Positions 1-64,000 of a stretch of DNA of 64,000 bases are shown piece by piece (the first letter of the stretch is position 1; the number at the start of each line of letters is the position of its first letter). This stretch comes from Laetmonice hystrix (lineage: Eukaryota), in assembly GCA_965235115.1 (NCBI GenBank), contig OZ249440.1:21080001-21144000 (forward strand), written 5' to 3'. The position numbers and the translations under genes were made by a program. The notes below the pieces were generated by a model. The model was not told where the DNA came from and did not search any database. It was given only the letters and a program-made list of their open reading frames with translations.

Positions 1-1
1 T

Positions 2-3000
2 ACGGTGAAAGCAAACTTTGAACCCACGCCGCTCCAACTCTGGGATGAGGAAGTCAGCAACATATTCCTCATCCTCATCTGCATTGGAGACAAATACGTC
101 AAACTCTTTGTTTTCTCCGAGACATTCGTCCCTGTCCCACGGATGCCATTTAAATAGTCTAAAGATCCGCGCCTTTAGGGTAGTGAATAAATTTATCGTG
201 CTGAGCGATAAAAGGACCAGAGTTATAACAATAAGAACAGGTGTTAATATATACATTGTGACCTTGTAATCAGGAACCACAGGGTCACCACAAATAAACT
301 GGTCGTCTGGTAGGTCAACGATAACCTTGCCTCCAACCCGCTGAGGACGCATACATTTGACCTTCTCTATGTCATGGATAACAGCCCTGTGGTCCAGGAG
401 CCAGTTTTTGAAGGGTAAACTCTCACAGTCACACACCCAGTTATTTTCTCCAAGCAAAACATCAGACGGACCGAAATCTACTATCGACGTCACATTCAGC
501 AAACGCTCGAGTTTGTTGTCGTCAAGGTGGAGGCTGGTGACGTCATTGAAGGCTAGGATTACGTCAGCAGACAGCTCACTTATGTGGTTACCGCTCAGCC
601 ATAGCGTTTTGATAGAGCTATCCTGTATGTAAGGTGGAGGGGCAATGTCTGTAATATTATTGCCCTGCAAGAGAAGGTGATATTGGCATCGAAATTCTGG
701 TCGAAGTGTAGATGTTAAACAGTGCTTTAGTGTCGGCAAATTGATGGGCATATCAACTAAGTCCTTGTTCTGGCAGTCGATCGAAATATTGTTTTTCATG
801 TCGTAATAACAGCTGCAACCGGCGGGACAGTTGTTGGGAACCTCGCAGACAAACTCATTCCAACCCTCAGGGCCAGGGTGGTTACAGTTAGCCAACCGCA
901 TGATTTCTGCCATGGTGCCCGTTGGGTCGTTTTTGGCCAGTCTCTTCGCCCTCATATAATAAAAGAAGTCATTGCCATCGCAGTTTCCGGGGTTGGGTAT
1001 AAGTTTCAGTGTAAGTGCTACATCATTTCGGTGGATGTCCATATTATACCCCAGTTTATTTACATGTGTTATGTTATTGTGCCTCAGGTCCATTGTAGTA
1101 TACAAGCGATTATTCGACAGAAGTAGTTGTTTTAACGCCTTATCTTTCAGTTCCCCATACACGGCAGACTCTATGGACGAAATATAGTTGTGGTGTAAAA
1201 TAAGTTCCGTAAGTTGTTGACAGTCGCGAAATGTTCCTTCCCGGAGGACGGTGAGATTGTTGTATGAAGCATCCAGTTTCTTCAAACTGGACCACTGGGC
1301 CAAACTCACCTCAGTAAGAGCATTTCTTGTGAGGGTCAGCGCCTCAATCACACTGAAGGAAATGTTGACCTCGGTGCCAAAAATAAGTAGGAAATTATAG
1401 GCAAGTAATACTTCTGAGAACCTAGCCAAATCATGATACACTTGTGGTTCTATCCTAGTTATCATATTGTAGGACAAATCGAGGACCCTTAGAGAGTGTA
1501 AACCTGCAAAAGTGTCGTTTCTTAGGACAGTCAGCTCATTGTAACGAGCATCAAGATATTTTAAATGAAACAGGCAATTCAGGTGTAGATCTTGTAGTCT
1601 GTTGTGATAGAGATCAAGTCTACTCATATTTGACGTGTTACACGGTATACCGTCTGGAATCCCGAACGAGACTAGCTGATTATTTGTAAGTGTGATGTAA
1701 GCAATCACACCGAAGGAAATGTTGACCTCGGTGCCAAAATTAAGTAGGAAATTATAGGCAAGTAATACTTCTGAGAACCTAGCCAAATCATGATACACTT
1801 GTGGTTCTATCCTAGTTATCCTATTGTGGGACAAATCGAGGATCCTTAGAGAGTGTAAACCTGCAAAAGTGTCGTTTCTTAGGACAGTTAGCTTATTGCA
1901 ACGAGCATCAAGATATTTTAAATGAAACAGGCAATTCAGGTGTAGATCTTGTAGTCTGTTGTGATAGAGAACAAGTGTACTCATATTTGACGTGTTACAC
2001 GGTATACCGGCTGGAATCCCGAACGAGACTAGCTGATTATCTGTAAGTGTGATGTAAGCCAATGTTGATATCGAAAAGAGTTTCTGGTATGCCTGTGTCT
2101 CGATCTGGGAAATATTGTTTTGGTTGAGCAGGAGAGACCTTAAGCTGTGGAAACCCCTGAAAGAGCTGTTTGGTAGGACACTTAATCCATTGCCAGCAAC
2201 AGATAAGTACTCCAAGCTAATCATGGAACTCCAGTCCAGACCATCAAAAGAACGTAGCATGTTAAAAGACAAATCTATTTTTTGCAGACTTGGTATATTG
2301 GCCAGTTCATCGTATACAGACATGTCGATCCGCGACATTCTATTGAGGTTTAGCGATAACTGCCTCAAATGACGCAAGTGACGAAAGCTGCCATTTTTCA
2401 AGACGGATAATCTATTGTCTGATAGATCCAGGATCTCTAAATTCGACAAACAATCCAAGTTCACCCCCTGTAACTTATTACCTTGAAGCATCAGTATCCT
2501 TACGGCAATCTTTGCGCACTCGTAAGGCTCATGTATCCCAAAGGAAAAAAGGTTGTTGTGAGAAAGATCAACAGTTGTTAAAGAAGGTATTGAGAACAGC
2601 TCACGGTAGACTCCGGCTTCTATCTGAGAGATGGCGTTCCCTATAAGAGAAATATTCCGTAGGCAGTAAAACCCAGAAAAGCTGCCATTTTTCAGTATGG
2701 CTAGCCTGTTCCAAGATGCATTCAGTATGGTGACACTTGTGAGACAGCTCCAGGGGAGGTCGGAGAGGGAGTTCGCGCGAACAATTAACTCAGCCAGAGT
2801 GGTCATGTTACAAACAAATTGCGGGACCTCCTTCATGTGTATGTTGAACGCCATTCTTATTGAAGAGAAGTTGAAGCGAAGGAATTCTACCGTTCTCTGG
2901 TTGATGTATGGAACTGGATCATGGGTGCACTTAGTGATTCTCAGAACATCATTGGTAACGTCACCTTCACAATCTCCTGGCCAGAGTGACTCGGCGACAT

Positions 3001-3163
3001 CGGGCTCGACATGCCCCGTTTTTATTGACTGCTGAGTCATCCCAGGACATCCTGGTCTCACAGTTGTTCCCGAGGCAGCAATTGTCGACGCCGCCCAGAC
3101 TAAGAGAAGAATGTATTGCACCATCGAGCCAGCAATGCAGAATAATGAAGCCTTATATGCCAT
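2..3163 (-). CDS. Toll-like receptor, multiple-cysteine-cluster (protostome/Toll-type) architecture, intronless over the visible part, 3'-partial (TIR continues past position 1)
   Basis: Hand translation of the minus frame (plus-strand triplets starting at 2,5,8...) shows no stop from 3208 to 2; upstream in-frame stop at 3209-3211; ATG at 3163 (second ATG at 3124, MVQYILLLVWAASTIAA, signal-peptide-like). About 26 LxxLxLxxNxL repeats, internal cap NPGNCDG...C...C, LRRNT CPAGCSCYY, 3-4 more LRRs, LRRCT NNWVCDC...C...C, TM (MYILTPVLIVITLVLLSLSTINLF, about 185-256), then TIR start EFDVFVSNADEDEEYVADFLIPELERRGFKVCFHR. 1054 codons visible. Confidence 0.96.
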   Translation of the reverse strand, partial: MAYKASLFCIAGSMVQYILLLVWAASTIAASGTTVRPGCPGMTQQSIKTGHVEPDVAESLWPGDCEGDVTNDVLRITKCTHDPVPYINQRTVEFLRFNFSSIRMAFNIHMKEVPQFVCNMTTLAELIVRANSLSDLPWSCLTSVTILNASWNRLAILKNGSFSGFYCLRNISLIGNAISQIEAGVYRELFSIPSLTTVDLSHNNLFSFGIHEPYECAKIAVRILMLQGNKLQGVNLDCLSNLEILDLSDNRLSVLKNGSFRHLRHLRQLSLNLNRMSRIDMSVYDELANIPSLQKIDLSFNMLRSFDGLDWSSMISLEYLSVAGNGLSVLPNSSFRGFHSLRSLLLNQNNISQIETQAYQKLFSISTLAYITLTDNQLVSFGIPAGIPCNTSNMSTLVLYHNRLQDLHLNCLFHLKYLDARCNKLTVLRNDTFAGLHSLRILDLSHNRITRIEPQVYHDLARFSEVLLAYNFLLNFGTEVNISFGVIAYITLTNNQLVSFGIPDGIPCNTSNMSRLDLYHNRLQDLHLNCLFHLKYLDARYNELTVLRNDTFAGLHSLRVLDLSYNMITRIEPQVYHDLARFSEVLLAYNFLLIFGTEVNISFSVIEALTLTRNALTEVSLAQWSSLKKLDASYNNLTVLREGTFRDCQQLTELILHHNYISSIESAVYGELKDKALKQLLLSNNRLYTTMDLRHNNITHVNKLGYNMDIHRNDVALTLKLIPNPGNCDGNDFFYYMRAKRLAKNDPTGTMAEIMRLANCNHPGPEGWNEFVCEVPNNCPAGCSCYYDMKNNISIDCQNKDLVDMPINLPTLKHCLTSTLRPEFRCQYHLLLQGNNITDIAPPPYIQDSSIKTLWLSGNHISELSADVILAFNDVTSLHLDDNKLERLLNVTSIVDFGPSDVLLGENNWVCDCESLPFKNWLLDHRAVIHDIEKVKCMRPQRVGGKVIVDLPDDQFICGDPVVPDYKVTMYILTPVLIVITLVLLSLSTINLFTTLKARIFRLFKWHPWDRDECLGENKEFDVFVSNADEDEEYVADFLIPELERRGFKVCFHR
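1345..2058 (-). repeat. In-frame tandem duplication of 357 bp (119 codons, 5 LRRs) inside the TLR ectodomain
   Basis: 1345-1701 and 1702-2058 align without gaps; 12 substitutions in 357 bp (about 96.6% identity); reading frame preserved. Confidence 0.97.
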
Positions 3164-4888
3164 CTGCACTGAACCTATATGAACAGTTTGTTGGCGAGTG
3201 TGTGTGTGTCAAGTACGTAATCCGACGCGGTCGAAAATATATGGTTTTAGACGTCCTGCAATAGAAGAGAAACCTCCCAAGATATTTTCACAAGATAATA
3301 CATCCAAGGTACTATGCTGGCATTCTTAATCTAACAATGCATCAATAATATTATGTCTGTATGCCAGATGATGGATCCTTATATAGGGATTTCGAAACTA
3401 GGCAGGACTTCTATCTACTATTCCTTCTTATCAAAAACCACATACCGGCCTACCGTGACAGCAGCTATAGTCCGGTTTGATCAGTCGACGGTCTGAATCT
3501 CACTCTATATCGTGCAGTAATAGTTGATCATGTGCACAGGGCAGACACTATTTGTAGAGTAATGGGGCTCAGTCCCGGACCTGAGACTCTCTCGGTTTGG
3601 TGATACAGATGACCGTGCTCCACAACATTCGTTCTCTGTCCGTTCCCATGATGAAGCGCTCGATAAAAACGCGGACCACGCTTTGCTTTTTCCAGTTGCT
3701 TTGTTTTCCACTAATCCGCCCTCCCCCTCTAATGTAGCACTCCCATGTTCATAGGTTATCTTAGGCTGGTAACCGACAAGCTCCGTGCTGACGATCAGAA
3801 AGTAGGACAGAAAATGGCCTAGAGAAACAACACAACGGGTTGATACAAGTGTAAGATATACTTTCAAAATATTTTATTAATTTCTATATTTTTGTGTGTC
3901 ATGTTTTTCTGTATATGATACAACAAATGTTCATTTTCTACACCTGTGTAAAACTGATTGTCTTTAAACTCGCATCAATGCACCCACTATAACGCACAAG
4001 GCTAAACGTATCCAACGATGACTGAGTTCATTTAATCGCAGTGTAACTCCTTTCCAACCCTTGTTCTACCCCACCATCCCTTTCCAAATAGAAAAGAAAA
4101 TAATCAAGGTCTTGCTAAATTGCACCAGTTGAACTTTGAATTCAGTATTGAGTAGTATGACTAAAGGGACTTACAACCCCGCTCACAAAACGTTTTAAAA
4201 ACGTTTAATTCATAAATTATAACGTTCCTAAAACGTAAAGTTATCATTCTTTGCTAGCTTGGAAAGAGTGGTTTGTCCTCTTTATTCTATGACAGTGATG
4301 TATTGCAACCCAATTGGGGAAGTCTTGTATGAGATCATTGTATCATACATCTGCTGGTATAATGTCAGACACTTTGTAAATTACAAAACGACGGTTCTTT
4401 ATCAAAACCTTCTCCATGACGACACTAACTGCTGCCGTGAAATAACAAAAGGAAGGAAGTCCAACTTTCATCAAAATCGACTTATGTGTAAATTTGCATT
4501 CAGGGAAGTAAGTCCTATCTATCAATGTGTGTATTTCTGCTAAACATCCTTCTATGAAGCTATCAGTCACATGACAGAAGAATGCATGTCCATCCAACTG
4601 CACTGTAGCGACAACTTGTTTATGTCCATTTCTCGAAACTTTGGACCCAGGTTATAATTGATCTATAGCTGGCACAATTAGCTTATCTCTTCCTGTAACA
4701 GGATAAAAGGAGAATGATTACCGTAATAGATATTTATAGGAAGGACTTCTAGGTGGGCGTACATCGTGAGATAGGACCGTTATATCATGTACATACTATA
4801 TGCAGTCACATCGGCCTTACAGGGACCGCGGAATCGGGGGGATGGGTGGGGGTTGAAATTCAATCAGTGTCATATGAAACCTAATTTG

Positions 4889-5043
4889 CCCAGAACCTCA
4901 TCACCCGCCACTTTCCAAACTGGCCCGCTGTATGATTCCCAGAACCTCATCACCCGCCACTTTCCAAACTGGCCCGCTGTATGATTCCCAGAACCTCATC
5001 TCCCGCCACTTTCCAAACTGGCCCGCTGTATGATTCCCAGAAC
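4889..5043. repeat. Minisatellite, 49-bp unit, about 3.2 copies
   Basis: Unit cccagaacctcatcacccgccactttccaaactggcccgctgtatgatt; AGAAC starts at 4892, 4941, 4990, 5039. Confidence 0.93.
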
Positions 5044-5279
5044 AAAGATGCCTTTTCATTTCTCATAGTATGATATCATGAAGGGTGCAATCGTTTCTAT
5101 AATCATTCACATAAACGGAATGGGTGTGGAGCATGCCTCCTACCTCGTAGTTTTCAAGGATTAAATCAGTTTTAACAACACTGGAAATAATGCCGTGCAT
5201 GGTGCCCACCAACATTGGTAGATAACTCGACAAATTCACGGGGGGCCGCACGAATTCCTTAAGGGAGGGCCAACAATCG

Positions 5280-5289
5280 GGGAAATCCC
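5280..5289. promoter_or_regulatory. Possible NF-kB (Rel) site about 2.1 kb upstream of the TLR start codon
   Basis: GGGAAATCCC matches GGGRNWYYCC; a single motif with no functional evidence. Confidence 0.2.
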
Positions 5290-6201
5290 CCGACTATCGG
5301 CACGGGGGTTCTCTCCATGATATTTGTATCTCTATACTTGAGGAGTGGGGCTGGCGTCCCCTTGGCCTTCTCGATTCGCCACTGAAATTTCCTTCATTTC
5401 CTTTTAGGCCTACTCCACGCAAAACATTTCCAAAGGTGTAGAAGTATGTCTATCATGTCCTCGTGAATTCATGCCATGTTGACATAACAAGCGGGAGACG
5501 ACAAGTAGAAAGGTTCAAACACTATTTTGTTATCTCTCTGCGATATCAAGATTTTTGTATGTTTAAAACTGGAGGCACGTACGATAAGCAGTTCTTCTGA
5601 CATTGCCACGCTACTACCTCAGCGCCACGTAAAAATGGCATGTGACAGTACGTTACCTAACTCAGTACCGTAAATTACACTTTGTCATGTTCATCCATAT
5701 TACGTAACATTACAGAAATATGACAATTCCAATTTTGGTATTAAATTCCTCAAAGCTGTGCGCTAAATTGCTGTTTTTAACAACCCTGGAAACATCAATA
5801 TATTAATATTATACATAATTATTTACATACATTACATGGGTAAGCTTGGCTAATACCACTTAATTACTGCGTCAAACCTCCACTTTAACCAACTTTCTAT
5901 AGAAGGCACAATAGGCTTGTCACTTTCCGACGTGAAATGTTTGCGCAGGTTCCCAGAAGTCTATGTGGTTTCACTCAATGCCCACTGGCAGAGGCAAACA
6001 CACAGGGTCACTTGAGGACATCTCTGTACGAAGTACATCCTCACAGACTTTGATACAGACTTGTAGCCTTACAAATAACAAACACGCACATCCGCACTGT
6101 TTGCATAGGAATGATCCTCATTCACGATTGCAGTGACATGGCCACCAATTCGATTACTTTATCCGGTCTATATGTTGGTCTGTGACTGGCTGACGTAGTA
6201 T

Positions 6202-6322
6202 CATCTCCAGGGTGGTGGAGACGGATACGGCTCACAGCTGCCATCTCAAAGGTGGCGGAGAGGGATACGGCTCACAGCTGCCATCTCAAAGGTGGCGGGG
6301 ACGGATACGGCTCACAACTGCC
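6202..6322. repeat. Short tandem repeat, 40-bp unit, about 3 copies
   Basis: GGATACGGCTCACA recurs at 6223, 6263, 6303. Confidence 0.88.
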
Positions 6323-6394
6323 GGGAGGATGGTTGGGCAGCCAAGGGACCATGGACAGTAACATTTACCCCGTTTGTGGAATCACGCCTTCAGT

Positions 6395-6400
6395 TTTATT
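6395..6400 (-). terminator. Candidate polyadenylation signal (AATAAA) for FGFRL1
   Basis: Plus-strand TTTATT at 6395-6400, about 0.9 kb downstream of the stop codon at 7304; position plausible, unconfirmed. Confidence 0.3.
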
Positions 6401-7303
6401 TCATGTCTTAATATTTGCCCTTTATATACAACTACAAACAAATAACATAGGTATATACAAAAACCGTACATCTGTACATTATCTTCCCATAATATCAATA
6501 CCATGGGCAACTCTTTTTTTCTGATGTAAGACACTATAAATACCAGTATAGAAACCTGTTGTGTGGTGCACCAGTTTGAGAGATCTACAGACTGAAGCAT
6601 GAAATAAATCAAGCCTTTTATATTATTATGCGGATTTAAAGAAGATGGCACGGTAGAAACGACGATATTTGCAAGGTTTCGAATACAACTCTATTCATTT
6701 CCCACGGCACTAACGCCCCCCGACAGAAGAAAAGTTCGCTCCCGGGAAAATTTTGTCGGCACTCACGAATTCTGTAACGCTTTGTCATCTTAACTCAACT
6801 GGATCCACATATACCATTGCCATGCCAAGTATTGCCTGTGTCCACAACAATTTTTTCACACTTGTGCCAAACCCCTGCGTTTAGAAATATAAACAAATTT
6901 GTGTCATCATTTCCGCTACTGGCGAAACGCCCAAAAACCCCGAGTCACACATGATTCCGTCTCGTCACGATGTTGTGTAAATTGTCCACCTGGGGGCAGC
7001 ACGTCACGTCGCGCCCCCTATTGACGTGAACGGGAACCATCACCAGAGTCCTGCTGGTATTAGCACCGTTGTCGTGGAGGCGGAGAACTATGATATCGAC
7101 CTACATCACATGGTTCTGATTGTCATTGTCACCATTCAGTCCTATCTGTCAACGTGACATTTTCTGTTCAATAGTAGACTTTTCTCTAAATCCTGAAATG
7201 ATGTCATCTACTAGATCGCCGTCCAGAAAACGGATCTATTCACCAGAGAGTAGCCTACAATGTACAAAGTTACCATAGTCATTCCCATGCAGTTGGCTCC
7301 CTG

Positions 7304-7511
7304 CTAGCAGCCATAGTGCATATGTTGGTGCTGTTGAAAGCTTTGTAAAAGGGACGCTTGAGATGGAGGTGGCACTTTTGGTATGGAGACATCGGAGTGT
7401 ACATCGGAGTAGTTCTTTAAAATACGCTCTCTGCTGGGAGCCCCGTGGACGGGTACGCCATTCATCGGCATACCCATGCCATAACTGTGATTCATGTTCA
7501 TGTGAGGCTTT

Positions 7512-7549
<38 letters not shown>

Positions 7550-7827
7550 ATGTTGTTGCAGGGCGTGCATCTGCTGGGCCTGCAGTGGCGTGTAATGTTG
7601 GTCATGATGTTTGTCCTGGCCCGAGAGCGGCGGCACTCGGCAGTGTTGGCGGACCACCGACTTGTTTTTCTTGGCCCTCGCTCGGCGCCGTCGATGGAGC
7701 ACGTAGAAGGATATGACAACGATTAGGATGATGACAGCAGCCGGGACTGCTATGATTAAAGGCAGGGATGGCGATCTGAAGCCGTAAAAGTCGTCGTCTC
7801 GATGACCCTGCCCAACCTGCGAGGGAT
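7304..7827 (-). CDS. FGFRL1: FGFRL1 last coding exon: juxtamembrane, TM, cytoplasmic tail
   Basis: Acceptor tggacag|AT at 7828-7829; TM LPLIIAVPAAVIILIVVISFYVL followed by HRRRRARAKKNK; polyQ; KNYSDVHS; HQHMHYGC; TAG at 7304-7306. Confidence 0.93.
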
Positions 7828-10800
7828 CTGTCCACAATAGAAATGATAATCGTTATTAGAAAATGGTAAGATTCATCACACTTTGTTCGGCTCCCTGTGG
7901 GTGATTAGGACGCGTTATACCGGTTCAAGTCAACGACTATTCAAAGGATGTAATCCTAACGGCTGTCGAATTCATTCAATCAGTTAGCCAGGGGAGAAAA
8001 TGTTTGCGTCACAACTGGTTTAATATCATATTCGATTCAAAGTAAGTCGTGGAAAATCAGTTTAACTATGGTAACAAAGTGATATTATACACAATGGACC
8101 TGTGACAATCCCGGCTTTCATGTCCAACCACTGAGTGAAAAAAACATGTGTTCAAGTAATAAACTAAATATCCCTGGCTGCTGACCTCTGAGGACGGTGA
8201 GGAAGGCCTTCCTGAAGCTGTAGTATCCCATACTGTTGGCAGCCAGACATATGTACATTCCCGCGTCTTTCTCTGTCACCTTGTGGATGACAAGTTTGTT
8301 GAGGTAGGATCCGTCACGTTGAGGGTACACTTTGTCCGTCTTGAGTACCCGGAACCGGCTACCCTTGACGATGATGGTTGTGTTCGGGTTGAGAACTCGC
8401 TGGTCCGGCTCGATTAGCTTCAGCCACTAGTGTGGGGAAAACAGACGGTGTTAATATGACAGGTCACCTGGCGTGGGGGACAGGAACGGTATAATCAACA
8501 TAGGTCACCGGCCATCTTCAGCCGCTAGTGTACGGCAAACAGACGGTATTATTATAACGGGTCACCGGCCGACTTGAGGCGGTCAGAAACAACAGTCTGG
8601 CGGTCTGGACGGTAGATCAGATTGGTGCTACCTTTATAACGGCGAGTCTATATATGTTATCATAGAATGATATACTCCAAACCTGATCATTTATCCACAT
8701 GCAAAATGAAGTAACATTGTAGAGGATTTTCATTACATAGATTTACAAAGACAGGATAATATTCGTACAATTATAGAGGGTGCCTGGTATCAAGAGTGGA
8801 CGAGGAAACACGAAAGTTTTCATTTATAATTATCCGTGTAATGACATAACGCAAGGGGTAATCAACTAGGTATTTACAATTATCTTTACAATTACAAATT
8901 ATCGTATATTTAAGAATATGACGCAGACGATTATAAAGGAATATTTGTAGGAGGCAGTTTGATTTTCATGCAGTCCATGAGAGAACGTAACTCACCAAAT
9001 ATATAAAGAGGATAAAGAATTCCAAAATGCAGACAAATTGTTAGCGGGGGTTGGAAGGGTAATGCACAAGTGGATATAAGCGAGGTTTTTTGGTGGTATT
9101 TTATCATGCAGGGTTACATGAAACTATAATTATTATAAATAGGGGGTTGTTACTAATAGTAGGTACAGAAGGAAGTTAGTTGATCTCAGATGATGAAAGA
9201 TCATAATCAAGGCTTCAGGAAATGTTTCCACATAATATCTAATGCAAGCTTTACGTCATTCAACACGTAGCATTACGTTGGCGTTAAGAAATCTCGCAAA
9301 AAGTTTTAAGAGATACTCTGAATTTGTTAGAAATGTCAACCTGCATGTAAAATAATGGTATTACATTATGTAACTTAGTAACTGGTGGCCAGAGAATAAA
9401 TTTGGCCGCGGATTCGGTTTGAGAAACCACGAGTAAACCAGCGAAATACATACATGAAAACCACATAGATGGTCATAATTAATATATGAACTCTATATGA
9501 TGTGTAACATAGACAGTGAAATACAAATATAACTGCAAACAGGACAGACATTTGGTGTAAAAACTTTCACAACTGCCATGAATTGTCTACTTTTTCCTTC
9601 TAATAATGCATGTGAAAAATACTACAATACCAAAAATACGGAACACGCGTGTCCATCAATTTTTGATCTTCTTACAAACATCATGGCAGTTGTTAACAAA
9701 CATCATGGCAGTTGTCATGGGCAGTTGTTAACCTCCACCCAAACAGGTTAATTCGGGAGTCAACACTGTAGACCTTAATACAGAATATCCTGTGAGAATT
9801 CTGCCCTCGTTTGTAGGCCTACAGTCCTTGAATCCCGAGGATTTGGGTGAAGGCTCAAAGTTCATTATGTCACGGCACACCAAGGGGTCAACAGTACTGG
9901 TTATACTCCCTTAGTGTCACGCATGGCTTGCCCCGCCCAGTCCTTACACGGGACCCACAGATACTAATTGATAATACAAAGCTTACAATACGTATCTTTA
10001 CTGTTTATAGCGGTACTCTGCTAAACCCTATTGGTTTAATACTGTGACCGTTAGCTCACGCGTGACAACAAGGGTGAATAGACAGCGCTAAACGGAGGCT
10101 CGTAAATACAGTGTTTTGCTCAGCCACAGCCACAGCCACTAGGGGGAGTTGTAGTCAACAGTCAACCAGCAATCTTCGTATTATTGGTGCTGCAGAGGCG
10201 GTAGAAAACTAGAGCGCCATCTAGTGCAAGTGTCGGAGTTGGAGGGATACAACTTGTACCTGTATGTGAGGCTGAGTTTCACTCTTCACTTTGCACTGAA
10301 AGGAAGCCACGCCCCCCTGCAGGGCGGTGCTGTTTTCTGGGTGAGGCGCCACCAGCAATGGCTTTGAATGAATCTGGTCTGCAAAAAATGGCAAAAGGCG
10401 ATTACAGTATAGTCTAAAAACACGGAGCTCACCTTGACGGTTGGGGCGACTTCAGACTGGATGTCACATTGGAAGGCGGCTACATCGCCATAGCTGGCAG
10501 TGGCGTTCACAGGTTGGGACTTAATGAGAGGTTTTGTGTACATGTCTGCAAAAATTGTCAGGTGGTACATGCACAGAAGAGAAAACTCACAAAAACACCA
10601 CTAGGCGTACAATGTAGAAAACCAATCAGAACCCGTACAGAAATAACAAATATACAAATATTTAATCAAATTAGGTTCCTTTCAGGGTGCCAACAGAGAA
10701 AACAGCGCACATAATAATTGTCAGCGCTTTAATTGAAATACTACCCAAGAAGTCAATACGAACATAACGAACATAACGAGCTTAGACATGTACACACACA

Positions 10801-13800
10801 GATTTTCACCCACATACTCCTTGAACCCACATTAAGGCAATATATTTCTAATTTAGGATTTTCACTGAAACCTGAAGAAATACGTGTGATGTGTAGTAAA
10901 TACTGTGCGCCCGTCCAAGCACACAGTGTGGGTTGGGGAGAGTCTGAGTTGTGATTGAAGTATAGCTATCCACCACTTACCGACCACGTCGACCGTGTAG
11001 GTAAAGTTGATGGCTCCAGCATGGTTGACAACCTTACACGTGTAATGTCCACTGTCCTCTCTCTGAAGGTTATGTAACCTCAGAGTCCAGTGTTGATGAC
11101 GGGACGTCTCGCCGTCCGAGTTGGCCACAACGTTACCATCCTTGAACCAGATGATGGAGGGCGGTGGGTCACCCCCGGCCTTACATTTCAACCGGAGAGC
11201 CGAGCCGACCGGTTTCTCGATTGGTTCCTGCTTCATCTGGTCCATCCGCAGGAAATGAGGCGGCGCTGTGACAACAATAAAATCTACATCACTCAATTGT
11301 TTCCACACAAACCCCTCTAATAACCGGGCAAGATTAATTTAGCATCAAAATAAAACGATCAGCGGAATCCTTATCAGGGTTAGAGAATTTCACTTTTATT
11401 TTTGGGAGGTTGGCGGTTGAAGGATTTTGGGGTATCCTGGTATAGGCACAAATCATAAGCCCCTCCTTATGGCACATACAGTGCAGTTTGTAAACCAGTG
11501 GCATCAACAGGAGGACATTTTATCCATAACAATATAACTTCCCATAGTGAAAGACCTTTTGATATCTTAGATCTGTTGTGGTTCACTCACAAAACTCACC
11601 TCCATCTTCTGGGTAAAGGTTCCCCTCCAAACCAAAAGGTGGCGTTACTGTGTCATTCGTGTCGGCTGTAAATAGACAAACCCAGACATTGAGTGGTGAT
11701 ATAGACATTATGACAAATGCGATCAAATCAAACCTCTCCTCACGATTGGAAATGTTCTGTTCCGTTTACCACCACAAGTAAATTAATAACACTGCAATCG
11801 GCCCACATCTCAGTCTCCGTGTTACAAACATTACACTATAGGGGGCGCTACCATCATACCATCTCCCTGTAAACTCACGCCCGTCCATTCGCTAAATACT
11901 ATATGCCAGGTCTCAGGCCTACTAAGAATCTATATGATCTTTAAAAAAATCCGTTCATGTATAGATCGATATGTAAGTAAGCCTAGCCTATATTCTTGCC
12001 AAGACCCTGCACTACACTGTGGTGTAGTTTACTAATCATCATGAGAGCCTCCGACTTGGCCGAATCGCCTCTTACAGTAGTGACTAATACTGTCACCAGG
12101 TGTCACACAGTTCTCGCTCCACTCACACTCTGACCCTCAGGTCTGAGCGTGGGATTACCCCCTAAGTTGGCCCATTGTTTATTATCTGAGAAAGCAGCAC
12201 GATGAGCCGCCAGTGATGGGATGGGTTATGTATGGAATCCTATCTCTGATCAATCCACCAATGCCTCCATCAGTGCCCGACATGGGATCTTACGTAAATA
12301 TGCACGTGGTGCTGATCAGGCGGTGGGGACGCGCCGTCATGACGTAAGTCACCATCGGGACGCTATCTCCAGCCGGGGGGGAGGGGGGGACGGGGTTGAG
12401 GGTGAGACCAACAAGGCCTTTCACAAACATAACACCGGATGGGGGCGGGCACATTGGTTAATCACAAAGCCCCCTTTATTAAATGAAATACCCCTGACTT
12501 CCCGTCTCCTGCAGCAAGCAGGCCCCACTCCTGACCCCAAAAAGGATAATACGTCGATTGTTACGTCACAGAGGCTACCCTATCTACACAGATTGGATTA
12601 CGGCTGCCGTCTATCTACTATCACTTCATCCAGGCTGGAACCAAAGTGTTTTCATTTCGATAATCAGATAAAGTTAGATGGCATCCGCACGTCAAGCTCT
12701 GCCAGCTTTATATATCAAACCCAATGTTCTGACTTCCTGTGATAGCAGAGACCTCTCCACAGGCAGGCAGTTGCTATGGTAATAGAGATAAACAAATAAA
12801 TGCCACCCCCAGTTTGGCCAGCAATGTTTATATGGTTAACTTGGGAGTTTGGCCACTGAAAGGGCCTAACCAGTTCGTTAGCATGGACGGAGGCGGAATG
12901 CACCGTTTGACCTCCGGAATTACGCCAACCGACATTTCAATCCCACATTTCATTACTTATTCAACTACAACAAAATACAACCGTTATTATAATATTATTC
13001 TCAGGTCTCGTTGGAGAGTACCACTCAACAACGTCTGGCCACTTTAACACAAGGAGCCTTGGACCGGGTCACTCTCAAACGTCTGTGAGAACTCACTCCA
13101 CTCGGGTAAACATCCGGGCCTTTTTACGCCCCTTATTTCTGTCTTATGTGCTAAAAATGACATTTTTAGACAATATGAACATGTATGACCACAACTCGAC
13201 TTGTATTTACTGATGATCAATATCAGTTAAATGTCACGTTAAAATGTCATCCCAACAAGAACTCGGTGTGAGTCCAACCGACGCATACATCCCCTGTTTC
13301 TCTCCAGGTGGCGCTCCATGCTCCGTCCACCAACGTTTCCCAGTCCTTTCAACCCAGGATCCATTCAGTCACTCACTCACAGATAACCCAGGATCCATTC
13401 AGTCACTCACTCACAGATAACCCAGGATCCATTCAGTCACTCACTCACAGATAACCCAGGATCCATTCAGTCACTCACTCACAGATAACCCAGGATCCAT
13501 TCAGTCACTCACTCACAGATAACCCAGGATCCATTCAGTCACTTACTCACAGATAACCCAGGATCCATTCAGTCACTCACTCACAGATAACCCATTATCC
13601 ATTCAGTCACTCACTCACAGATAACCCAGGATCCATTCAGTCACTCACTCACAGATAACCCAGGATCCATTCAGTCACTCACTCACAGATAACCCAGGAT
13701 CCATTAAGTCACTCACTCACAGATAACCGGACCTCCTTCCTTTCTACCTACTTCTCCAGCTGCCAGACACTTGCACTCATAATCTTCTTCCCTTTCCCGG

Positions 13801-16800
13801 CCTTGGAAAAATAAATCTGCCTCTCCGTGTAATGTAAACATATAAATTTATGTTTACCATTGCGCGGCCAAAGGTGGCCCTATCTTATGATGAGTGTCAG
13901 AACATCCCCTGTCTGTGTACATAAAGAGACATGACGAACTCACACAGTCCTGTTTGTACAAAGACAAGTGCGCACAACATGTATCCACTTTCAGGAAGTC
14001 ATATGTACATCGCTGGGGTGTTATTTTTCTCTCTTTTTTTATAAGTGCTATTGACACAAAACGCGATTAAACAAGGCAGTTTGGATTAGATTTTAGACTC
14101 GACAAACAATCCTTAGATACCTTGAAAGTCATAACGATTATTTAAATCACGTCAGTGTCAAGAGTTAGGTTTTATTGTCTCATCTGTACTACAAGACACT
14201 TTCTTTAACCCCCTTCTATTATTGTAGTCTAAAACCACTCTCCTACTCTTTGGGTCTGTCTCTTGCTACAATGGGAAAGATACATGAACTAGCTTCAACA
14301 TTTCCCTCTCTTTATGGATTGAAACGGCCGACAACATCCCCGCAATAGAAAACTCAAGGCATCTCCGACTCATTTATCATGCATAGGAACAGCAGATGGT
14401 GGTCCACCGTTTGCCAAGCCAAACTTCGGTTCGAACCTGTTGCCAAGCACTCCAGTGGGCGTTGTGCCTGTCAGCGGCTGCCAGCAGTGCCCAAACAGTA
14501 GTGTGTGTGGGTGTCAAGGTGAAGATCTGCAGGTGGCTGCCATGTCGCCGGACGGACGGGAGCAGACAGCCCGGTAACCGGAGTATCCGGCAGGAACCTC
14601 CTGTCCACCTGTCCGCCCGGTTACAGGTGGAGTCTGCTGCCCTCCCACCGCCGCCATCCTGTCTATACCTACCGTCAGAAAGGGCATGGGGGAGGGACAG
14701 ATCATTCACTCTACCGAGACTCCAAGTCACCAGGGGCGGGCAGCAGTCATTCCCGGTAATTACGGCGAAATCAGCGAATTTTACAACGTGTTTCAGTTCA
14801 ACCAGAAATGTACTGATGAGTTTGGTCTGATTCGTCAACACTTTCCCCATGGACACCTCCGTGAACATAAACTTCCTCTTGACAACATACCTAACCCGAA
14901 CTCGGGCGTCGGACCCGTCGGACACCAGGCTTTCATGTAAATCACACAGCTCTGAGTGTTTACAACGTGTGATAATATTTAACGTTTAAGTGAGAAACGT
15001 TTAATATTCCAGTCAAGTGTAAGGTTCACCAAGAGGGCAAGAACCATGCTCAGGCGTACCTACTGCTGAAGGCAATACAAATTTCCGACACAGTGTTTGG
15101 GCAGGCATTATGTCTACGTGTTAAACATGTTGGGTTGTTTAACCACGTGAAATCGTCGGACAGGTCTGACCACAGACAGCGGGAATATTTGTGCACCCAT
15201 CTCGTCTTGGTTCCATCAATCAAGTTTCCATAGTTTACTTCATTACTTCCTCTGTCTGGTCAAACACGGCGCTCGCCCGCCTTCCTCATTGGATTGCCGA
15301 GTTCATTGTCCGCGATGATTCAGTAATAGCTTTCCGCTCCGCATAACCCAGATTCTATTTGAACGTGGCTGCCAGAAAGGCGGCGTGTGTGGAAGTCCGA
15401 CTGCTGCTCGTATTGAGGCTGATAATGAAACATAAACACCCACAGGTTTTGCAGCTGGCTTTCTATGGATCAACCACAACAAAACACTTGCGAAACAATC
15501 AACGTCAAACCAAGAGAGCGACTCGAGGACGGACTCGCAAGGATCTAGTGCCGCGCCCTTTATGGTTGGACGGGCCTTCACACTCTGATTGGGTCTGCCC
15601 GGGATCTTTGGTCAGCCTGAAGCCACAAAACATACTTTGAACCAGGTGAACTGCTTCACAGCTCCATCTACAAACACACCTGCATGTGCTTCAAATTTGA
15701 AAGAGTTTGACTGAAATGCTGAGATTTCAGTCAGCTGAATTTGGTCTTTGTTGTAGTCATAGGAAAATGATCCCGCTGACCGACCATCCTTGTCTATGAT
15801 AGTTCTTTTCATAATAAAAGAAAATCCAACGATTAGAACCAAGTCTCCAAAAGTCCTCTACCATGTGGTAGGCTATGTAGGGACTATGTTGTAATGTAGT
15901 GTTGAGATTGACCTGGCGTATTGCAACGTTACTAAGATGAGAGGCTCTCCCGGCATGGCAGGACAGGATACGACAGCATAACGAGGCCTTGCCAGGTGGA
16001 ACCCTACATACAAATCCGCGATTCCCTTTTTCAATCCAAAATTCAGTCCATTTTGCATTTAGAGCCGACGGTCAGGTGTCAATCATATCGGGCATTGTGA
16101 AATGAGGTCCTGTCATCGACACACTCCTATCTGAGATGTAGGCCTACTGGACACGAGCCGCAAGTCGTATACACAGCTTTATATAGGCCTACTCCTAGTC
16201 GGAGAGGACATCATCAGGCCAATGTGAACGGTCCCTCGGAGAGGCTGGGCTAATCTTAATCCCTTCAATGTGACCACTTTCACTCGAGCCACCCGTCCAA
16301 CCACAGCCGACTAGCCCCCCCCCCCCCCCCCCGAATCATCACCTAAAGTAATGCTCACATTGACACTACCAACGTCGGCGTAAAAAGACTGTATTGGGTG
16401 GTGAGATGAGCTGTTAACAGTGAAGTCGACCATACAGCTGGCGTGACTCAGTCTGTCGGTTGTCTATCGTCACCTGGCCAGCCTACACAAACATACCCCA
16501 CACCCCGGGCCCACACAAACCGTACCCCGGGGGGAAGAGGGCCCAGCTCCGGCAGGAATCCTCCAATAACGGCCCTTTTGTCAGCCACAACCGTTTCATT
16601 TACAGCCACCGGGAATATGGCTACTGTGGGCCATTGTGCCGTTCTATATCTCACCATCCATGTCCCCGTTCTGTCGTGTCGTTACCACCTGAAGGGTAAA
16701 GACATTCTGCCTTACTGTGGGCCAGGCAGAGTCTGCCTTACTGTGGGCCAGGCAGAGTCTGCCTTACTGTGGGCCAGGCAGTCTGCCTTACTGTGGGCCA

Positions 16801-19800
16801 GGCAGAGTCTGCCTTACTGTGGGCCAGGCAGAGTCTGCCTTACTGTGGGCCAGGCAGAGTCTGCCTTACTGTGGGCCAGGCAGTCTGCCTTACTGTGGGC
16901 CAGGCAGAGTCTGCCTTACTGTGGGCCAGGCAGAGTCTGCCTTACTGTGGGCCAGGCAGAGTCTGCCTTACTGTGGGCCAGGCAGAGTCTGCCTTACTGT
17001 GGGCCAGGCAGAGTCTGCCTTACTGTGGGCCAGGCAGTCTGCCTTACTGTGGGCCAGGCAGAGTCTGCCTTACTGTGGGCCAGGCAGAGTCTGCCTTACT
17101 GTGGGCCAGGCAGAGTCTGCCTTACTGTGGGCCAGGCAGAGTCTGCCTTACTGTGGGCTAGGCAGGATTCGTCTGGTGGTCAGGACGGCAGTTAGAACGG
17201 GTCGCTGCAGGTCCATGGAGAGGTGCTCCCGGTCAAGAGAGATGTACATTTTTCACGACATATTGTTAGACAAATTTATCAACAGCACAACTCTCTTGAT
17301 GCTGGAGGGTGAGGCAGTCGTGTCAACCTCACTCAATAAAGCGCTACCAGCCAGCAAGAGAGGCCTCTCAGTCTTTAACCGTACAAAGATGAATGAAGCA
17401 GTATCACATCTCCCAAAAGAGAGATATATGTATTCCCATCGGAAAGAGCGTTGTATCAAAAGGCAACCTATACTTCTCTGTCGACATTATTCTAAACTTT
17501 AAGATCAAAGACAAATAATTATTGTAAGGCTTACAAATTGATGCCGATCTCATTTGATCTACTACAAAATGTCATTCCAACACAAAAATGCATTTCATTC
17601 AACAGTCACATTATCATTATTATCCTGTGTCCGAACATGTGTTTGAGTATTCCAGTAAAAGTACTGATATCACCCATTAATGTAAATCTGCTTCTGTTGA
17701 TTTTATGACTCATAAATTATGTATCTAACTACAAAGGATATGCATGAAAACCTTTCGTCAGTGGTGCATTCAGTGTGAAGTCCGCCCCCCGAGCTACCAC
17801 TGCTCTGCTTACCGAGGAGAAAAACGGGCCAGTTTATCACGCCAATCTCAGCGTGATTCATATCAAGATTTCACACCTTGATAAAGCAGATAATACACCA
17901 GATAATGAAGATCACAGGAATCCATAATCATACGTTTTACGGCCTAATCCCTTTGATAATCACCTGTGATCCTACCTCGTCAATAGGCACAAAAAGGCTC
18001 CCGTCTGAGCTGAAAGGGTGCAGGGCGCATGGGGTGGTGATGGGCGTAGGACTGGCGGGGGTTGCTGCTTTGTCTGGGAAGATTCATGGTTTTGTGGCGG
18101 AGTTGTTCCCATGTTTTGAAATGAATACTCATGCAGGTCTGTGGTTTGGTTTGTGATGTGGACAAGGTACCTTCGGATCAATTTATGTATTGTCGTTTGT
18201 TTTTTTAATAGAAAAAGGGGGAGTAAAGTGAAACCAAACAAAGTAGATCAAAAAAACTTAACCCCATAAAAAGAACGGTTCAAGCCAAGGATTCAACTAT
18301 ACCTTGTCCAAAGGCCATATAAACTGTTGACTATTCTGCCCTTCCTCTATGCTCAATATTGGCCGAATCAAAATACTATCAAAATATTATGTTGCTTTCT
18401 TTAGTTTCCCTGATGATCTAGTCATCTTTGTACAGGGTGATCCAAATAAAGTCATCATTGTACAGGGTGATCCAAACAAAGTCATCATTGTACAGGATGA
18501 TTCAAATAAAGTCATCATTGTACAAGGTGATCCGAATAAAGTCATCATTGTACAGGGTGATGCAAATATTTCGAGTTCTCCTACGTGTATTTATCCCATC
18601 ATAAGGTACCGTTCTCCCTGACAAGCTGACGAGTCTGTGAAGTCTGTACCTGTAACACAACCCGGCATAAATCGGCCGCAATCACTGCCACATGTGGTGG
18701 TCACAACAATAACAGACCGCTGGCTGACCTGTCCGACCCCCGGGCCAACCCAAACACGCCGGCCTGGCCGCTCCAACTGTACAAACCGGGGCACCGGTCG
18801 CACCGACCGGCCCAACGTTTGCACAGGTTTTTCTTGTTAGTTGTCAATGTGGTTTAAACAGCTACCTGTAAGGTAATGGCCTGGCTGATGTTGATGAAGT
18901 AGCAGAACCAGTTGATCCGCGCCAATTAACGGTAGATTCGGATTCTAACTACTATACATCGGGTCAGGATATGGAGAACCCTTCATTTTCACCCCCCTAC
19001 TCTATATACTGCTATATACCGCACCCATTTATTGATGTTATCAAATATGTCCGACTATGACATCAGAAGATTCTCTCCCGCAGTCCGTTTTATACAGATG
19101 AGAAGAGGCATGTTTTCCGACAAACAACTTGAAGCGCTCTCATACCGAGCGGCGCCTGATTCAGGGCGGTCCACTCAACCCCTGTGGTGATTCCCCAATC
19201 ATCAGGATCGTGTCTGATCCTACCATACTTACACTTCACTCGGAGGCTTCACTCATAGAAACCAATCACAGTTATCTAATTCACTGCGCCAACAGATCTA
19301 AACATTTTATCAGTAAAATGGGTCTGCCTGAGGAGGTCAGCGCTGTGCCTCCAAATTGTGTAAATAAGACATCTGCCTGCTTGGAGGCAATATCAAGAGA
19401 TTCCGATGGTTATCTGGCTGAACTCAATCTGCACAGACTCTCTCTCTCTCTCTCTCTCTCTCTCTTTACTATTTGCTGCCATTCAATAAAGACGAGCTTT
19501 ACAAATGACATTCTCGCTATGAATCGGGCCAATCTGGGTAAAATTCGCCGATTTTTAATTCTAGTGTTGCCGCCCTGAATGAGTGTAAAGAATTTTACAT
19601 TTTACATTCCCTCATCATATCACAGAAAGATGATAACAGATAACAGCCACATAAGCTGATAAAGAACACAGTACAAAAGAAGACCGATACCTCAGGAACC
19701 ATATAAAAGACCAAGCCTTTATATGATCACAGCCAACAGAACAAGGGCCAATCCCATGGTCTATTCCCACCTTGTTTTAATATCAACCTTACTGGTAAAT

Positions 19801-22800
19801 TAGGTTCTTGATTATCAAACAATCTGATGGAATTGATAGTCTATACAAGTCTATCTCCGGGGTCTGTAATAATGAATGGGACCTACTCGGACATAACTCC
19901 TACCCCTCCCCTAGCTGTCTACATATCTACTACATTAAGACTCCATTGAATCCACGACTCGCTTTGACTTGAACAACTTCACAAAGTGTTGGGTTACGGT
20001 CCGTGAATTCTCATGTACGTACATATTCTGGGTGGTCACCAAGTTTTACAGAACACATTCTGACCTTGCAGCACAACTTTTTATTACAGACGACTGTCTT
20101 TATACCGTTTCCTTGATGTCAGAATGGCTTTCAACTTACGAATTCACTTACATACGAAATTCGATTAAAATAATTATAATCACGGAACTAGATCATCCAT
20201 TTCCTAACTGTCACATAAACTACATAAACTAAACAAACACAGGCGTCACATAGAAACTAGGAATTAAAGAAAATCACTTCCTATGACAAAAAGTCTTTCA
20301 TCCTCACAATTCAGAAATTACTCTTGAGTGATATTTCACCCTTTCCAGTACGAAATACAGGGGACAAATGCAGATGTCTGTGCCCACATCAAAGGGCTGC
20401 CAGTGTCGTAGGTCAGCATACAGTGGCAGTCAGGTTGAGCGATCGACATGAGTTATACGAGTGTAAAACCCACACACTGGTATTACAAAGTGGTCGTCGG
20501 AGCAGTGACGGGCGGGGAGTATACGACGACCCCAAGGTAAGTGTGTGACAGACTCATCAGTCACCAGCGGGGCCATCCCAGCCCGGACCCAACCCGGCCC
20601 GGACCCGGCCCGGGAAGGTGACACACACAGACGTCCCGTCACGGTCCGGTGACCTCTCAATGACACGCTTCAGACGTCAGTTGATCCTACCACCCAACCT
20701 CTCTCCCCGGTCAATGAAATCTACGAATCCTTTCCATTAATACGGCGACGTTACAATTTGCTCACACCCTCTACCGTGATGACTTCATGATGACGATCAA
20801 AGAGACATTCTGTTATCAGATACAACGGGGTAATACACCCTCTCCCTTCACCTACTTCATTGTGGAAGGTTTAGCTTTCCACCCATCTGGAGGTCCGCCC
20901 ACCTATAGCGGTCCAGCCATCTAGAGGTCCATCCTTCTAGAGGTCTAGCCACCCATCTACAGGATCCCCTATCAAGAGGTCCATCCACCCAAAGGTCCGC
21001 CCACCTAGAGGTCCAGTCACCCGGAAGGCCTCCCATCTAGAGGTCCATCCTTCTAGAGGTCCAGACACCCATCTACAGGATCCCCTATCAAGAGGTCCAT
21101 CCACCCAGAGGTCCGCCCACCTAGAGGTCCAGTCACCCGGAAGGCCTCCCATCTAGAGGCCCCTTTGAGATGTCCAACTTGACCTGCTGCACCCAGGTCA
21201 AAGCGAGGATGTCATCCCCACCATGACAGGCAATGATAACTAGCCTTAAGTCTCCATAGCTTACCATTTTGACTCGTCTATGAGATATGGTAATGGGTCA
21301 TACTTCCTGCTGACTACGACCTCCGCCATTACCCATGAAGCTATCAAACAACTCGTAAGCTAGGAAAACCTTTAATGGGGTAGAATTGGCTCCTCAGCCA
21401 GTTATGCTACTTTTCAGATATTATCCGCCGGAACACTTTGCCTTTTATGACGCGGAAAATAAAGGCTCTCGGGAAATGTTCCACTAAACTACGGAAGAAC
21501 GACTGAGGAAGTCAGGGGGAGCCATCTGACAGCGATAAGTTGGTACTCTGGGGCATCACCTCGGCCCAGTCGGCCCAGGGCGTACGCCAGGGAGGCTGGG
21601 GTGGGGATTGACATGATTATGATCATTTAAACGAGTCACACACTACAGTGATATTGTCCGAAAATATCTCTCACATGTCTCCAAATATCACAGTGACTTG
21701 TACACCAACCGACGAGCTAAAATTCTGGCCACCTGTTCCACATGTGTATATGAACGGCCTTTTCGGGTCAGTATAACCTTTACTGATTGTTACTGGACAG
21801 ACTGGAAGCAATACAATAGTTCCAGATATAGAACCCGTCAGCTTCCTGCAATCCTATCTCTACTGACAAATTTTAAAATGTCAGCATATTTTGCACATTT
21901 CATCAAGAGAAAGATGGCGACAGTGAAGTCCTGCAGCGAACAAAGAGCCACAGCTGCAGCGACTGACGTAGTGAAACCCAATTATCTCCATCCTCAGGGA
22001 CTTCTCCATTGAGGACGCGTTTCCTAATCTGAAGCTGGTTTCGGTTGGTGGTAGTCACCCGTTTCTTAGCCACTACCACCCTCCACTTCCCACGCAGACT
22101 TTGTTACAGTAAGACGACACTCGCTGCAGGCAATGCTCTGTTTGTCAACCACACAAACCAAGCTCTCCATCAAGCTGCTCCAAGCTGCACCAAGTCCAAG
22201 CAATGAATCCCAACTTGCTTAGAGCAAACAAATTATGTTTCTTGTCCAAACTCCAGCAGATCTATCCCATGACTGTCTATTATTCCACAAGGTCTGGCTC
22301 TATCAACGTAAGAGATCTGTGAGCCGAGTTTCCCCATGTGTCTAACAGGTGGTAGGTAAGTCATCTGGTTATCAATGTTTCACCACTGTAGATTATACTC
22401 CTAGGATCCTGCAGTAGCAGTCATCTGGTTATCAATGTTTCACCACTGTAGATTATACCCCTAGGATCCTGCAGTAGCAGTCATCTGGTTATCAATGTTT
22501 CACCACTGTAGATTATACCCTTAGGATCCTGCAGTAGCAGTCATCTGGTTACCAATGTTTCCCCACTGTAGATTATACTCCTAGGATCCTGCAGTAGCAG
22601 TCATCTGGTTACCAATGTTTCCCCACTGTAGATTATACTCCTAGGATCCTGCAGTAGCAGTCATCTGGTTACCAATGTTTCACCACTGTAGATTATACTC
22701 CTAGGATCCTGCAGTAGCAGTCATCTGGTTACCAATGTTTCACCACTGTAGATTATACTCCTAGGATCCTGCAGTAGCAGTCATCTGGTTATCAATGTTT

Positions 22801-25800
22801 CACCACTGTAGATTATACTCCTAGGATCCTGCAGTAGCAGTCATCTGGTTATCAATGTTTCACCACTGTAGATTATACCCTTAGGATCCTGCAGTAGCAG
22901 TCATCTGGTTATCAATGTTTCACCACTGTAGATTATACCCTTAGGATCCTGCAGTAGCAGTCATCTGGTTATCAATGTTTCACCACTGTAGATTATACCC
23001 TTAGGATCCTGCAGTAGCAGTCATCTGGTTATCAATGTTTCACCACTGTAGATTATACCCTTAGGATCCTGCAGTAGCAGTCATCTGGTTATCAATGTTT
23101 CACCACTGTAGATTATACTCCTAGGATCCTGCAGTAGCAGTCATCTGGTTATCAATGTTTCACCACTGTAGATTATACCCTTAGGATCCTGCAGTAGCAG
23201 TCATCTGGTTATCAATGTTTCACCACTGTAGATTATACTCCTAGGATCCTGCAGTAGCAGTCATCTGGTTATCAATGTTTCACCACTGTAGATTATACTC
23301 CTAGGATCCTGCAGTAGCTTTCCCCGCCCAGACCTCACTTATGGTGCACGTCTAGACTACTTAATCACATTGTAAATCAAGTATCATTTCTCAATATAGG
23401 CCTACGTATTTTAATGGTTGACAGCATACCAATAACACGCAGTCCGTAAAGTCTCTACCCATTCCAATGATACGGGTTATTAGTCTACACGTACCGATCG
23501 AGTTTGCCGTGTTACTGAAACATAAAAACCGACTACTTACGGAAGACATAGAGGTAGTAGTCGACCGTCACCGAACCGTATCCATTGGTAGCCTTGCAGG
23601 CGTACTTGCCCGAATCCTCCTCTACCACGTCCTTAATCCGCAGTCCTTTATTGAGCATTCTGAACCTCTCCCAACCTGGATTGATCGACTCGTCATCCTT
23701 AGTCCAGTCTAGAAACGGGAGAGGGTCAGCCTCTACGGGACACGTTAACTTCACAGTCTGACCAACACGGGCAATCTGACGACGGTGGACTCGAGACATC
23801 ACCTTGGGTGGACCTGAAAAAAAAGTTACATTGTTTTCAAAAAGAGATAATGTCTATTGTATTACACCGTCTTCGGCTAGTGGAGCCAAACGAATAACCT
23901 ACAGAACCAAGTCAAGATACAAAAGATGTACATAGGCTAAGTTCTCTACTTTATGACTGTATAATATTTCACTCAGAAAATTAAAACATTTATAAACCCA
24001 ACAAAAAGTCAAACTAAGTGTTGGACCCTGACCTGGATTCTGTAAAACTTATTGCTTAAGTGGCTGGTTGGTCTGCTCAAGCAAGAACGAAACTTTTGAA
24101 AAAAGGTTCCTGCACAATATCAGCAAAACTATCTGTAAAAAGAACGGCAGTACGCTAAAAGGTTGACGGTATCAATTCTTTTCTGGCAGAGAATTCATCC
24201 CAGAGCGATATTGTTCACGAGAGGAAAGAGTGACGGTTTATTTGAGACTGCTTGTTTGACATTGCTGTTGGAGACATGACAGTGACGTGACCTTGCCGAC
24301 GATATCCAGGTATGATCTATTTACCAAGCAATCTCAGCCAGAGTTCACGTATTTGTTTGGTTCCACCTGACAGGTATAACATGACCAGGGTCACGTGTAG
24401 CGAGTCACCACAGGTCCTGTCTGATAATTATCATTCAATACATGTTACAGACAACTCATCTACCACTTCACGCTCTTCTGGTCATATCGGCACCGCTGTC
24501 TGTCTCCTACTCCATCTAAAAACGGCAACAAGTCAAACGGTTCACGAACTAGAGGAGAGTCGATGGGAAGATTCCCTACAGGGGTTCTGACATAGCCCAC
24601 TGGACATACCGTAATCCCCCACTTAGGCCTACCTCTTCTGTTCCCGAAGTGGCCGAAAATTGTCTGAGTCCGAAAAGGTACTACATTGGTCGGGGGTAAC
24701 AACCGATAACAGAACAGCCCTATCAAAACCAGGTCGTGTATCTGTTACATTTTGAATAGGACATGCTGAGCTATTTTAAATTTTATGCGCTAGGACAGGT
24801 ATAGATCTAAGTGGGGGATTAAGGTATTAACCTGGCTGACCCAGGGCCATAACGAGTAGGGGGTAAATGGGGCAGTTGCCTGCTGTTGAGTCTGAAAAAA
24901 GTGCCCTCCAGGACAACTTGCCCTTTAAAATTTGTAGAAATATTTTCTTGTTGACACGTGCCCCTCTAAACATCGAACTGCCTCCCTAGCATTTTCTGGC
25001 CGACTACAGCCTTGATAACCTACAGGAACCAGTCCACCTCAGTGCATGATTCTCACAACCAAGGCACGCGGCACTCGGACTTTGGCTGGCAGTGTTTGTC
25101 CGGAGACCGGTCAGACTGCTCTCAGTTTATCTTCCCACCAGCAGGGGGCGCCTCCACGTTAACCATCCGGGTCCCGTCGGGATCATCAGAGGATCGGGAT
25201 AAAAATTACCATTATGTACTTTTCTTAGTGACCCAAACACAGCAGGAATGTACGCGTTTGACATGGTTGTTATTGCTTTATTCTTATCAATAAAATGTAT
25301 ACGCGTGTAAGCGTCAATCTAACCGTGTTACGTTTACGTCAACAAACACTTCCATCTGTCTCTACTCCGACTACTGACCCCGTTTCCATTTCAGTCATCG
25401 GCAAAATGAATTTAGCGTAAGGTGCTACCCGTCCAATCTCCCACTATTCCTCCCAAGTGATCAGAATAACTGTAATTGCATGGCAAAGTGACACCTCCAA
25501 TTGCCCTTTAATTAGAGCGATGTAGCCAGTTGCCGCGGCAGTGACCAGCAAACCGAGAACCTCAAGAGGCTGACCACCTTCTGGTAGGGTCAGTCAGAGA
25601 AAAGATAAGCAGAGGTCGACGTTTGTATTTCCCTTGGCCCCTGGCCACTCGACCACAGTCCCCGGTCAATGTACCTTATCTCGCCCGCCTCTCCCAATCG
25701 GCCCAGTCGTTATGCAAGGCAGCAACCAAATTCGGTTCTGTGTCCATCTGTTTATATGCTAGGGTCCCACTGTGCCGCAGTGACGTCATGTCATGTCATT

Positions 25801-28800
25801 ATGACATCATCCAGGTGCAGGTCTGCACATCCTATCACTGTGACGTCAGAGAGACGTCGTCTCCAGGGGAGCCCAGGCCAAGAGCGGGAAGCACAGCCCC
25901 ATCCGGCAGCGTCTGAGCCAGACTGATGAACTGTCCTCATCACAGCAATAGAGTCTACATGACCCATATAAAACGGTTTCACGTGTGTTCCCGACTCCCA
26001 TGTTTCAATATCTCCCGTCACCTCACCGGATCTCACTGAAGGAGACAATCTCAGCACGGATTTTCCAAGATCAATAGAGTGAACTAACTGTGAGTGTCCC
26101 TAAGATTGCAGATGGTTCCCCTCGAATAAAGACCTGCTCCTCTACCAGTGAGTTCCAGTCAGAAGCCACTTTGCTACCATTTGATCCCCAGCACGACTCC
26201 CTGCGGCCTTGTCCTGTCATGGGTCATATATATAACGACGTTAACGGCCCTGCCATCATCAACTTGTCACTAGTCACCAGCTCATGTTTTGTCTCGCCAG
26301 TTCTATTTAAGGTCTTGGCCAGAATAACAACATCTGTCCGGGACTACATGCTCAGTACCATTTTAGATTATTACTACACTTGTTTTGTAATGTTCTCTCC
26401 GACCCTGAGACGGAAATATTCTCAAAAAAGTTTGCGACTTTAGTTACCTGGAGGGTACATACCATGGCAGAGACAGAATTTCACATTAACTGTCAGAAGT
26501 ATAACTTGATACTCTTGGCCAGGGCTACTACTGTCTAAATAACACTTCAAGCCTGTCATCATTCAGAAGTACCAGTAGTCACGTTTGACAGGTTTCATGA
26601 AACTGGAGTCGAAACTTCCTAAAAACGTCCCTACAATTTTAGCCGTCAGCCGAGCATGGCCCGACAGTTCCTGGGTTATTTTAAAGATTGAAGGGCCTGT
26701 ATGAAATACAAGCATGTTGTCCGTATAGGATGTAGGGCTCAGGGTGGGGGCCTTATCCTTGGTCTTCAAAGGCTGCAATAGTGGGTCCCCTTCAAAACAT
26801 GCCCTGTCCTCTTTAGTTCAGCCCCAGGACCCGCGCTGAGCTGAAAGACAATCTCAAAGAGACAAGGGCTTTCTAATGGGAATGTCATGCTGTTTTCGTT
26901 GGAAAGCATCCTCTAGTATTAACCAGCATACACAAACGGCCCAGTGAAGCTGTCAGACACCCAGCGTTCCACAACAATGCTGATTTGCAAGATGATCCAA
27001 GCGCCGTCCCCTGGGGACTCGGTAAGCGCTGGGCCGGGACGGAATGCCTAACTCCTCGATTTCCTCCCCTGGTACACCCTTAGCCACGGCCCGGGACAAT
27101 CCGACTGTCCCCAGCCGTTCCCAGCTCAGCCCTGACCACAGGCCTTGATCTGTGAGCCCCGCCGGTCCTCTTTTTGAGCGGAATAACCCGCAGATTCATC
27201 AACGCTACAAGTGTTTGCCCTCAGACGGCACCTGTAAGTGTGAGGTCATTACCCACACCCACGTCACACCCAGTAGATGATCTCCCCAGCCTTTCCCCAC
27301 TGGAGTGTGAGGTCATTTACCCACACCCACGTCACACCCAGTAGCCGATCTCCCTAGCCTTTCCCCGCTGGAGTGTGAGGTCATTACCCACACCCACGTC
27401 ACACCCAGTAGCTGATCTCCCCAGCCTTTTCCCACTGGAGTGTGAGGTCATTACCCACACCCACGTCACACCCAGTAGCTGATCTCCCCAGCCTTTCCCC
27501 ACTGGAGTGTGAGGTCATTACCAACACCCACGTCACACCCAGTAGCTCATCTCCCCAGCCTTTCCCCGCTGGAGTGTGAGGGCATTACCCACACCCACGT
27601 CACACCCAGTAGATGATCTCCCCAGCCTTTCCCCGCTGAAGTGTGAGGTCATTACCCACACCCACGTCACACCCAGTTGCCGATCTCCCCAGCCTTTCCC
27701 CGCTGGAGTGTGAGGTCATTACCCACACCCACGTCACACCCAGTAGCTCATCTCCCCAGCCTTTCCCCGCTGGAGTGTGAGGTCATTTACCCACACCCAC
27801 GTCACACCCAGTAGCTGATCTCCCCAGCCTTTCCCCACTGGAGTGTGAGGTCATTACCAACACCCACGTCACACCCAGTAGCTCATCTCCCCAGCCTTTC
27901 CCCGCTGGAGTGTGAGGGCATTACCCACACCCACGTCACACCCAGTAGATGATCTCCCCAGCCTTTCCCCGCTGAAGTGTGAGGTCATTACCCACACCCA
28001 CGTCACACCCAGTTGCCGATCTCCCCAGCCTTTCCCCGCTGGAGTGTGAGGTCATTACCCACACCCACGTCACACCCAGTAGCTCATCTCCCCAGCCTTT
28101 CCCCGCTGGAGTGTGAGGTCATTACCCACACCCACGTCACACCCAGTAGATGATCTCCCCAGCCTTTCCCCGCTGGAGTGTGAGGTCATTACCCACACCC
28201 ACGTCACACCCAGTAGCTGATCTCCCCAGCCTTTCCCCACTGGAGTGTGAGGTCATTACCCACACCCACGTCACGCCCAGGAGCTGATCTCCCCAGCCTT
28301 TCCCCGCTGGAGTGTGAGGTCATTACCCACACCCACGTCACACCCAGTAGATGATCTCCCCAGCCTTTCCCCGCCGTTGAATCAATGGAGAGCATTTTTA
28401 CTTACTCTGGGGAAGACCTGCTGTGTTGATGCGTGAATAGATATCACATACCATGTGGTACGAATGAAACCTTCACGGTCAATCGAAGCAGTAACTCATC
28501 ATTCTAACTCACTCCAGACTTCTCGCCGAATTATCATAGATATATTACTTTCTTACATACCCTCTCTGCTTGCGAAATTATTGCAACATAAAAAATAGCA
28601 ATAAAAGTCAACACCACATTGGGCAAACATTGACCTCAAATGATTCAACATACTTGTATACGTTCAGGTCCAAACCACCAGCAAACTTTCCTTTTATCAG
28701 CTCAATCAAGGAAATTCGCCGCCGTGTCCGTCAAACAAGCCAAGAAATACTGGGAGTTCACGCTGAACTAATCCGTATCAACTGTATGTCAGAAATCATA

Positions 28801-31800
28801 TCTGTCCCCAACGGTCGACAGCAAGTACCAGGAACCAGATCTGTCCTCAACGGTCGACAGTAAGTACCAGGAACCAGATCTGTCCCCAACGGTCGACAGC
28901 AAGCACCAGGAACCAGATCTGTCCCCAACGGTCGACAGCAAACACCAGGAACCAGATCTGTCAACGGTCGACAGCAAACACCAGGAACCAGATCTGTCCC
29001 CAACGGGCGACAGCAAGGACCAGGAACCAGATCTGTCCTCAATGGTCGACAGCAAACACCAGGAACCAGATCTGTCCCCAACGGTCGACAGCAAGCACCA
29101 GGAACCAGATCTGTCCTCAACGGTCGACAGCAAACACCAGGAACCAGATCTGTCCTCAACGGTCGACAGCAAACACCAGGAACCAGATCTGTCATCGGTC
29201 GACAGCAAACACCAGGAACCAGATCTGTCATCGGTCGACAGCAAACACCAGGAACCAGATCTGTCCTCAACGGTCGACAGCAAACACCAGGAACCAGATC
29301 TGTCCTCATCGGTCGACAGTAAGCACCGGGAACCAGATCTGTCCTCAACGGTCGACAGGAAACACCAGGAACCAGATCTGTCCTCAACGGTCGACAGCAA
29401 GCACCAGGAACCAGATCTGTCCCCAACGGTCGACAGTAAGCACCAGGAACCAGATCTGTCCCCAACGGTCGACAGCAAACACCAGGAACCAGATCTGTCC
29501 TCAACGGTCGACAGCAAGCACCAGGAACCAGATCTGTCCCCAACGGTCGACAGCAAGCACCAGGAACCAGATCTGTCCTCAACGGTCGACAGCAAACACC
29601 AGGAACCAGATCTGTCCCCAACGGTCGACAGCAAGCACCACGAACCAGATCTGTCAACGGTCGACAGCAAGCACCAGGAACCAGGTCTGTCCCCAAAGGT
29701 CGACAGCAAACACCAGGAACCAGATCTGTCAACGGTCGACAGCAAGCTGGATTACCATGCTACGTTGAAACATAGATTTAATTTTCACCTACATTTTTAT
29801 TTCTCTCCTACAAAAACCTCTGGAAGTAAGAGGGTTGTATTAACTTTTAGACGCAAACAACTTCAATGTCAACCTTACTTCATTAAAGATCGATCAGAAT
29901 GTCCGTCTAACCTTATTAAATATAGCTCACGGATGAAACCTTCAGATTTGAACTGCTGATAAGGAATCACTACACATCATTTCCTTGCGGAGGCCATATG
30001 GTCGACGATTCCGACCGAGCGGTGGGTGTTCCAGCATCAGCAGCTGCTGCCAAGCTTTCCCCCCAGTACGCTCCCATTCATACACCGTCAGCCTCGATCA
30101 GGAGGTAAGCCGCCCGGATGGCCGCCTCCACCCCCTCCTCCTCCTGTCCCTGGCCATCCTCCTACCCTCCCGTCACCAAACCTCAACCACCCGGTCACAT
30201 TACCCACGCAGCCCCAGCGGACCCGCCGACATATGGCCTGCCAGGGTTCACCACCACACATCACCACATTGGGAGAAATAATGCAAATAATTCATGCCTT
30301 CCCGGCCATGCTTACCAACGCCTGGAGCTGTCAACATGTGTCAAACAGGACAGCGCTAGCTCGGGCCGACAGTCCGATGCTTCAAGGGCTGCATTCCAGA
30401 TGGTTCACGGGAATTTGCTGCCTAAAATGCGTCTTACTCACATGTAAAGCTTTGAGAACGTACATGTCCCGTCTCGTGAGCTTCACCGAACATGTGTATA
30501 GAGTGGTACTCCCTGTACTTCTTCATTATGATGCTTCATGCTTGATGTCACTGACAGTCTTCAGTCCATACCACAAACTGACAGCTACCAGATTCAGTGA
30601 AAGCGGGTGCACATTACGAATTAAAAAATAATACTGACATTAATAGGAATATACAACATGACTCTTCTCTTTATGTGAATTTAACCGATAGACACACTGC
30701 CAATATAAAATCAACAAGGAGGATTGGTTGGCTTGATATTTGAAGCAGCATTTCAACTTTCTAATTGTCTCTCGGTGAAGACGTTAAACAGACCCAGTTG
30801 CACTGATTAGAACCTTAGGTTGAACCTAATGCTTTCAAATGTTCTTTTAGTAAATTTATGGAGCCAAAATTAGTTTGACCTTTAGAAGCGAACCCTTAGA
30901 TGTTTTGAATGCAGAAAAGCAAACCACATGCCCTCAAGCCTGGAAAATTGAAATGCCATGAGGTCGGCGATTTTTCAGGAGAGCAAATCAATTTAATATC
31001 TATATCCTACCGTGGCAAGGCTATATTGTACCCCACTGATTTGGACTAGGATGGTCTGGTAGCGGCTGAAGCCCCCAGAATCCAGCCGTATGGTGTGGAT
31101 ATAGGTGACGACGGTGCCATCAGTCAAGATCCGCCCGCCCTCCCTGATTGAGGCAATTTGTAGGCGGTTGGTGAGGACGCCCCGCCCCCGGCCACCACAG
31201 GCCTCGTGGACAGTAGTAGGCGCTAGGGCCTTCACCCCTCGCCCCCTGCTCCCACCCCAGCCATGGCCGGCTGGTTACCAGGCTGGCTGGATCGGGGAGT
31301 GAACCTCTGCTGACAGACACCATGCTGAGAAATATTTGAGTTATGATTCACCTGGAGATATTATATAGACCTCCTGGTCAGAACGTCAAGAATTTAAATG
31401 TTAGGATTGGTTGGGGGAAGTTACACCCTGGAGAATTAACATCTTCACGTGGCTCTAGCAATTGTGAATAGTTGGAATTGGCCGGAATCTTATAGAGTTA
31501 GACAGGAAAAGGCCAAAGTTAAAATTGGGGGAAAAAGAAGGAAAAACCCTTGTTGAAAGTATGAATGTTATCTAAGGTCTGTGAATCTTTCTGACCCGGA
31601 TACTGTGTGGTTTTTGATGCCAGGACGCCGGGGCCGTCAGGATGACGCCTGACCACGTGGGCCACGTGGCACTGATCACGTGGGGTTGCTAGCCCCGCCA
31701 GCCTCGCTGTGAACCGGCAGATTTCCATGGTCTGCTGCTACCATGGCTGCTGGCAGTAACTTCCTCCTGTCCGAGTTAGCGTCCAACACGTGGAAACCAA

Positions 31801-34800
31801 CTCTCCCACCATGGTCCCCACACTATCGCAGGTGTACACCCTGACCCTGTATAACTGGCATCCTGAACCGCTGTCTGTGCGCCAGCCATGACTGACCGGC
31901 TCATTGCTTGGCTGGTCTCTGATTGGTTTTAATTGGCTGGCCATTTGCTGGGCATTACCAATGGTTGGTTGTCATTTTGACGGCCGATAAAATAATTGGT
32001 TTAAAACGGTTCAACTTTAATGAAATTCAGGTGTAACGATATTCTAAGCTTGCCTTCTTTGGATTTTTCTGGGAGAATATTACAGATTTGGGTCACAACA
32101 TATACATATTTTCATATTGATTAAAAAAGCCAGAAAACATTGTATAATTTAACAATCACCCAGGAGGTACTATAATTCATAATATTATCTCAAAACACAT
32201 ATTCCTCAGAAATATCCTGAATACGATTCATCACATACTTGAGTAACTGTGTTGTGGTAGCTAAACGCCCCACTGACACCCTGAACTGTTGATGTTCAAG
32301 ACTCGGGCCAGTGGTAAACGACTCGGTAATTATATTCACAGACGAAGACTCACTTCCTTTCCAACTTACGAATCTGTGGATATTATTTAAGACCCAGTTT
32401 GACTGCCTGGCTGACATAGATAATAATCCTACCCCAAAATATGGCACCTCGCTTCCACTTCTTCCGCTTCCTGCAAACGAGGCCGGCGACGGACGGCAGG
32501 AGACGACGGAGGAGGCCGACCAGACTAGAGTGGGAGCAGCGCCACATCTGCCCCCCCCCCCTCCACCGCCACCACCCCTCCCGCTAAAACATCCACAGTT
32601 TTAACTAAACCAACGTTACCGTCTTGACATGTTCATTTATTTCATGGATGATACCACGGCAAAACTCCCGCGCTCCTTTCCTGACCCTCAGCTAATGTCA
32701 ATATTTCGATGACCTGACCCGCCACACACCAGTGCTATACGGTCCAACTTCTTTATCATCTTTATCAAAAAATTATCTGATTACCATGGAAACGATCAAT
32801 GGTCAGAGTACCTGGATGGCCAACCAAAGCAAACCTCATTCCGGGCCTGTGTTTTCAATCATGAAAACGTCTGTCCGGAGACTGCGTCATATGTAATTTT
32901 TCATCTAAATTAATGGTATTCCAAAAAGTACACATTTTATCTGTGTAATTACCGTCAGCATCAATTACAGGATTCAATCTGAAGAAATCTTCTGAGAGAA
33001 CGTGAGGAAATGAAGGAAGCGATAAAAGGACGGAAAATAATTCTGAAGATAAAGTTTCTTGGTGCCCCCTGTTAGTATCTTTCGTTCTTATTCATATAGA
33101 AATGTCTTAAATACTAAACGGATGGTAACGGAATTTTACATTATTGGCACGAGCTCACTCATTGCCAAGCAACATTTCCTTCCAGTCAAACGAGCCTGTC
33201 TACACCTACAAATACATCCTGGACAAAGTCTCACATCTATAGCATTCACACAATCTAACAAATTTTGCTATTTCATCAAACGTCATTCCCCACTACTTCA
33301 ACTTTTTAAAGTCCCACTCCAACGTCCCCATTCTCTATAATCTATAACTAGTGCATTCTGTACCCGCCACCGTTGAGCCCCACCGGCCCATCCTCTCCCC
33401 ACTTCACACAATGATTGCCCATCACCTGCATCCAATCCTCCTTACAATCCTACCAACTTCAATGAATCAAACCACAGGATACCGGACAACAGTTCCTTAT
33501 ACAAACGACACCATTCACGTATTGTTTTCACTAAAGGAATGTAGGAGCGACAGAAGCACTTGACTGAAGACAATGCGGGTAGTTTCCTTGTCAAACTATT
33601 GTGTATTGTTCTGTTCCCACTGAGAGGTCCCCACGAGATCATATTGAGGCTCTAAGGAAGCCGTCATAGTTTGTATCGATTCACACAAAGGATCATTCAG
33701 CTGCCCAACTTTAACCCCTGCCTAGAATAAATACGGTGGTGCACGTTAAACCTTCTACCTCCTGCCACACGGCAGGAAGTCCTTCTACCTTCTGAGGTAC
33801 TTAAGTGAACACAATGTTGTCTATTCAAATACGTCTTCAACACTTCTCTGTTACACCTTGGGCAAACTGTGAGGTGCCACTGATTGCATTTGTTAAAACA
33901 AAGACCCGTTTTCTAAATAGTAATCTAAGGTGTCCAAACTCATTATTCGAACCATGCGTCCTCTGGTACTATGCTTTTATTAGATGATCAGGCTTTTAAT
34001 GGATGATCAAACACTATTGTTGGACAAAACAATAAAGGCAGAGCTTTCATTATACTTTTAACATCAAAATCAGATCAACAACCTTTCAATGTTGTGTAGG
34101 TCGGCCACCGGAAAGAATTAAAAGCAATGGAATAATCATAAGCCGCTTCCATCATAGTAAAACCGCTGACCATGCAGTGGTAATCTGTTTGATTCCTGGA
34201 GCGCTTTCTGGCTGGATTCTGCGACCATGTACTTTTAAAAACGTTGTAAAGCATTATTTATCACATATTTTCCAATGCCGGTGTAGAAAATACAATCTGT
34301 GGATGACCACGAGTATAGAAAGCGCCAAGTTGGAGACCAGTTTAACATGTAGCAACTATGTACTAACTCTGCACAGACTACCTCTGCACAGACTATCTCT
34401 GCACAGACTATCCCTGCACAGACTACCTCTGCACAGACTATCCCTGCCTATGCACAGACAATGAATTCAGTCTGAAGCTAACGTCACGCCTTCATTCCCA
34501 AAACAAGTCCAACTTTTTCCAGCCTCTACTATCATAACTTTGATTCGTTATATTTTCAGCGTCCTACTCCACCCACGCCTGCTGCCGATATCAAATTTGG
34601 CTGATATTATCCCTGCCCTTTCACATCATGTATACAAACCAGCCTGGAAACTGCTACATCGACTAGTTACTAGACATCCCTCGAAATGAAAAATAAACAA
34701 ATAAAATAAAGAAATAAAAGGAAATTCCGCATCAGGGTTTTCTATCTATGGTTGAACCCCCCTTCAGAGATCAACCTTTCCAAGATTTTTTCCCGACTTC

Positions 34801-37800
34801 AAAGGGTCCTGACTTAATGGCAATGCTATAGTAGCGGTATACGGGTATCCTTGAACCTAGAGGGAACCTCAGTAGGCGTCGCTCCACAGACTGTGAAAAC
34901 ACTTGATCGTCGGTGTGTGCACACATCCTGTGGGGTCGTTGTGTGAACACCTTGAGACCACAGCCCAGACCTCTTGCCGTGCAGACCCACACCTTGGCTC
35001 ACTCAGTGAGACTCAAGGCATGGGTATCCCTCTCCACACTCTCCCTCACCAGCTGACACGGGCCCCTGGCGGGCCGTCCCCGCCCTCCAGGCGGTACGCT
35101 CCCCGGACACACCCCTGGAGGGGCCGACACAAAACGGCACGACGACCGACGGACACGGAACGGCACGGTGTTTGATGGAAGCCGGCGGGAGGGCGGGACG
35201 GCCGGCGTGTTGGGACCAGGCTGACGGCCATACACTGGACGCTCCAGCTGGGGCGACCAGGAGGGGGCCAACACCTTCTGATGGACCCCTCCAGGGGACC
35301 CTTTCACTGCGCTCACCTGCACTCCCCGGGACATCCTCGCCAAGGTCCTTATGGCCCTTAGCCCGGTTGAAGATTGCAATCAACCTTTGTTACCTGACAA
35401 TCATACCATCCAGGTTGTTCACACATTGCCTATGGCGTCCAGAGTAGGACATTAACAAGACAATGGTAATCGGCTCCTGTTGTTTGTTGAGGGTAATGAG
35501 GCATGTCAACAAACTGCCAGGATTACATACCAACATAATTAATGACATAAAGTGGTAATATGTCCATTTTGTTTGATTTCGTGTCTACTTTTCAAACTTC
35601 TTCCTTGATAGCAAACTTTGCCTAATGGTGGCATATAAACCCCTTGTGTCCTCTCTGTTAGTTAACACCTTATATAAGTTAATTTGGCTTGTTTGAAAGC
35701 TGCTGTTATTTTAAGAGATCCTCTCAAGTTTTGGACACATTGAAAAAACTATGAGGTCAAGGGGGTCATTGTTTATGAAATGATTGCCGTGGTTGCCGAC
35801 AGAATCGTAACTGCACGTCGCGTGCACATTGCTATCAGAGTATATGTATTCATGTGATTCAGCAGTTTAAGACGATAGACCACAGCCCCCTTGTAACATC
35901 TAACCTTCCCTGCCACCCCACCCCATCATTTCATCAGTAGGAATCAAATTATAGCTGCGGGGGCCTCGGGTGGCCGAGTGGTCTAAGGTGTCGGCTCCAT
36001 CATGAAACCTAGGACCATCGCCTCACACCGCTGCGACCCGGGTTCGATTCCCGGCCTGGGCTGCATGTGTGAAAGGTTTGTCAGTCAGTTCCTTCCCGAA
36101 GGTCGGTGGTTTCCTCCGGGTACTCCGGTTTCCTCCACCAAGAAAAACTGACTTTCATCTCATCTTCACCGCCGTGATATGACCCTGGCTGTTGCAAGGC
36201 GTAAAACCCCAAATACCCATACCCAATTATAGCTGCAGCTAGGTTGTGAAGGCTGAGGCTGGCCGAGTGTGCAGCTGTTGAAGCTAATGAAGATGTTGAT
36301 GGCATTGAGGGAGGGGGTCGGCTCCTCGCTCATGTTGGTAGAGGGGGCCTCCCAGTCGGTCGGGGGTGGGGGCTGTCTCTTCAAGTTACACGCTACAAGT
36401 CTAGGGTGGGGTAGGGGCCAAACTAACATGTAACTTCAGAACCCTGTTAGCACATATCCCCAGTCACCCACACTTATCCGACCAGTAAACTCAACCTTAT
36501 GGAAACCAGCCCGACAATTTTTTTCTCACACCCCAGCCAGATTAGAGAAATCATCACGTTTTCTGCTCATGTGAACTCCCGTGCCCAAAGTCATTAAATC
36601 AATGTCTCTTGACAACTGAGTTTATTTCAAAGTGTCTCCGGGTTAACCCAGAAATGAAGAATAGAAGCCAGCATCAAGGGGAGGTTTAGATTGGAATTTT
36701 AACCCTGCATGCCTGACTCCTACAGCGGTTGATTCTCCACGAGTTCAGACAGGCCCATTTCGTACACCACCCCCGCCTCTCAGCTCGAAGATAAATAACA
36801 AAGAGACAGAGAAGGGGAAATACGACACGCACAAAAAAATACAACTCTAATATTATCCATTAGATCATATAATGACCTCAAACTTCAATTATCATCCAAG
36901 CCTGCCATTAGTCCGCCGATAATCCTTCAAATCCAGGCGGTATCTCTGAGATCAGGGTACCCATCGCTTCATTACATGGCCACCATGATGGAGGGGCACA
37001 GTTCGAAAGTAATTTCCCACCTCGGTTCAGGCAGACGCACGTAACAAAAATGTCAAGCCTGCCAAGTGACGAAGTATCATGACAGACACTCCTGGAGCGA
37101 GTGAATATAAAGCATCTGGTCCTTGTCCTCTCCATGGCCCTCTGAGACGTGAGTTGTCCTCGTCATCCACGGGGTGGCGCTGCTAAGGGCACCTGTTAGG
37201 GGTCCGTCGTAACTGACAGGTCCTCACGTCTGCTGCTGGGGTTTCCTGTAGGCCCGTTTTGGGGGGTAAGAGCCCCCTTAAAAAATCAGCAACCCCAAAA
37301 GTGTCTAGCTTTTTTAAAGCCTTCTTTTAGGATATTTTCCCCCAAAAGGTGAAATGCCACAGAAAACTTGGCTGCATGAGGAGCTGCTGCCGCTGCCGGT
37401 GGTAGTGGTGATGGCAGTGATGAGCGCGTGATGATTGTGATGACAGGGCTGTCGGCGTGCAGTCACAGGGTCAGCCGCCGCCTCCCGGTCTGCTCGCTCC
37501 GATCTCAGGCCAGTCAGGCTACAGGCATAGATCACACCCTGGGATTCTGCTCACTCCGATCTCAAGGCAGTCAGGCTACAGGCATAGATCACATCCCCGG
37601 ATTCTGCTCACTCCGATCTCAGGGCAGTCAGGCTACAGGCATAGATCACACCCTGAGATTCTGCTCACTCCGATCTCAGGGCAGTCAGGCTACAGGCATA
37701 GATCACACCCTGAGATTCTGCTCACTCCGATCTCAGGGCAGTCAGGCTACAGGCATAGACACACCCTCAGATTCTGCTCGCTCCGATCTCAGGGCAGTCA

Positions 37801-40800
37801 GGCTACAGGCATAGACAGACCCTCAGATTCTGCTCGCTCCGATCTCAGGGCAGTCAGGCTACAGGCATAGATCACACCCTGGGATTCTGCTCGCTCCGAT
37901 CTCAGGGCAGTCAGGCTACAGGCATAGATCACACCCTGAGATTCTGCTCACTCCGATCTCAGGGCAGTCAGGCTACAGGCATAGATCACACCCTGAGATT
38001 CTGCTCACTCCGATCTCAGGGCAGTCAGGCTACAGGCATAGATCACACCCTGAGATTCTGCTCACTCCGATCTCAGGGCAGTCAGTAACAGTAACAGTGT
38101 CAGCGCAGGCTGAGCCATGAGTTCCTCAGTTCGTACCCCAGTAACAGTGTCAGTCCAGGCTGAGCCATGAGTCCCCCAGTTCGTACCCAAGTAACAGTGT
38201 CAGTCCAGGCTAAGCCATGAGTCCCTCAGTTCGTACCCCAGTAACAGCATCAGTCCAGGCTGAGCCATGAGTCCCCCAGTTCGTACCCCAGTAACAGCAT
38301 CAGTCCAGGCTGAGCCATGAGTCCCTCAGTTCGTACCCCAGTAACAGTGTCAGTGCAGGCTGAGCCATGAGTCCCTCAGTTCGTACCCCAGTAACAGTGT
38401 CAGTCCAGGCTGAGCCACGAGTCCCTCAGTTCGTACCCCAGTAACAGTGTCAGTCCAGGCTGAGCCATGAGTCCCTCAGTTCGTACCCCAGTAACAGTGT
38501 CAGTCCAGGCTGAGCCATGAGTCCCTCAGTTCGTACCCCAGTAACAGTGTCAGTCCAGGCTGAGCCATGAGTCCCTCAGTTCGTACCCCAGTAACAGCAT
38601 CAGTCCAGGCTGAGCCATGAGTCCCTCAGTTCGTACCCAGTAACAGTGTCAGTCTGAACAGAGAACGCAGCCCCAGACGCCACCCAACATGGCTCACCCA
38701 TTCACTCTAACACAATAGGGATGTTTTTGTGGCGGACTCGAATTCACTTCATCCCTTTTAACACACTTTGACATCAATGGGACAACATTCTGGGTTTGCT
38801 TTGCCTCCACAGCGAATCGAAATCGATTTTTATGCAGTCTACTTTGTCTGCACCCCTTTTGTATTTCAAAAGACAGGTGTCTGTTCATAATGGGAATCAG
38901 ACCGTCAGATGTTACGGATACTACGTTTCTTCATCTTGCCGACCAGTGCCAGGCCACGTACTTCAAACTGCCAGCATGCACGCGTCAACCTACCTTAGCT
39001 CATTACTCCTCTCTGTCATTACAGACGCCTGAGTTCATTAAGTCGACCAAAGATGAGCTATTCCTAGGTGAAAGCGCCCCGAGCCATGGCACACCTATCT
39101 CCTCTAGCACGGCCCCCCACCGACAGTAGAGATAATCACACTCGGACTTATATAACACGTTTTGTGTCAGGGCTGGAATGAAGCGACCACCTTCATTGAT
39201 GGAACTTTAAACGGCCATTGGGGTCCATCTTGTGGCGGCGAGTGTGTTCACACAACAACACTTTCACTGGCTCTTCGATGTCATGGACCAGGTCCTATAA
39301 CAGACACGAAGCTTGGACTCGGAGACAAATGTTATGTAATATATCCACTCCGCTCTGTTATAAAGTTTGACTTGATCTAAGGTGTCGACTTCTACGTGCC
39401 GGACCCTTATACTCAGTGCGGGAAATCGTTGTTTGCAGGTTTAAATCAGAGAACTGTGGAACTCCTTTAAGTTTGCCGCTCGTTACATTATTTTGTTAGC
39501 ATACCGAGTTACGGGTCGGACAAGAGGCTGGACCATGTACAACATTCAGTAGCTGTGTTTATATTGCACCATTACCTTATACAAAGTGGGCTTCATCTTG
39601 GCTCAAGTGTTGGTTGGTTGATGGGGTGCGTCGTATAGCAGAAGCCCACAGTTGTGTTTACCCTACAGTAAGTGGCCACTACCTGGCGGCTGAAGTTGCC
39701 ACTCGGCTGGTCGCTGGCTGAGGTATGTACGGGCTGAGCGGGCCGGTTTACGGGGCACCCACTTGAGTGGTGTGACTTCGATCAGGGTGCCATTAACGAC
39801 CCACCGTTTATGGCACAAACTGTAAAACGTTTGACACCACTCCTCACTCACACCGGGCCCCAGCTGATGATTTTACGATAGCCTCCTTGTGAAGTCAGTC
39901 AGTGACGGCTCATGGTTGTCAGGATCAGTATAGCATGGATCAACACTCTCCCTTCACGACCACATAGTGTACAGGTTCTTGTCCACCCCCAAATCATTTC
40001 ATGTACTCCTATACGTTTGGAGACTACGACCTCATAAAAATACATCAAACTGTTTTATCCATTATGAGAGCGATAAAATAGGACGGACACCTGCATTGAG
40101 TGATTGGCATTGAATGATTTTTGAGAGTTAACCTTGAAATAATGCCTCACGTTTCTACCATTATCACGCGATGCGGACAGTATCTGGGTATATGAGAACC
40201 TTTTTCCCTGGGTTACAACCAAATTGTACCCCCAGGGAACTCCTAACAAGAGAATCTCAACCGTAACTCCATTTACTTCCATATATACTCCCTTGATTAA
40301 AAACCTCTCCCCATTATGTGCTGCCCCCTGCTGGCCGTGATAGAATTCTCTGACTGAGTGAACATTATAATCAAGTTTAAATTATCAACCCTTGTCAGAA
40401 GTAGCCTATTTCCAACTGCCACTGTAGTTATCGTTATCTCTCTGACGGATACTCTCTCTTATCTCTGGCCATTTGACATTCTCTATAGGTTTTCGTAGTT
40501 ACATATTCTTCCTGGCCCCCTCCTGAGTACCCCTATTCTCTATTTTTGGGTTGTAATGTAATATGTAGAGGTTCCTTCTTGTTATCCACTAATCCACTTC
40601 TTGTTATCAACTAATGTACTTCGTTATCCCTCATGTTACCATAGTTGTTCCCAACTAATGTACTTCGTTATCCCTCATGTTACCATATAGTTGTTCCCAA
40701 CTAATGTACTTCGTTATCCCTCATGTTACCATATAGTTGTTCCCAACTAATGTACTTCGTTATCCCTCATGTTACCATATAGTTGTTCCCAACTAATGTA

Positions 40801-43800
40801 CTTCGTTATCCCTCATGTTACCATATAGTTGTTCCCAACTAATGTACTTCTTTATCCCTCATGTTACCATAGTTGTTCCCAACTAATGTACTTCGTTAAC
40901 CCTCATGTTACCATCTAGTTGTTCCCAACTAATGTACTTCTTTATCCCTCATGTTACCTTCTAGTTGTTTCCTTCTAATGTACTTTATTATGCCTCATGT
41001 TACCATAGTTGTTCCCAACTAATGTACTTTGTTATCCCTCATGTTACCATCTACTCCTATGGTATGTCGGGATTCTTCATGACCCTTAATCCCCGCACTT
41101 AGTTACTTTACCGAGACAAGACCTCCTCACGCACCATATCTGCCGTTTCTCAGACGGTCCAGTGCCATCAGTTTGGTGTTAAGTTCCCAATAAGACACCT
41201 GCTACCAATATGGCCCACTGACCTGTGACCTGTTTTGACAGCCAACTAATGTCAGAAGCTGACCGCAGCCTATTAATGGCCCATCTTACTAATGGCTGAC
41301 ACGATGACCTTCATACCATCCGACGGGGTATTTCACGGTAAGAAGTTAGGACTATGCCTGAGGAGAGACTACCCACGTATTACACGGCATTCCTTGTGGA
41401 GGCAATGACCATAGGAACACCCCTCTTCAAGCTATCAATCTATTTACCTGTAATTCCCGACCCAGAGCAGATTCAGCACGGTACAGTTTCTTGGGTGTAT
41501 AGGCAATGAAGAATGTGACGTCCCAACCAAAGTCAGTGAGGGCTCAGTGTATCGACCCCCCTCAACATTCCCTCTTCTATGCAGGCACCATATGTTAAAC
41601 ATATATTCCCGTACACGAACAGAGAACAAAGGAACTATACCGGTCCTTAGTGAGGTAAATAGTTGAGGTTTGCTGGTCTCTGTGAATAGTAACAGGGCCG
41701 TGACAAAGATGAGGGTCAGGAGGTCGGGTCTGGGACCGTCTCTGTTGACGACCCTTGGGTCTGTCACAGCCCTGCCAAACGTTCACCGAGGTTACGTACT
41801 CGGGGACATGAGGTCACCAACATCAGAGAGATCATACAGGTTTGAATCAGTGAACCCTAGCGGGTTTCTCCTGGGTGGTAGATCAAACCACATGTAGCTA
41901 TGTGACCAGGCAGCGCTCCGACATTGCATTGGCCGGCAACCAACGGTTGGGGTATAGTGGGGTGTGGGGTATAGAGGTGGTGGGTGTGGGGTGTAGAGGT
42001 GGTGGGTGTGGGGTGTAGAGGTGGTGGGTGTGGGGTGTGGGGTGTAGAGGTGGTGGGTGTGGGGTGTGTGGTATAGAGGTGGTGGGTGTGTGGTATAGAG
42101 GTGGTGGGTGTGTGGTATAGAGGTGGTGGGTGTGGGGTATAGAGGTGGTGGGTGTGGGGTGTGGGGTATAGAGGTGGTGGGTGTGGGGTATAGAGGTGGT
42201 GGGTGTGGGGTATAGAGGTGGTGGGTGTGGGGTGTAGAGGTGGTGGGTGTGGGGTGTAGAGGTGGTGGGTGTGGGGTGTAGAGGTGGTGGGTGTGTGGTG
42301 TAGGTGGTGGGTGTGGGGTGTAGAGGTGGTGGGTGTGGGGTGTAGAGGTGGTGGGTGTGGGGTGTAGAGGTGGTGGGTGTGGGGTATAGAGGTGGTGGGT
42401 GTGGGGTGTAGAGGTGGTGGGTGTGGGGTGTAGAGGTGGTGGGTGTGGGGTGTAGAGGTGGTGGGTGTGGGGTGTAGAGGTGGTGGGTGTGGGGTATAGA
42501 GGTGGTGGGTGTGGGGTGTAGAGGTGGTGGGTGTGGGGTATAGAGGTGGTGGGTGTGGGGTGTAGAGGTGGTGGGTGTGGGGTGTAGAGGTGGTGGGTGT
42601 GGGGTGTAGAGATGGTGGGTGTGGGGTATAGAGGTGGTGGGTGTGGGGTATAGAGGTGGTGGGTGTGGGGTGTAGAGGTGGTGGGTGTGGGGTGTAGAGG
42701 TGGTGGGTGTGTGGTGTAGAGGTGGTGGGTGTGTGGTGTAGGTGGTGGGTGTGGGGTGTAGAGGTGGTGGGTGTGGGGTGTAGAGGTGGTGGGTGTGGGG
42801 TGTAGAGGTGGTGGGTGTGGGGTGTAGAGGTGGTGGGTGTGTGGTGTAGGTGGTGGGTGTGGGGTGTAGAGGTGGTGGGTGTGGGGTGTAGAGGTGGTGG
42901 GTGTGGGGTGTAGAGGTGGTGGGTGTGGGGTGTAGAGGTGGTGGGTGTGGGGTATAGAGGTAGTGGGTGTGGGGTGTAGAGGTGGTGGGTGTGGGGTGTA
43001 GAGGTGGTGGGTGTGGGGTGTAGAGGTGGTGGGTGTGTGGTGTAGGTGGTGGGTGTGGGGTGTAGAGGTGGTGGGTGTGGGGTGTAGAGGTGGTGGGTGT
43101 GGGGTGTAGAGGTGGTGGGTGTGGGGTGTAGAGGTGGTGGGTGTGGGGTGTAGAGGTGGTGGGTGTGGGGTGTAGAGGTGGTGGGTGTGGGGTATAGAGG
43201 TGGTGGGTGTGTGGTGTAGGTGGTGGGTGTGGGGTGTAGAGGTGGTGGGTGTGGGGTGTAGAGGTGGTGGGTGTGGGGTGTAGAGGTGGTGGGTGTGGGG
43301 TGTAGAGGTGGTGGGTGTGTGGTGTAGGTGGTGGGTGTGGGGTGTAGAGGTGGTGGGTGTGGGGTGTAGAGGTGGTGGGTGTGGGGTGTAGAGGTGGTGG
43401 GTGTGGGGTGTAGAGGTGGTGGGTGTGGGGTGTAGAGGTGGTGGGTGTGGGGTGTAGAGGTGGTGGGTGTGGGGTATAGAGGTGGTGGGTGTGGGGTGTA
43501 GAGGTGGTGGGTGTGGGGTGTAGAGGTGGTGGGTGTGGGGTGTAGAGGTGGTGGGTGTGGGGTGTAGAGGTGGTGGGTGTGGGGTGTAGAGGTGGTGGGT
43601 GTGGGGTGTAGAGGTGGTGGGTGTGTGGTGTAGGTGGTGGGTGTGGGGTATAGAGGTGGTGGGTGTGGGGTGTAGAGGTGGTGGGTGTGGGGTATAGAGG
43701 TGGTGGGTGTGGGGTATAGAGGTGGTGGGTGTGGGGTGTAGAGGTGGTGGGTGTGGGGTGTAGAGGTGGTGGGTGTGGGGTGTAGAGGTGGTGGGTGTGG

Positions 43801-44915
43801 GGTGTAGAGGTGGTGGGTGTGGGGTGTAGAGGGGGTGGGTGTGGCAGACGACGCCAGGGTGGGTGTTAATGAAAGACAGAACCTGTGATGTGAATCAGGT
43901 GTCTATCAGCCGTGTCATGTTCCGAGGAGACAATGATCTTCACGACGGGCGGTGGGGTGGGGAGCAGGGCGGGAGTGTCAGCAGTCCTACACCCCACATA
44001 CCCCCCCCCCCCCCACCCCGACACTCCCGGGACACTCCTCCCACCCCCCGCACTCCCGTACACCGGGGGAAGTCAACCGGCGGCCTACTGCCAGGACTGA
44101 GTGAACTGCACTGAATCCACTGATCACATCGACTCGGTCACAACCAAGGCAAGGCGACCATATCCTCCATGAATAAACCACCACCATCCACACGTCACCT
44201 CCTGACGTCCGTCCTTATGGTCGACCTCTGACGACTTCTCACAGAATACCCTACAACCTGTCACCTCCCCCTCCTCACTGTCCCCCTTGTACATACTGGG
44301 ATGACCTCTCCCTGTCATTACCAGCTGACCTCTAGCGTCACAACAAGATCACTGTACGAATCGCAATAACGTACAAGTGATGGCGACTGATCTGCACGAC
44401 TCGCAATAACGTACAAGTTATGGCGACTGATTCAAGGTTAATTCGTCGTTTTACTTTAAAATGATGTTACTATTCAAGTCAGAAGTGTCCTCAAACTTTC
44501 TTTTTCATACATGCATCCTTCACCGAAGTACCTGCATGCATGACTATCATAATTTCCATGAGGCATTGAAAATATGTACATAAACGTCTGCTTGAGCAGG
44601 TTATGTCAGCCAGCCGTCAGTAGTAATTTGTCCTCCTACAAAAAGTCATTTCCAGCCACACCAGTTCCCTTGTATGTACACACAACTACTAATTACTCGG
44701 TCGTAAATCTGGACTTTCCGTGTCACCTGACCGTCTTCAGGCACCAGTCGTCTCAGGACCTCATTACGGTTTACACTATTACTATCTGGGTACACGTTAG
44801 GTAACCCTCACAACAGGTCATTGGATACAGTGGAAGAGTCGGACTTACCTTTGGCTTCTAAAAGGGAGAGGAAGCTGAGCCAGAGGACTGTGGCAATCAA
44901 CCCGTACCAATCCAT
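7304..44915 (-). CDS. FGFRL1: Fibroblast growth factor receptor-like 1 (nou-darake type, kinase-less), spliced, 7 coding exons, 522 aa
   Basis: join(44849-44915, 23541-23813, 11600-11665, 10981-11265, 10433-10545, 8186-8426, 7304-7827) = 67+273+66+285+113+241+524 = 1569 nt; all introns GT-AG with compatible phases (1,1,1,1,0,1). Three Ig domains, TM and short tail without kinase. Motifs GPPK, CPVEADP, KATNGYGS, PVGSALRLKC, WTLRLHNL..EDSG.YTC.V.N.AGAIN.TY.VDV, DGSYLNKL, DAGMYICL.AN.MGY and terminal HQHMHYGC match vertebrate FGFRL1 as recalled (e.g. human C-terminus HQHIHYQC). Confidence 0.95.
7514..7549 (-). repeat. (CAG)12 coding trinucleotide repeat, polyglutamine in the FGFRL1 tail
   Basis: 12 uninterrupted CTG triplets on the plus strand, in frame as Gln. 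Confidence 0.95.
8186..8426 (-). CDS. FGFRL1: FGFRL1 exon: C-terminal part of Ig3
   Basis: cacactag|TGG CTG AAG...CTC AGA G|gtcagc; 241 nt; WLKLIEPDQRVLNPNTTIIVKGSRFRVLKTDKVYPQRDGSYLNKLVIHKVTEKDAGMYICLAANSMGYYSFRKAFLTVLR. Confidence 0.95.
10433..10545 (-). CDS. FGFRL1: FGFRL1 exon: N-terminal part of Ig3
   Basis: ttttgcag|AC ATG...GTC AAG|gtgagc; 113 nt; DMYTKPLIKSQPVNATASYGDVAAFQCDIQSEVAPTVK. Confidence 0.93.
10981..11265 (-). CDS. FGFRL1: FGFRL1 exon: Ig2
   Basis: gttgtcacag|CG CCG...GTG GTC G|gtaagt; 285 nt; I-set Ig with C...W...EDSGHYTC. Confidence 0.95.
11600..11665 (-). CDS. FGFRL1: FGFRL1 exon: Ig1-Ig2 linker (acid-box equivalent)
   Basis: Not in the ORF track. tttgtctatttacag|CC GAC ACG...GAT GGA G|gtgagt; 66 nt, phase 1-1, stop-free (PDTNDTVTPPFGLEGNLYPEDG), at the position where FGFRL1 genes carry a linker exon. 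Confidence 0.8.
13351..13728. repeat. Minisatellite, 34-bp unit, about 11 copies
   Basis: Unit acccaggatccattcagtcactcactcacagata; near-identical copies. Confidence 0.96.
16706..17164. repeat. Minisatellite, 26-bp unit (24-bp variants), about 18 copies
   Basis: Unit tctgccttactgtgggccaggcagag; explains the repetitive ORFs at 16443-17502. Confidence 0.96.
18421..18567. repeat. Minisatellite, 30-bp unit, about 5 copies
   Basis: Unit gtcatcattgtacagggtgatccaaataaa. Confidence 0.92.
19438..19465. repeat. (CT)14 microsatellite
   Basis: Direct reading. Confidence 0.9.
20882..21159. repeat. 116-bp tandem duplication built from degenerate ~15-bp ccatctagaggtcc subunits
   Basis: CCATCTAGAGG starts at 20917, 21033, 21149 (period 116). 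Confidence 0.85.
22359..23318. repeat. Minisatellite, 60-bp unit, 16 copies
   Basis: Unit agtcatctggttatcaatgtttcaccactgtagattatactcctaggatcctgcagtagc; 960 bp. Confidence 0.97.
23541..23813 (-). CDS. FGFRL1: FGFRL1 exon: Ig1
   Basis: ttttcag|GT CCA CCC AAG...GTC TTC C|gtaagt; 273 nt, phase 1-1; GPPKVMSRVHRRQIARVGQTVKLTCPVEADP...EDSGKYACKATNGYGS. Confidence 0.95.
25138..25151 (+). promoter_or_regulatory. CTCF-like motif (perfect consensus match)
   Basis: CCAGCAGGGGGCGC matches CCASYAGRKGGCRS at all positions. Confidence 0.5.
27238..28374. repeat. Minisatellite, 67-bp unit, about 17 copies
   Basis: Unit gagtgtgaggtcattacccacacccacgtcacacccagtagctgatctccccagcctttccccgctg. Confidence 0.96.
28799..29746. 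repeat. Minisatellite, 39-bp unit (36-bp variants), about 25 copies
   Basis: Unit ggtcgacagcaaacaccaggaaccagatctgtcctcaac; source of three overlapping ~300-aa repetitive ORFs. Confidence 0.96.
34367..34448. repeat. Short tandem repeat, 15-bp unit, about 5.5 copies
   Basis: Unit ctctgcacagacta(c/t). Confidence 0.88.
35959..36224 (+). mobile_element. tRNA-derived SINE with conserved central domain (Meta/V-SINE-like), full length with TSD
   Basis: Pol III A box TGGCCGAGTGG (35971-35981), B box GGTTCGATTCC (36041-36051), core GGTCGGTGGTTTCCTCCGGGTACTCCGGTTTCCTCCACCA (36101-36140), ATACCC tail, perfect 12-bp TSD AATTATAGCTGC at 35947-35958 and 36225-36236. Assignment to the Meta/V superfamily is from recalled consensus, not a search. 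Confidence 0.9.
37490..38085. repeat. Minisatellite, 57-bp unit, about 10.5 copies
   Basis: Unit ctgctcactccgatctcagggcagtcaggctacaggcatagatcacaccctgagatt. Confidence 0.95.
38091..38655. repeat. Minisatellite, 50-bp unit, about 11 copies, abutting the 57-bp array
   Basis: Unit gtaacagtgtcagtccaggctgagccatgagtccctcagttcgtacccca. Confidence 0.95.
40320..40334 (-). promoter_or_regulatory. CTCF-like motif (perfect consensus match)
   Basis: Reverse complement CCAGCAGGGGGCAGC matches CCASYAGRKGGCRS. Confidence 0.5.
40609..41052. repeat. Minisatellite, 44-46-bp unit, about 10 copies
   Basis: Unit aactaatgtacttcgttatccctcatgttaccatatagttgttccc. Confidence 0.93.
41949..43843. repeat. G-rich minisatellite, 22-bp unit, about 85 copies
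   Basis: Unit gaggtggtgggtgtggggtgta; the plus strand is essentially free of C for about 1.9 kb. Confidence 0.97.
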
Positions 44916-44930
44916 GTTGTTCTATACCTC
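44849..44930 (-). CDS. FGFRL1: FGFRL1 first coding exon: 15 nt 5'UTR plus signal peptide (CDS 44849-44915)
   Basis: Not in the ORF track. ctgttttcag|GAGGTATAGAACAAC ATG GAT TGG...GCC AAA G|gtaagt; MDWYGLIATVLWLSFLSLLEAK, hydrophobic; the phase-1 donor joins the Ig1 exon as G-PPK. The acceptor implies a further upstream non-coding exon. Confidence 0.85.
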
Positions 44931-45118
44931 CTGAAAACAGAAAGAAAAGAGAGTTTCTATAAGTCTAAAGTTCATCACACACTGTCACACGCCAGGGTGC
45001 TCAATTCTGAGTAAGAATTCAGCGAAAATCAAGAGGGTATTGAAATAAATCAATTGGGTGTGTCAGAAACAAATGACCATGTGAATGGTTGAGCCTGGTT
45101 TCCAACGTCCATCACCTT

Positions 45119-45580
45119 GATGTCCTGTTTGCCCCTACAAACCCACCAGCCACCCGTCCTGCTAGATGTCCTGTTTGCCCCTACAAACCCACCAGCCACC
45201 CGTCCTGCTAGGTGTCCTGTTTGCCCCTACAAACCCACCAGCCACCCGTCCTGCTAGATGTCCTGTTTGCCCCTACAAACCCACCAGCCACCCGTCCTGC
45301 TAGATGTCCTGTTTGCCCCTACAACCCCACCAGCCACCCGTCCTGCTAGATGTCCTGTTTGCCCCTACAAACCCACCAGCCACCCGTCCTGCTAGATGTC
45401 CTGTTTGCCCCTACAAACCCACCAGCCACCCGTCCTGCTAGATGTCCTGTTTGCCCCTACAAACCCACCAGCCACCCGTCCTGCATGCTAGATGTCCTGT
45501 TTGCCCCTACAAACCCACCAGCCACCCGTCCTGCTAGATGTCCTGTTTGCCCCTACAAACCCACCAGCCACCCGTCCTGC
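45119..45580. repeat. Minisatellite, 46-bp unit, 10 copies
   Basis: Unit tgtcctgtttgcccctacaaacccaccagccacccgtcctgctaga. Confidence 0.95.
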
Positions 45581-47181
45581 CGAGAGCTGAGCGTGTCACT
45601 AGTGGACGGCTCTTATTAAAACAGGGGGGGGGGGGGGATATGATTCTGATAGCGAGTCTGGCCATAAATCTTACTCAGGACTGTTTACTCAACAGGTGAA
45701 CTTTGGACAGCGACCCCACCATGTGGCCTGACGACCGTACGGACGTCTGCTCCTCCCGTAAGTCAGGCCCTTGCTGGACATAATCAGGCTCACTGGGACG
45801 ACCAGGTTTTCATAAAGAGGACACCGTTTATTTCAGGTGTTTCTCGGGTTGGCTGGCCTGATGAATGGGCAGTCAGAAACATTACTGATATCATAATAAC
45901 ATCACCGTTACTTGACCTATAAAAGTTCTTGATTCCAAACATATGGGTTAGCTGTCACGTTATAAGCTAACCTGATGTCATGGCATGGTTAAAACCGTGG
46001 GAAAATTCTTTCATACAACATGCCATTGGGTGACACGAGGTTGGGTCCATCCCGAATCAAAAATATCTGTGCTGGGTCCGGGGGATGAGACCAGCAGGGC
46101 ATGTATTGGAAGCGACACGGGGTGGACTGATTGAGTGTCACCCATGTCGGGGAGAGCGGGGCTTCCTGTGCCCGGCCTGCGGGGGCTGGCAGCGGGACAA
46201 CCCGGCGGTGAGGCCGGGGCGGGTCGGGGGGTCGCCTGTGTACCATCTGCCAGCTAAAGACACTGCCAGCCACCCGCTTCATCATTCCCAACATCATCAT
46301 CGGTTTGATGCGCACAGCGAAGGGGGCAGAGTGCCTGCAATAATGTACGCCCCAGGAGGACATTGCGTGTAATCCACACCCGGGGCGTGGCACGGGGTGA
46401 CGCTAGTAACTGACGCTAGGCCGAGCGAGGTGACAGGCAAGCGGACTGTCAGAGTGACATCCTCCAATCCTTCATATAACTCCTGGGTCGAGCACCATGG
46501 CATCTGACCCTCGGGTTCGGGCACATCTGACCTACGCCTTGTGTAACATCGGCTGGCCACATAAACACTACACTTACACGACATTCATGACTGAATCATG
46601 TCTAATACATGTAATAACTCATACTATAAAATATCAACAATAGAACATTTAACTCTGTCCCGAGGATATAATGACTATAGGTCTTAAACCATTTACACTA
46701 AATGGTAGTTTAAATACAACATGTGAGCGCATGGTCTTTTAAAAAGTGAAATCATACATAGGATTTAACCTTTGACATGTGTTCTAACTCTGGCTATTCG
46801 CAGGTTCATCCAGGAATACTCCATGAATTGGATGTTTGTACTCACTAATCAGTGTTACGAACTGGTGACTTCACTTCATTAATCAAGCACGACCCCCTCG
46901 CCAGCCCCCCTTGCCCTGACCCCCCCCCCCCCCCCCCCGACCCGGCCCCCGCTCAAGGCGGGTATACGTGCGCCGACTTGGCGCCGGGTATAGGCCGGGC
47001 CGGTGCCCATCGATCTACCGGCCACCGAGCCGTGGGCTCCGCTGTCCCTGGGCACGGCTGTGGCCCTCTGTCGACACGTCATCACACGTCACCTTTATCT
47101 GGTCGCCTTCTCAAGCAAGCGATAAACGATCATGTCAGCGGGTGAAGGGTGCAACTCCTCCTTGCTGGTTCCCAATACTTG

Positions 47182-47190
47182 ACTTACCTG
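47182..47190 (-). other. Candidate splice donor of an FGFRL1 5'UTR exon
   Basis: Perfect CAG|GTAAGT on the minus strand, 2.3 kb upstream of the signal-peptide exon; no transcript support. Confidence 0.28.
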
Positions 47191-49806
47191 GCCACCAGTC
47201 ATAGCCCACCTGTATGGCTCTATGTTCTACACAGCAGCGGCAGCCTTTGATGTTGGCAAGCTGTGACGTACAAGGCGGACACCCACATCAAACTGGCTTG
47301 AATATTAAACAGGGGAAGAGTCAAAGGGACCCAAAGACAGGATGTAGCCCGCCCCCTTACACTGACATTCCCTTTCTGCCAGTTCATCCCTTCATGAACG
47401 ACCTTGGCGCATGTTGTTACAGTGCATCAACGTTTGATCAAAGTGCAGCTTCGCTAATAAATGCTCACCCCCCACAACGTCATATTTTTAGATGTCACAT
47501 TACACCTGTATTCACCGTGTTGAGCAATGATGTGTGTTAAACGTCTGTGTATTCAGTTACAATGACGATTTACAATTGCACAGATGTACCGGGAGGGGGT
47601 AAACTGATGGTTCTGAAGTTTACTGCTTGTTGAGCAACACGTGACAACTCCTGTTACTCAAAGCTCCTGAAAAAAGCGAGTTATCTTGTCCGAATAAATT
47701 CTCTAAATGATCAGTGTGGCATGCAGGCTTTTGTTTTCTCTTCGACTCGGCCTTATGGTCTTATCATCATCCAATGCTGCGCTACCGCCAACGACCCGTT
47801 GAATGGGCGGTGTTTGGGTAGTTACCCCACGGTCGATGTTTTCATTCACTACGACCCCTACCAGGGACCAGTTTATCATTGTTGACTACTCCTGAAAAAT
47901 AACTTGTCCTTGCCGCTCATGTAATCCACCTTCAATTCTCTGCTGATAAAATACTTATATACTAATCCAAGTGAAAGAATGGACAGCAGTAATCACCTTT
48001 CTAAACTCGGGTCGGGGAGGGCCAGCAGGGTGTGTATATCCACGAGACGCGGGCTCCTGCCCTGGGACAGCCGGCGACCAGTGAGGCGAACTCCGGGTAG
48101 CGCAGCCTCCCGATCACCGGGTTGTTTGTCGGTACGTACCGCTACACACGGCGGCCAACCCTCACTAGCCTCTCCTCAACCGCTGCTGCTGCACGCTCAT
48201 TTAAGTACTCCCACATGTGCTGCCGTAATCCAGCTCCGAGTACTCAATGTGAACCCTGTGTGTAGAGTGGTAAGGTTAGCAGTGTCCTCCTCTCTATATA
48301 AGTGTCCACGTATGTCCAAGTCCAGCTGCTCCCTACACGGTTAACCATCGTTTGGATCAATGAGTCGCTGACAGCTCTCTCAGACCCCGCTCGTAGTCAC
48401 GTGTATGGGCTCTAGTGAGCTCGGCCATGGACCAGTCCACTCCACCAGGGGGGGGCAGCCTCCACTGAACAACATCCACCCCTGTCTATCTCAGTATGAA
48501 CACATCAAATCATATTGAGAATAAGTCTCCACGACTCTACTTGCTCTGCTATCATTTTATGTGAAAATATTTGTAAAATATGGAATTAAACGCGAAACAC
48601 GTTGAAGAACGCGCCACCTGTAACCCCCTGCTGAATGGTAGCGTCTCGATACGGACCGACCATTCAGGCGGCTTTAAGGCGACCACTTGTAGACCTTCCC
48701 ATCGCTGACCAGTAACCAACCGTCTTAAAGGTTCCGTATACCTGTGGTTAGCCTGTGACTGGCGGCCAATGACAAGGCCTGCTCAGTTTGTGCAGCGGGC
48801 TGGCCCGCCGGTCCCTCTGCCAGGAGCTCCGGCCGACCCTCTGCCAGGAGCTCCTGTCATAGTTTGTGGAGGCTCCACGGTTTATTCTGTCGGTGTTAGC
48901 GGTCGGGTTTCGTGCTCGCAGGTGGCCGACGTCTGGGTTTACGGACGTACCTGTACGAGTCTCCCTGCCGCCAGTCGGCGTCTGTGGCCGGGTACTGTAT
49001 GCGTGGCTAGCCTTACCGGCTCCTCCCAGTCTATACTCACACAGACCAGGCTTTTATTTCTTTATACTACATGTACAAAATGTATATAGATGTGTACCGT
49101 AAGTTGGGGACTAAAAGCTTAGTTTTTCTGACCTTGGCCACACACTTTATGAATTTAATGTTGCATGCTTGTGGAGTAATAAATTGCTGCCGTTTTCAAT
49201 GGAGAATCTATAAGTACAAAACACGTTTTGTATGAGCCATGAAATGAAAATGGCATAAGGGTGCCACAAAAGAAATGTTTTTATTCACTGCAATGGCCAT
49301 CCTTCTCACCACTTAACTTGTCGCTTCTGATCTTGACTAGTGATGAACAAAATATCTCAAACAAACTCAAAATGACAATAAGTCATTTTTGATAACCCTC
49401 CCCCCCCCCCATTCACTAAGGTTTCAGGCCATCACATGGACAGGTATAAGTGAGGGTATATAGGGACAGGTCGTGAGGGGTGACAGCTGTACCCTGCAGA
49501 CGGTACCCACATGTAGCCGTGGGCCAGGCGGCCGGGCCCGCCGCCCGCCCGGACACTGCCTGCACACCCACCCGCCGGGGACCGCGCGGAGACAGACCTC
49601 ACTGTCCAATCAACTATACCTGATGTCCAGAGGACAGGAGATACGTCTCCCCAAATTGATGCCGTCAGTGTCATATGGTGGCCTGCAGCAGCCACGCGGC
49701 CCCCACTGGTCCGGACCTCGGGGCGGGCAGGTTGATTGTCCAGCATGGAAGCCGGACTCAAACTCTGGACCAGAGATGTGAACTATAGGGGGGAGAGGAG
49801 GGTGCT

Positions 49807-50143
49807 TACGGCCTAAACCCCTGGTCGAGACTGGTACAGACACTGAATCAAACGGTCACTTCCCTACCAGGGGACACACTCTGGGGAACAGTGGCGGATT
49901 CCTGGCAATTATTGCCAGTTAGAAGACAGGATGCGACATTAATCTCAATTCTATCTCCGTGGTTTCCCTCCGTAGTATACGGCCTAAACCCCTGGTCGAG
50001 ACTGGTACGGACACTGAATCAAACGGTCACTTCCCTATACCAGGGGACACACTCTGGGGAACAGTGGCGGATTCCTGGCAATTATTGCCAGTTAGAAGAC
50101 AGGATGCGATATTAATCTCAATTCTCTCTCTCCGTGGTTTCCC
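49807..50143. repeat. Tandem duplication of about 171 bp
   Basis: TACGGCCTAAACCCC starts at 49807 and 49978; each copy contains the palindrome CTGGCAAT-T-ATTGCCAG. Confidence 0.92.
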
Positions 50144-50350
50144 TTGGAGAAGTTTGTCAATCGGATTCATGTAGAGGGGATATGAAGACTTTAGTGGTTT
50201 ATAGACAATTAATCGCTCACCCCTCAGTGCGGTCAGTGATAATTAGGTTGTATCTATTGTTACGGTGGGGAGTGACACGGGTTGCCTGCTTCAACCTTTG
50301 ATTATTTCTTCCGACAAAGAAAATATTTAAGTAAATGACATTTCATGAGT

Positions 50351-50474
50351 CCCACTCGGTCCCGGTCCTTGCCCACCAGGTCCCGGTCCTCCCCCACTCG
50401 ATCCCGGCCCTTGCCCACCAGGTCCCGGCCCTTGCCCACCAGGTCCCAGCTCTTCCTCACTTGGTCCCGGCCCG
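50351..50474. repeat. Degenerate 21-bp tandem repeat, about 6 copies
   Basis: Unit approximately ccaccaggtcccggcccttgc. Confidence 0.8.
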
Positions 50475-53400
50475 GCCCCAGCGCAGGCCCTGCCCCCTGC
50501 CCGTCCCTGTAACATCCACAGTGGTTCCCGGTGGGTTCGTATACATAGACATCATTAGATGACATTTAGGAACCTGAGCTTGACTTTCTCTTTATAACAT
50601 GGAATCACTTATTTTAACCATGATTGTGACCATGCATAACCTTCACACTCCTGACCACTATAACCTACGGCTACTGTTTGAATTGGGCTGTTGATATTCT
50701 ATATTCATACTGTGCGGGAGGCTCTTTAGCTGGCCAAGTTCATGCTTTCCCCAAACAATTTTAAAAACAGCCTCATCTTTTCGCGACGTTGCCCGAAACA
50801 AATATGCGAGTAATAATATGTATAACTGCGGGTGTCATTAGATCCCCATGCAGGTGCGGGGCAAATGCAGTTTACCAGAACAACCGGACGGCAATACTTC
50901 TCTAGATGTATAGAGAGTTGGTCAGCCATGTGTTATAGGGCCGACGGTCGGACACCATAATGTGGGATGCTGAGCACGCCCGAGGCACGTTAACATGTTA
51001 GGATCCACCATATCTAGGTGGTCGGAGGCTCATTCTGAACATAGGCTGGACCCTTTTCGGTATACGTCGACATAATTACAGAACTATATATTTTGGCTAT
51101 AAGCTGACCTCATTTCTCTGGGGAGAAGATCAGCTCCTATATTCTTCTGTATAATCGTTGACATATCGTCAAGATTATGTACACATGGGGGAACACGACT
51201 GACTCAGAGAGTTATAAGGTAAAACATTATAATATGAACCGCAAACCAAAAATGTTAACATTCACAAAACACTATAACATCGCTTTACTGTATTGCTTTA
51301 AAATTAATTCTCAATATAGCAATCATTGTTTTTTTTATAATATTCAAGAAAAATTCTGGAATTGAAAGGGAGAAGAATAATTATTGTGTACAGAGACGGC
51401 ACAAGGTTGTACGCCCAACGTGACTGGCCGTGGCCGTGTCAGATATTACATTATGCAGGGTCAGAGACTATTTTCCTGAAGCCATGACTGTTACATGTAC
51501 TTGTAGCCGTGGCGCTGACTTCATCACTGTGGCTGGTGCAGGGGTCAGTCAGGCTGGGGCACCCTCATGTATACATGTAGGCCTACATGGTTCGGGTAAT
51601 CACATTGCTGACACGGCCACAGATTATGTACAGTCATTTCCAGTAGAGAATTGTGCGCAGGGGCCCTATGTCGGGTTGGACCAATTATAGATTTGCCGAT
51701 TAGTGGCTGACTGTATACAGAGGATGCAGTCACAATCAAACAGTCCAGGCCCTGTTCTATGTAAGGGCGGAGACATGGTCATGGGTGGGGGAAATGATAG
51801 ACCTGACCTTGCAAGTACATAGAACCATGCATTGATGTAATCGTCTTTTGTTTCCTATAATTGTATTATATGAATAGAGACAAAGTGCGCCGACACTAAC
51901 TGCCCCGTGGTTGCGGCTGCTGGGTGGTCCGATGGCACACCATGAACAATCTCACCAGATACCCACAGGTACCCTCCCGGAGAGGTCCGCAGGGTGGGGT
52001 TACCTGGCCGGTATGGGGCCGGCTGTCGGGAGGCTGGGGACCACTCAGGTCGAGGTATAAGTGGGTTTACCGCATGATGGCAGCCAGCACGCCTGGCATG
52101 TCGTATGTATGCCATGAATGTGATCTCCCCGGACATGGACCGCGCCAACTGCCGCACCAAATGGAGCGTCAAGCCGTTCCCCGCCCCTCGACCTCCGGCC
52201 TACAGGGTGATCCAGCGGCCGGTGTATTAACCCGACCGTCTGCCGGGGGGAATCTCCACTCAAACAGTGCTCATCTCGTTCACCACACGGCTGTGTAAAA
52301 CATGAACGTACAGATGTACCGGCAATCAGTTACTAATGGTTCGTCTCATCACTTCACACTTCACCACTTACAACTTCATGCAGCTCTTCAAACTTCCATC
52401 GTAATATTCCCTTCAAGTGGACAGTTTTAATAAAAGGCAATATACATTGCGTTTATCATAGAGCAAGGGGGAGTTTTGTTCAATCATTTCTCCCCCCCCC
52501 CTCCCCAAAAAATGGTAATTTTTGTTCCCTTCTAGAAATAAAAACATTGCCTCAAGCTAAGTTTGCCAATTATAAGGAGAGGTATGTACTCCACCAAACT
52601 CACAATATGGGAGGCAATATTTGGCTGACCTTAGGTCGGTAGCGGTATACAACAGTTGTGTCCTGATTTATAACGGAGGGGGTTCGTGCCCACTCCCATA
52701 TAATCATTGTCCTCAGGGCGATACGCTCTCACCCAACACCCCCCCCCCCTTCAAGTTGGTTTTACCCTCAAAGGGCCGTACAGGTATCTTTTGTATACGC
52801 CGAATTTCATTTGTGATAAATCAAGAGCTGGCATGAATATTGATTGATTCGACCTAATTACACAGATGGTTTATCGGCATCAGCTGTCCATGTTCAACCC
52901 GAAAATGCATAATTCAAACTTTTTAAAAAGAGTAAGAGAAATACCTTTGATGGCGCTGACTGACAGGCTTTGACTGTGTGGTCCCAGCGGTTAGAGGGAC
53001 CAGACGGTTAGGATCGACCAGAGCCCGGTATTGAGGCCGGTCGCCCGGGGATACACGCCCCCTCATCATCTGCTCTGTTCATCCTATGATCAACCGTCAG
53101 CAGTAACAGCGTCTACCTGTGTTCAGGTGGGAGGATCACAGAGAGATCGTATCGCCAGTGGGTTCTTTGTTTCTAACACTATACCGAGCACATAACTGGT
53201 CCCCCCCAGGCCGCAGGCCCATCGCCGGGCCAGGGACAACTCATTCTGATTGTTAGAACTTACCACCTGGGGACGGTCTGCCCATTATACCCCTCCCAAC
53301 CCTCGCCTGGCTCTTCCCCCTAATGGGGGCTTACACAAAGTTATTCTTTTCAAGGTTAGCAACCATGGCTGGTTTGTTTTCTGTATCAATAATCACCCCT

Positions 53401-54428
53401 TGAAATATTGTCACAGAGATGTTATATCAACGCTGACAAGCATTGTTTGTCAGAGTGGTAAGCTCTTGTTACACTATCAGACGACTGCCAATCACACATT
53501 GTTTTCTACCTCGAGGGGAGAATTTTTATGATTCAAAAATTTGAACAAAGCAAATATAAGTACCCACAACGCGTATAATTCAGTCGCCCAATGCTTACAG
53601 GCGGTAAGTCGTTTTTATTGATCTTTTTGGGAGTGGGGGTAGACTTTGTTCTTTTTGTTGAGGCCTTGCTATATTTATGCCTAAATTTAGTCAGGACACT
53701 CAACTAGTGATCATATTCAGCAATTGAGATTTCATGACAACTTTGATCATTAAGGATTCTTATCTTGGTTCCAATAAGATCACATTTTCTAGGCGGTTCT
53801 GTCCAAAATTTGTTGTTACTGACTTTATGTATTGGGCGGCTGATTTTCTCCCCTAAAGCCGCGCGTCCTGTTGGTTTTATAATTAAAATCAACAGTCCAC
53901 CCGCCCGGAGCAGCCAACCGTGCAGGCGGTGACGAGTACAGCACCCTGAATGTTACCGGCACGGAGGTATAGCTAATGATTCCTGCCTTGTATTATAACC
54001 GCTGCCTATATTAACATAGAGGATTACGATCAGGTGTTGGTATACAGTACATGGAATATGTGCCTAACACAATAAACGTTATATACATTTAAATATACTA
54101 GAAGCAAAGATCTGATCATTCATAGGTCTTTGCTAGAAGTAAATCAAATGTAAGGTGGGTCCAAAAGTACTATAAGATACTACAAGTATAATGGGGTACG
54201 ACACTACCCTATGCCTCGATAAACTTGTACGTTAGGCATTTGAATAACTTCAAAGCGGCCTTATTTTCCTCCAATCTTTCCTGTTTCAAATATTTGCTTG
54301 CTGATAATAAAAACCCCTTCCTAGCACGGAGAGGAGGCTCTCAGTCAACCCCATGTCGCTTACCATTACTCGGTTCAAGGCTAGAGAACCTAGTTATTGA
54401 ACAGATCTATCAGAGATATGGGTAGATA

Positions 54429-54583
54429 NNNNNNNNNNNNNNNNNNNNNNNNNNNNNNNNNNNNNNNNNNNNNNNNNNNNNNNNNNNNNNNNNNNNNNNN
54501 NNNNNNNNNNNNNNNNNNNNNNNNNNNNNNNNNNNNNNNNNNNNNNNNNNNNNNNNNNNNNNNNNNNNNNNNNNNNNNNNNNN
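54429..54583. other. Assembly gap (155 N)
   Basis: Run of N. Confidence 0.99.
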
Positions 54584-57500
54584 GATCGAAAGTCCATGCT
54601 AGAATCTACATTGTAATCGCTCACGTAAATCTTGACTGTTACACTGACGATGGACATTCAGAAGCTAGCGCCACCATCGCGGCCCTCTCGTGAAGGAAGC
54701 TCGTTTCGCCTGTATTTCTCAATAATGTATGTGTTGGCCAGTCCTACTTCGGAAGCACCTGCCGCCTACCGGCAGTGGCAGTCAACATCCGGGGAACGTT
54801 CTGAACGCATGCGTAATGTATCGACTGTGACCTCTCGCCAAACACACGTGGAGTGCGGACGTACCAGAGCGCCCTCTACCGTCACAGAGTCCTCGAACCT
54901 GATTCATTGGTTCCAGTTGTGTTCCAACTGGCCAGCAATGAGAGCATGTAGAGTCTATATAACCACGTCCTTGGTCTCAGTGATGTTGTGACGCCTTTAA
55001 TTGCCTAGCTGCACAGAATCACGGTTTCGGTAAGACAGACATGCCGGTCCTTTACGTCATCGCCCTACCCTCTGGACTACATATCTATGTAGGAATATGA
55101 AAAATAAATTCATTCAAGTTCTATATCTAAGCCGTTCATATTGTAATACGCTGAAAAGGTCAATAGTTTTTGTCAGATATCTGTGATACAGACATTGGCC
55201 CTTGATGACAAACTTGGTCCTGCTATAAAACATGTGCCATGCAGTAAAAACAAACGGTGTCCCATGTCTAGTGTACCACAACTTTACAAATAGATTCGAT
55301 GTGAACAGTCACTATCATGGGCTAACAGTCACTGAGTAATTACAGGTGAACATAGCGCGCTCCAAGGCATGTCTTATCAAACTAGAGCCGTGCTTCTATT
55401 TGATATGTAAAGTATCGGCCTCGGGCTTCCAACTTCCCAGGACACAACTCACAGATGGCTGGTAAAAAGTACACTCTCTACTTCCTTGTCGATGCACCCG
55501 AGGAACAAATGCATAGCAATGAATGAGACAAATCGGCTATGGTAGCGACGTTAAGTAAGCTGGCTGATTTCATATCGTTGTCGAGGTTTCACTTCGGATA
55601 CAGTATGGTCGAGTTTACAACCAGACACTACACAGGCGCGAACCAAACAAGGCCTGCTTAGACGAAGGCGTGAGGCCACAAAATGCATTGCAGTCGCCTG
55701 ACAAATGGAACTGGAGATGTAAAAACGAGCGGTATTTACACATTCATGGGGACCCTGTGGTGTTGAAAGTGCCCGATTATACCATCGGAGTGTGGGAGAG
55801 CGAGCCCAAGCCCACAGATCTACATATGTATGGACTGGGATCGGGTTCCTCAGTCCACAGCATGCACACACCTAATCGTATCTGTTCTCCCACAAAAAGA
55901 CAAGGCCGACCCCACTGGCCTCTCCTAATACTCCTCTCTCAGTGTACAGCTCATACAGAGACTGCGGAATATTATCTATTATACGTGTCACCAAGTCATT
56001 GTCGACGTCAGTTACCAGGGCCAGGTCAACTCAATCTGATACACGTCAAACTATAAGGTAATACCACCCCAGCCGGTTTGTCTTTTTGAACATTTCCCCT
56101 TCAGCATTCCCTTAGTTAAATGAGATATTAATTGTTGTACATTTGTATATCATGTCCACTTTATCTCTCAAAACGAGAAGTAATTAGGATTCTTTAATGA
56201 CTGTCATTGCTGGATGAAGGGGGGGGGGCAGGGTTTTGGAAAGGCCGGGGGGGGGGGTCCAAGACAAGTAAGAAATCTGGCAAAGTGGGGTTCAATTTGG
56301 CCAGTTCAGAAAGTTCAACAAGAAAGGAAGAAGAAGAAAAAAGAAGAAAAAAGAAGAAAAAAGTGTTACCAAGGGGAAACAAAGGCCATACTACAATAGT
56401 GACCATTTATATGAAAGTGCGTCCATAATGCTGCCCCAGGAGTTACATAGATCTATACCTACAATAGGCCTACAGCATTGTGTTATATTCAACACCACAC
56501 TTTCATGTAAATATGTAGCAGCAAGAGGTTACCGACAGGTTGTTTCCACAAACCCCGTGCATCCTGGGGAATGTTTCTCTTTGCCAAGCCTGAAGTGCTC
56601 AGAATTCCGTGGTACCGAAGTCTGTCGGTAGGTGGCTCTGTCCGGGAGGGCCCACACATGCCTGACCCGAGGGTTTCACAAAGATTCAGGTTAACCCCAG
56701 TCAACTCTCCTACCCTTTCACCCTCTCCAGCAGCCCGACCACCAAGACCATCTGAGACTATTATCTTCAGAAAGCAAGGTCCGGCTGCGCGGCCGTTTGA
56801 AGCCAGTTATCTGAGCCCACGTTTACCGGAAACTGGAGACGGGATGTTGGCGTCCTGGCCTGAAGCCACTTAGAGCCGGGCCATCTGGCCATCTCTGGAT
56901 CCCAGACGGACCCGCAGGAGGGGTGGGGCGGGGGGGGGGGGGGCTACCGGGCACCCAACAAACAGGTGCCCCGTCTGGATAATTACAGCAACTCCATCAA
57001 TTTCGACGGCGAATCGTTACGATCAGTATATATCGGGAAACAGCGACAGATACAGACACCTGGTGGTAATGTTCAGGAACTAACCCCGGTCGTGGACCGG
57101 TTCTACTCTGTATAGACGTTCGACACGCGCTAATCCCAACAAGACAGATGTGGTTGTGCCCAAGTTTACGTGCCGGTTGCTGCCATAGACTGGGTGATTA
57201 TTTCTACCGGTCACATATAATTGGAAGCAGTCTGTGTACACTGGTGGACAGACTAATCGGTTCACTCCACACTGAGACCTCGTCATTTGTTAAAGCCCAC
57301 ATCAACTACTTCCTCCGTGACTACAAATGAGACCTGGATTTCGCAATGACAACGCTTTATCCCGACGGCCGACACAGTGAGGACGTCGGGCCAGGCAACT
57401 CTCCAATCTCAACCCATAGAAACAGTCTATTCCCAGTCTCCACCCGACTGTCCGCTCCCTAGCTTCAAATTAATTACAGCCTCTCGTGGAGTCATTGTCC

Positions 57501-58764
57501 AGCTGATATTTCCACCGCCCATGGTCTGGCTGCCCTGTGGAGATCACCATCGGGACGTGCTCCACTCGTTACCAGACTGCCAACTCCATTCATTCCCATC
57601 CTATCCTTGATCAAGGACCTCTAGAACCTCTCGGACCGTATGGACCATCCAAAAATATCTATGCATGGGGTGGGGGTGGGGTGGGGTGGGGGTCAACCTA
57701 TTCAGATGAAATTGGAATAATTCACCTTTTAAAAAATGCAAGGTAAATAAAACAACTTTGTGTAGCCTCCAGACTGCAGGAAATGCCCCGGATCTCCTAC
57801 CGAGATTTCTGTGCCCAGATGGACCTCACTTTGCTTTGATGTACATGTGTACCCCCCCCCCCCCCCCATTTCCAGGCCAGGCTTGGGGTTTGTCTCATGT
57901 TCAGTTGTATCAAAAGAACCCACATATACGTTTCTCTGACTGCGTATGTTGATACGGATACATGTGTTTTTAACCTTTGAACTATAGCTGTGGCATGTTA
58001 TGATTGGCAGACATTAGAGCCAAGTTTTAATGGTTCATTGAATCAGGCACCAACGTGCACGCTATATGAAGGGCAGTTTACGTCATCTAATTAACATGAC
58101 GTCATATTAGACGTGTTCCTTAATTAGATGGTCTGACCAAGGCGCGGGAACCCTGAAACCTCAGAAAGCAATTCACGTACCGTTAAATCAAAACCAACAA
58201 GGCTGTACGACTGGTCGTGTTAATGGGATGACGACGTATCCCACAGTTTGAAACCTCCAGTCGCGGATGGTCTGAAAGTCCACGAGATCACCTTCAGTAA
58301 ATCAACTCGCCGACTTCCAATTTCCCTTCAATTTCAATATCTTCAGTCATCATTGAAATGTTTCTGCCGCGTATTTGTGAAAACGAGTTCATCCCGAACG
58401 CTGACGTAAACTCAGCTGACCAATCGTCAACCGGTCAGATGGTCGTGACATGAACACAGTAGGGATGAGCGCTGTTGGTCACTCCCAGCGGCCCTGTCCA
58501 CAATGGTTAGCCACCTCGGTGGTCACTCGCTGCCCGTCGTCACTGACCAGTCCCGATTGGCTTGTCTCCAAATATTTGCTATGACAACAAAGTTTAGTAT
58601 CACAGCAATGTGAGATGGAACGCGTCGAGTGGAGCCGGGAGCTTGCCGAGGTAACACAGAAAATGTGGATTGGGTCATAAGGTCGGCACTGTCAGGGTCA
58701 GCCTCCACATATAGGGAGACAATGAGTGCATCATTAAATACGTATAAATAATGTTTGTTGAGGT

Positions 58765-60992
58765 TGGGGCACACATAGAGCTGGACTCGGCTGGGGAGTA
58801 TCAATGGTCGGTACTGCCATACCTTACTGATACAGGCTGGGGCACACATAGAGCTGGACTCGGCTAGGGAGTATCAATGGTCGGTACTGCCATACCTTAC
58901 TGATACAGGCTGGGGCACACATAGAGCTGGACTCGGCTAGGGAGTATCAATGGTCGGTACTGCCACACCTTACTGATACAGGCTGGGGCACACATAGAGC
59001 TGGACTCGGCTAGGGAGTATCAATGGTCGGTACTGCCATACCTTACTGATACAGGCTGGGGCACACATAGAGCTGGACACGGCTAGGGAGTATCAATGGT
59101 CGGTACTGCCATACCTTACTGATACAGGCTGGGGCACACATAGAGCTGGACACGGCTAGGGAGTATCAATGGTCGGTACTGCCACACCTTACTGATACAG
59201 GCTGGGGCACACATAGAGCTGGACACGGCTAGGGAGTATCAATGGTCGGTACTGCCACACCTTACTGATACAGGCTGGGGCACACATAGAGCTGGACACG
59301 GCTAGGGAGTAGGCCTATCAATGGTCGGTACTGCCACACCTTACTGATACAGGCTGGGGCACACATAGAGCTGGACACGGCTAGGGAGTATCAATGGTCG
59401 GTACTGCCATACCTTACTGATACAGGCTGGGGCACACATAGAGCTGGACACGGCTGGGGAGTATCAATGGTCGGTACTGCCACACCTTACTGATACAGGC
59501 TGGGGCACACATAGAGCTGGACTCGGCTGGGGAGTAGGCCTATCAATGGTCGGTACTGCCATACCTTACTGATACAGGCTGGGGCACACATAGAGCTGGA
59601 CACGGCTGGGGAGTATCAATGGTCGGTACTGCCATACCTTACTGATACAGGCTGGGGCACACATAGAGCTGGACTCGGCTAGGGAGTAGGCCTATCAATG
59701 GTCGGTACTGCCATACCTTACTGATACAGGCTGGGGCACACATAGAGCTGGACTCGGCTAGGGAGTATCAATGGTCGGTACTGCCACACCTTACTGATAC
59801 AGGCTGGGGCACACATAGAGCTGGACTCGGCTGGGGAGTAGGCCTATCAATGGTCGGTACTGCCATACCTTACTGATACAGGCTGGGGCACACATAGAGC
59901 TGGACACGGCTGGGGAGTATCAATGGTCGGTACTGCCATACCTTACTGATACAGGCTGGGGCACACATAGAGCTGGACTCGGCTAGGGAGTAGGCCTATC
60001 AATGGTCGGTACTGCCATACCTTACTGATACAGGCTGGGGCACACATAGAGCTGGACTCGGCTAGGGAGTAGGCCTATCAATGGTCGGTACTGCCATACC
60101 TTACTGATACAGGCTGGGGCACACATAGAGCTGGACTCGGCTAGGGAGTATCAATGGTCGGTACTGCCATACCTTACTGATACAGGCTGGGGCACACATA
60201 GAGCTGGACTCGGCTAGGGAGTATCAATGGTCGGTACTGCCATACCTTACTGATACAGGCTGGGGCACACATATAGCTGGACTCGGCTAGGGAGTATCAA
60301 TGGTCGGTACTGCCATACCTTACTGATACAGGCTGGGGCACACATAGAGCTGGACACGGCTGGGGAGTATCAATGGTCGGTACTGCCATACCTTACTGAT
60401 ACAGGCTGGGGCACACATAGAGCTGGACTCGGCTAGGGAGTATCAATGGTCGGTACTGCCACACCTTACTGATACAGGCTGGGGCACACATAGAGCTGGA
60501 CTCGGCTAGGGAGTATCAATGGTCGGTACTGCCATACCTTACTGATACAGGCTGGGGCACACATAGAGCTGGACACGGCTGGGGAGTATCAATGGTCGGT
60601 ACTGCCATACCTTACTGATACAGGCTGGGGCACACATAGAGCTGGACACGGCTAGGGAGTATCAATGGTCGGTACTGCCATACCTTACTGATACAGGCTG
60701 GGGCACACATAGAGCTGGACACGGCTAGGGAGTAGGCCTATCAATGGTCGGTACTGCCATACCTTACTGATACAGGCTGGGGCACACATAGAGCTGGACT
60801 CGGCTGGGGAGTATCAATGGTCGGTACTGCCACACCTTACTGATACAGGCTGGGGCACACATAGAGCTGGACACGGCTGGGGAGTATCAATGGTCGGTAC
60901 TGCCATACCTTACTGATACAGGCTGGGGCACACATAGAGCTGGACACGGCTAGGGAGTATCAATGGTCGGTACTGCCATACCTTACTGATAC
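58765..60992. repeat. Minisatellite, 73-bp unit with 79-bp (+GGCCTA) variant, about 30 copies
   Basis: Unit ggggcacacatagagctggactcggctagggagtatcaatggtcggtactgccataccttactgatacaggct; 7 units carry gagTAGGCCTAtc instead of gagTAtc. Confidence 0.97.
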
Positions 60993-61801
60993 CTTTCGCA
61001 GCCATCAATGCACGTCACATCATCAGATCACAAACAATATGCATGATCTACAGGGGCGAAGGGAAGGGTGTCCAGTGGGGGAATCGGAGATTACAAAGGT
61101 GAAGAGTTCCACCATCATTGTAACATTGTCGTATGACAGACATGAATTGGTCCAGATCTAAAATCATACCAAATACTTCACATACACGCATGTATTTACA
61201 ACTCCGCATATATCGAGGGGGGGGGGGTATTTTGTTTTGGCAGGGGGAGGCCTTGACACACTACTAACCTTCATGATAGGGCATGCCTTCTTTAAATCCT
61301 GGTTTAGTACCCCAGATTCAAAGATTTTCTAAATAGCTTACACCCACTGCATGCGTATAGGATAGGCATGGGTTACCATTAATGCCCTCCTACCGCCTTT
61401 TGTTTCAGAGAATTAAATAACCCCGACCACTCAGCTGATGTCAACAGGTCAAGTCTCTGGTTTGTTTCATTGACCTTTTAACTTCTTGGGTCTGTTCCCT
61501 TAATCAGGTCAGTTTGAAAACGAGGCAGTGAGAAGATGAGTCGGTTGTTGTCCCTTCAAAACAGCTCCGAGTCCACGTAGGTCGGATGACACAAACAGAA
61601 ACAATTGGGTTGACATAATGACGACAGTAATGTACTCTTGCGATTCTGTCATTTTTTGGCGAAGGGCGTGGGGTACTAACTCCGATAATGTTTGGATAAT
61701 AATGTACTATATAGATTAATGCGGAGATTATATAATGGTACATATCCAGCATAGTTAATCGTACATCCACTAGCACGCCTCCATTCACGATATAAAACCT
61801 T

Positions 61802-63077
61802 GAAAATCAATCATTCTGATCCTCAGGTACAGTCTGATACTGTAACAAGTGTCTAACGTATATCACACAGAGAAAATCAATCATTCTGATCCTCAGGTAC
61901 AGTCTGATACTGTAACAAGTGTCTAACGTATATCACACAGAAAAAATCAATCATTCTGATCCTCAGGTACAGTCTGATACTGTAACAAGTGTCTAACGTA
62001 TATCACACAGAGAAAATCAATCCTTCTGATCCTCAGGTACAGTCTGATACTGTAACAAGTGTCTAACGTATATCACACAGAAAAAATCAATCATTCTGAT
62101 CCACACAGAGAAAATCAATCATTCTGATCCTCAGGTACAGTCTGACACTGTAACAAGTGTCTAACGTATATCACACAGAGAAAATCAATCATTCTGATCC
62201 TCAGGTACAGTCTGATACTGTAACAAGTGTCTAACGTATATCACACAGAGAAAATCAATCATTCTGATCCTCAGGTACAGTCTGACACTGTAACAAGTGT
62301 CTAACGTATATCACACAGAGAAAATCAATCATTCTGATCCTCAGGTACAGTCTGATACCGTAACAAGTGTCTAACGTATATCACACAGAGAAAATCAATC
62401 ATTCTGATCCTCAGGTACAGTCTGATACCGTAACAAGTGTCTAACGTATATCACACAGAGAAAATCAATCATTTTGATCCTCAGGTACAGTCTGATACTG
62501 TAACAAGTGTCTAACGTATATCACACAGAGAAAATCAATCATTCTGATCCTCAGGTACAGTCTGATACTGTAACAAGTGTCTAACGTATATCACACAGAG
62601 AAAATCAATCATTTTGATCCTCAGGTACAGTCTGATACTGTAACAAGTGTCTAACGTATATCACACAGAGAAAATCAATCATTCCCTCAGGTACAGTCTG
62701 ATATTGTAACAAGTGTCTAACGTATATCACACAGAGAAAATCAATCATTCCCTCAGGTACAGTCTGATACTGTAACAAGTGTCTAACGTATATCACACAG
62801 AGAAAATCAATCATTCCCTCAGGTACAGTCTGATACTGTAACAAGTGTCTAACGTATATCACACAGAGAAAATCAATCATTCTGATCCTCAGGTACAGTC
62901 TGACACTGTAACAAGTGTCTAACGTATATCACACAGAGAAAATCAATCATTCTGATCCTCAGGTACAGTCTGATACTGTAACAAGTGTCTAACGTATATC
63001 ACACAGAGAAAATCAATCATTCTGATCCTCAGGTACAGTCTGATACTGTAACAAGTGTCTAACGTATATCACACAGA
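61802..63077. repeat. Minisatellite, 70-bp unit (66-bp variants), about 18 copies
   Basis: Unit gaaaatcaatcattctgatcctcaggtacagtctgatactgtaacaagtgtctaacgtatatcacacaga. Confidence 0.96.
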
Positions 63078-64000
63078 GGAATTACCCACCACTTATCTTT
63101 AAAAGTTGGTTTTTCTGGGTCTTGTTTTGGTTTTTGTCGATTTAACAGCTAGCGACAAGGCTACAACAGTCGCAGTGACGAGTTCTAACAAAATGGATAC
63201 TACTAGCTAGTCTACTTTTTCCGCGGATTCTTTCAAATAAACGCATGTAGACGCCATCATGCTCTATGTCACCACACGGAGGTAATGGTAGGAACTACAG
63301 CATAGCCACGAGCCCTTTTTCTCTGTCTCAATTATATTTTTTGTACCCTTGCTCTGAGAGTGACGCCGACTTTCAGTGGACTCCCCGGCTGAAATCTGTA
63401 CTCTCCACAGGCCACTGAACGCGTGCGGCCGACTGCGGACAGCGATCACTTCATTTGTAAAGGATTTCACTACACTACCCACACAGCATGAGGTGAAGAT
63501 GACAAGGAGGACAGCAATATCCTCTGTTCAGGTCAATCCGTTCTTTGATTCGTTTCAATGTTTTCTGAAGGGACTTGTATTAAAGTTTAATGCCATGAAA
63601 GAATGCAAAGCAACCATTAAAGCTATCTACGCCCTACTCTAAAAATAAGCTTCTGTATTATTTTTACAATTTTTGTGCTAAATAAGGACGCTTTAGCAAT
63701 GATAATTGTCAATTTTTCTTACGTCACTTGACCTATGTAGGATAGAGCCACAGATGTTGTGATGCGCCACCAACTTCGAACAAACGTCCCGCTTCATTCC
63801 CAACTATTATCAGCCTGGTTCGAGCCAACTGTGACTGTTGAAGACAAAGACTGTGTTATACAATAATTTGCTAACCCCTTTTTCTGTTATTTTGATGACC
63901 TTCTTTGACAACGAATCAGGCACATCGGTATAAACACTTCACTATACCCGCATTATGCAATCCTCCACCCAGCAGGGTTTGACCTATCTGAGAACTTGAT

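What the first reader, a model, noticed from the sequence alone, without database searches (positions are those of the whole stretch)
1345..2058. Recent in-frame 5-LRR duplication in the TLR diversifying at ligand-facing residues
Seen: two 357-bp copies differ at 12 sites; 11 change the amino acid and 1 is silent. Eight of the 11 fall on variable x positions of the LxxLxLxxNxL motif: MSTLVLYHN vs MSRLDLYHN, LDARCNKL vs LDARYNEL, LRILDLSHNRI vs LRVLDLSYNMI, TLTDNQL vs TLTNNQL. Those positions are only about 30 of 119 residues. Established: these positions form the concave beta-sheet and adjacent loop that bind ligand in LRR receptors. Inference: ectodomain expansion followed by diversifying selection on recognition specificity. 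11/12 alone is not clearly above neutral expectation (about 9/12); the positional clustering is the stronger signal.
Basis: partly seen in the sequence, partly recalled or inferred. Interest (0 to 1): 0.72.

Follow-up and report, generated by a model that had tools for sequence, protein, structure and literature searches.

The report
Young five-LRR duplication inside a Toll-like receptor
An intact invertebrate Toll-like receptor gene carries a real, recent, in-frame tandem copy of five leucine-rich repeats, and the copies differ mostly at exposed repeat positions; this fast-evolving pattern is already known from expanded immune-receptor families.

Summary
Window 1345-1701 and 1702-2058 are two 357-bp head-to-tail copies with 12 differences: 11 replacement, 1 silent. 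Eight of the 11 lie on the 30 variable x positions of five LxxLxLxxNxL motifs.

They sit in an uninterrupted 1206-aa minus-strand ORF with signal peptide, 25 N-terminal LRRs, an internal cysteine cluster, more LRRs, a TM helix and a TIR domain. This is a protostome-type (multiple-cysteine-cluster) TLR.

Read-derived contigs from two runs of one sample contain the copy-to-copy junction, so it is not an assembler invention.

Three single-unit paralogues polarise the changes: 8 arose on the 5' copy, all replacements and 7 at x positions; 3 arose on the 3' copy. No other place in the assembly carries the 5'-copy states, so no gene-conversion donor is visible.

Whole-unit dN/dS of 3.35 is not significant (P=0.20). 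A codon model partitioned by LRR position gives omega about 6 at x positions on the two post-duplication branches (P=0.007).

The same regime (omega about 3, P=6e-5) holds across the rest of the N-terminal LRR domain between paralogues. The duplication is therefore one episode in family-wide diversification.

Verdict: real, interpretation largely supported, and a new member of a known kind.

The parts
2..3163 (-). Coding sequence of the focal TLR ('W'), residues 1-1054 of 1206. It is intronless. The last 152 residues (rest of TIR plus tail) lie left of the window at G000:C5:21079546-21080000.
   Evidence: Single open frame from ATG 3163 running off the window; completed from the genome. Pfam LRR_8 3.3e-68; TIR_2 38.3 bits and TIR 28.8 bits on the C-terminal piece.
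1702..2058 (-). Copy A, the 5' copy in the gene (residues 369-488; LRRs starting at 368, 394, 415, 439, 463). It carries 8 lineage-specific replacements and no silent change.
   Evidence: Its derived states are unique in the assembly.
1345..1701 (-). Copy B, the 3' copy (residues 488-607; LRRs starting at 487, 513, 534, 558, 582). It carries 2 lineage-specific replacements and 1 silent change. One further site differs in all lineages.
1673..1770 (.). Read-supported junction. A 98-nt exact contig links the end of copy B, the 1701|1702 join, and the copy-A-specific bases at 1711 and 1740.
   Evidence: records X1:4 and X3:18: 0 other letters, k-mer depth 39.9 and 32.5, equal to W-specific single-copy pieces.
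1070..2797 (-). N-terminal LRR block (about 25 LRRs, residues 123-698), the fast-evolving part of the receptor.
   Evidence: Motif scan; omega at x positions about 3 against the paralogues.
758..997 (-). Internal cysteine cluster (LRRCT followed by LRRNT, residues 723-802) that marks the multiple-cysteine-cluster TLR type.
   Evidence: Cysteine pattern read directly from the translation. No dedicated Pfam hit.
290..445 (-). Membrane-proximal LRRCT (residues 907-958).
   Evidence: Read from the translation.
185..256 (-). Transmembrane segment (residues 970-993).
   Evidence: 24 hydrophobic residues followed by basic residues, read from the translation. No predictor was run.
2..103 (-). Start of the TIR domain (residues 1021-1054).
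3381..4432 (.). Upstream flank shared at 91.6% with the upstream flank of the neighbouring paralogue N1. It is part of the roughly 6.4-kb gene-bearing unit that was itself duplicated.
   Evidence: Self-BLAST of the locus.

Best explanation
Shown: the feature is a young tandem duplication of five complete leucine-rich repeats inside the N-terminal LRR solenoid of an intact, intronless, protostome-type Toll-like receptor. The gene belongs to a recently amplified 6.4-kb gene unit. One paralogue (N1) lies about 2.7 kb downstream in tandem (gene starts about 6 kb apart), another (N2) lies 1.2 Mb away inverted, and an older one (N3) is at 8.6 Mb. All three have a single unit.

Shown: the two parental breakpoints share only about 1 nt of identity but lie at equivalent positions of two LRRs. 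Inferred: the duplication arose by a non-homologous or microhomology event (replication slippage or template switching), and it persisted because it is in frame and in repeat register.

Shown: the copies now differ at 12 sites. Replacements are concentrated on the solvent-exposed positions of the beta strand (motif positions 3 and 5) and the loop after it (positions 8 and 10). Most are on the 5' copy, and six of the eleven replacements change charge.

Inferred: this is positive diversifying selection on the concave and ascending face, the same regime that acts on the whole N-terminal LRR domain of this small paralogue group. The lengthened and re-surfaced solenoid would alter what the receptor binds. 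That last step rests on analogy with solved LRR receptors and is not tested.
For: Repeat and codon counts.

Reality of the join: 29 junction-spanning 31-mers are assembled into an exact 98-nt contig in two runs. They are linked to copy-A-specific bases. Their depth equals that of W-specific single-copy pieces and is half that of a piece shared by both copies.

Polarity and age: with N1, N2 and N3, 8 changes fall on copy A, 3 on copy B and 1 is ambiguous. Copies A and B share derived states at unit columns 303, 310 and 311, so the duplication post-dates the split from N1/N2.

Selection on the copies: omega_x about 5.9 on the A and B branches (LRT 7.2, P=0.007) and about 5.0 over the unit tree (P=0.001). 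By counting, 8 replacements in 73 non-synonymous x sites against 1 silent change in 82 synonymous sites gives Fisher P=0.011. Against a null with neutral x positions and omega 0.35-0.45 elsewhere, P is about 0.01.

Selection in the family: outside the unit omega_x is 3.2 (LRT 16.2, P=6e-5). Omega is 0.23 at consensus L/N positions and 0.47 at the remaining LRR positions.

No conversion donor.

Structure: model pLDDT 91.5 and pTM 0.90, with regular strands at motif positions 3-5 in both copies and across the junction.

Breakpoints: 29 of 80 in-register identities, about 1 nt of microhomology.
Against: Only 12 substitutions carry the copy-specific test, and chi-square P values are approximate at such counts. 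Whole-unit dN/dS is not significant (P=0.20). The 8:3 asymmetry between copies is not significant (P=0.23). The share of replacements at x positions (73%) does not exceed the family background of 53% (P=0.15).

Only the junction and two of the twelve variable sites (1354/1711 and 1383/1740) are verified in reads. The available runs are Logan contigs of one sample, possibly the assembly's own animal. They collapse the paralogues onto a majority path, so there is no exact contig over 1846-2030.

No RNA run, no second individual and no close relative were available. No ligand is known.
Confidence: 0.6

Rival explanations
1. The differences predate the duplication. An unequal exchange or template switch between two already diverged alleles (or near-identical paralogues) of a single-unit gene joined allele 1 (upstream part plus copy A) to allele 2 (copy B plus downstream part). 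The replacement excess would then reflect standing allelic diversity, possibly under balancing selection, rather than divergence after expansion.
For: Copy B is close to the ancestral state, while copy A carries 8 of the 11 polarised changes. Divergence between this gene and N1/N2 is strongly patchy along the gene, as expected where segments are exchanged. The C-terminal half is homogenised among paralogues, with dS 0.18 against 0.4-0.6 for N3, which shows that exchange happens in this family.
Against: Both copies share three states derived relative to N1/N2 in their 3' third. The breakpoints share only about 1 nt. That argues against homologous unequal crossing-over, though not against template switching between homologues. 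The 8:3 asymmetry is not significant. No second source of the copy-A states exists in the assembly.
Confidence: 0.2
2. Relaxed constraint and chance. The x positions are simply the least constrained residues of an LRR. A redundant extra block drifts, and no adaptive change in recognition is involved.
For: Whole-unit dN/dS is not significantly above 1. In older comparisons with N3, omega at x positions is 0.6-0.75, not above 1. The share of replacements at x positions matches the family background.
Against: Neutral drift gives omega of at most 1. The partitioned model rejects omega_x=1 on the copy branches (P=0.007) and between paralogues outside the unit (P=6e-5). The ORF is intact over 1206 codons.
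Confidence: 0.1
3. Short gene-conversion tracts from other TLR paralogues imported the closely spaced changes in copy A (unit columns 82/88, 160/165, 216/231), imitating a burst of replacements.
For: The changes come in close pairs. The genome holds at least 33 TIR-bearing loci, including a 7-member subfamily. The family shows homogenised segments.
Against: None of the six other subfamily members carries any of these pairs. Genome-wide pattern searches with up to 2 mismatches find the copy-A versions only in copy A itself. Close pairs are also expected simply because x positions sit within 11 residues of each repeat.
Confidence: 0.06
4. Assembly artefact: two alleles or paralogues were stitched in tandem by the assembler.
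For: The family has 96-97% identical paralogues nearby. Read contigs give no exact cover of the middle of copy A.
Against: The join itself exists in read-derived contigs of two runs. It is physically linked to copy-A-specific bases, at the same depth as W-specific single-copy sequence. A piece common to both copies has twice that depth (60.6 against 31-33). The join is in frame and in LRR register.
Confidence: 0.04

Closest known systems
Expanded sea urchin TLR multigene families (Buckley and Rast 2012, PMC3367398)
   Same: The genes are intronless, tandemly amplified TLRs with conserved TIR domains and rapidly diverging ectodomains. Members of one subfamily differ by insertion or deletion of whole LRRs. 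Positively selected sites cluster on the concave beta strands and just beyond them.
   Different: Those are mostly single-cysteine-cluster (vertebrate-type) TLRs of a deuterostome. Here it is a multiple-cysteine-cluster TLR, and the nearest named relative is an annelid protein at only 32% identity. Here the LRR gain is caught young, as a five-repeat block with both copies still 96.6% identical and its junction defined to the base.
Lophotrochozoan (bivalve and other) TLR expansions (Saco et al. 2023, PMC10279657)
   Same: They show lineage-specific tandem duplication of TLR genes, episodic positive selection concentrated in the extracellular LRR region, and strong purifying selection on TIR.
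   Different: That work concerns whole-gene duplication and site models across families. It does not, in the passages read, describe an intragenic multi-LRR block duplication.
Plant LRR resistance genes with variable LRR number and hypervariable x residues (Cf-9/Cf-4, Cf-2/Cf-5 type; cited from my own knowledge, not checked here)
   Same: LRR copy number changes through intragenic duplication and deletion. There is a replacement excess at the solvent-exposed x residues of xxLxLxx, and both determine recognition specificity.
   Different: It is an unrelated receptor class and kingdom. There the link to specificity is experimentally shown, whereas here it is inferred.
Insect Toll receptors with solved ectodomains (Drosophila Toll-Spatzle 4LXR; Aedes Toll5A-Spz1C 7B1C)
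   Same: The overall architecture is the same: an N-terminal LRR solenoid, an internal cysteine cluster, a second LRR block, a TM segment and TIR. The modelled duplicated segment superposes on these and many other LRR solenoids (7b1c_C TM 0.69, 4lxr_A TM 0.39).
   Different: Sequence identity is only 16-20%. The best structural matches are generic LRR proteins (SHOC2, Leptospira LRR proteins), so the fold search says 'LRR solenoid' and nothing about the ligand.

Membership tests
Toll-like receptor | Extracellular leucine-rich-repeat domain | tested here: met
   Pfam LRR_8 E=3.3e-68 with 10 stretches, plus LRR_4, LRR_1 and LRR_9. About 25 + 3 LxxLxLxxNxL motifs.
Toll-like receptor | Cytoplasmic TIR domain | tested here: met
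   C-terminal 151 residues: TIR_2 38.3 bits (cut-off 28) and TIR 28.8 bits (cut-off 21.3). The paralogue N2 gives TIR_2 60.3 bits.
Toll-like receptor | Signal peptide and a single transmembrane helix between the LRR and TIR domains | tested here: met
   Read from the translation only: a hydrophobic N-terminus (residues 1-31) and a 24-residue hydrophobic segment at 970-993 followed by basic residues. No dedicated predictor was run.
Protostome-type / multiple-cysteine-cluster TLR | An LRRCT-LRRNT cysteine cluster inside the ectodomain, in addition to the membrane-proximal LRRCT | tested here: met
   Cysteine pattern at residues 723-802 (C..C....C......C, then CxxxCxC....C) and a second LRRCT at 907-958, read from the translation and conserved in N1-N3. 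No Pfam LRRCT/LRRNT hit was reported.
Recent intragenic tandem duplication | Two adjacent head-to-tail copies, in frame, with a junction present in sequencing reads | tested here: met
   The reads come from one sample only.
Recent intragenic tandem duplication | Close relatives retain a single copy, and the copies are each other's closest relatives | tested here: met
   N1, N2 and N3 each have one unit. A and B share derived states at columns 303, 310 and 311.
LRR receptor under diversifying selection at solvent-exposed residues | dN/dS above 1 at the x positions of LxxLxLxxNxL, with purifying selection on scaffold residues | tested here: met
   omega_x 5.9 on the copy branches (P=0.007) and 3.2 between paralogues outside the unit (P=6e-5). 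Omega is 0.23 at L/N positions. These come from my own implementation of a fixed-partition GY-type model, not PAML or HyPhy.
LRR receptor under diversifying selection at solvent-exposed residues | The selected residues contact a ligand | not testable with these tools
   No ligand is known. The structure tool returns secondary structure only. Positions 3 and 5 lie in the predicted strands.

The most novel reading that the evidence does not exclude
The five-LRR block is a segregating copy-number variant. Individuals of this species would then differ in the number of LRRs of the same TLR locus, with the extra block evolving under directional selection. That would be an animal counterpart of the allelic LRR-number series of plant resistance genes, giving individual-specific innate receptor repertoires. 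The single sample available neither shows nor excludes this.
Probability: 0.25. Interest if true: 0.55.

Novelty: new member of a known kind. Interest (0 to 1): 0.35.

Why it matters
The locus gives a clean, dated snapshot of how an LRR immune receptor grows. The breakpoints are defined to the base and share almost no homology. The event is in frame and in repeat register. Ancestral states can be recovered from three single-unit paralogues, and there is already a measurable replacement excess on the exposed face. That makes the locus a convenient natural experiment: one-unit and two-unit ectodomains could be compared directly. It does not change what is known. Whole-LRR gains and losses, and positive selection on the concave face, are already described for expanded invertebrate TLR families and plant LRR receptors.

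Tried and rejected
(1) A single-sequence AlphaFold run of residues 330-650 failed (pLDDT 33). It was replaced by a run with a 39-sequence LRR alignment.

(2) Protein database searches for orthologues did not help. The LRR region returned only generic LRR proteins at 22-33% identity. The TIR half returned unnamed ENA proteins at 45% or less and an annelid protein at 32%. A search sized for fragments of the two-copy region returned nothing. Cluster look-ups gave no names. No sister-species or second-individual comparison was therefore possible, and the organism is placed only loosely (a protostome, perhaps annelid-like).

(3) Reads. All four runs are Logan contigs of one sample. The longer contigs over the repeat follow the majority state of the paralogous units. 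For example, the 249-nt piece at 1454-1702 shows other letters at the copy-B-specific sites 1532 and 1653. So these contigs cannot confirm or deny ten of the twelve differences.

(4) Zygosity from depth. I first read the junction depth as one haploid dose, but the depths fit a homozygous 2:4:8 series equally well. I make no claim.

(5) The idea that copy B and everything downstream came from an N1/N2-like parent. Divergence from N1/N2 is patchy along the whole gene, and copies A and B share derived states, so it is kept only as a rival.

(6) The search for gene-conversion donors was negative.

(7) The fold search returned generic LRR solenoids only.

(8) Earlier scan notes returned only this same finding and an unrelated transposon note.

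Full report
WHAT IS THERE

The first 3.2 kb of the window hold the 5' four-fifths of an uninterrupted minus-strand reading frame. It starts at ATG 3163 and runs off the left edge. Fetching the adjoining genome sequence completes it to 1206 codons at G000:C5:21079546-21083163.

The protein has these parts:
- a hydrophobic N-terminus;
- about 25 LRRs (residues 123-698);
- an LRRCT-LRRNT cysteine cluster (723-802);
- three more LRRs and a second LRRCT (907-958);
- one hydrophobic transmembrane segment (970-993);
- a TIR domain.

Pfam gives LRR_8 at E=3e-68, and TIR_2 and TIR score above their curated cut-offs. This is the multiple-cysteine-cluster (protostome-type) Toll-like receptor architecture.

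The nearest named protein is an annelid TIR protein at 32% identity, and unnamed ENA proteins reach 45%. No orthologue from a close relative was available.

THE OBSERVATION

Tandem Repeats Finder and a lag-357 comparison agree. Window 1345-1701 (copy B, residues 488-607) and 1702-2058 (copy A, residues 369-488) are head-to-tail copies without indels. They differ at 12 bases. In frame, 11 differences are replacements and 1 is silent. Eight replacements lie on the 30 x positions (motif positions 2, 3, 5, 7, 8, 10) of the five LxxLxLxxNxL motifs in the unit.

IS THE DUPLICATION REAL?

Four public runs hold the region. All come from one sample and are kept as Logan contigs. Laid on 1000-2400, two runs each give an exact 98-nt contig over 1673-1770.

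With k=31 this is what a junction-specific unitig should look like. It begins 29 nt before the join, at the first 31-mer that must cross it. It ends 30 nt after the copy-A-specific base at 1740. It therefore links copy B's end, the join, and copy A's own variants at 1711 and 1740.

Its depth is 39.9 and 32.5 in the two runs. That equals the depth of pieces specific to this gene (43.8; 31-33). It is half the depth of a piece common to both copies (60.6).

Longer contigs over the repeat follow the majority state of the paralogous units, so they say nothing about the other ten differences. There is no exact cover of 1846-2030. The tool itself warns that such holes prove nothing. The sample may be the assembly's own, so this supports the assembly but is not independent population evidence.

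FAMILY CONTEXT AND POLARITY

The genome holds at least 33 TIR-bearing loci, and this gene belongs to a subfamily of seven. A 6.4-kb unit carrying the gene and about 1 kb of upstream flank has itself been copied:
- paralogue N1 follows about 2.7 kb downstream in tandem, with gene starts about 6 kb apart;
- N2 lies 1.2 Mb away, inverted (97.1% identical to N1);
- N3 lies at 8.6 Mb (about 81% in the unit).

All three have one unit. Using them, 8 of the 12 differences are changes on copy A. All 8 are replacements, and 7 are at x positions. Three are changes on copy B (two replacements and the silent one). One site differs in every lineage.

Copies A and B share three states derived relative to N1, N2 and N3 (unit columns 303, 310, 311). 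They are therefore sister sequences, and the duplication post-dates the split from N1/N2. dS between the copies is 0.012. It is 0.06 between this gene and N1/N2, and 0.022 between N1 and N2.

The focal gene has also lost one LRR (23 residues) and about two LRRs (about 40 residues) that N1-N3 retain. In N1 and N3 the LRR array shows a strong 98-residue (four-LRR) super-period. Block gain and loss is evidently how this ectodomain has always evolved.

MECHANISM OF THE DUPLICATION

The two parental breakpoints share about 1 nt. In-register identity around them is 29 of 80, which is background. That argues against homologous unequal crossing-over. It favours a microhomology or non-homologous event such as replication slippage or template switching; this is inference.

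At the protein level both breakpoints sit between motif positions 1 and 2 of an LRR, so the repeat register is preserved. An AlphaFold model built with a 39-sequence alignment has pLDDT 91.5 and pTM 0.90. It shows regular strands at motif positions 3-5 in both copies, and the solenoid continues through the junction. The fold search finds only generic LRR solenoids, among them Toll5A and Toll.

SELECTION

Partitioning by the a-priori LRR positions changes the picture:
- x codons: 8 replacements in 73 non-synonymous sites, no silent change;
- the 25 consensus L/N codons: 0 replacements and the one silent change;
- the other 64 codons: 3 replacements.

Set against the unit's synonymous rate, the x-site replacement rate is higher (Fisher P=0.011). 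Against a null in which x positions are neutral and the rest has the family's omega of 0.35-0.45, 8 or more of 12 changes being x-site replacements has P of about 0.01.

I wrote a fixed-partition codon likelihood model with shared branch lengths and kappa, and separate omega for x and non-x codons. On the tree ((A,B),(N1,N2)) it gives omega_x 5.0 (LRT 10.6, P=0.001). When only the A and B branches are tested it gives omega_x 5.9 against omega_non-x 0.52 (LRT 7.2, P=0.007).

The same model on the N-terminal LRR domain outside the unit (this gene, N1, N2) gives omega_x 3.2 (LRT 16.2, P=6e-5). By counting, 53% of replacements there fall on the 26% of positions that are x.

So the excess is real, but it is a property of the paralogue group. 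The duplicate's 8/11 is not more extreme than that background (P=0.15), and the 8:3 asymmetry between the copies is not significant (P=0.23). These P values rest on few events and asymptotic approximations.

ALTERNATIVES

Gene conversion: none of the other six subfamily members has the copy-A states in combination. Genome-wide pattern searches with up to two mismatches find the three copy-A-specific segments only in copy A.

Differences older than the duplication: this cannot be excluded with one genome. Exchange clearly occurs in the family. The C-terminal half is homogenised (dS to N3 is 0.18, against 0.4-0.6 in the LRR part), and divergence is patchy along the gene. The shared derived states and the non-homologous junction speak for identical copies at birth.

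Relaxed constraint alone cannot give omega above 1.

Mis-assembly is contradicted by the junction contigs.

COMPARISON WITH WHAT IS KNOWN

For sea urchin TLR families, Buckley and Rast (PMC3367398) describe subfamily members that differ by discrete insertions or deletions of complete LRRs. They also find positively selected sites clustered on the concave strands and just beyond them, with TIR conserved. Saco et al. (PMC10279657) report tandem TLR duplication and episodic positive selection in extracellular regions in bivalves and other invertebrates. From my own knowledge, plant Cf-type resistance genes show the same pairing of LRR-number change with hypervariable x residues.

The present case is a further, unusually young and well-resolved example of that known kind. 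It occurs in a multiple-cysteine-cluster TLR of a poorly sampled lineage.

VERDICT

The order of events and the link to ligand specificity remain inferences. Interest is moderate to low.

Noticed in passing
G000:C5:21073436-21076819 (N1, L002/L008/L011), G000:C5:22280597-22283980 (N2, L009:4597-7980) and window 2-4432: The whole TLR gene with about 1 kb of upstream flank is a 6.4-kb duplicated unit. The focal gene and N1 are tandem, and N2 is an inverted copy 1.2 Mb away, 97.1% identical to N1 with sharp ends.
   Followed up: partly
window 1070-2797 compared with N1/N2/N3: Relative to its three paralogues the focal gene has also lost one LRR (23 residues after residue 308) and about two LRRs (about 40 residues after residue 689). 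It has had three LRR-number changes in a short time.
   Followed up: partly
N1 and N3 proteins, residues about 110-645: The N-terminal LRR array has a strong 98-residue (four-LRR: 21+24+27+26) super-period, and also its double. This is stronger than the 24-residue LRR period and points to older block duplications. The new 119-residue unit is out of step with it.
   Followed up: partly
window 2-997 and the TIR region left of the window: The membrane-proximal ectodomain, TM and TIR are nearly identical among all four paralogues. dS to N3 is 0.18 there, against 0.4-0.6 in the N-terminal LRRs. This suggests homogenisation by gene conversion of the signalling half.
   Followed up: no
G000:C12:21.12-21.49 Mb: There is a dense cluster of at least 14 further TIR-bearing open frames of about 770 aa (short, probably single-cysteine-cluster TLRs). 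The genome has at least 33 TIR matches to this query.
   Followed up: no
G000:C5:3675272-3675919 (L005 region): A subfamily member 73% identical in the TIR half has an in-frame TAG and may be a pseudogene.
   Followed up: no
window 10865-11338 (-): An open stretch encodes an immunoglobulin I-set domain (Pfam E=4e-17). It is probably an exon of a neighbouring Ig-domain gene. A nearby open stretch at 7307-7852 (-) has a transmembrane-like segment but no Pfam hit.
   Followed up: partly
window 4889-5043, 13351-13728, 16706-17165, 22359-23318, 27237-28374, 28800-29747, 37489-38654, 41960-43844, 58761-60992, 61802-63078: The window is unusually rich in minisatellite arrays (periods 22-140 bp, up to 85 copies, 91-99% matches). 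Several give long spurious open frames of repeated peptides.
   Followed up: no
window 54429-54583: A run of 155 N (gap or masked).
   Followed up: no
window 1899 (copy A residue 422): One of the copy-A changes creates a cysteine (Y to C) at an exposed motif position 8. Six of the eleven replacements change charge.
   Followed up: no
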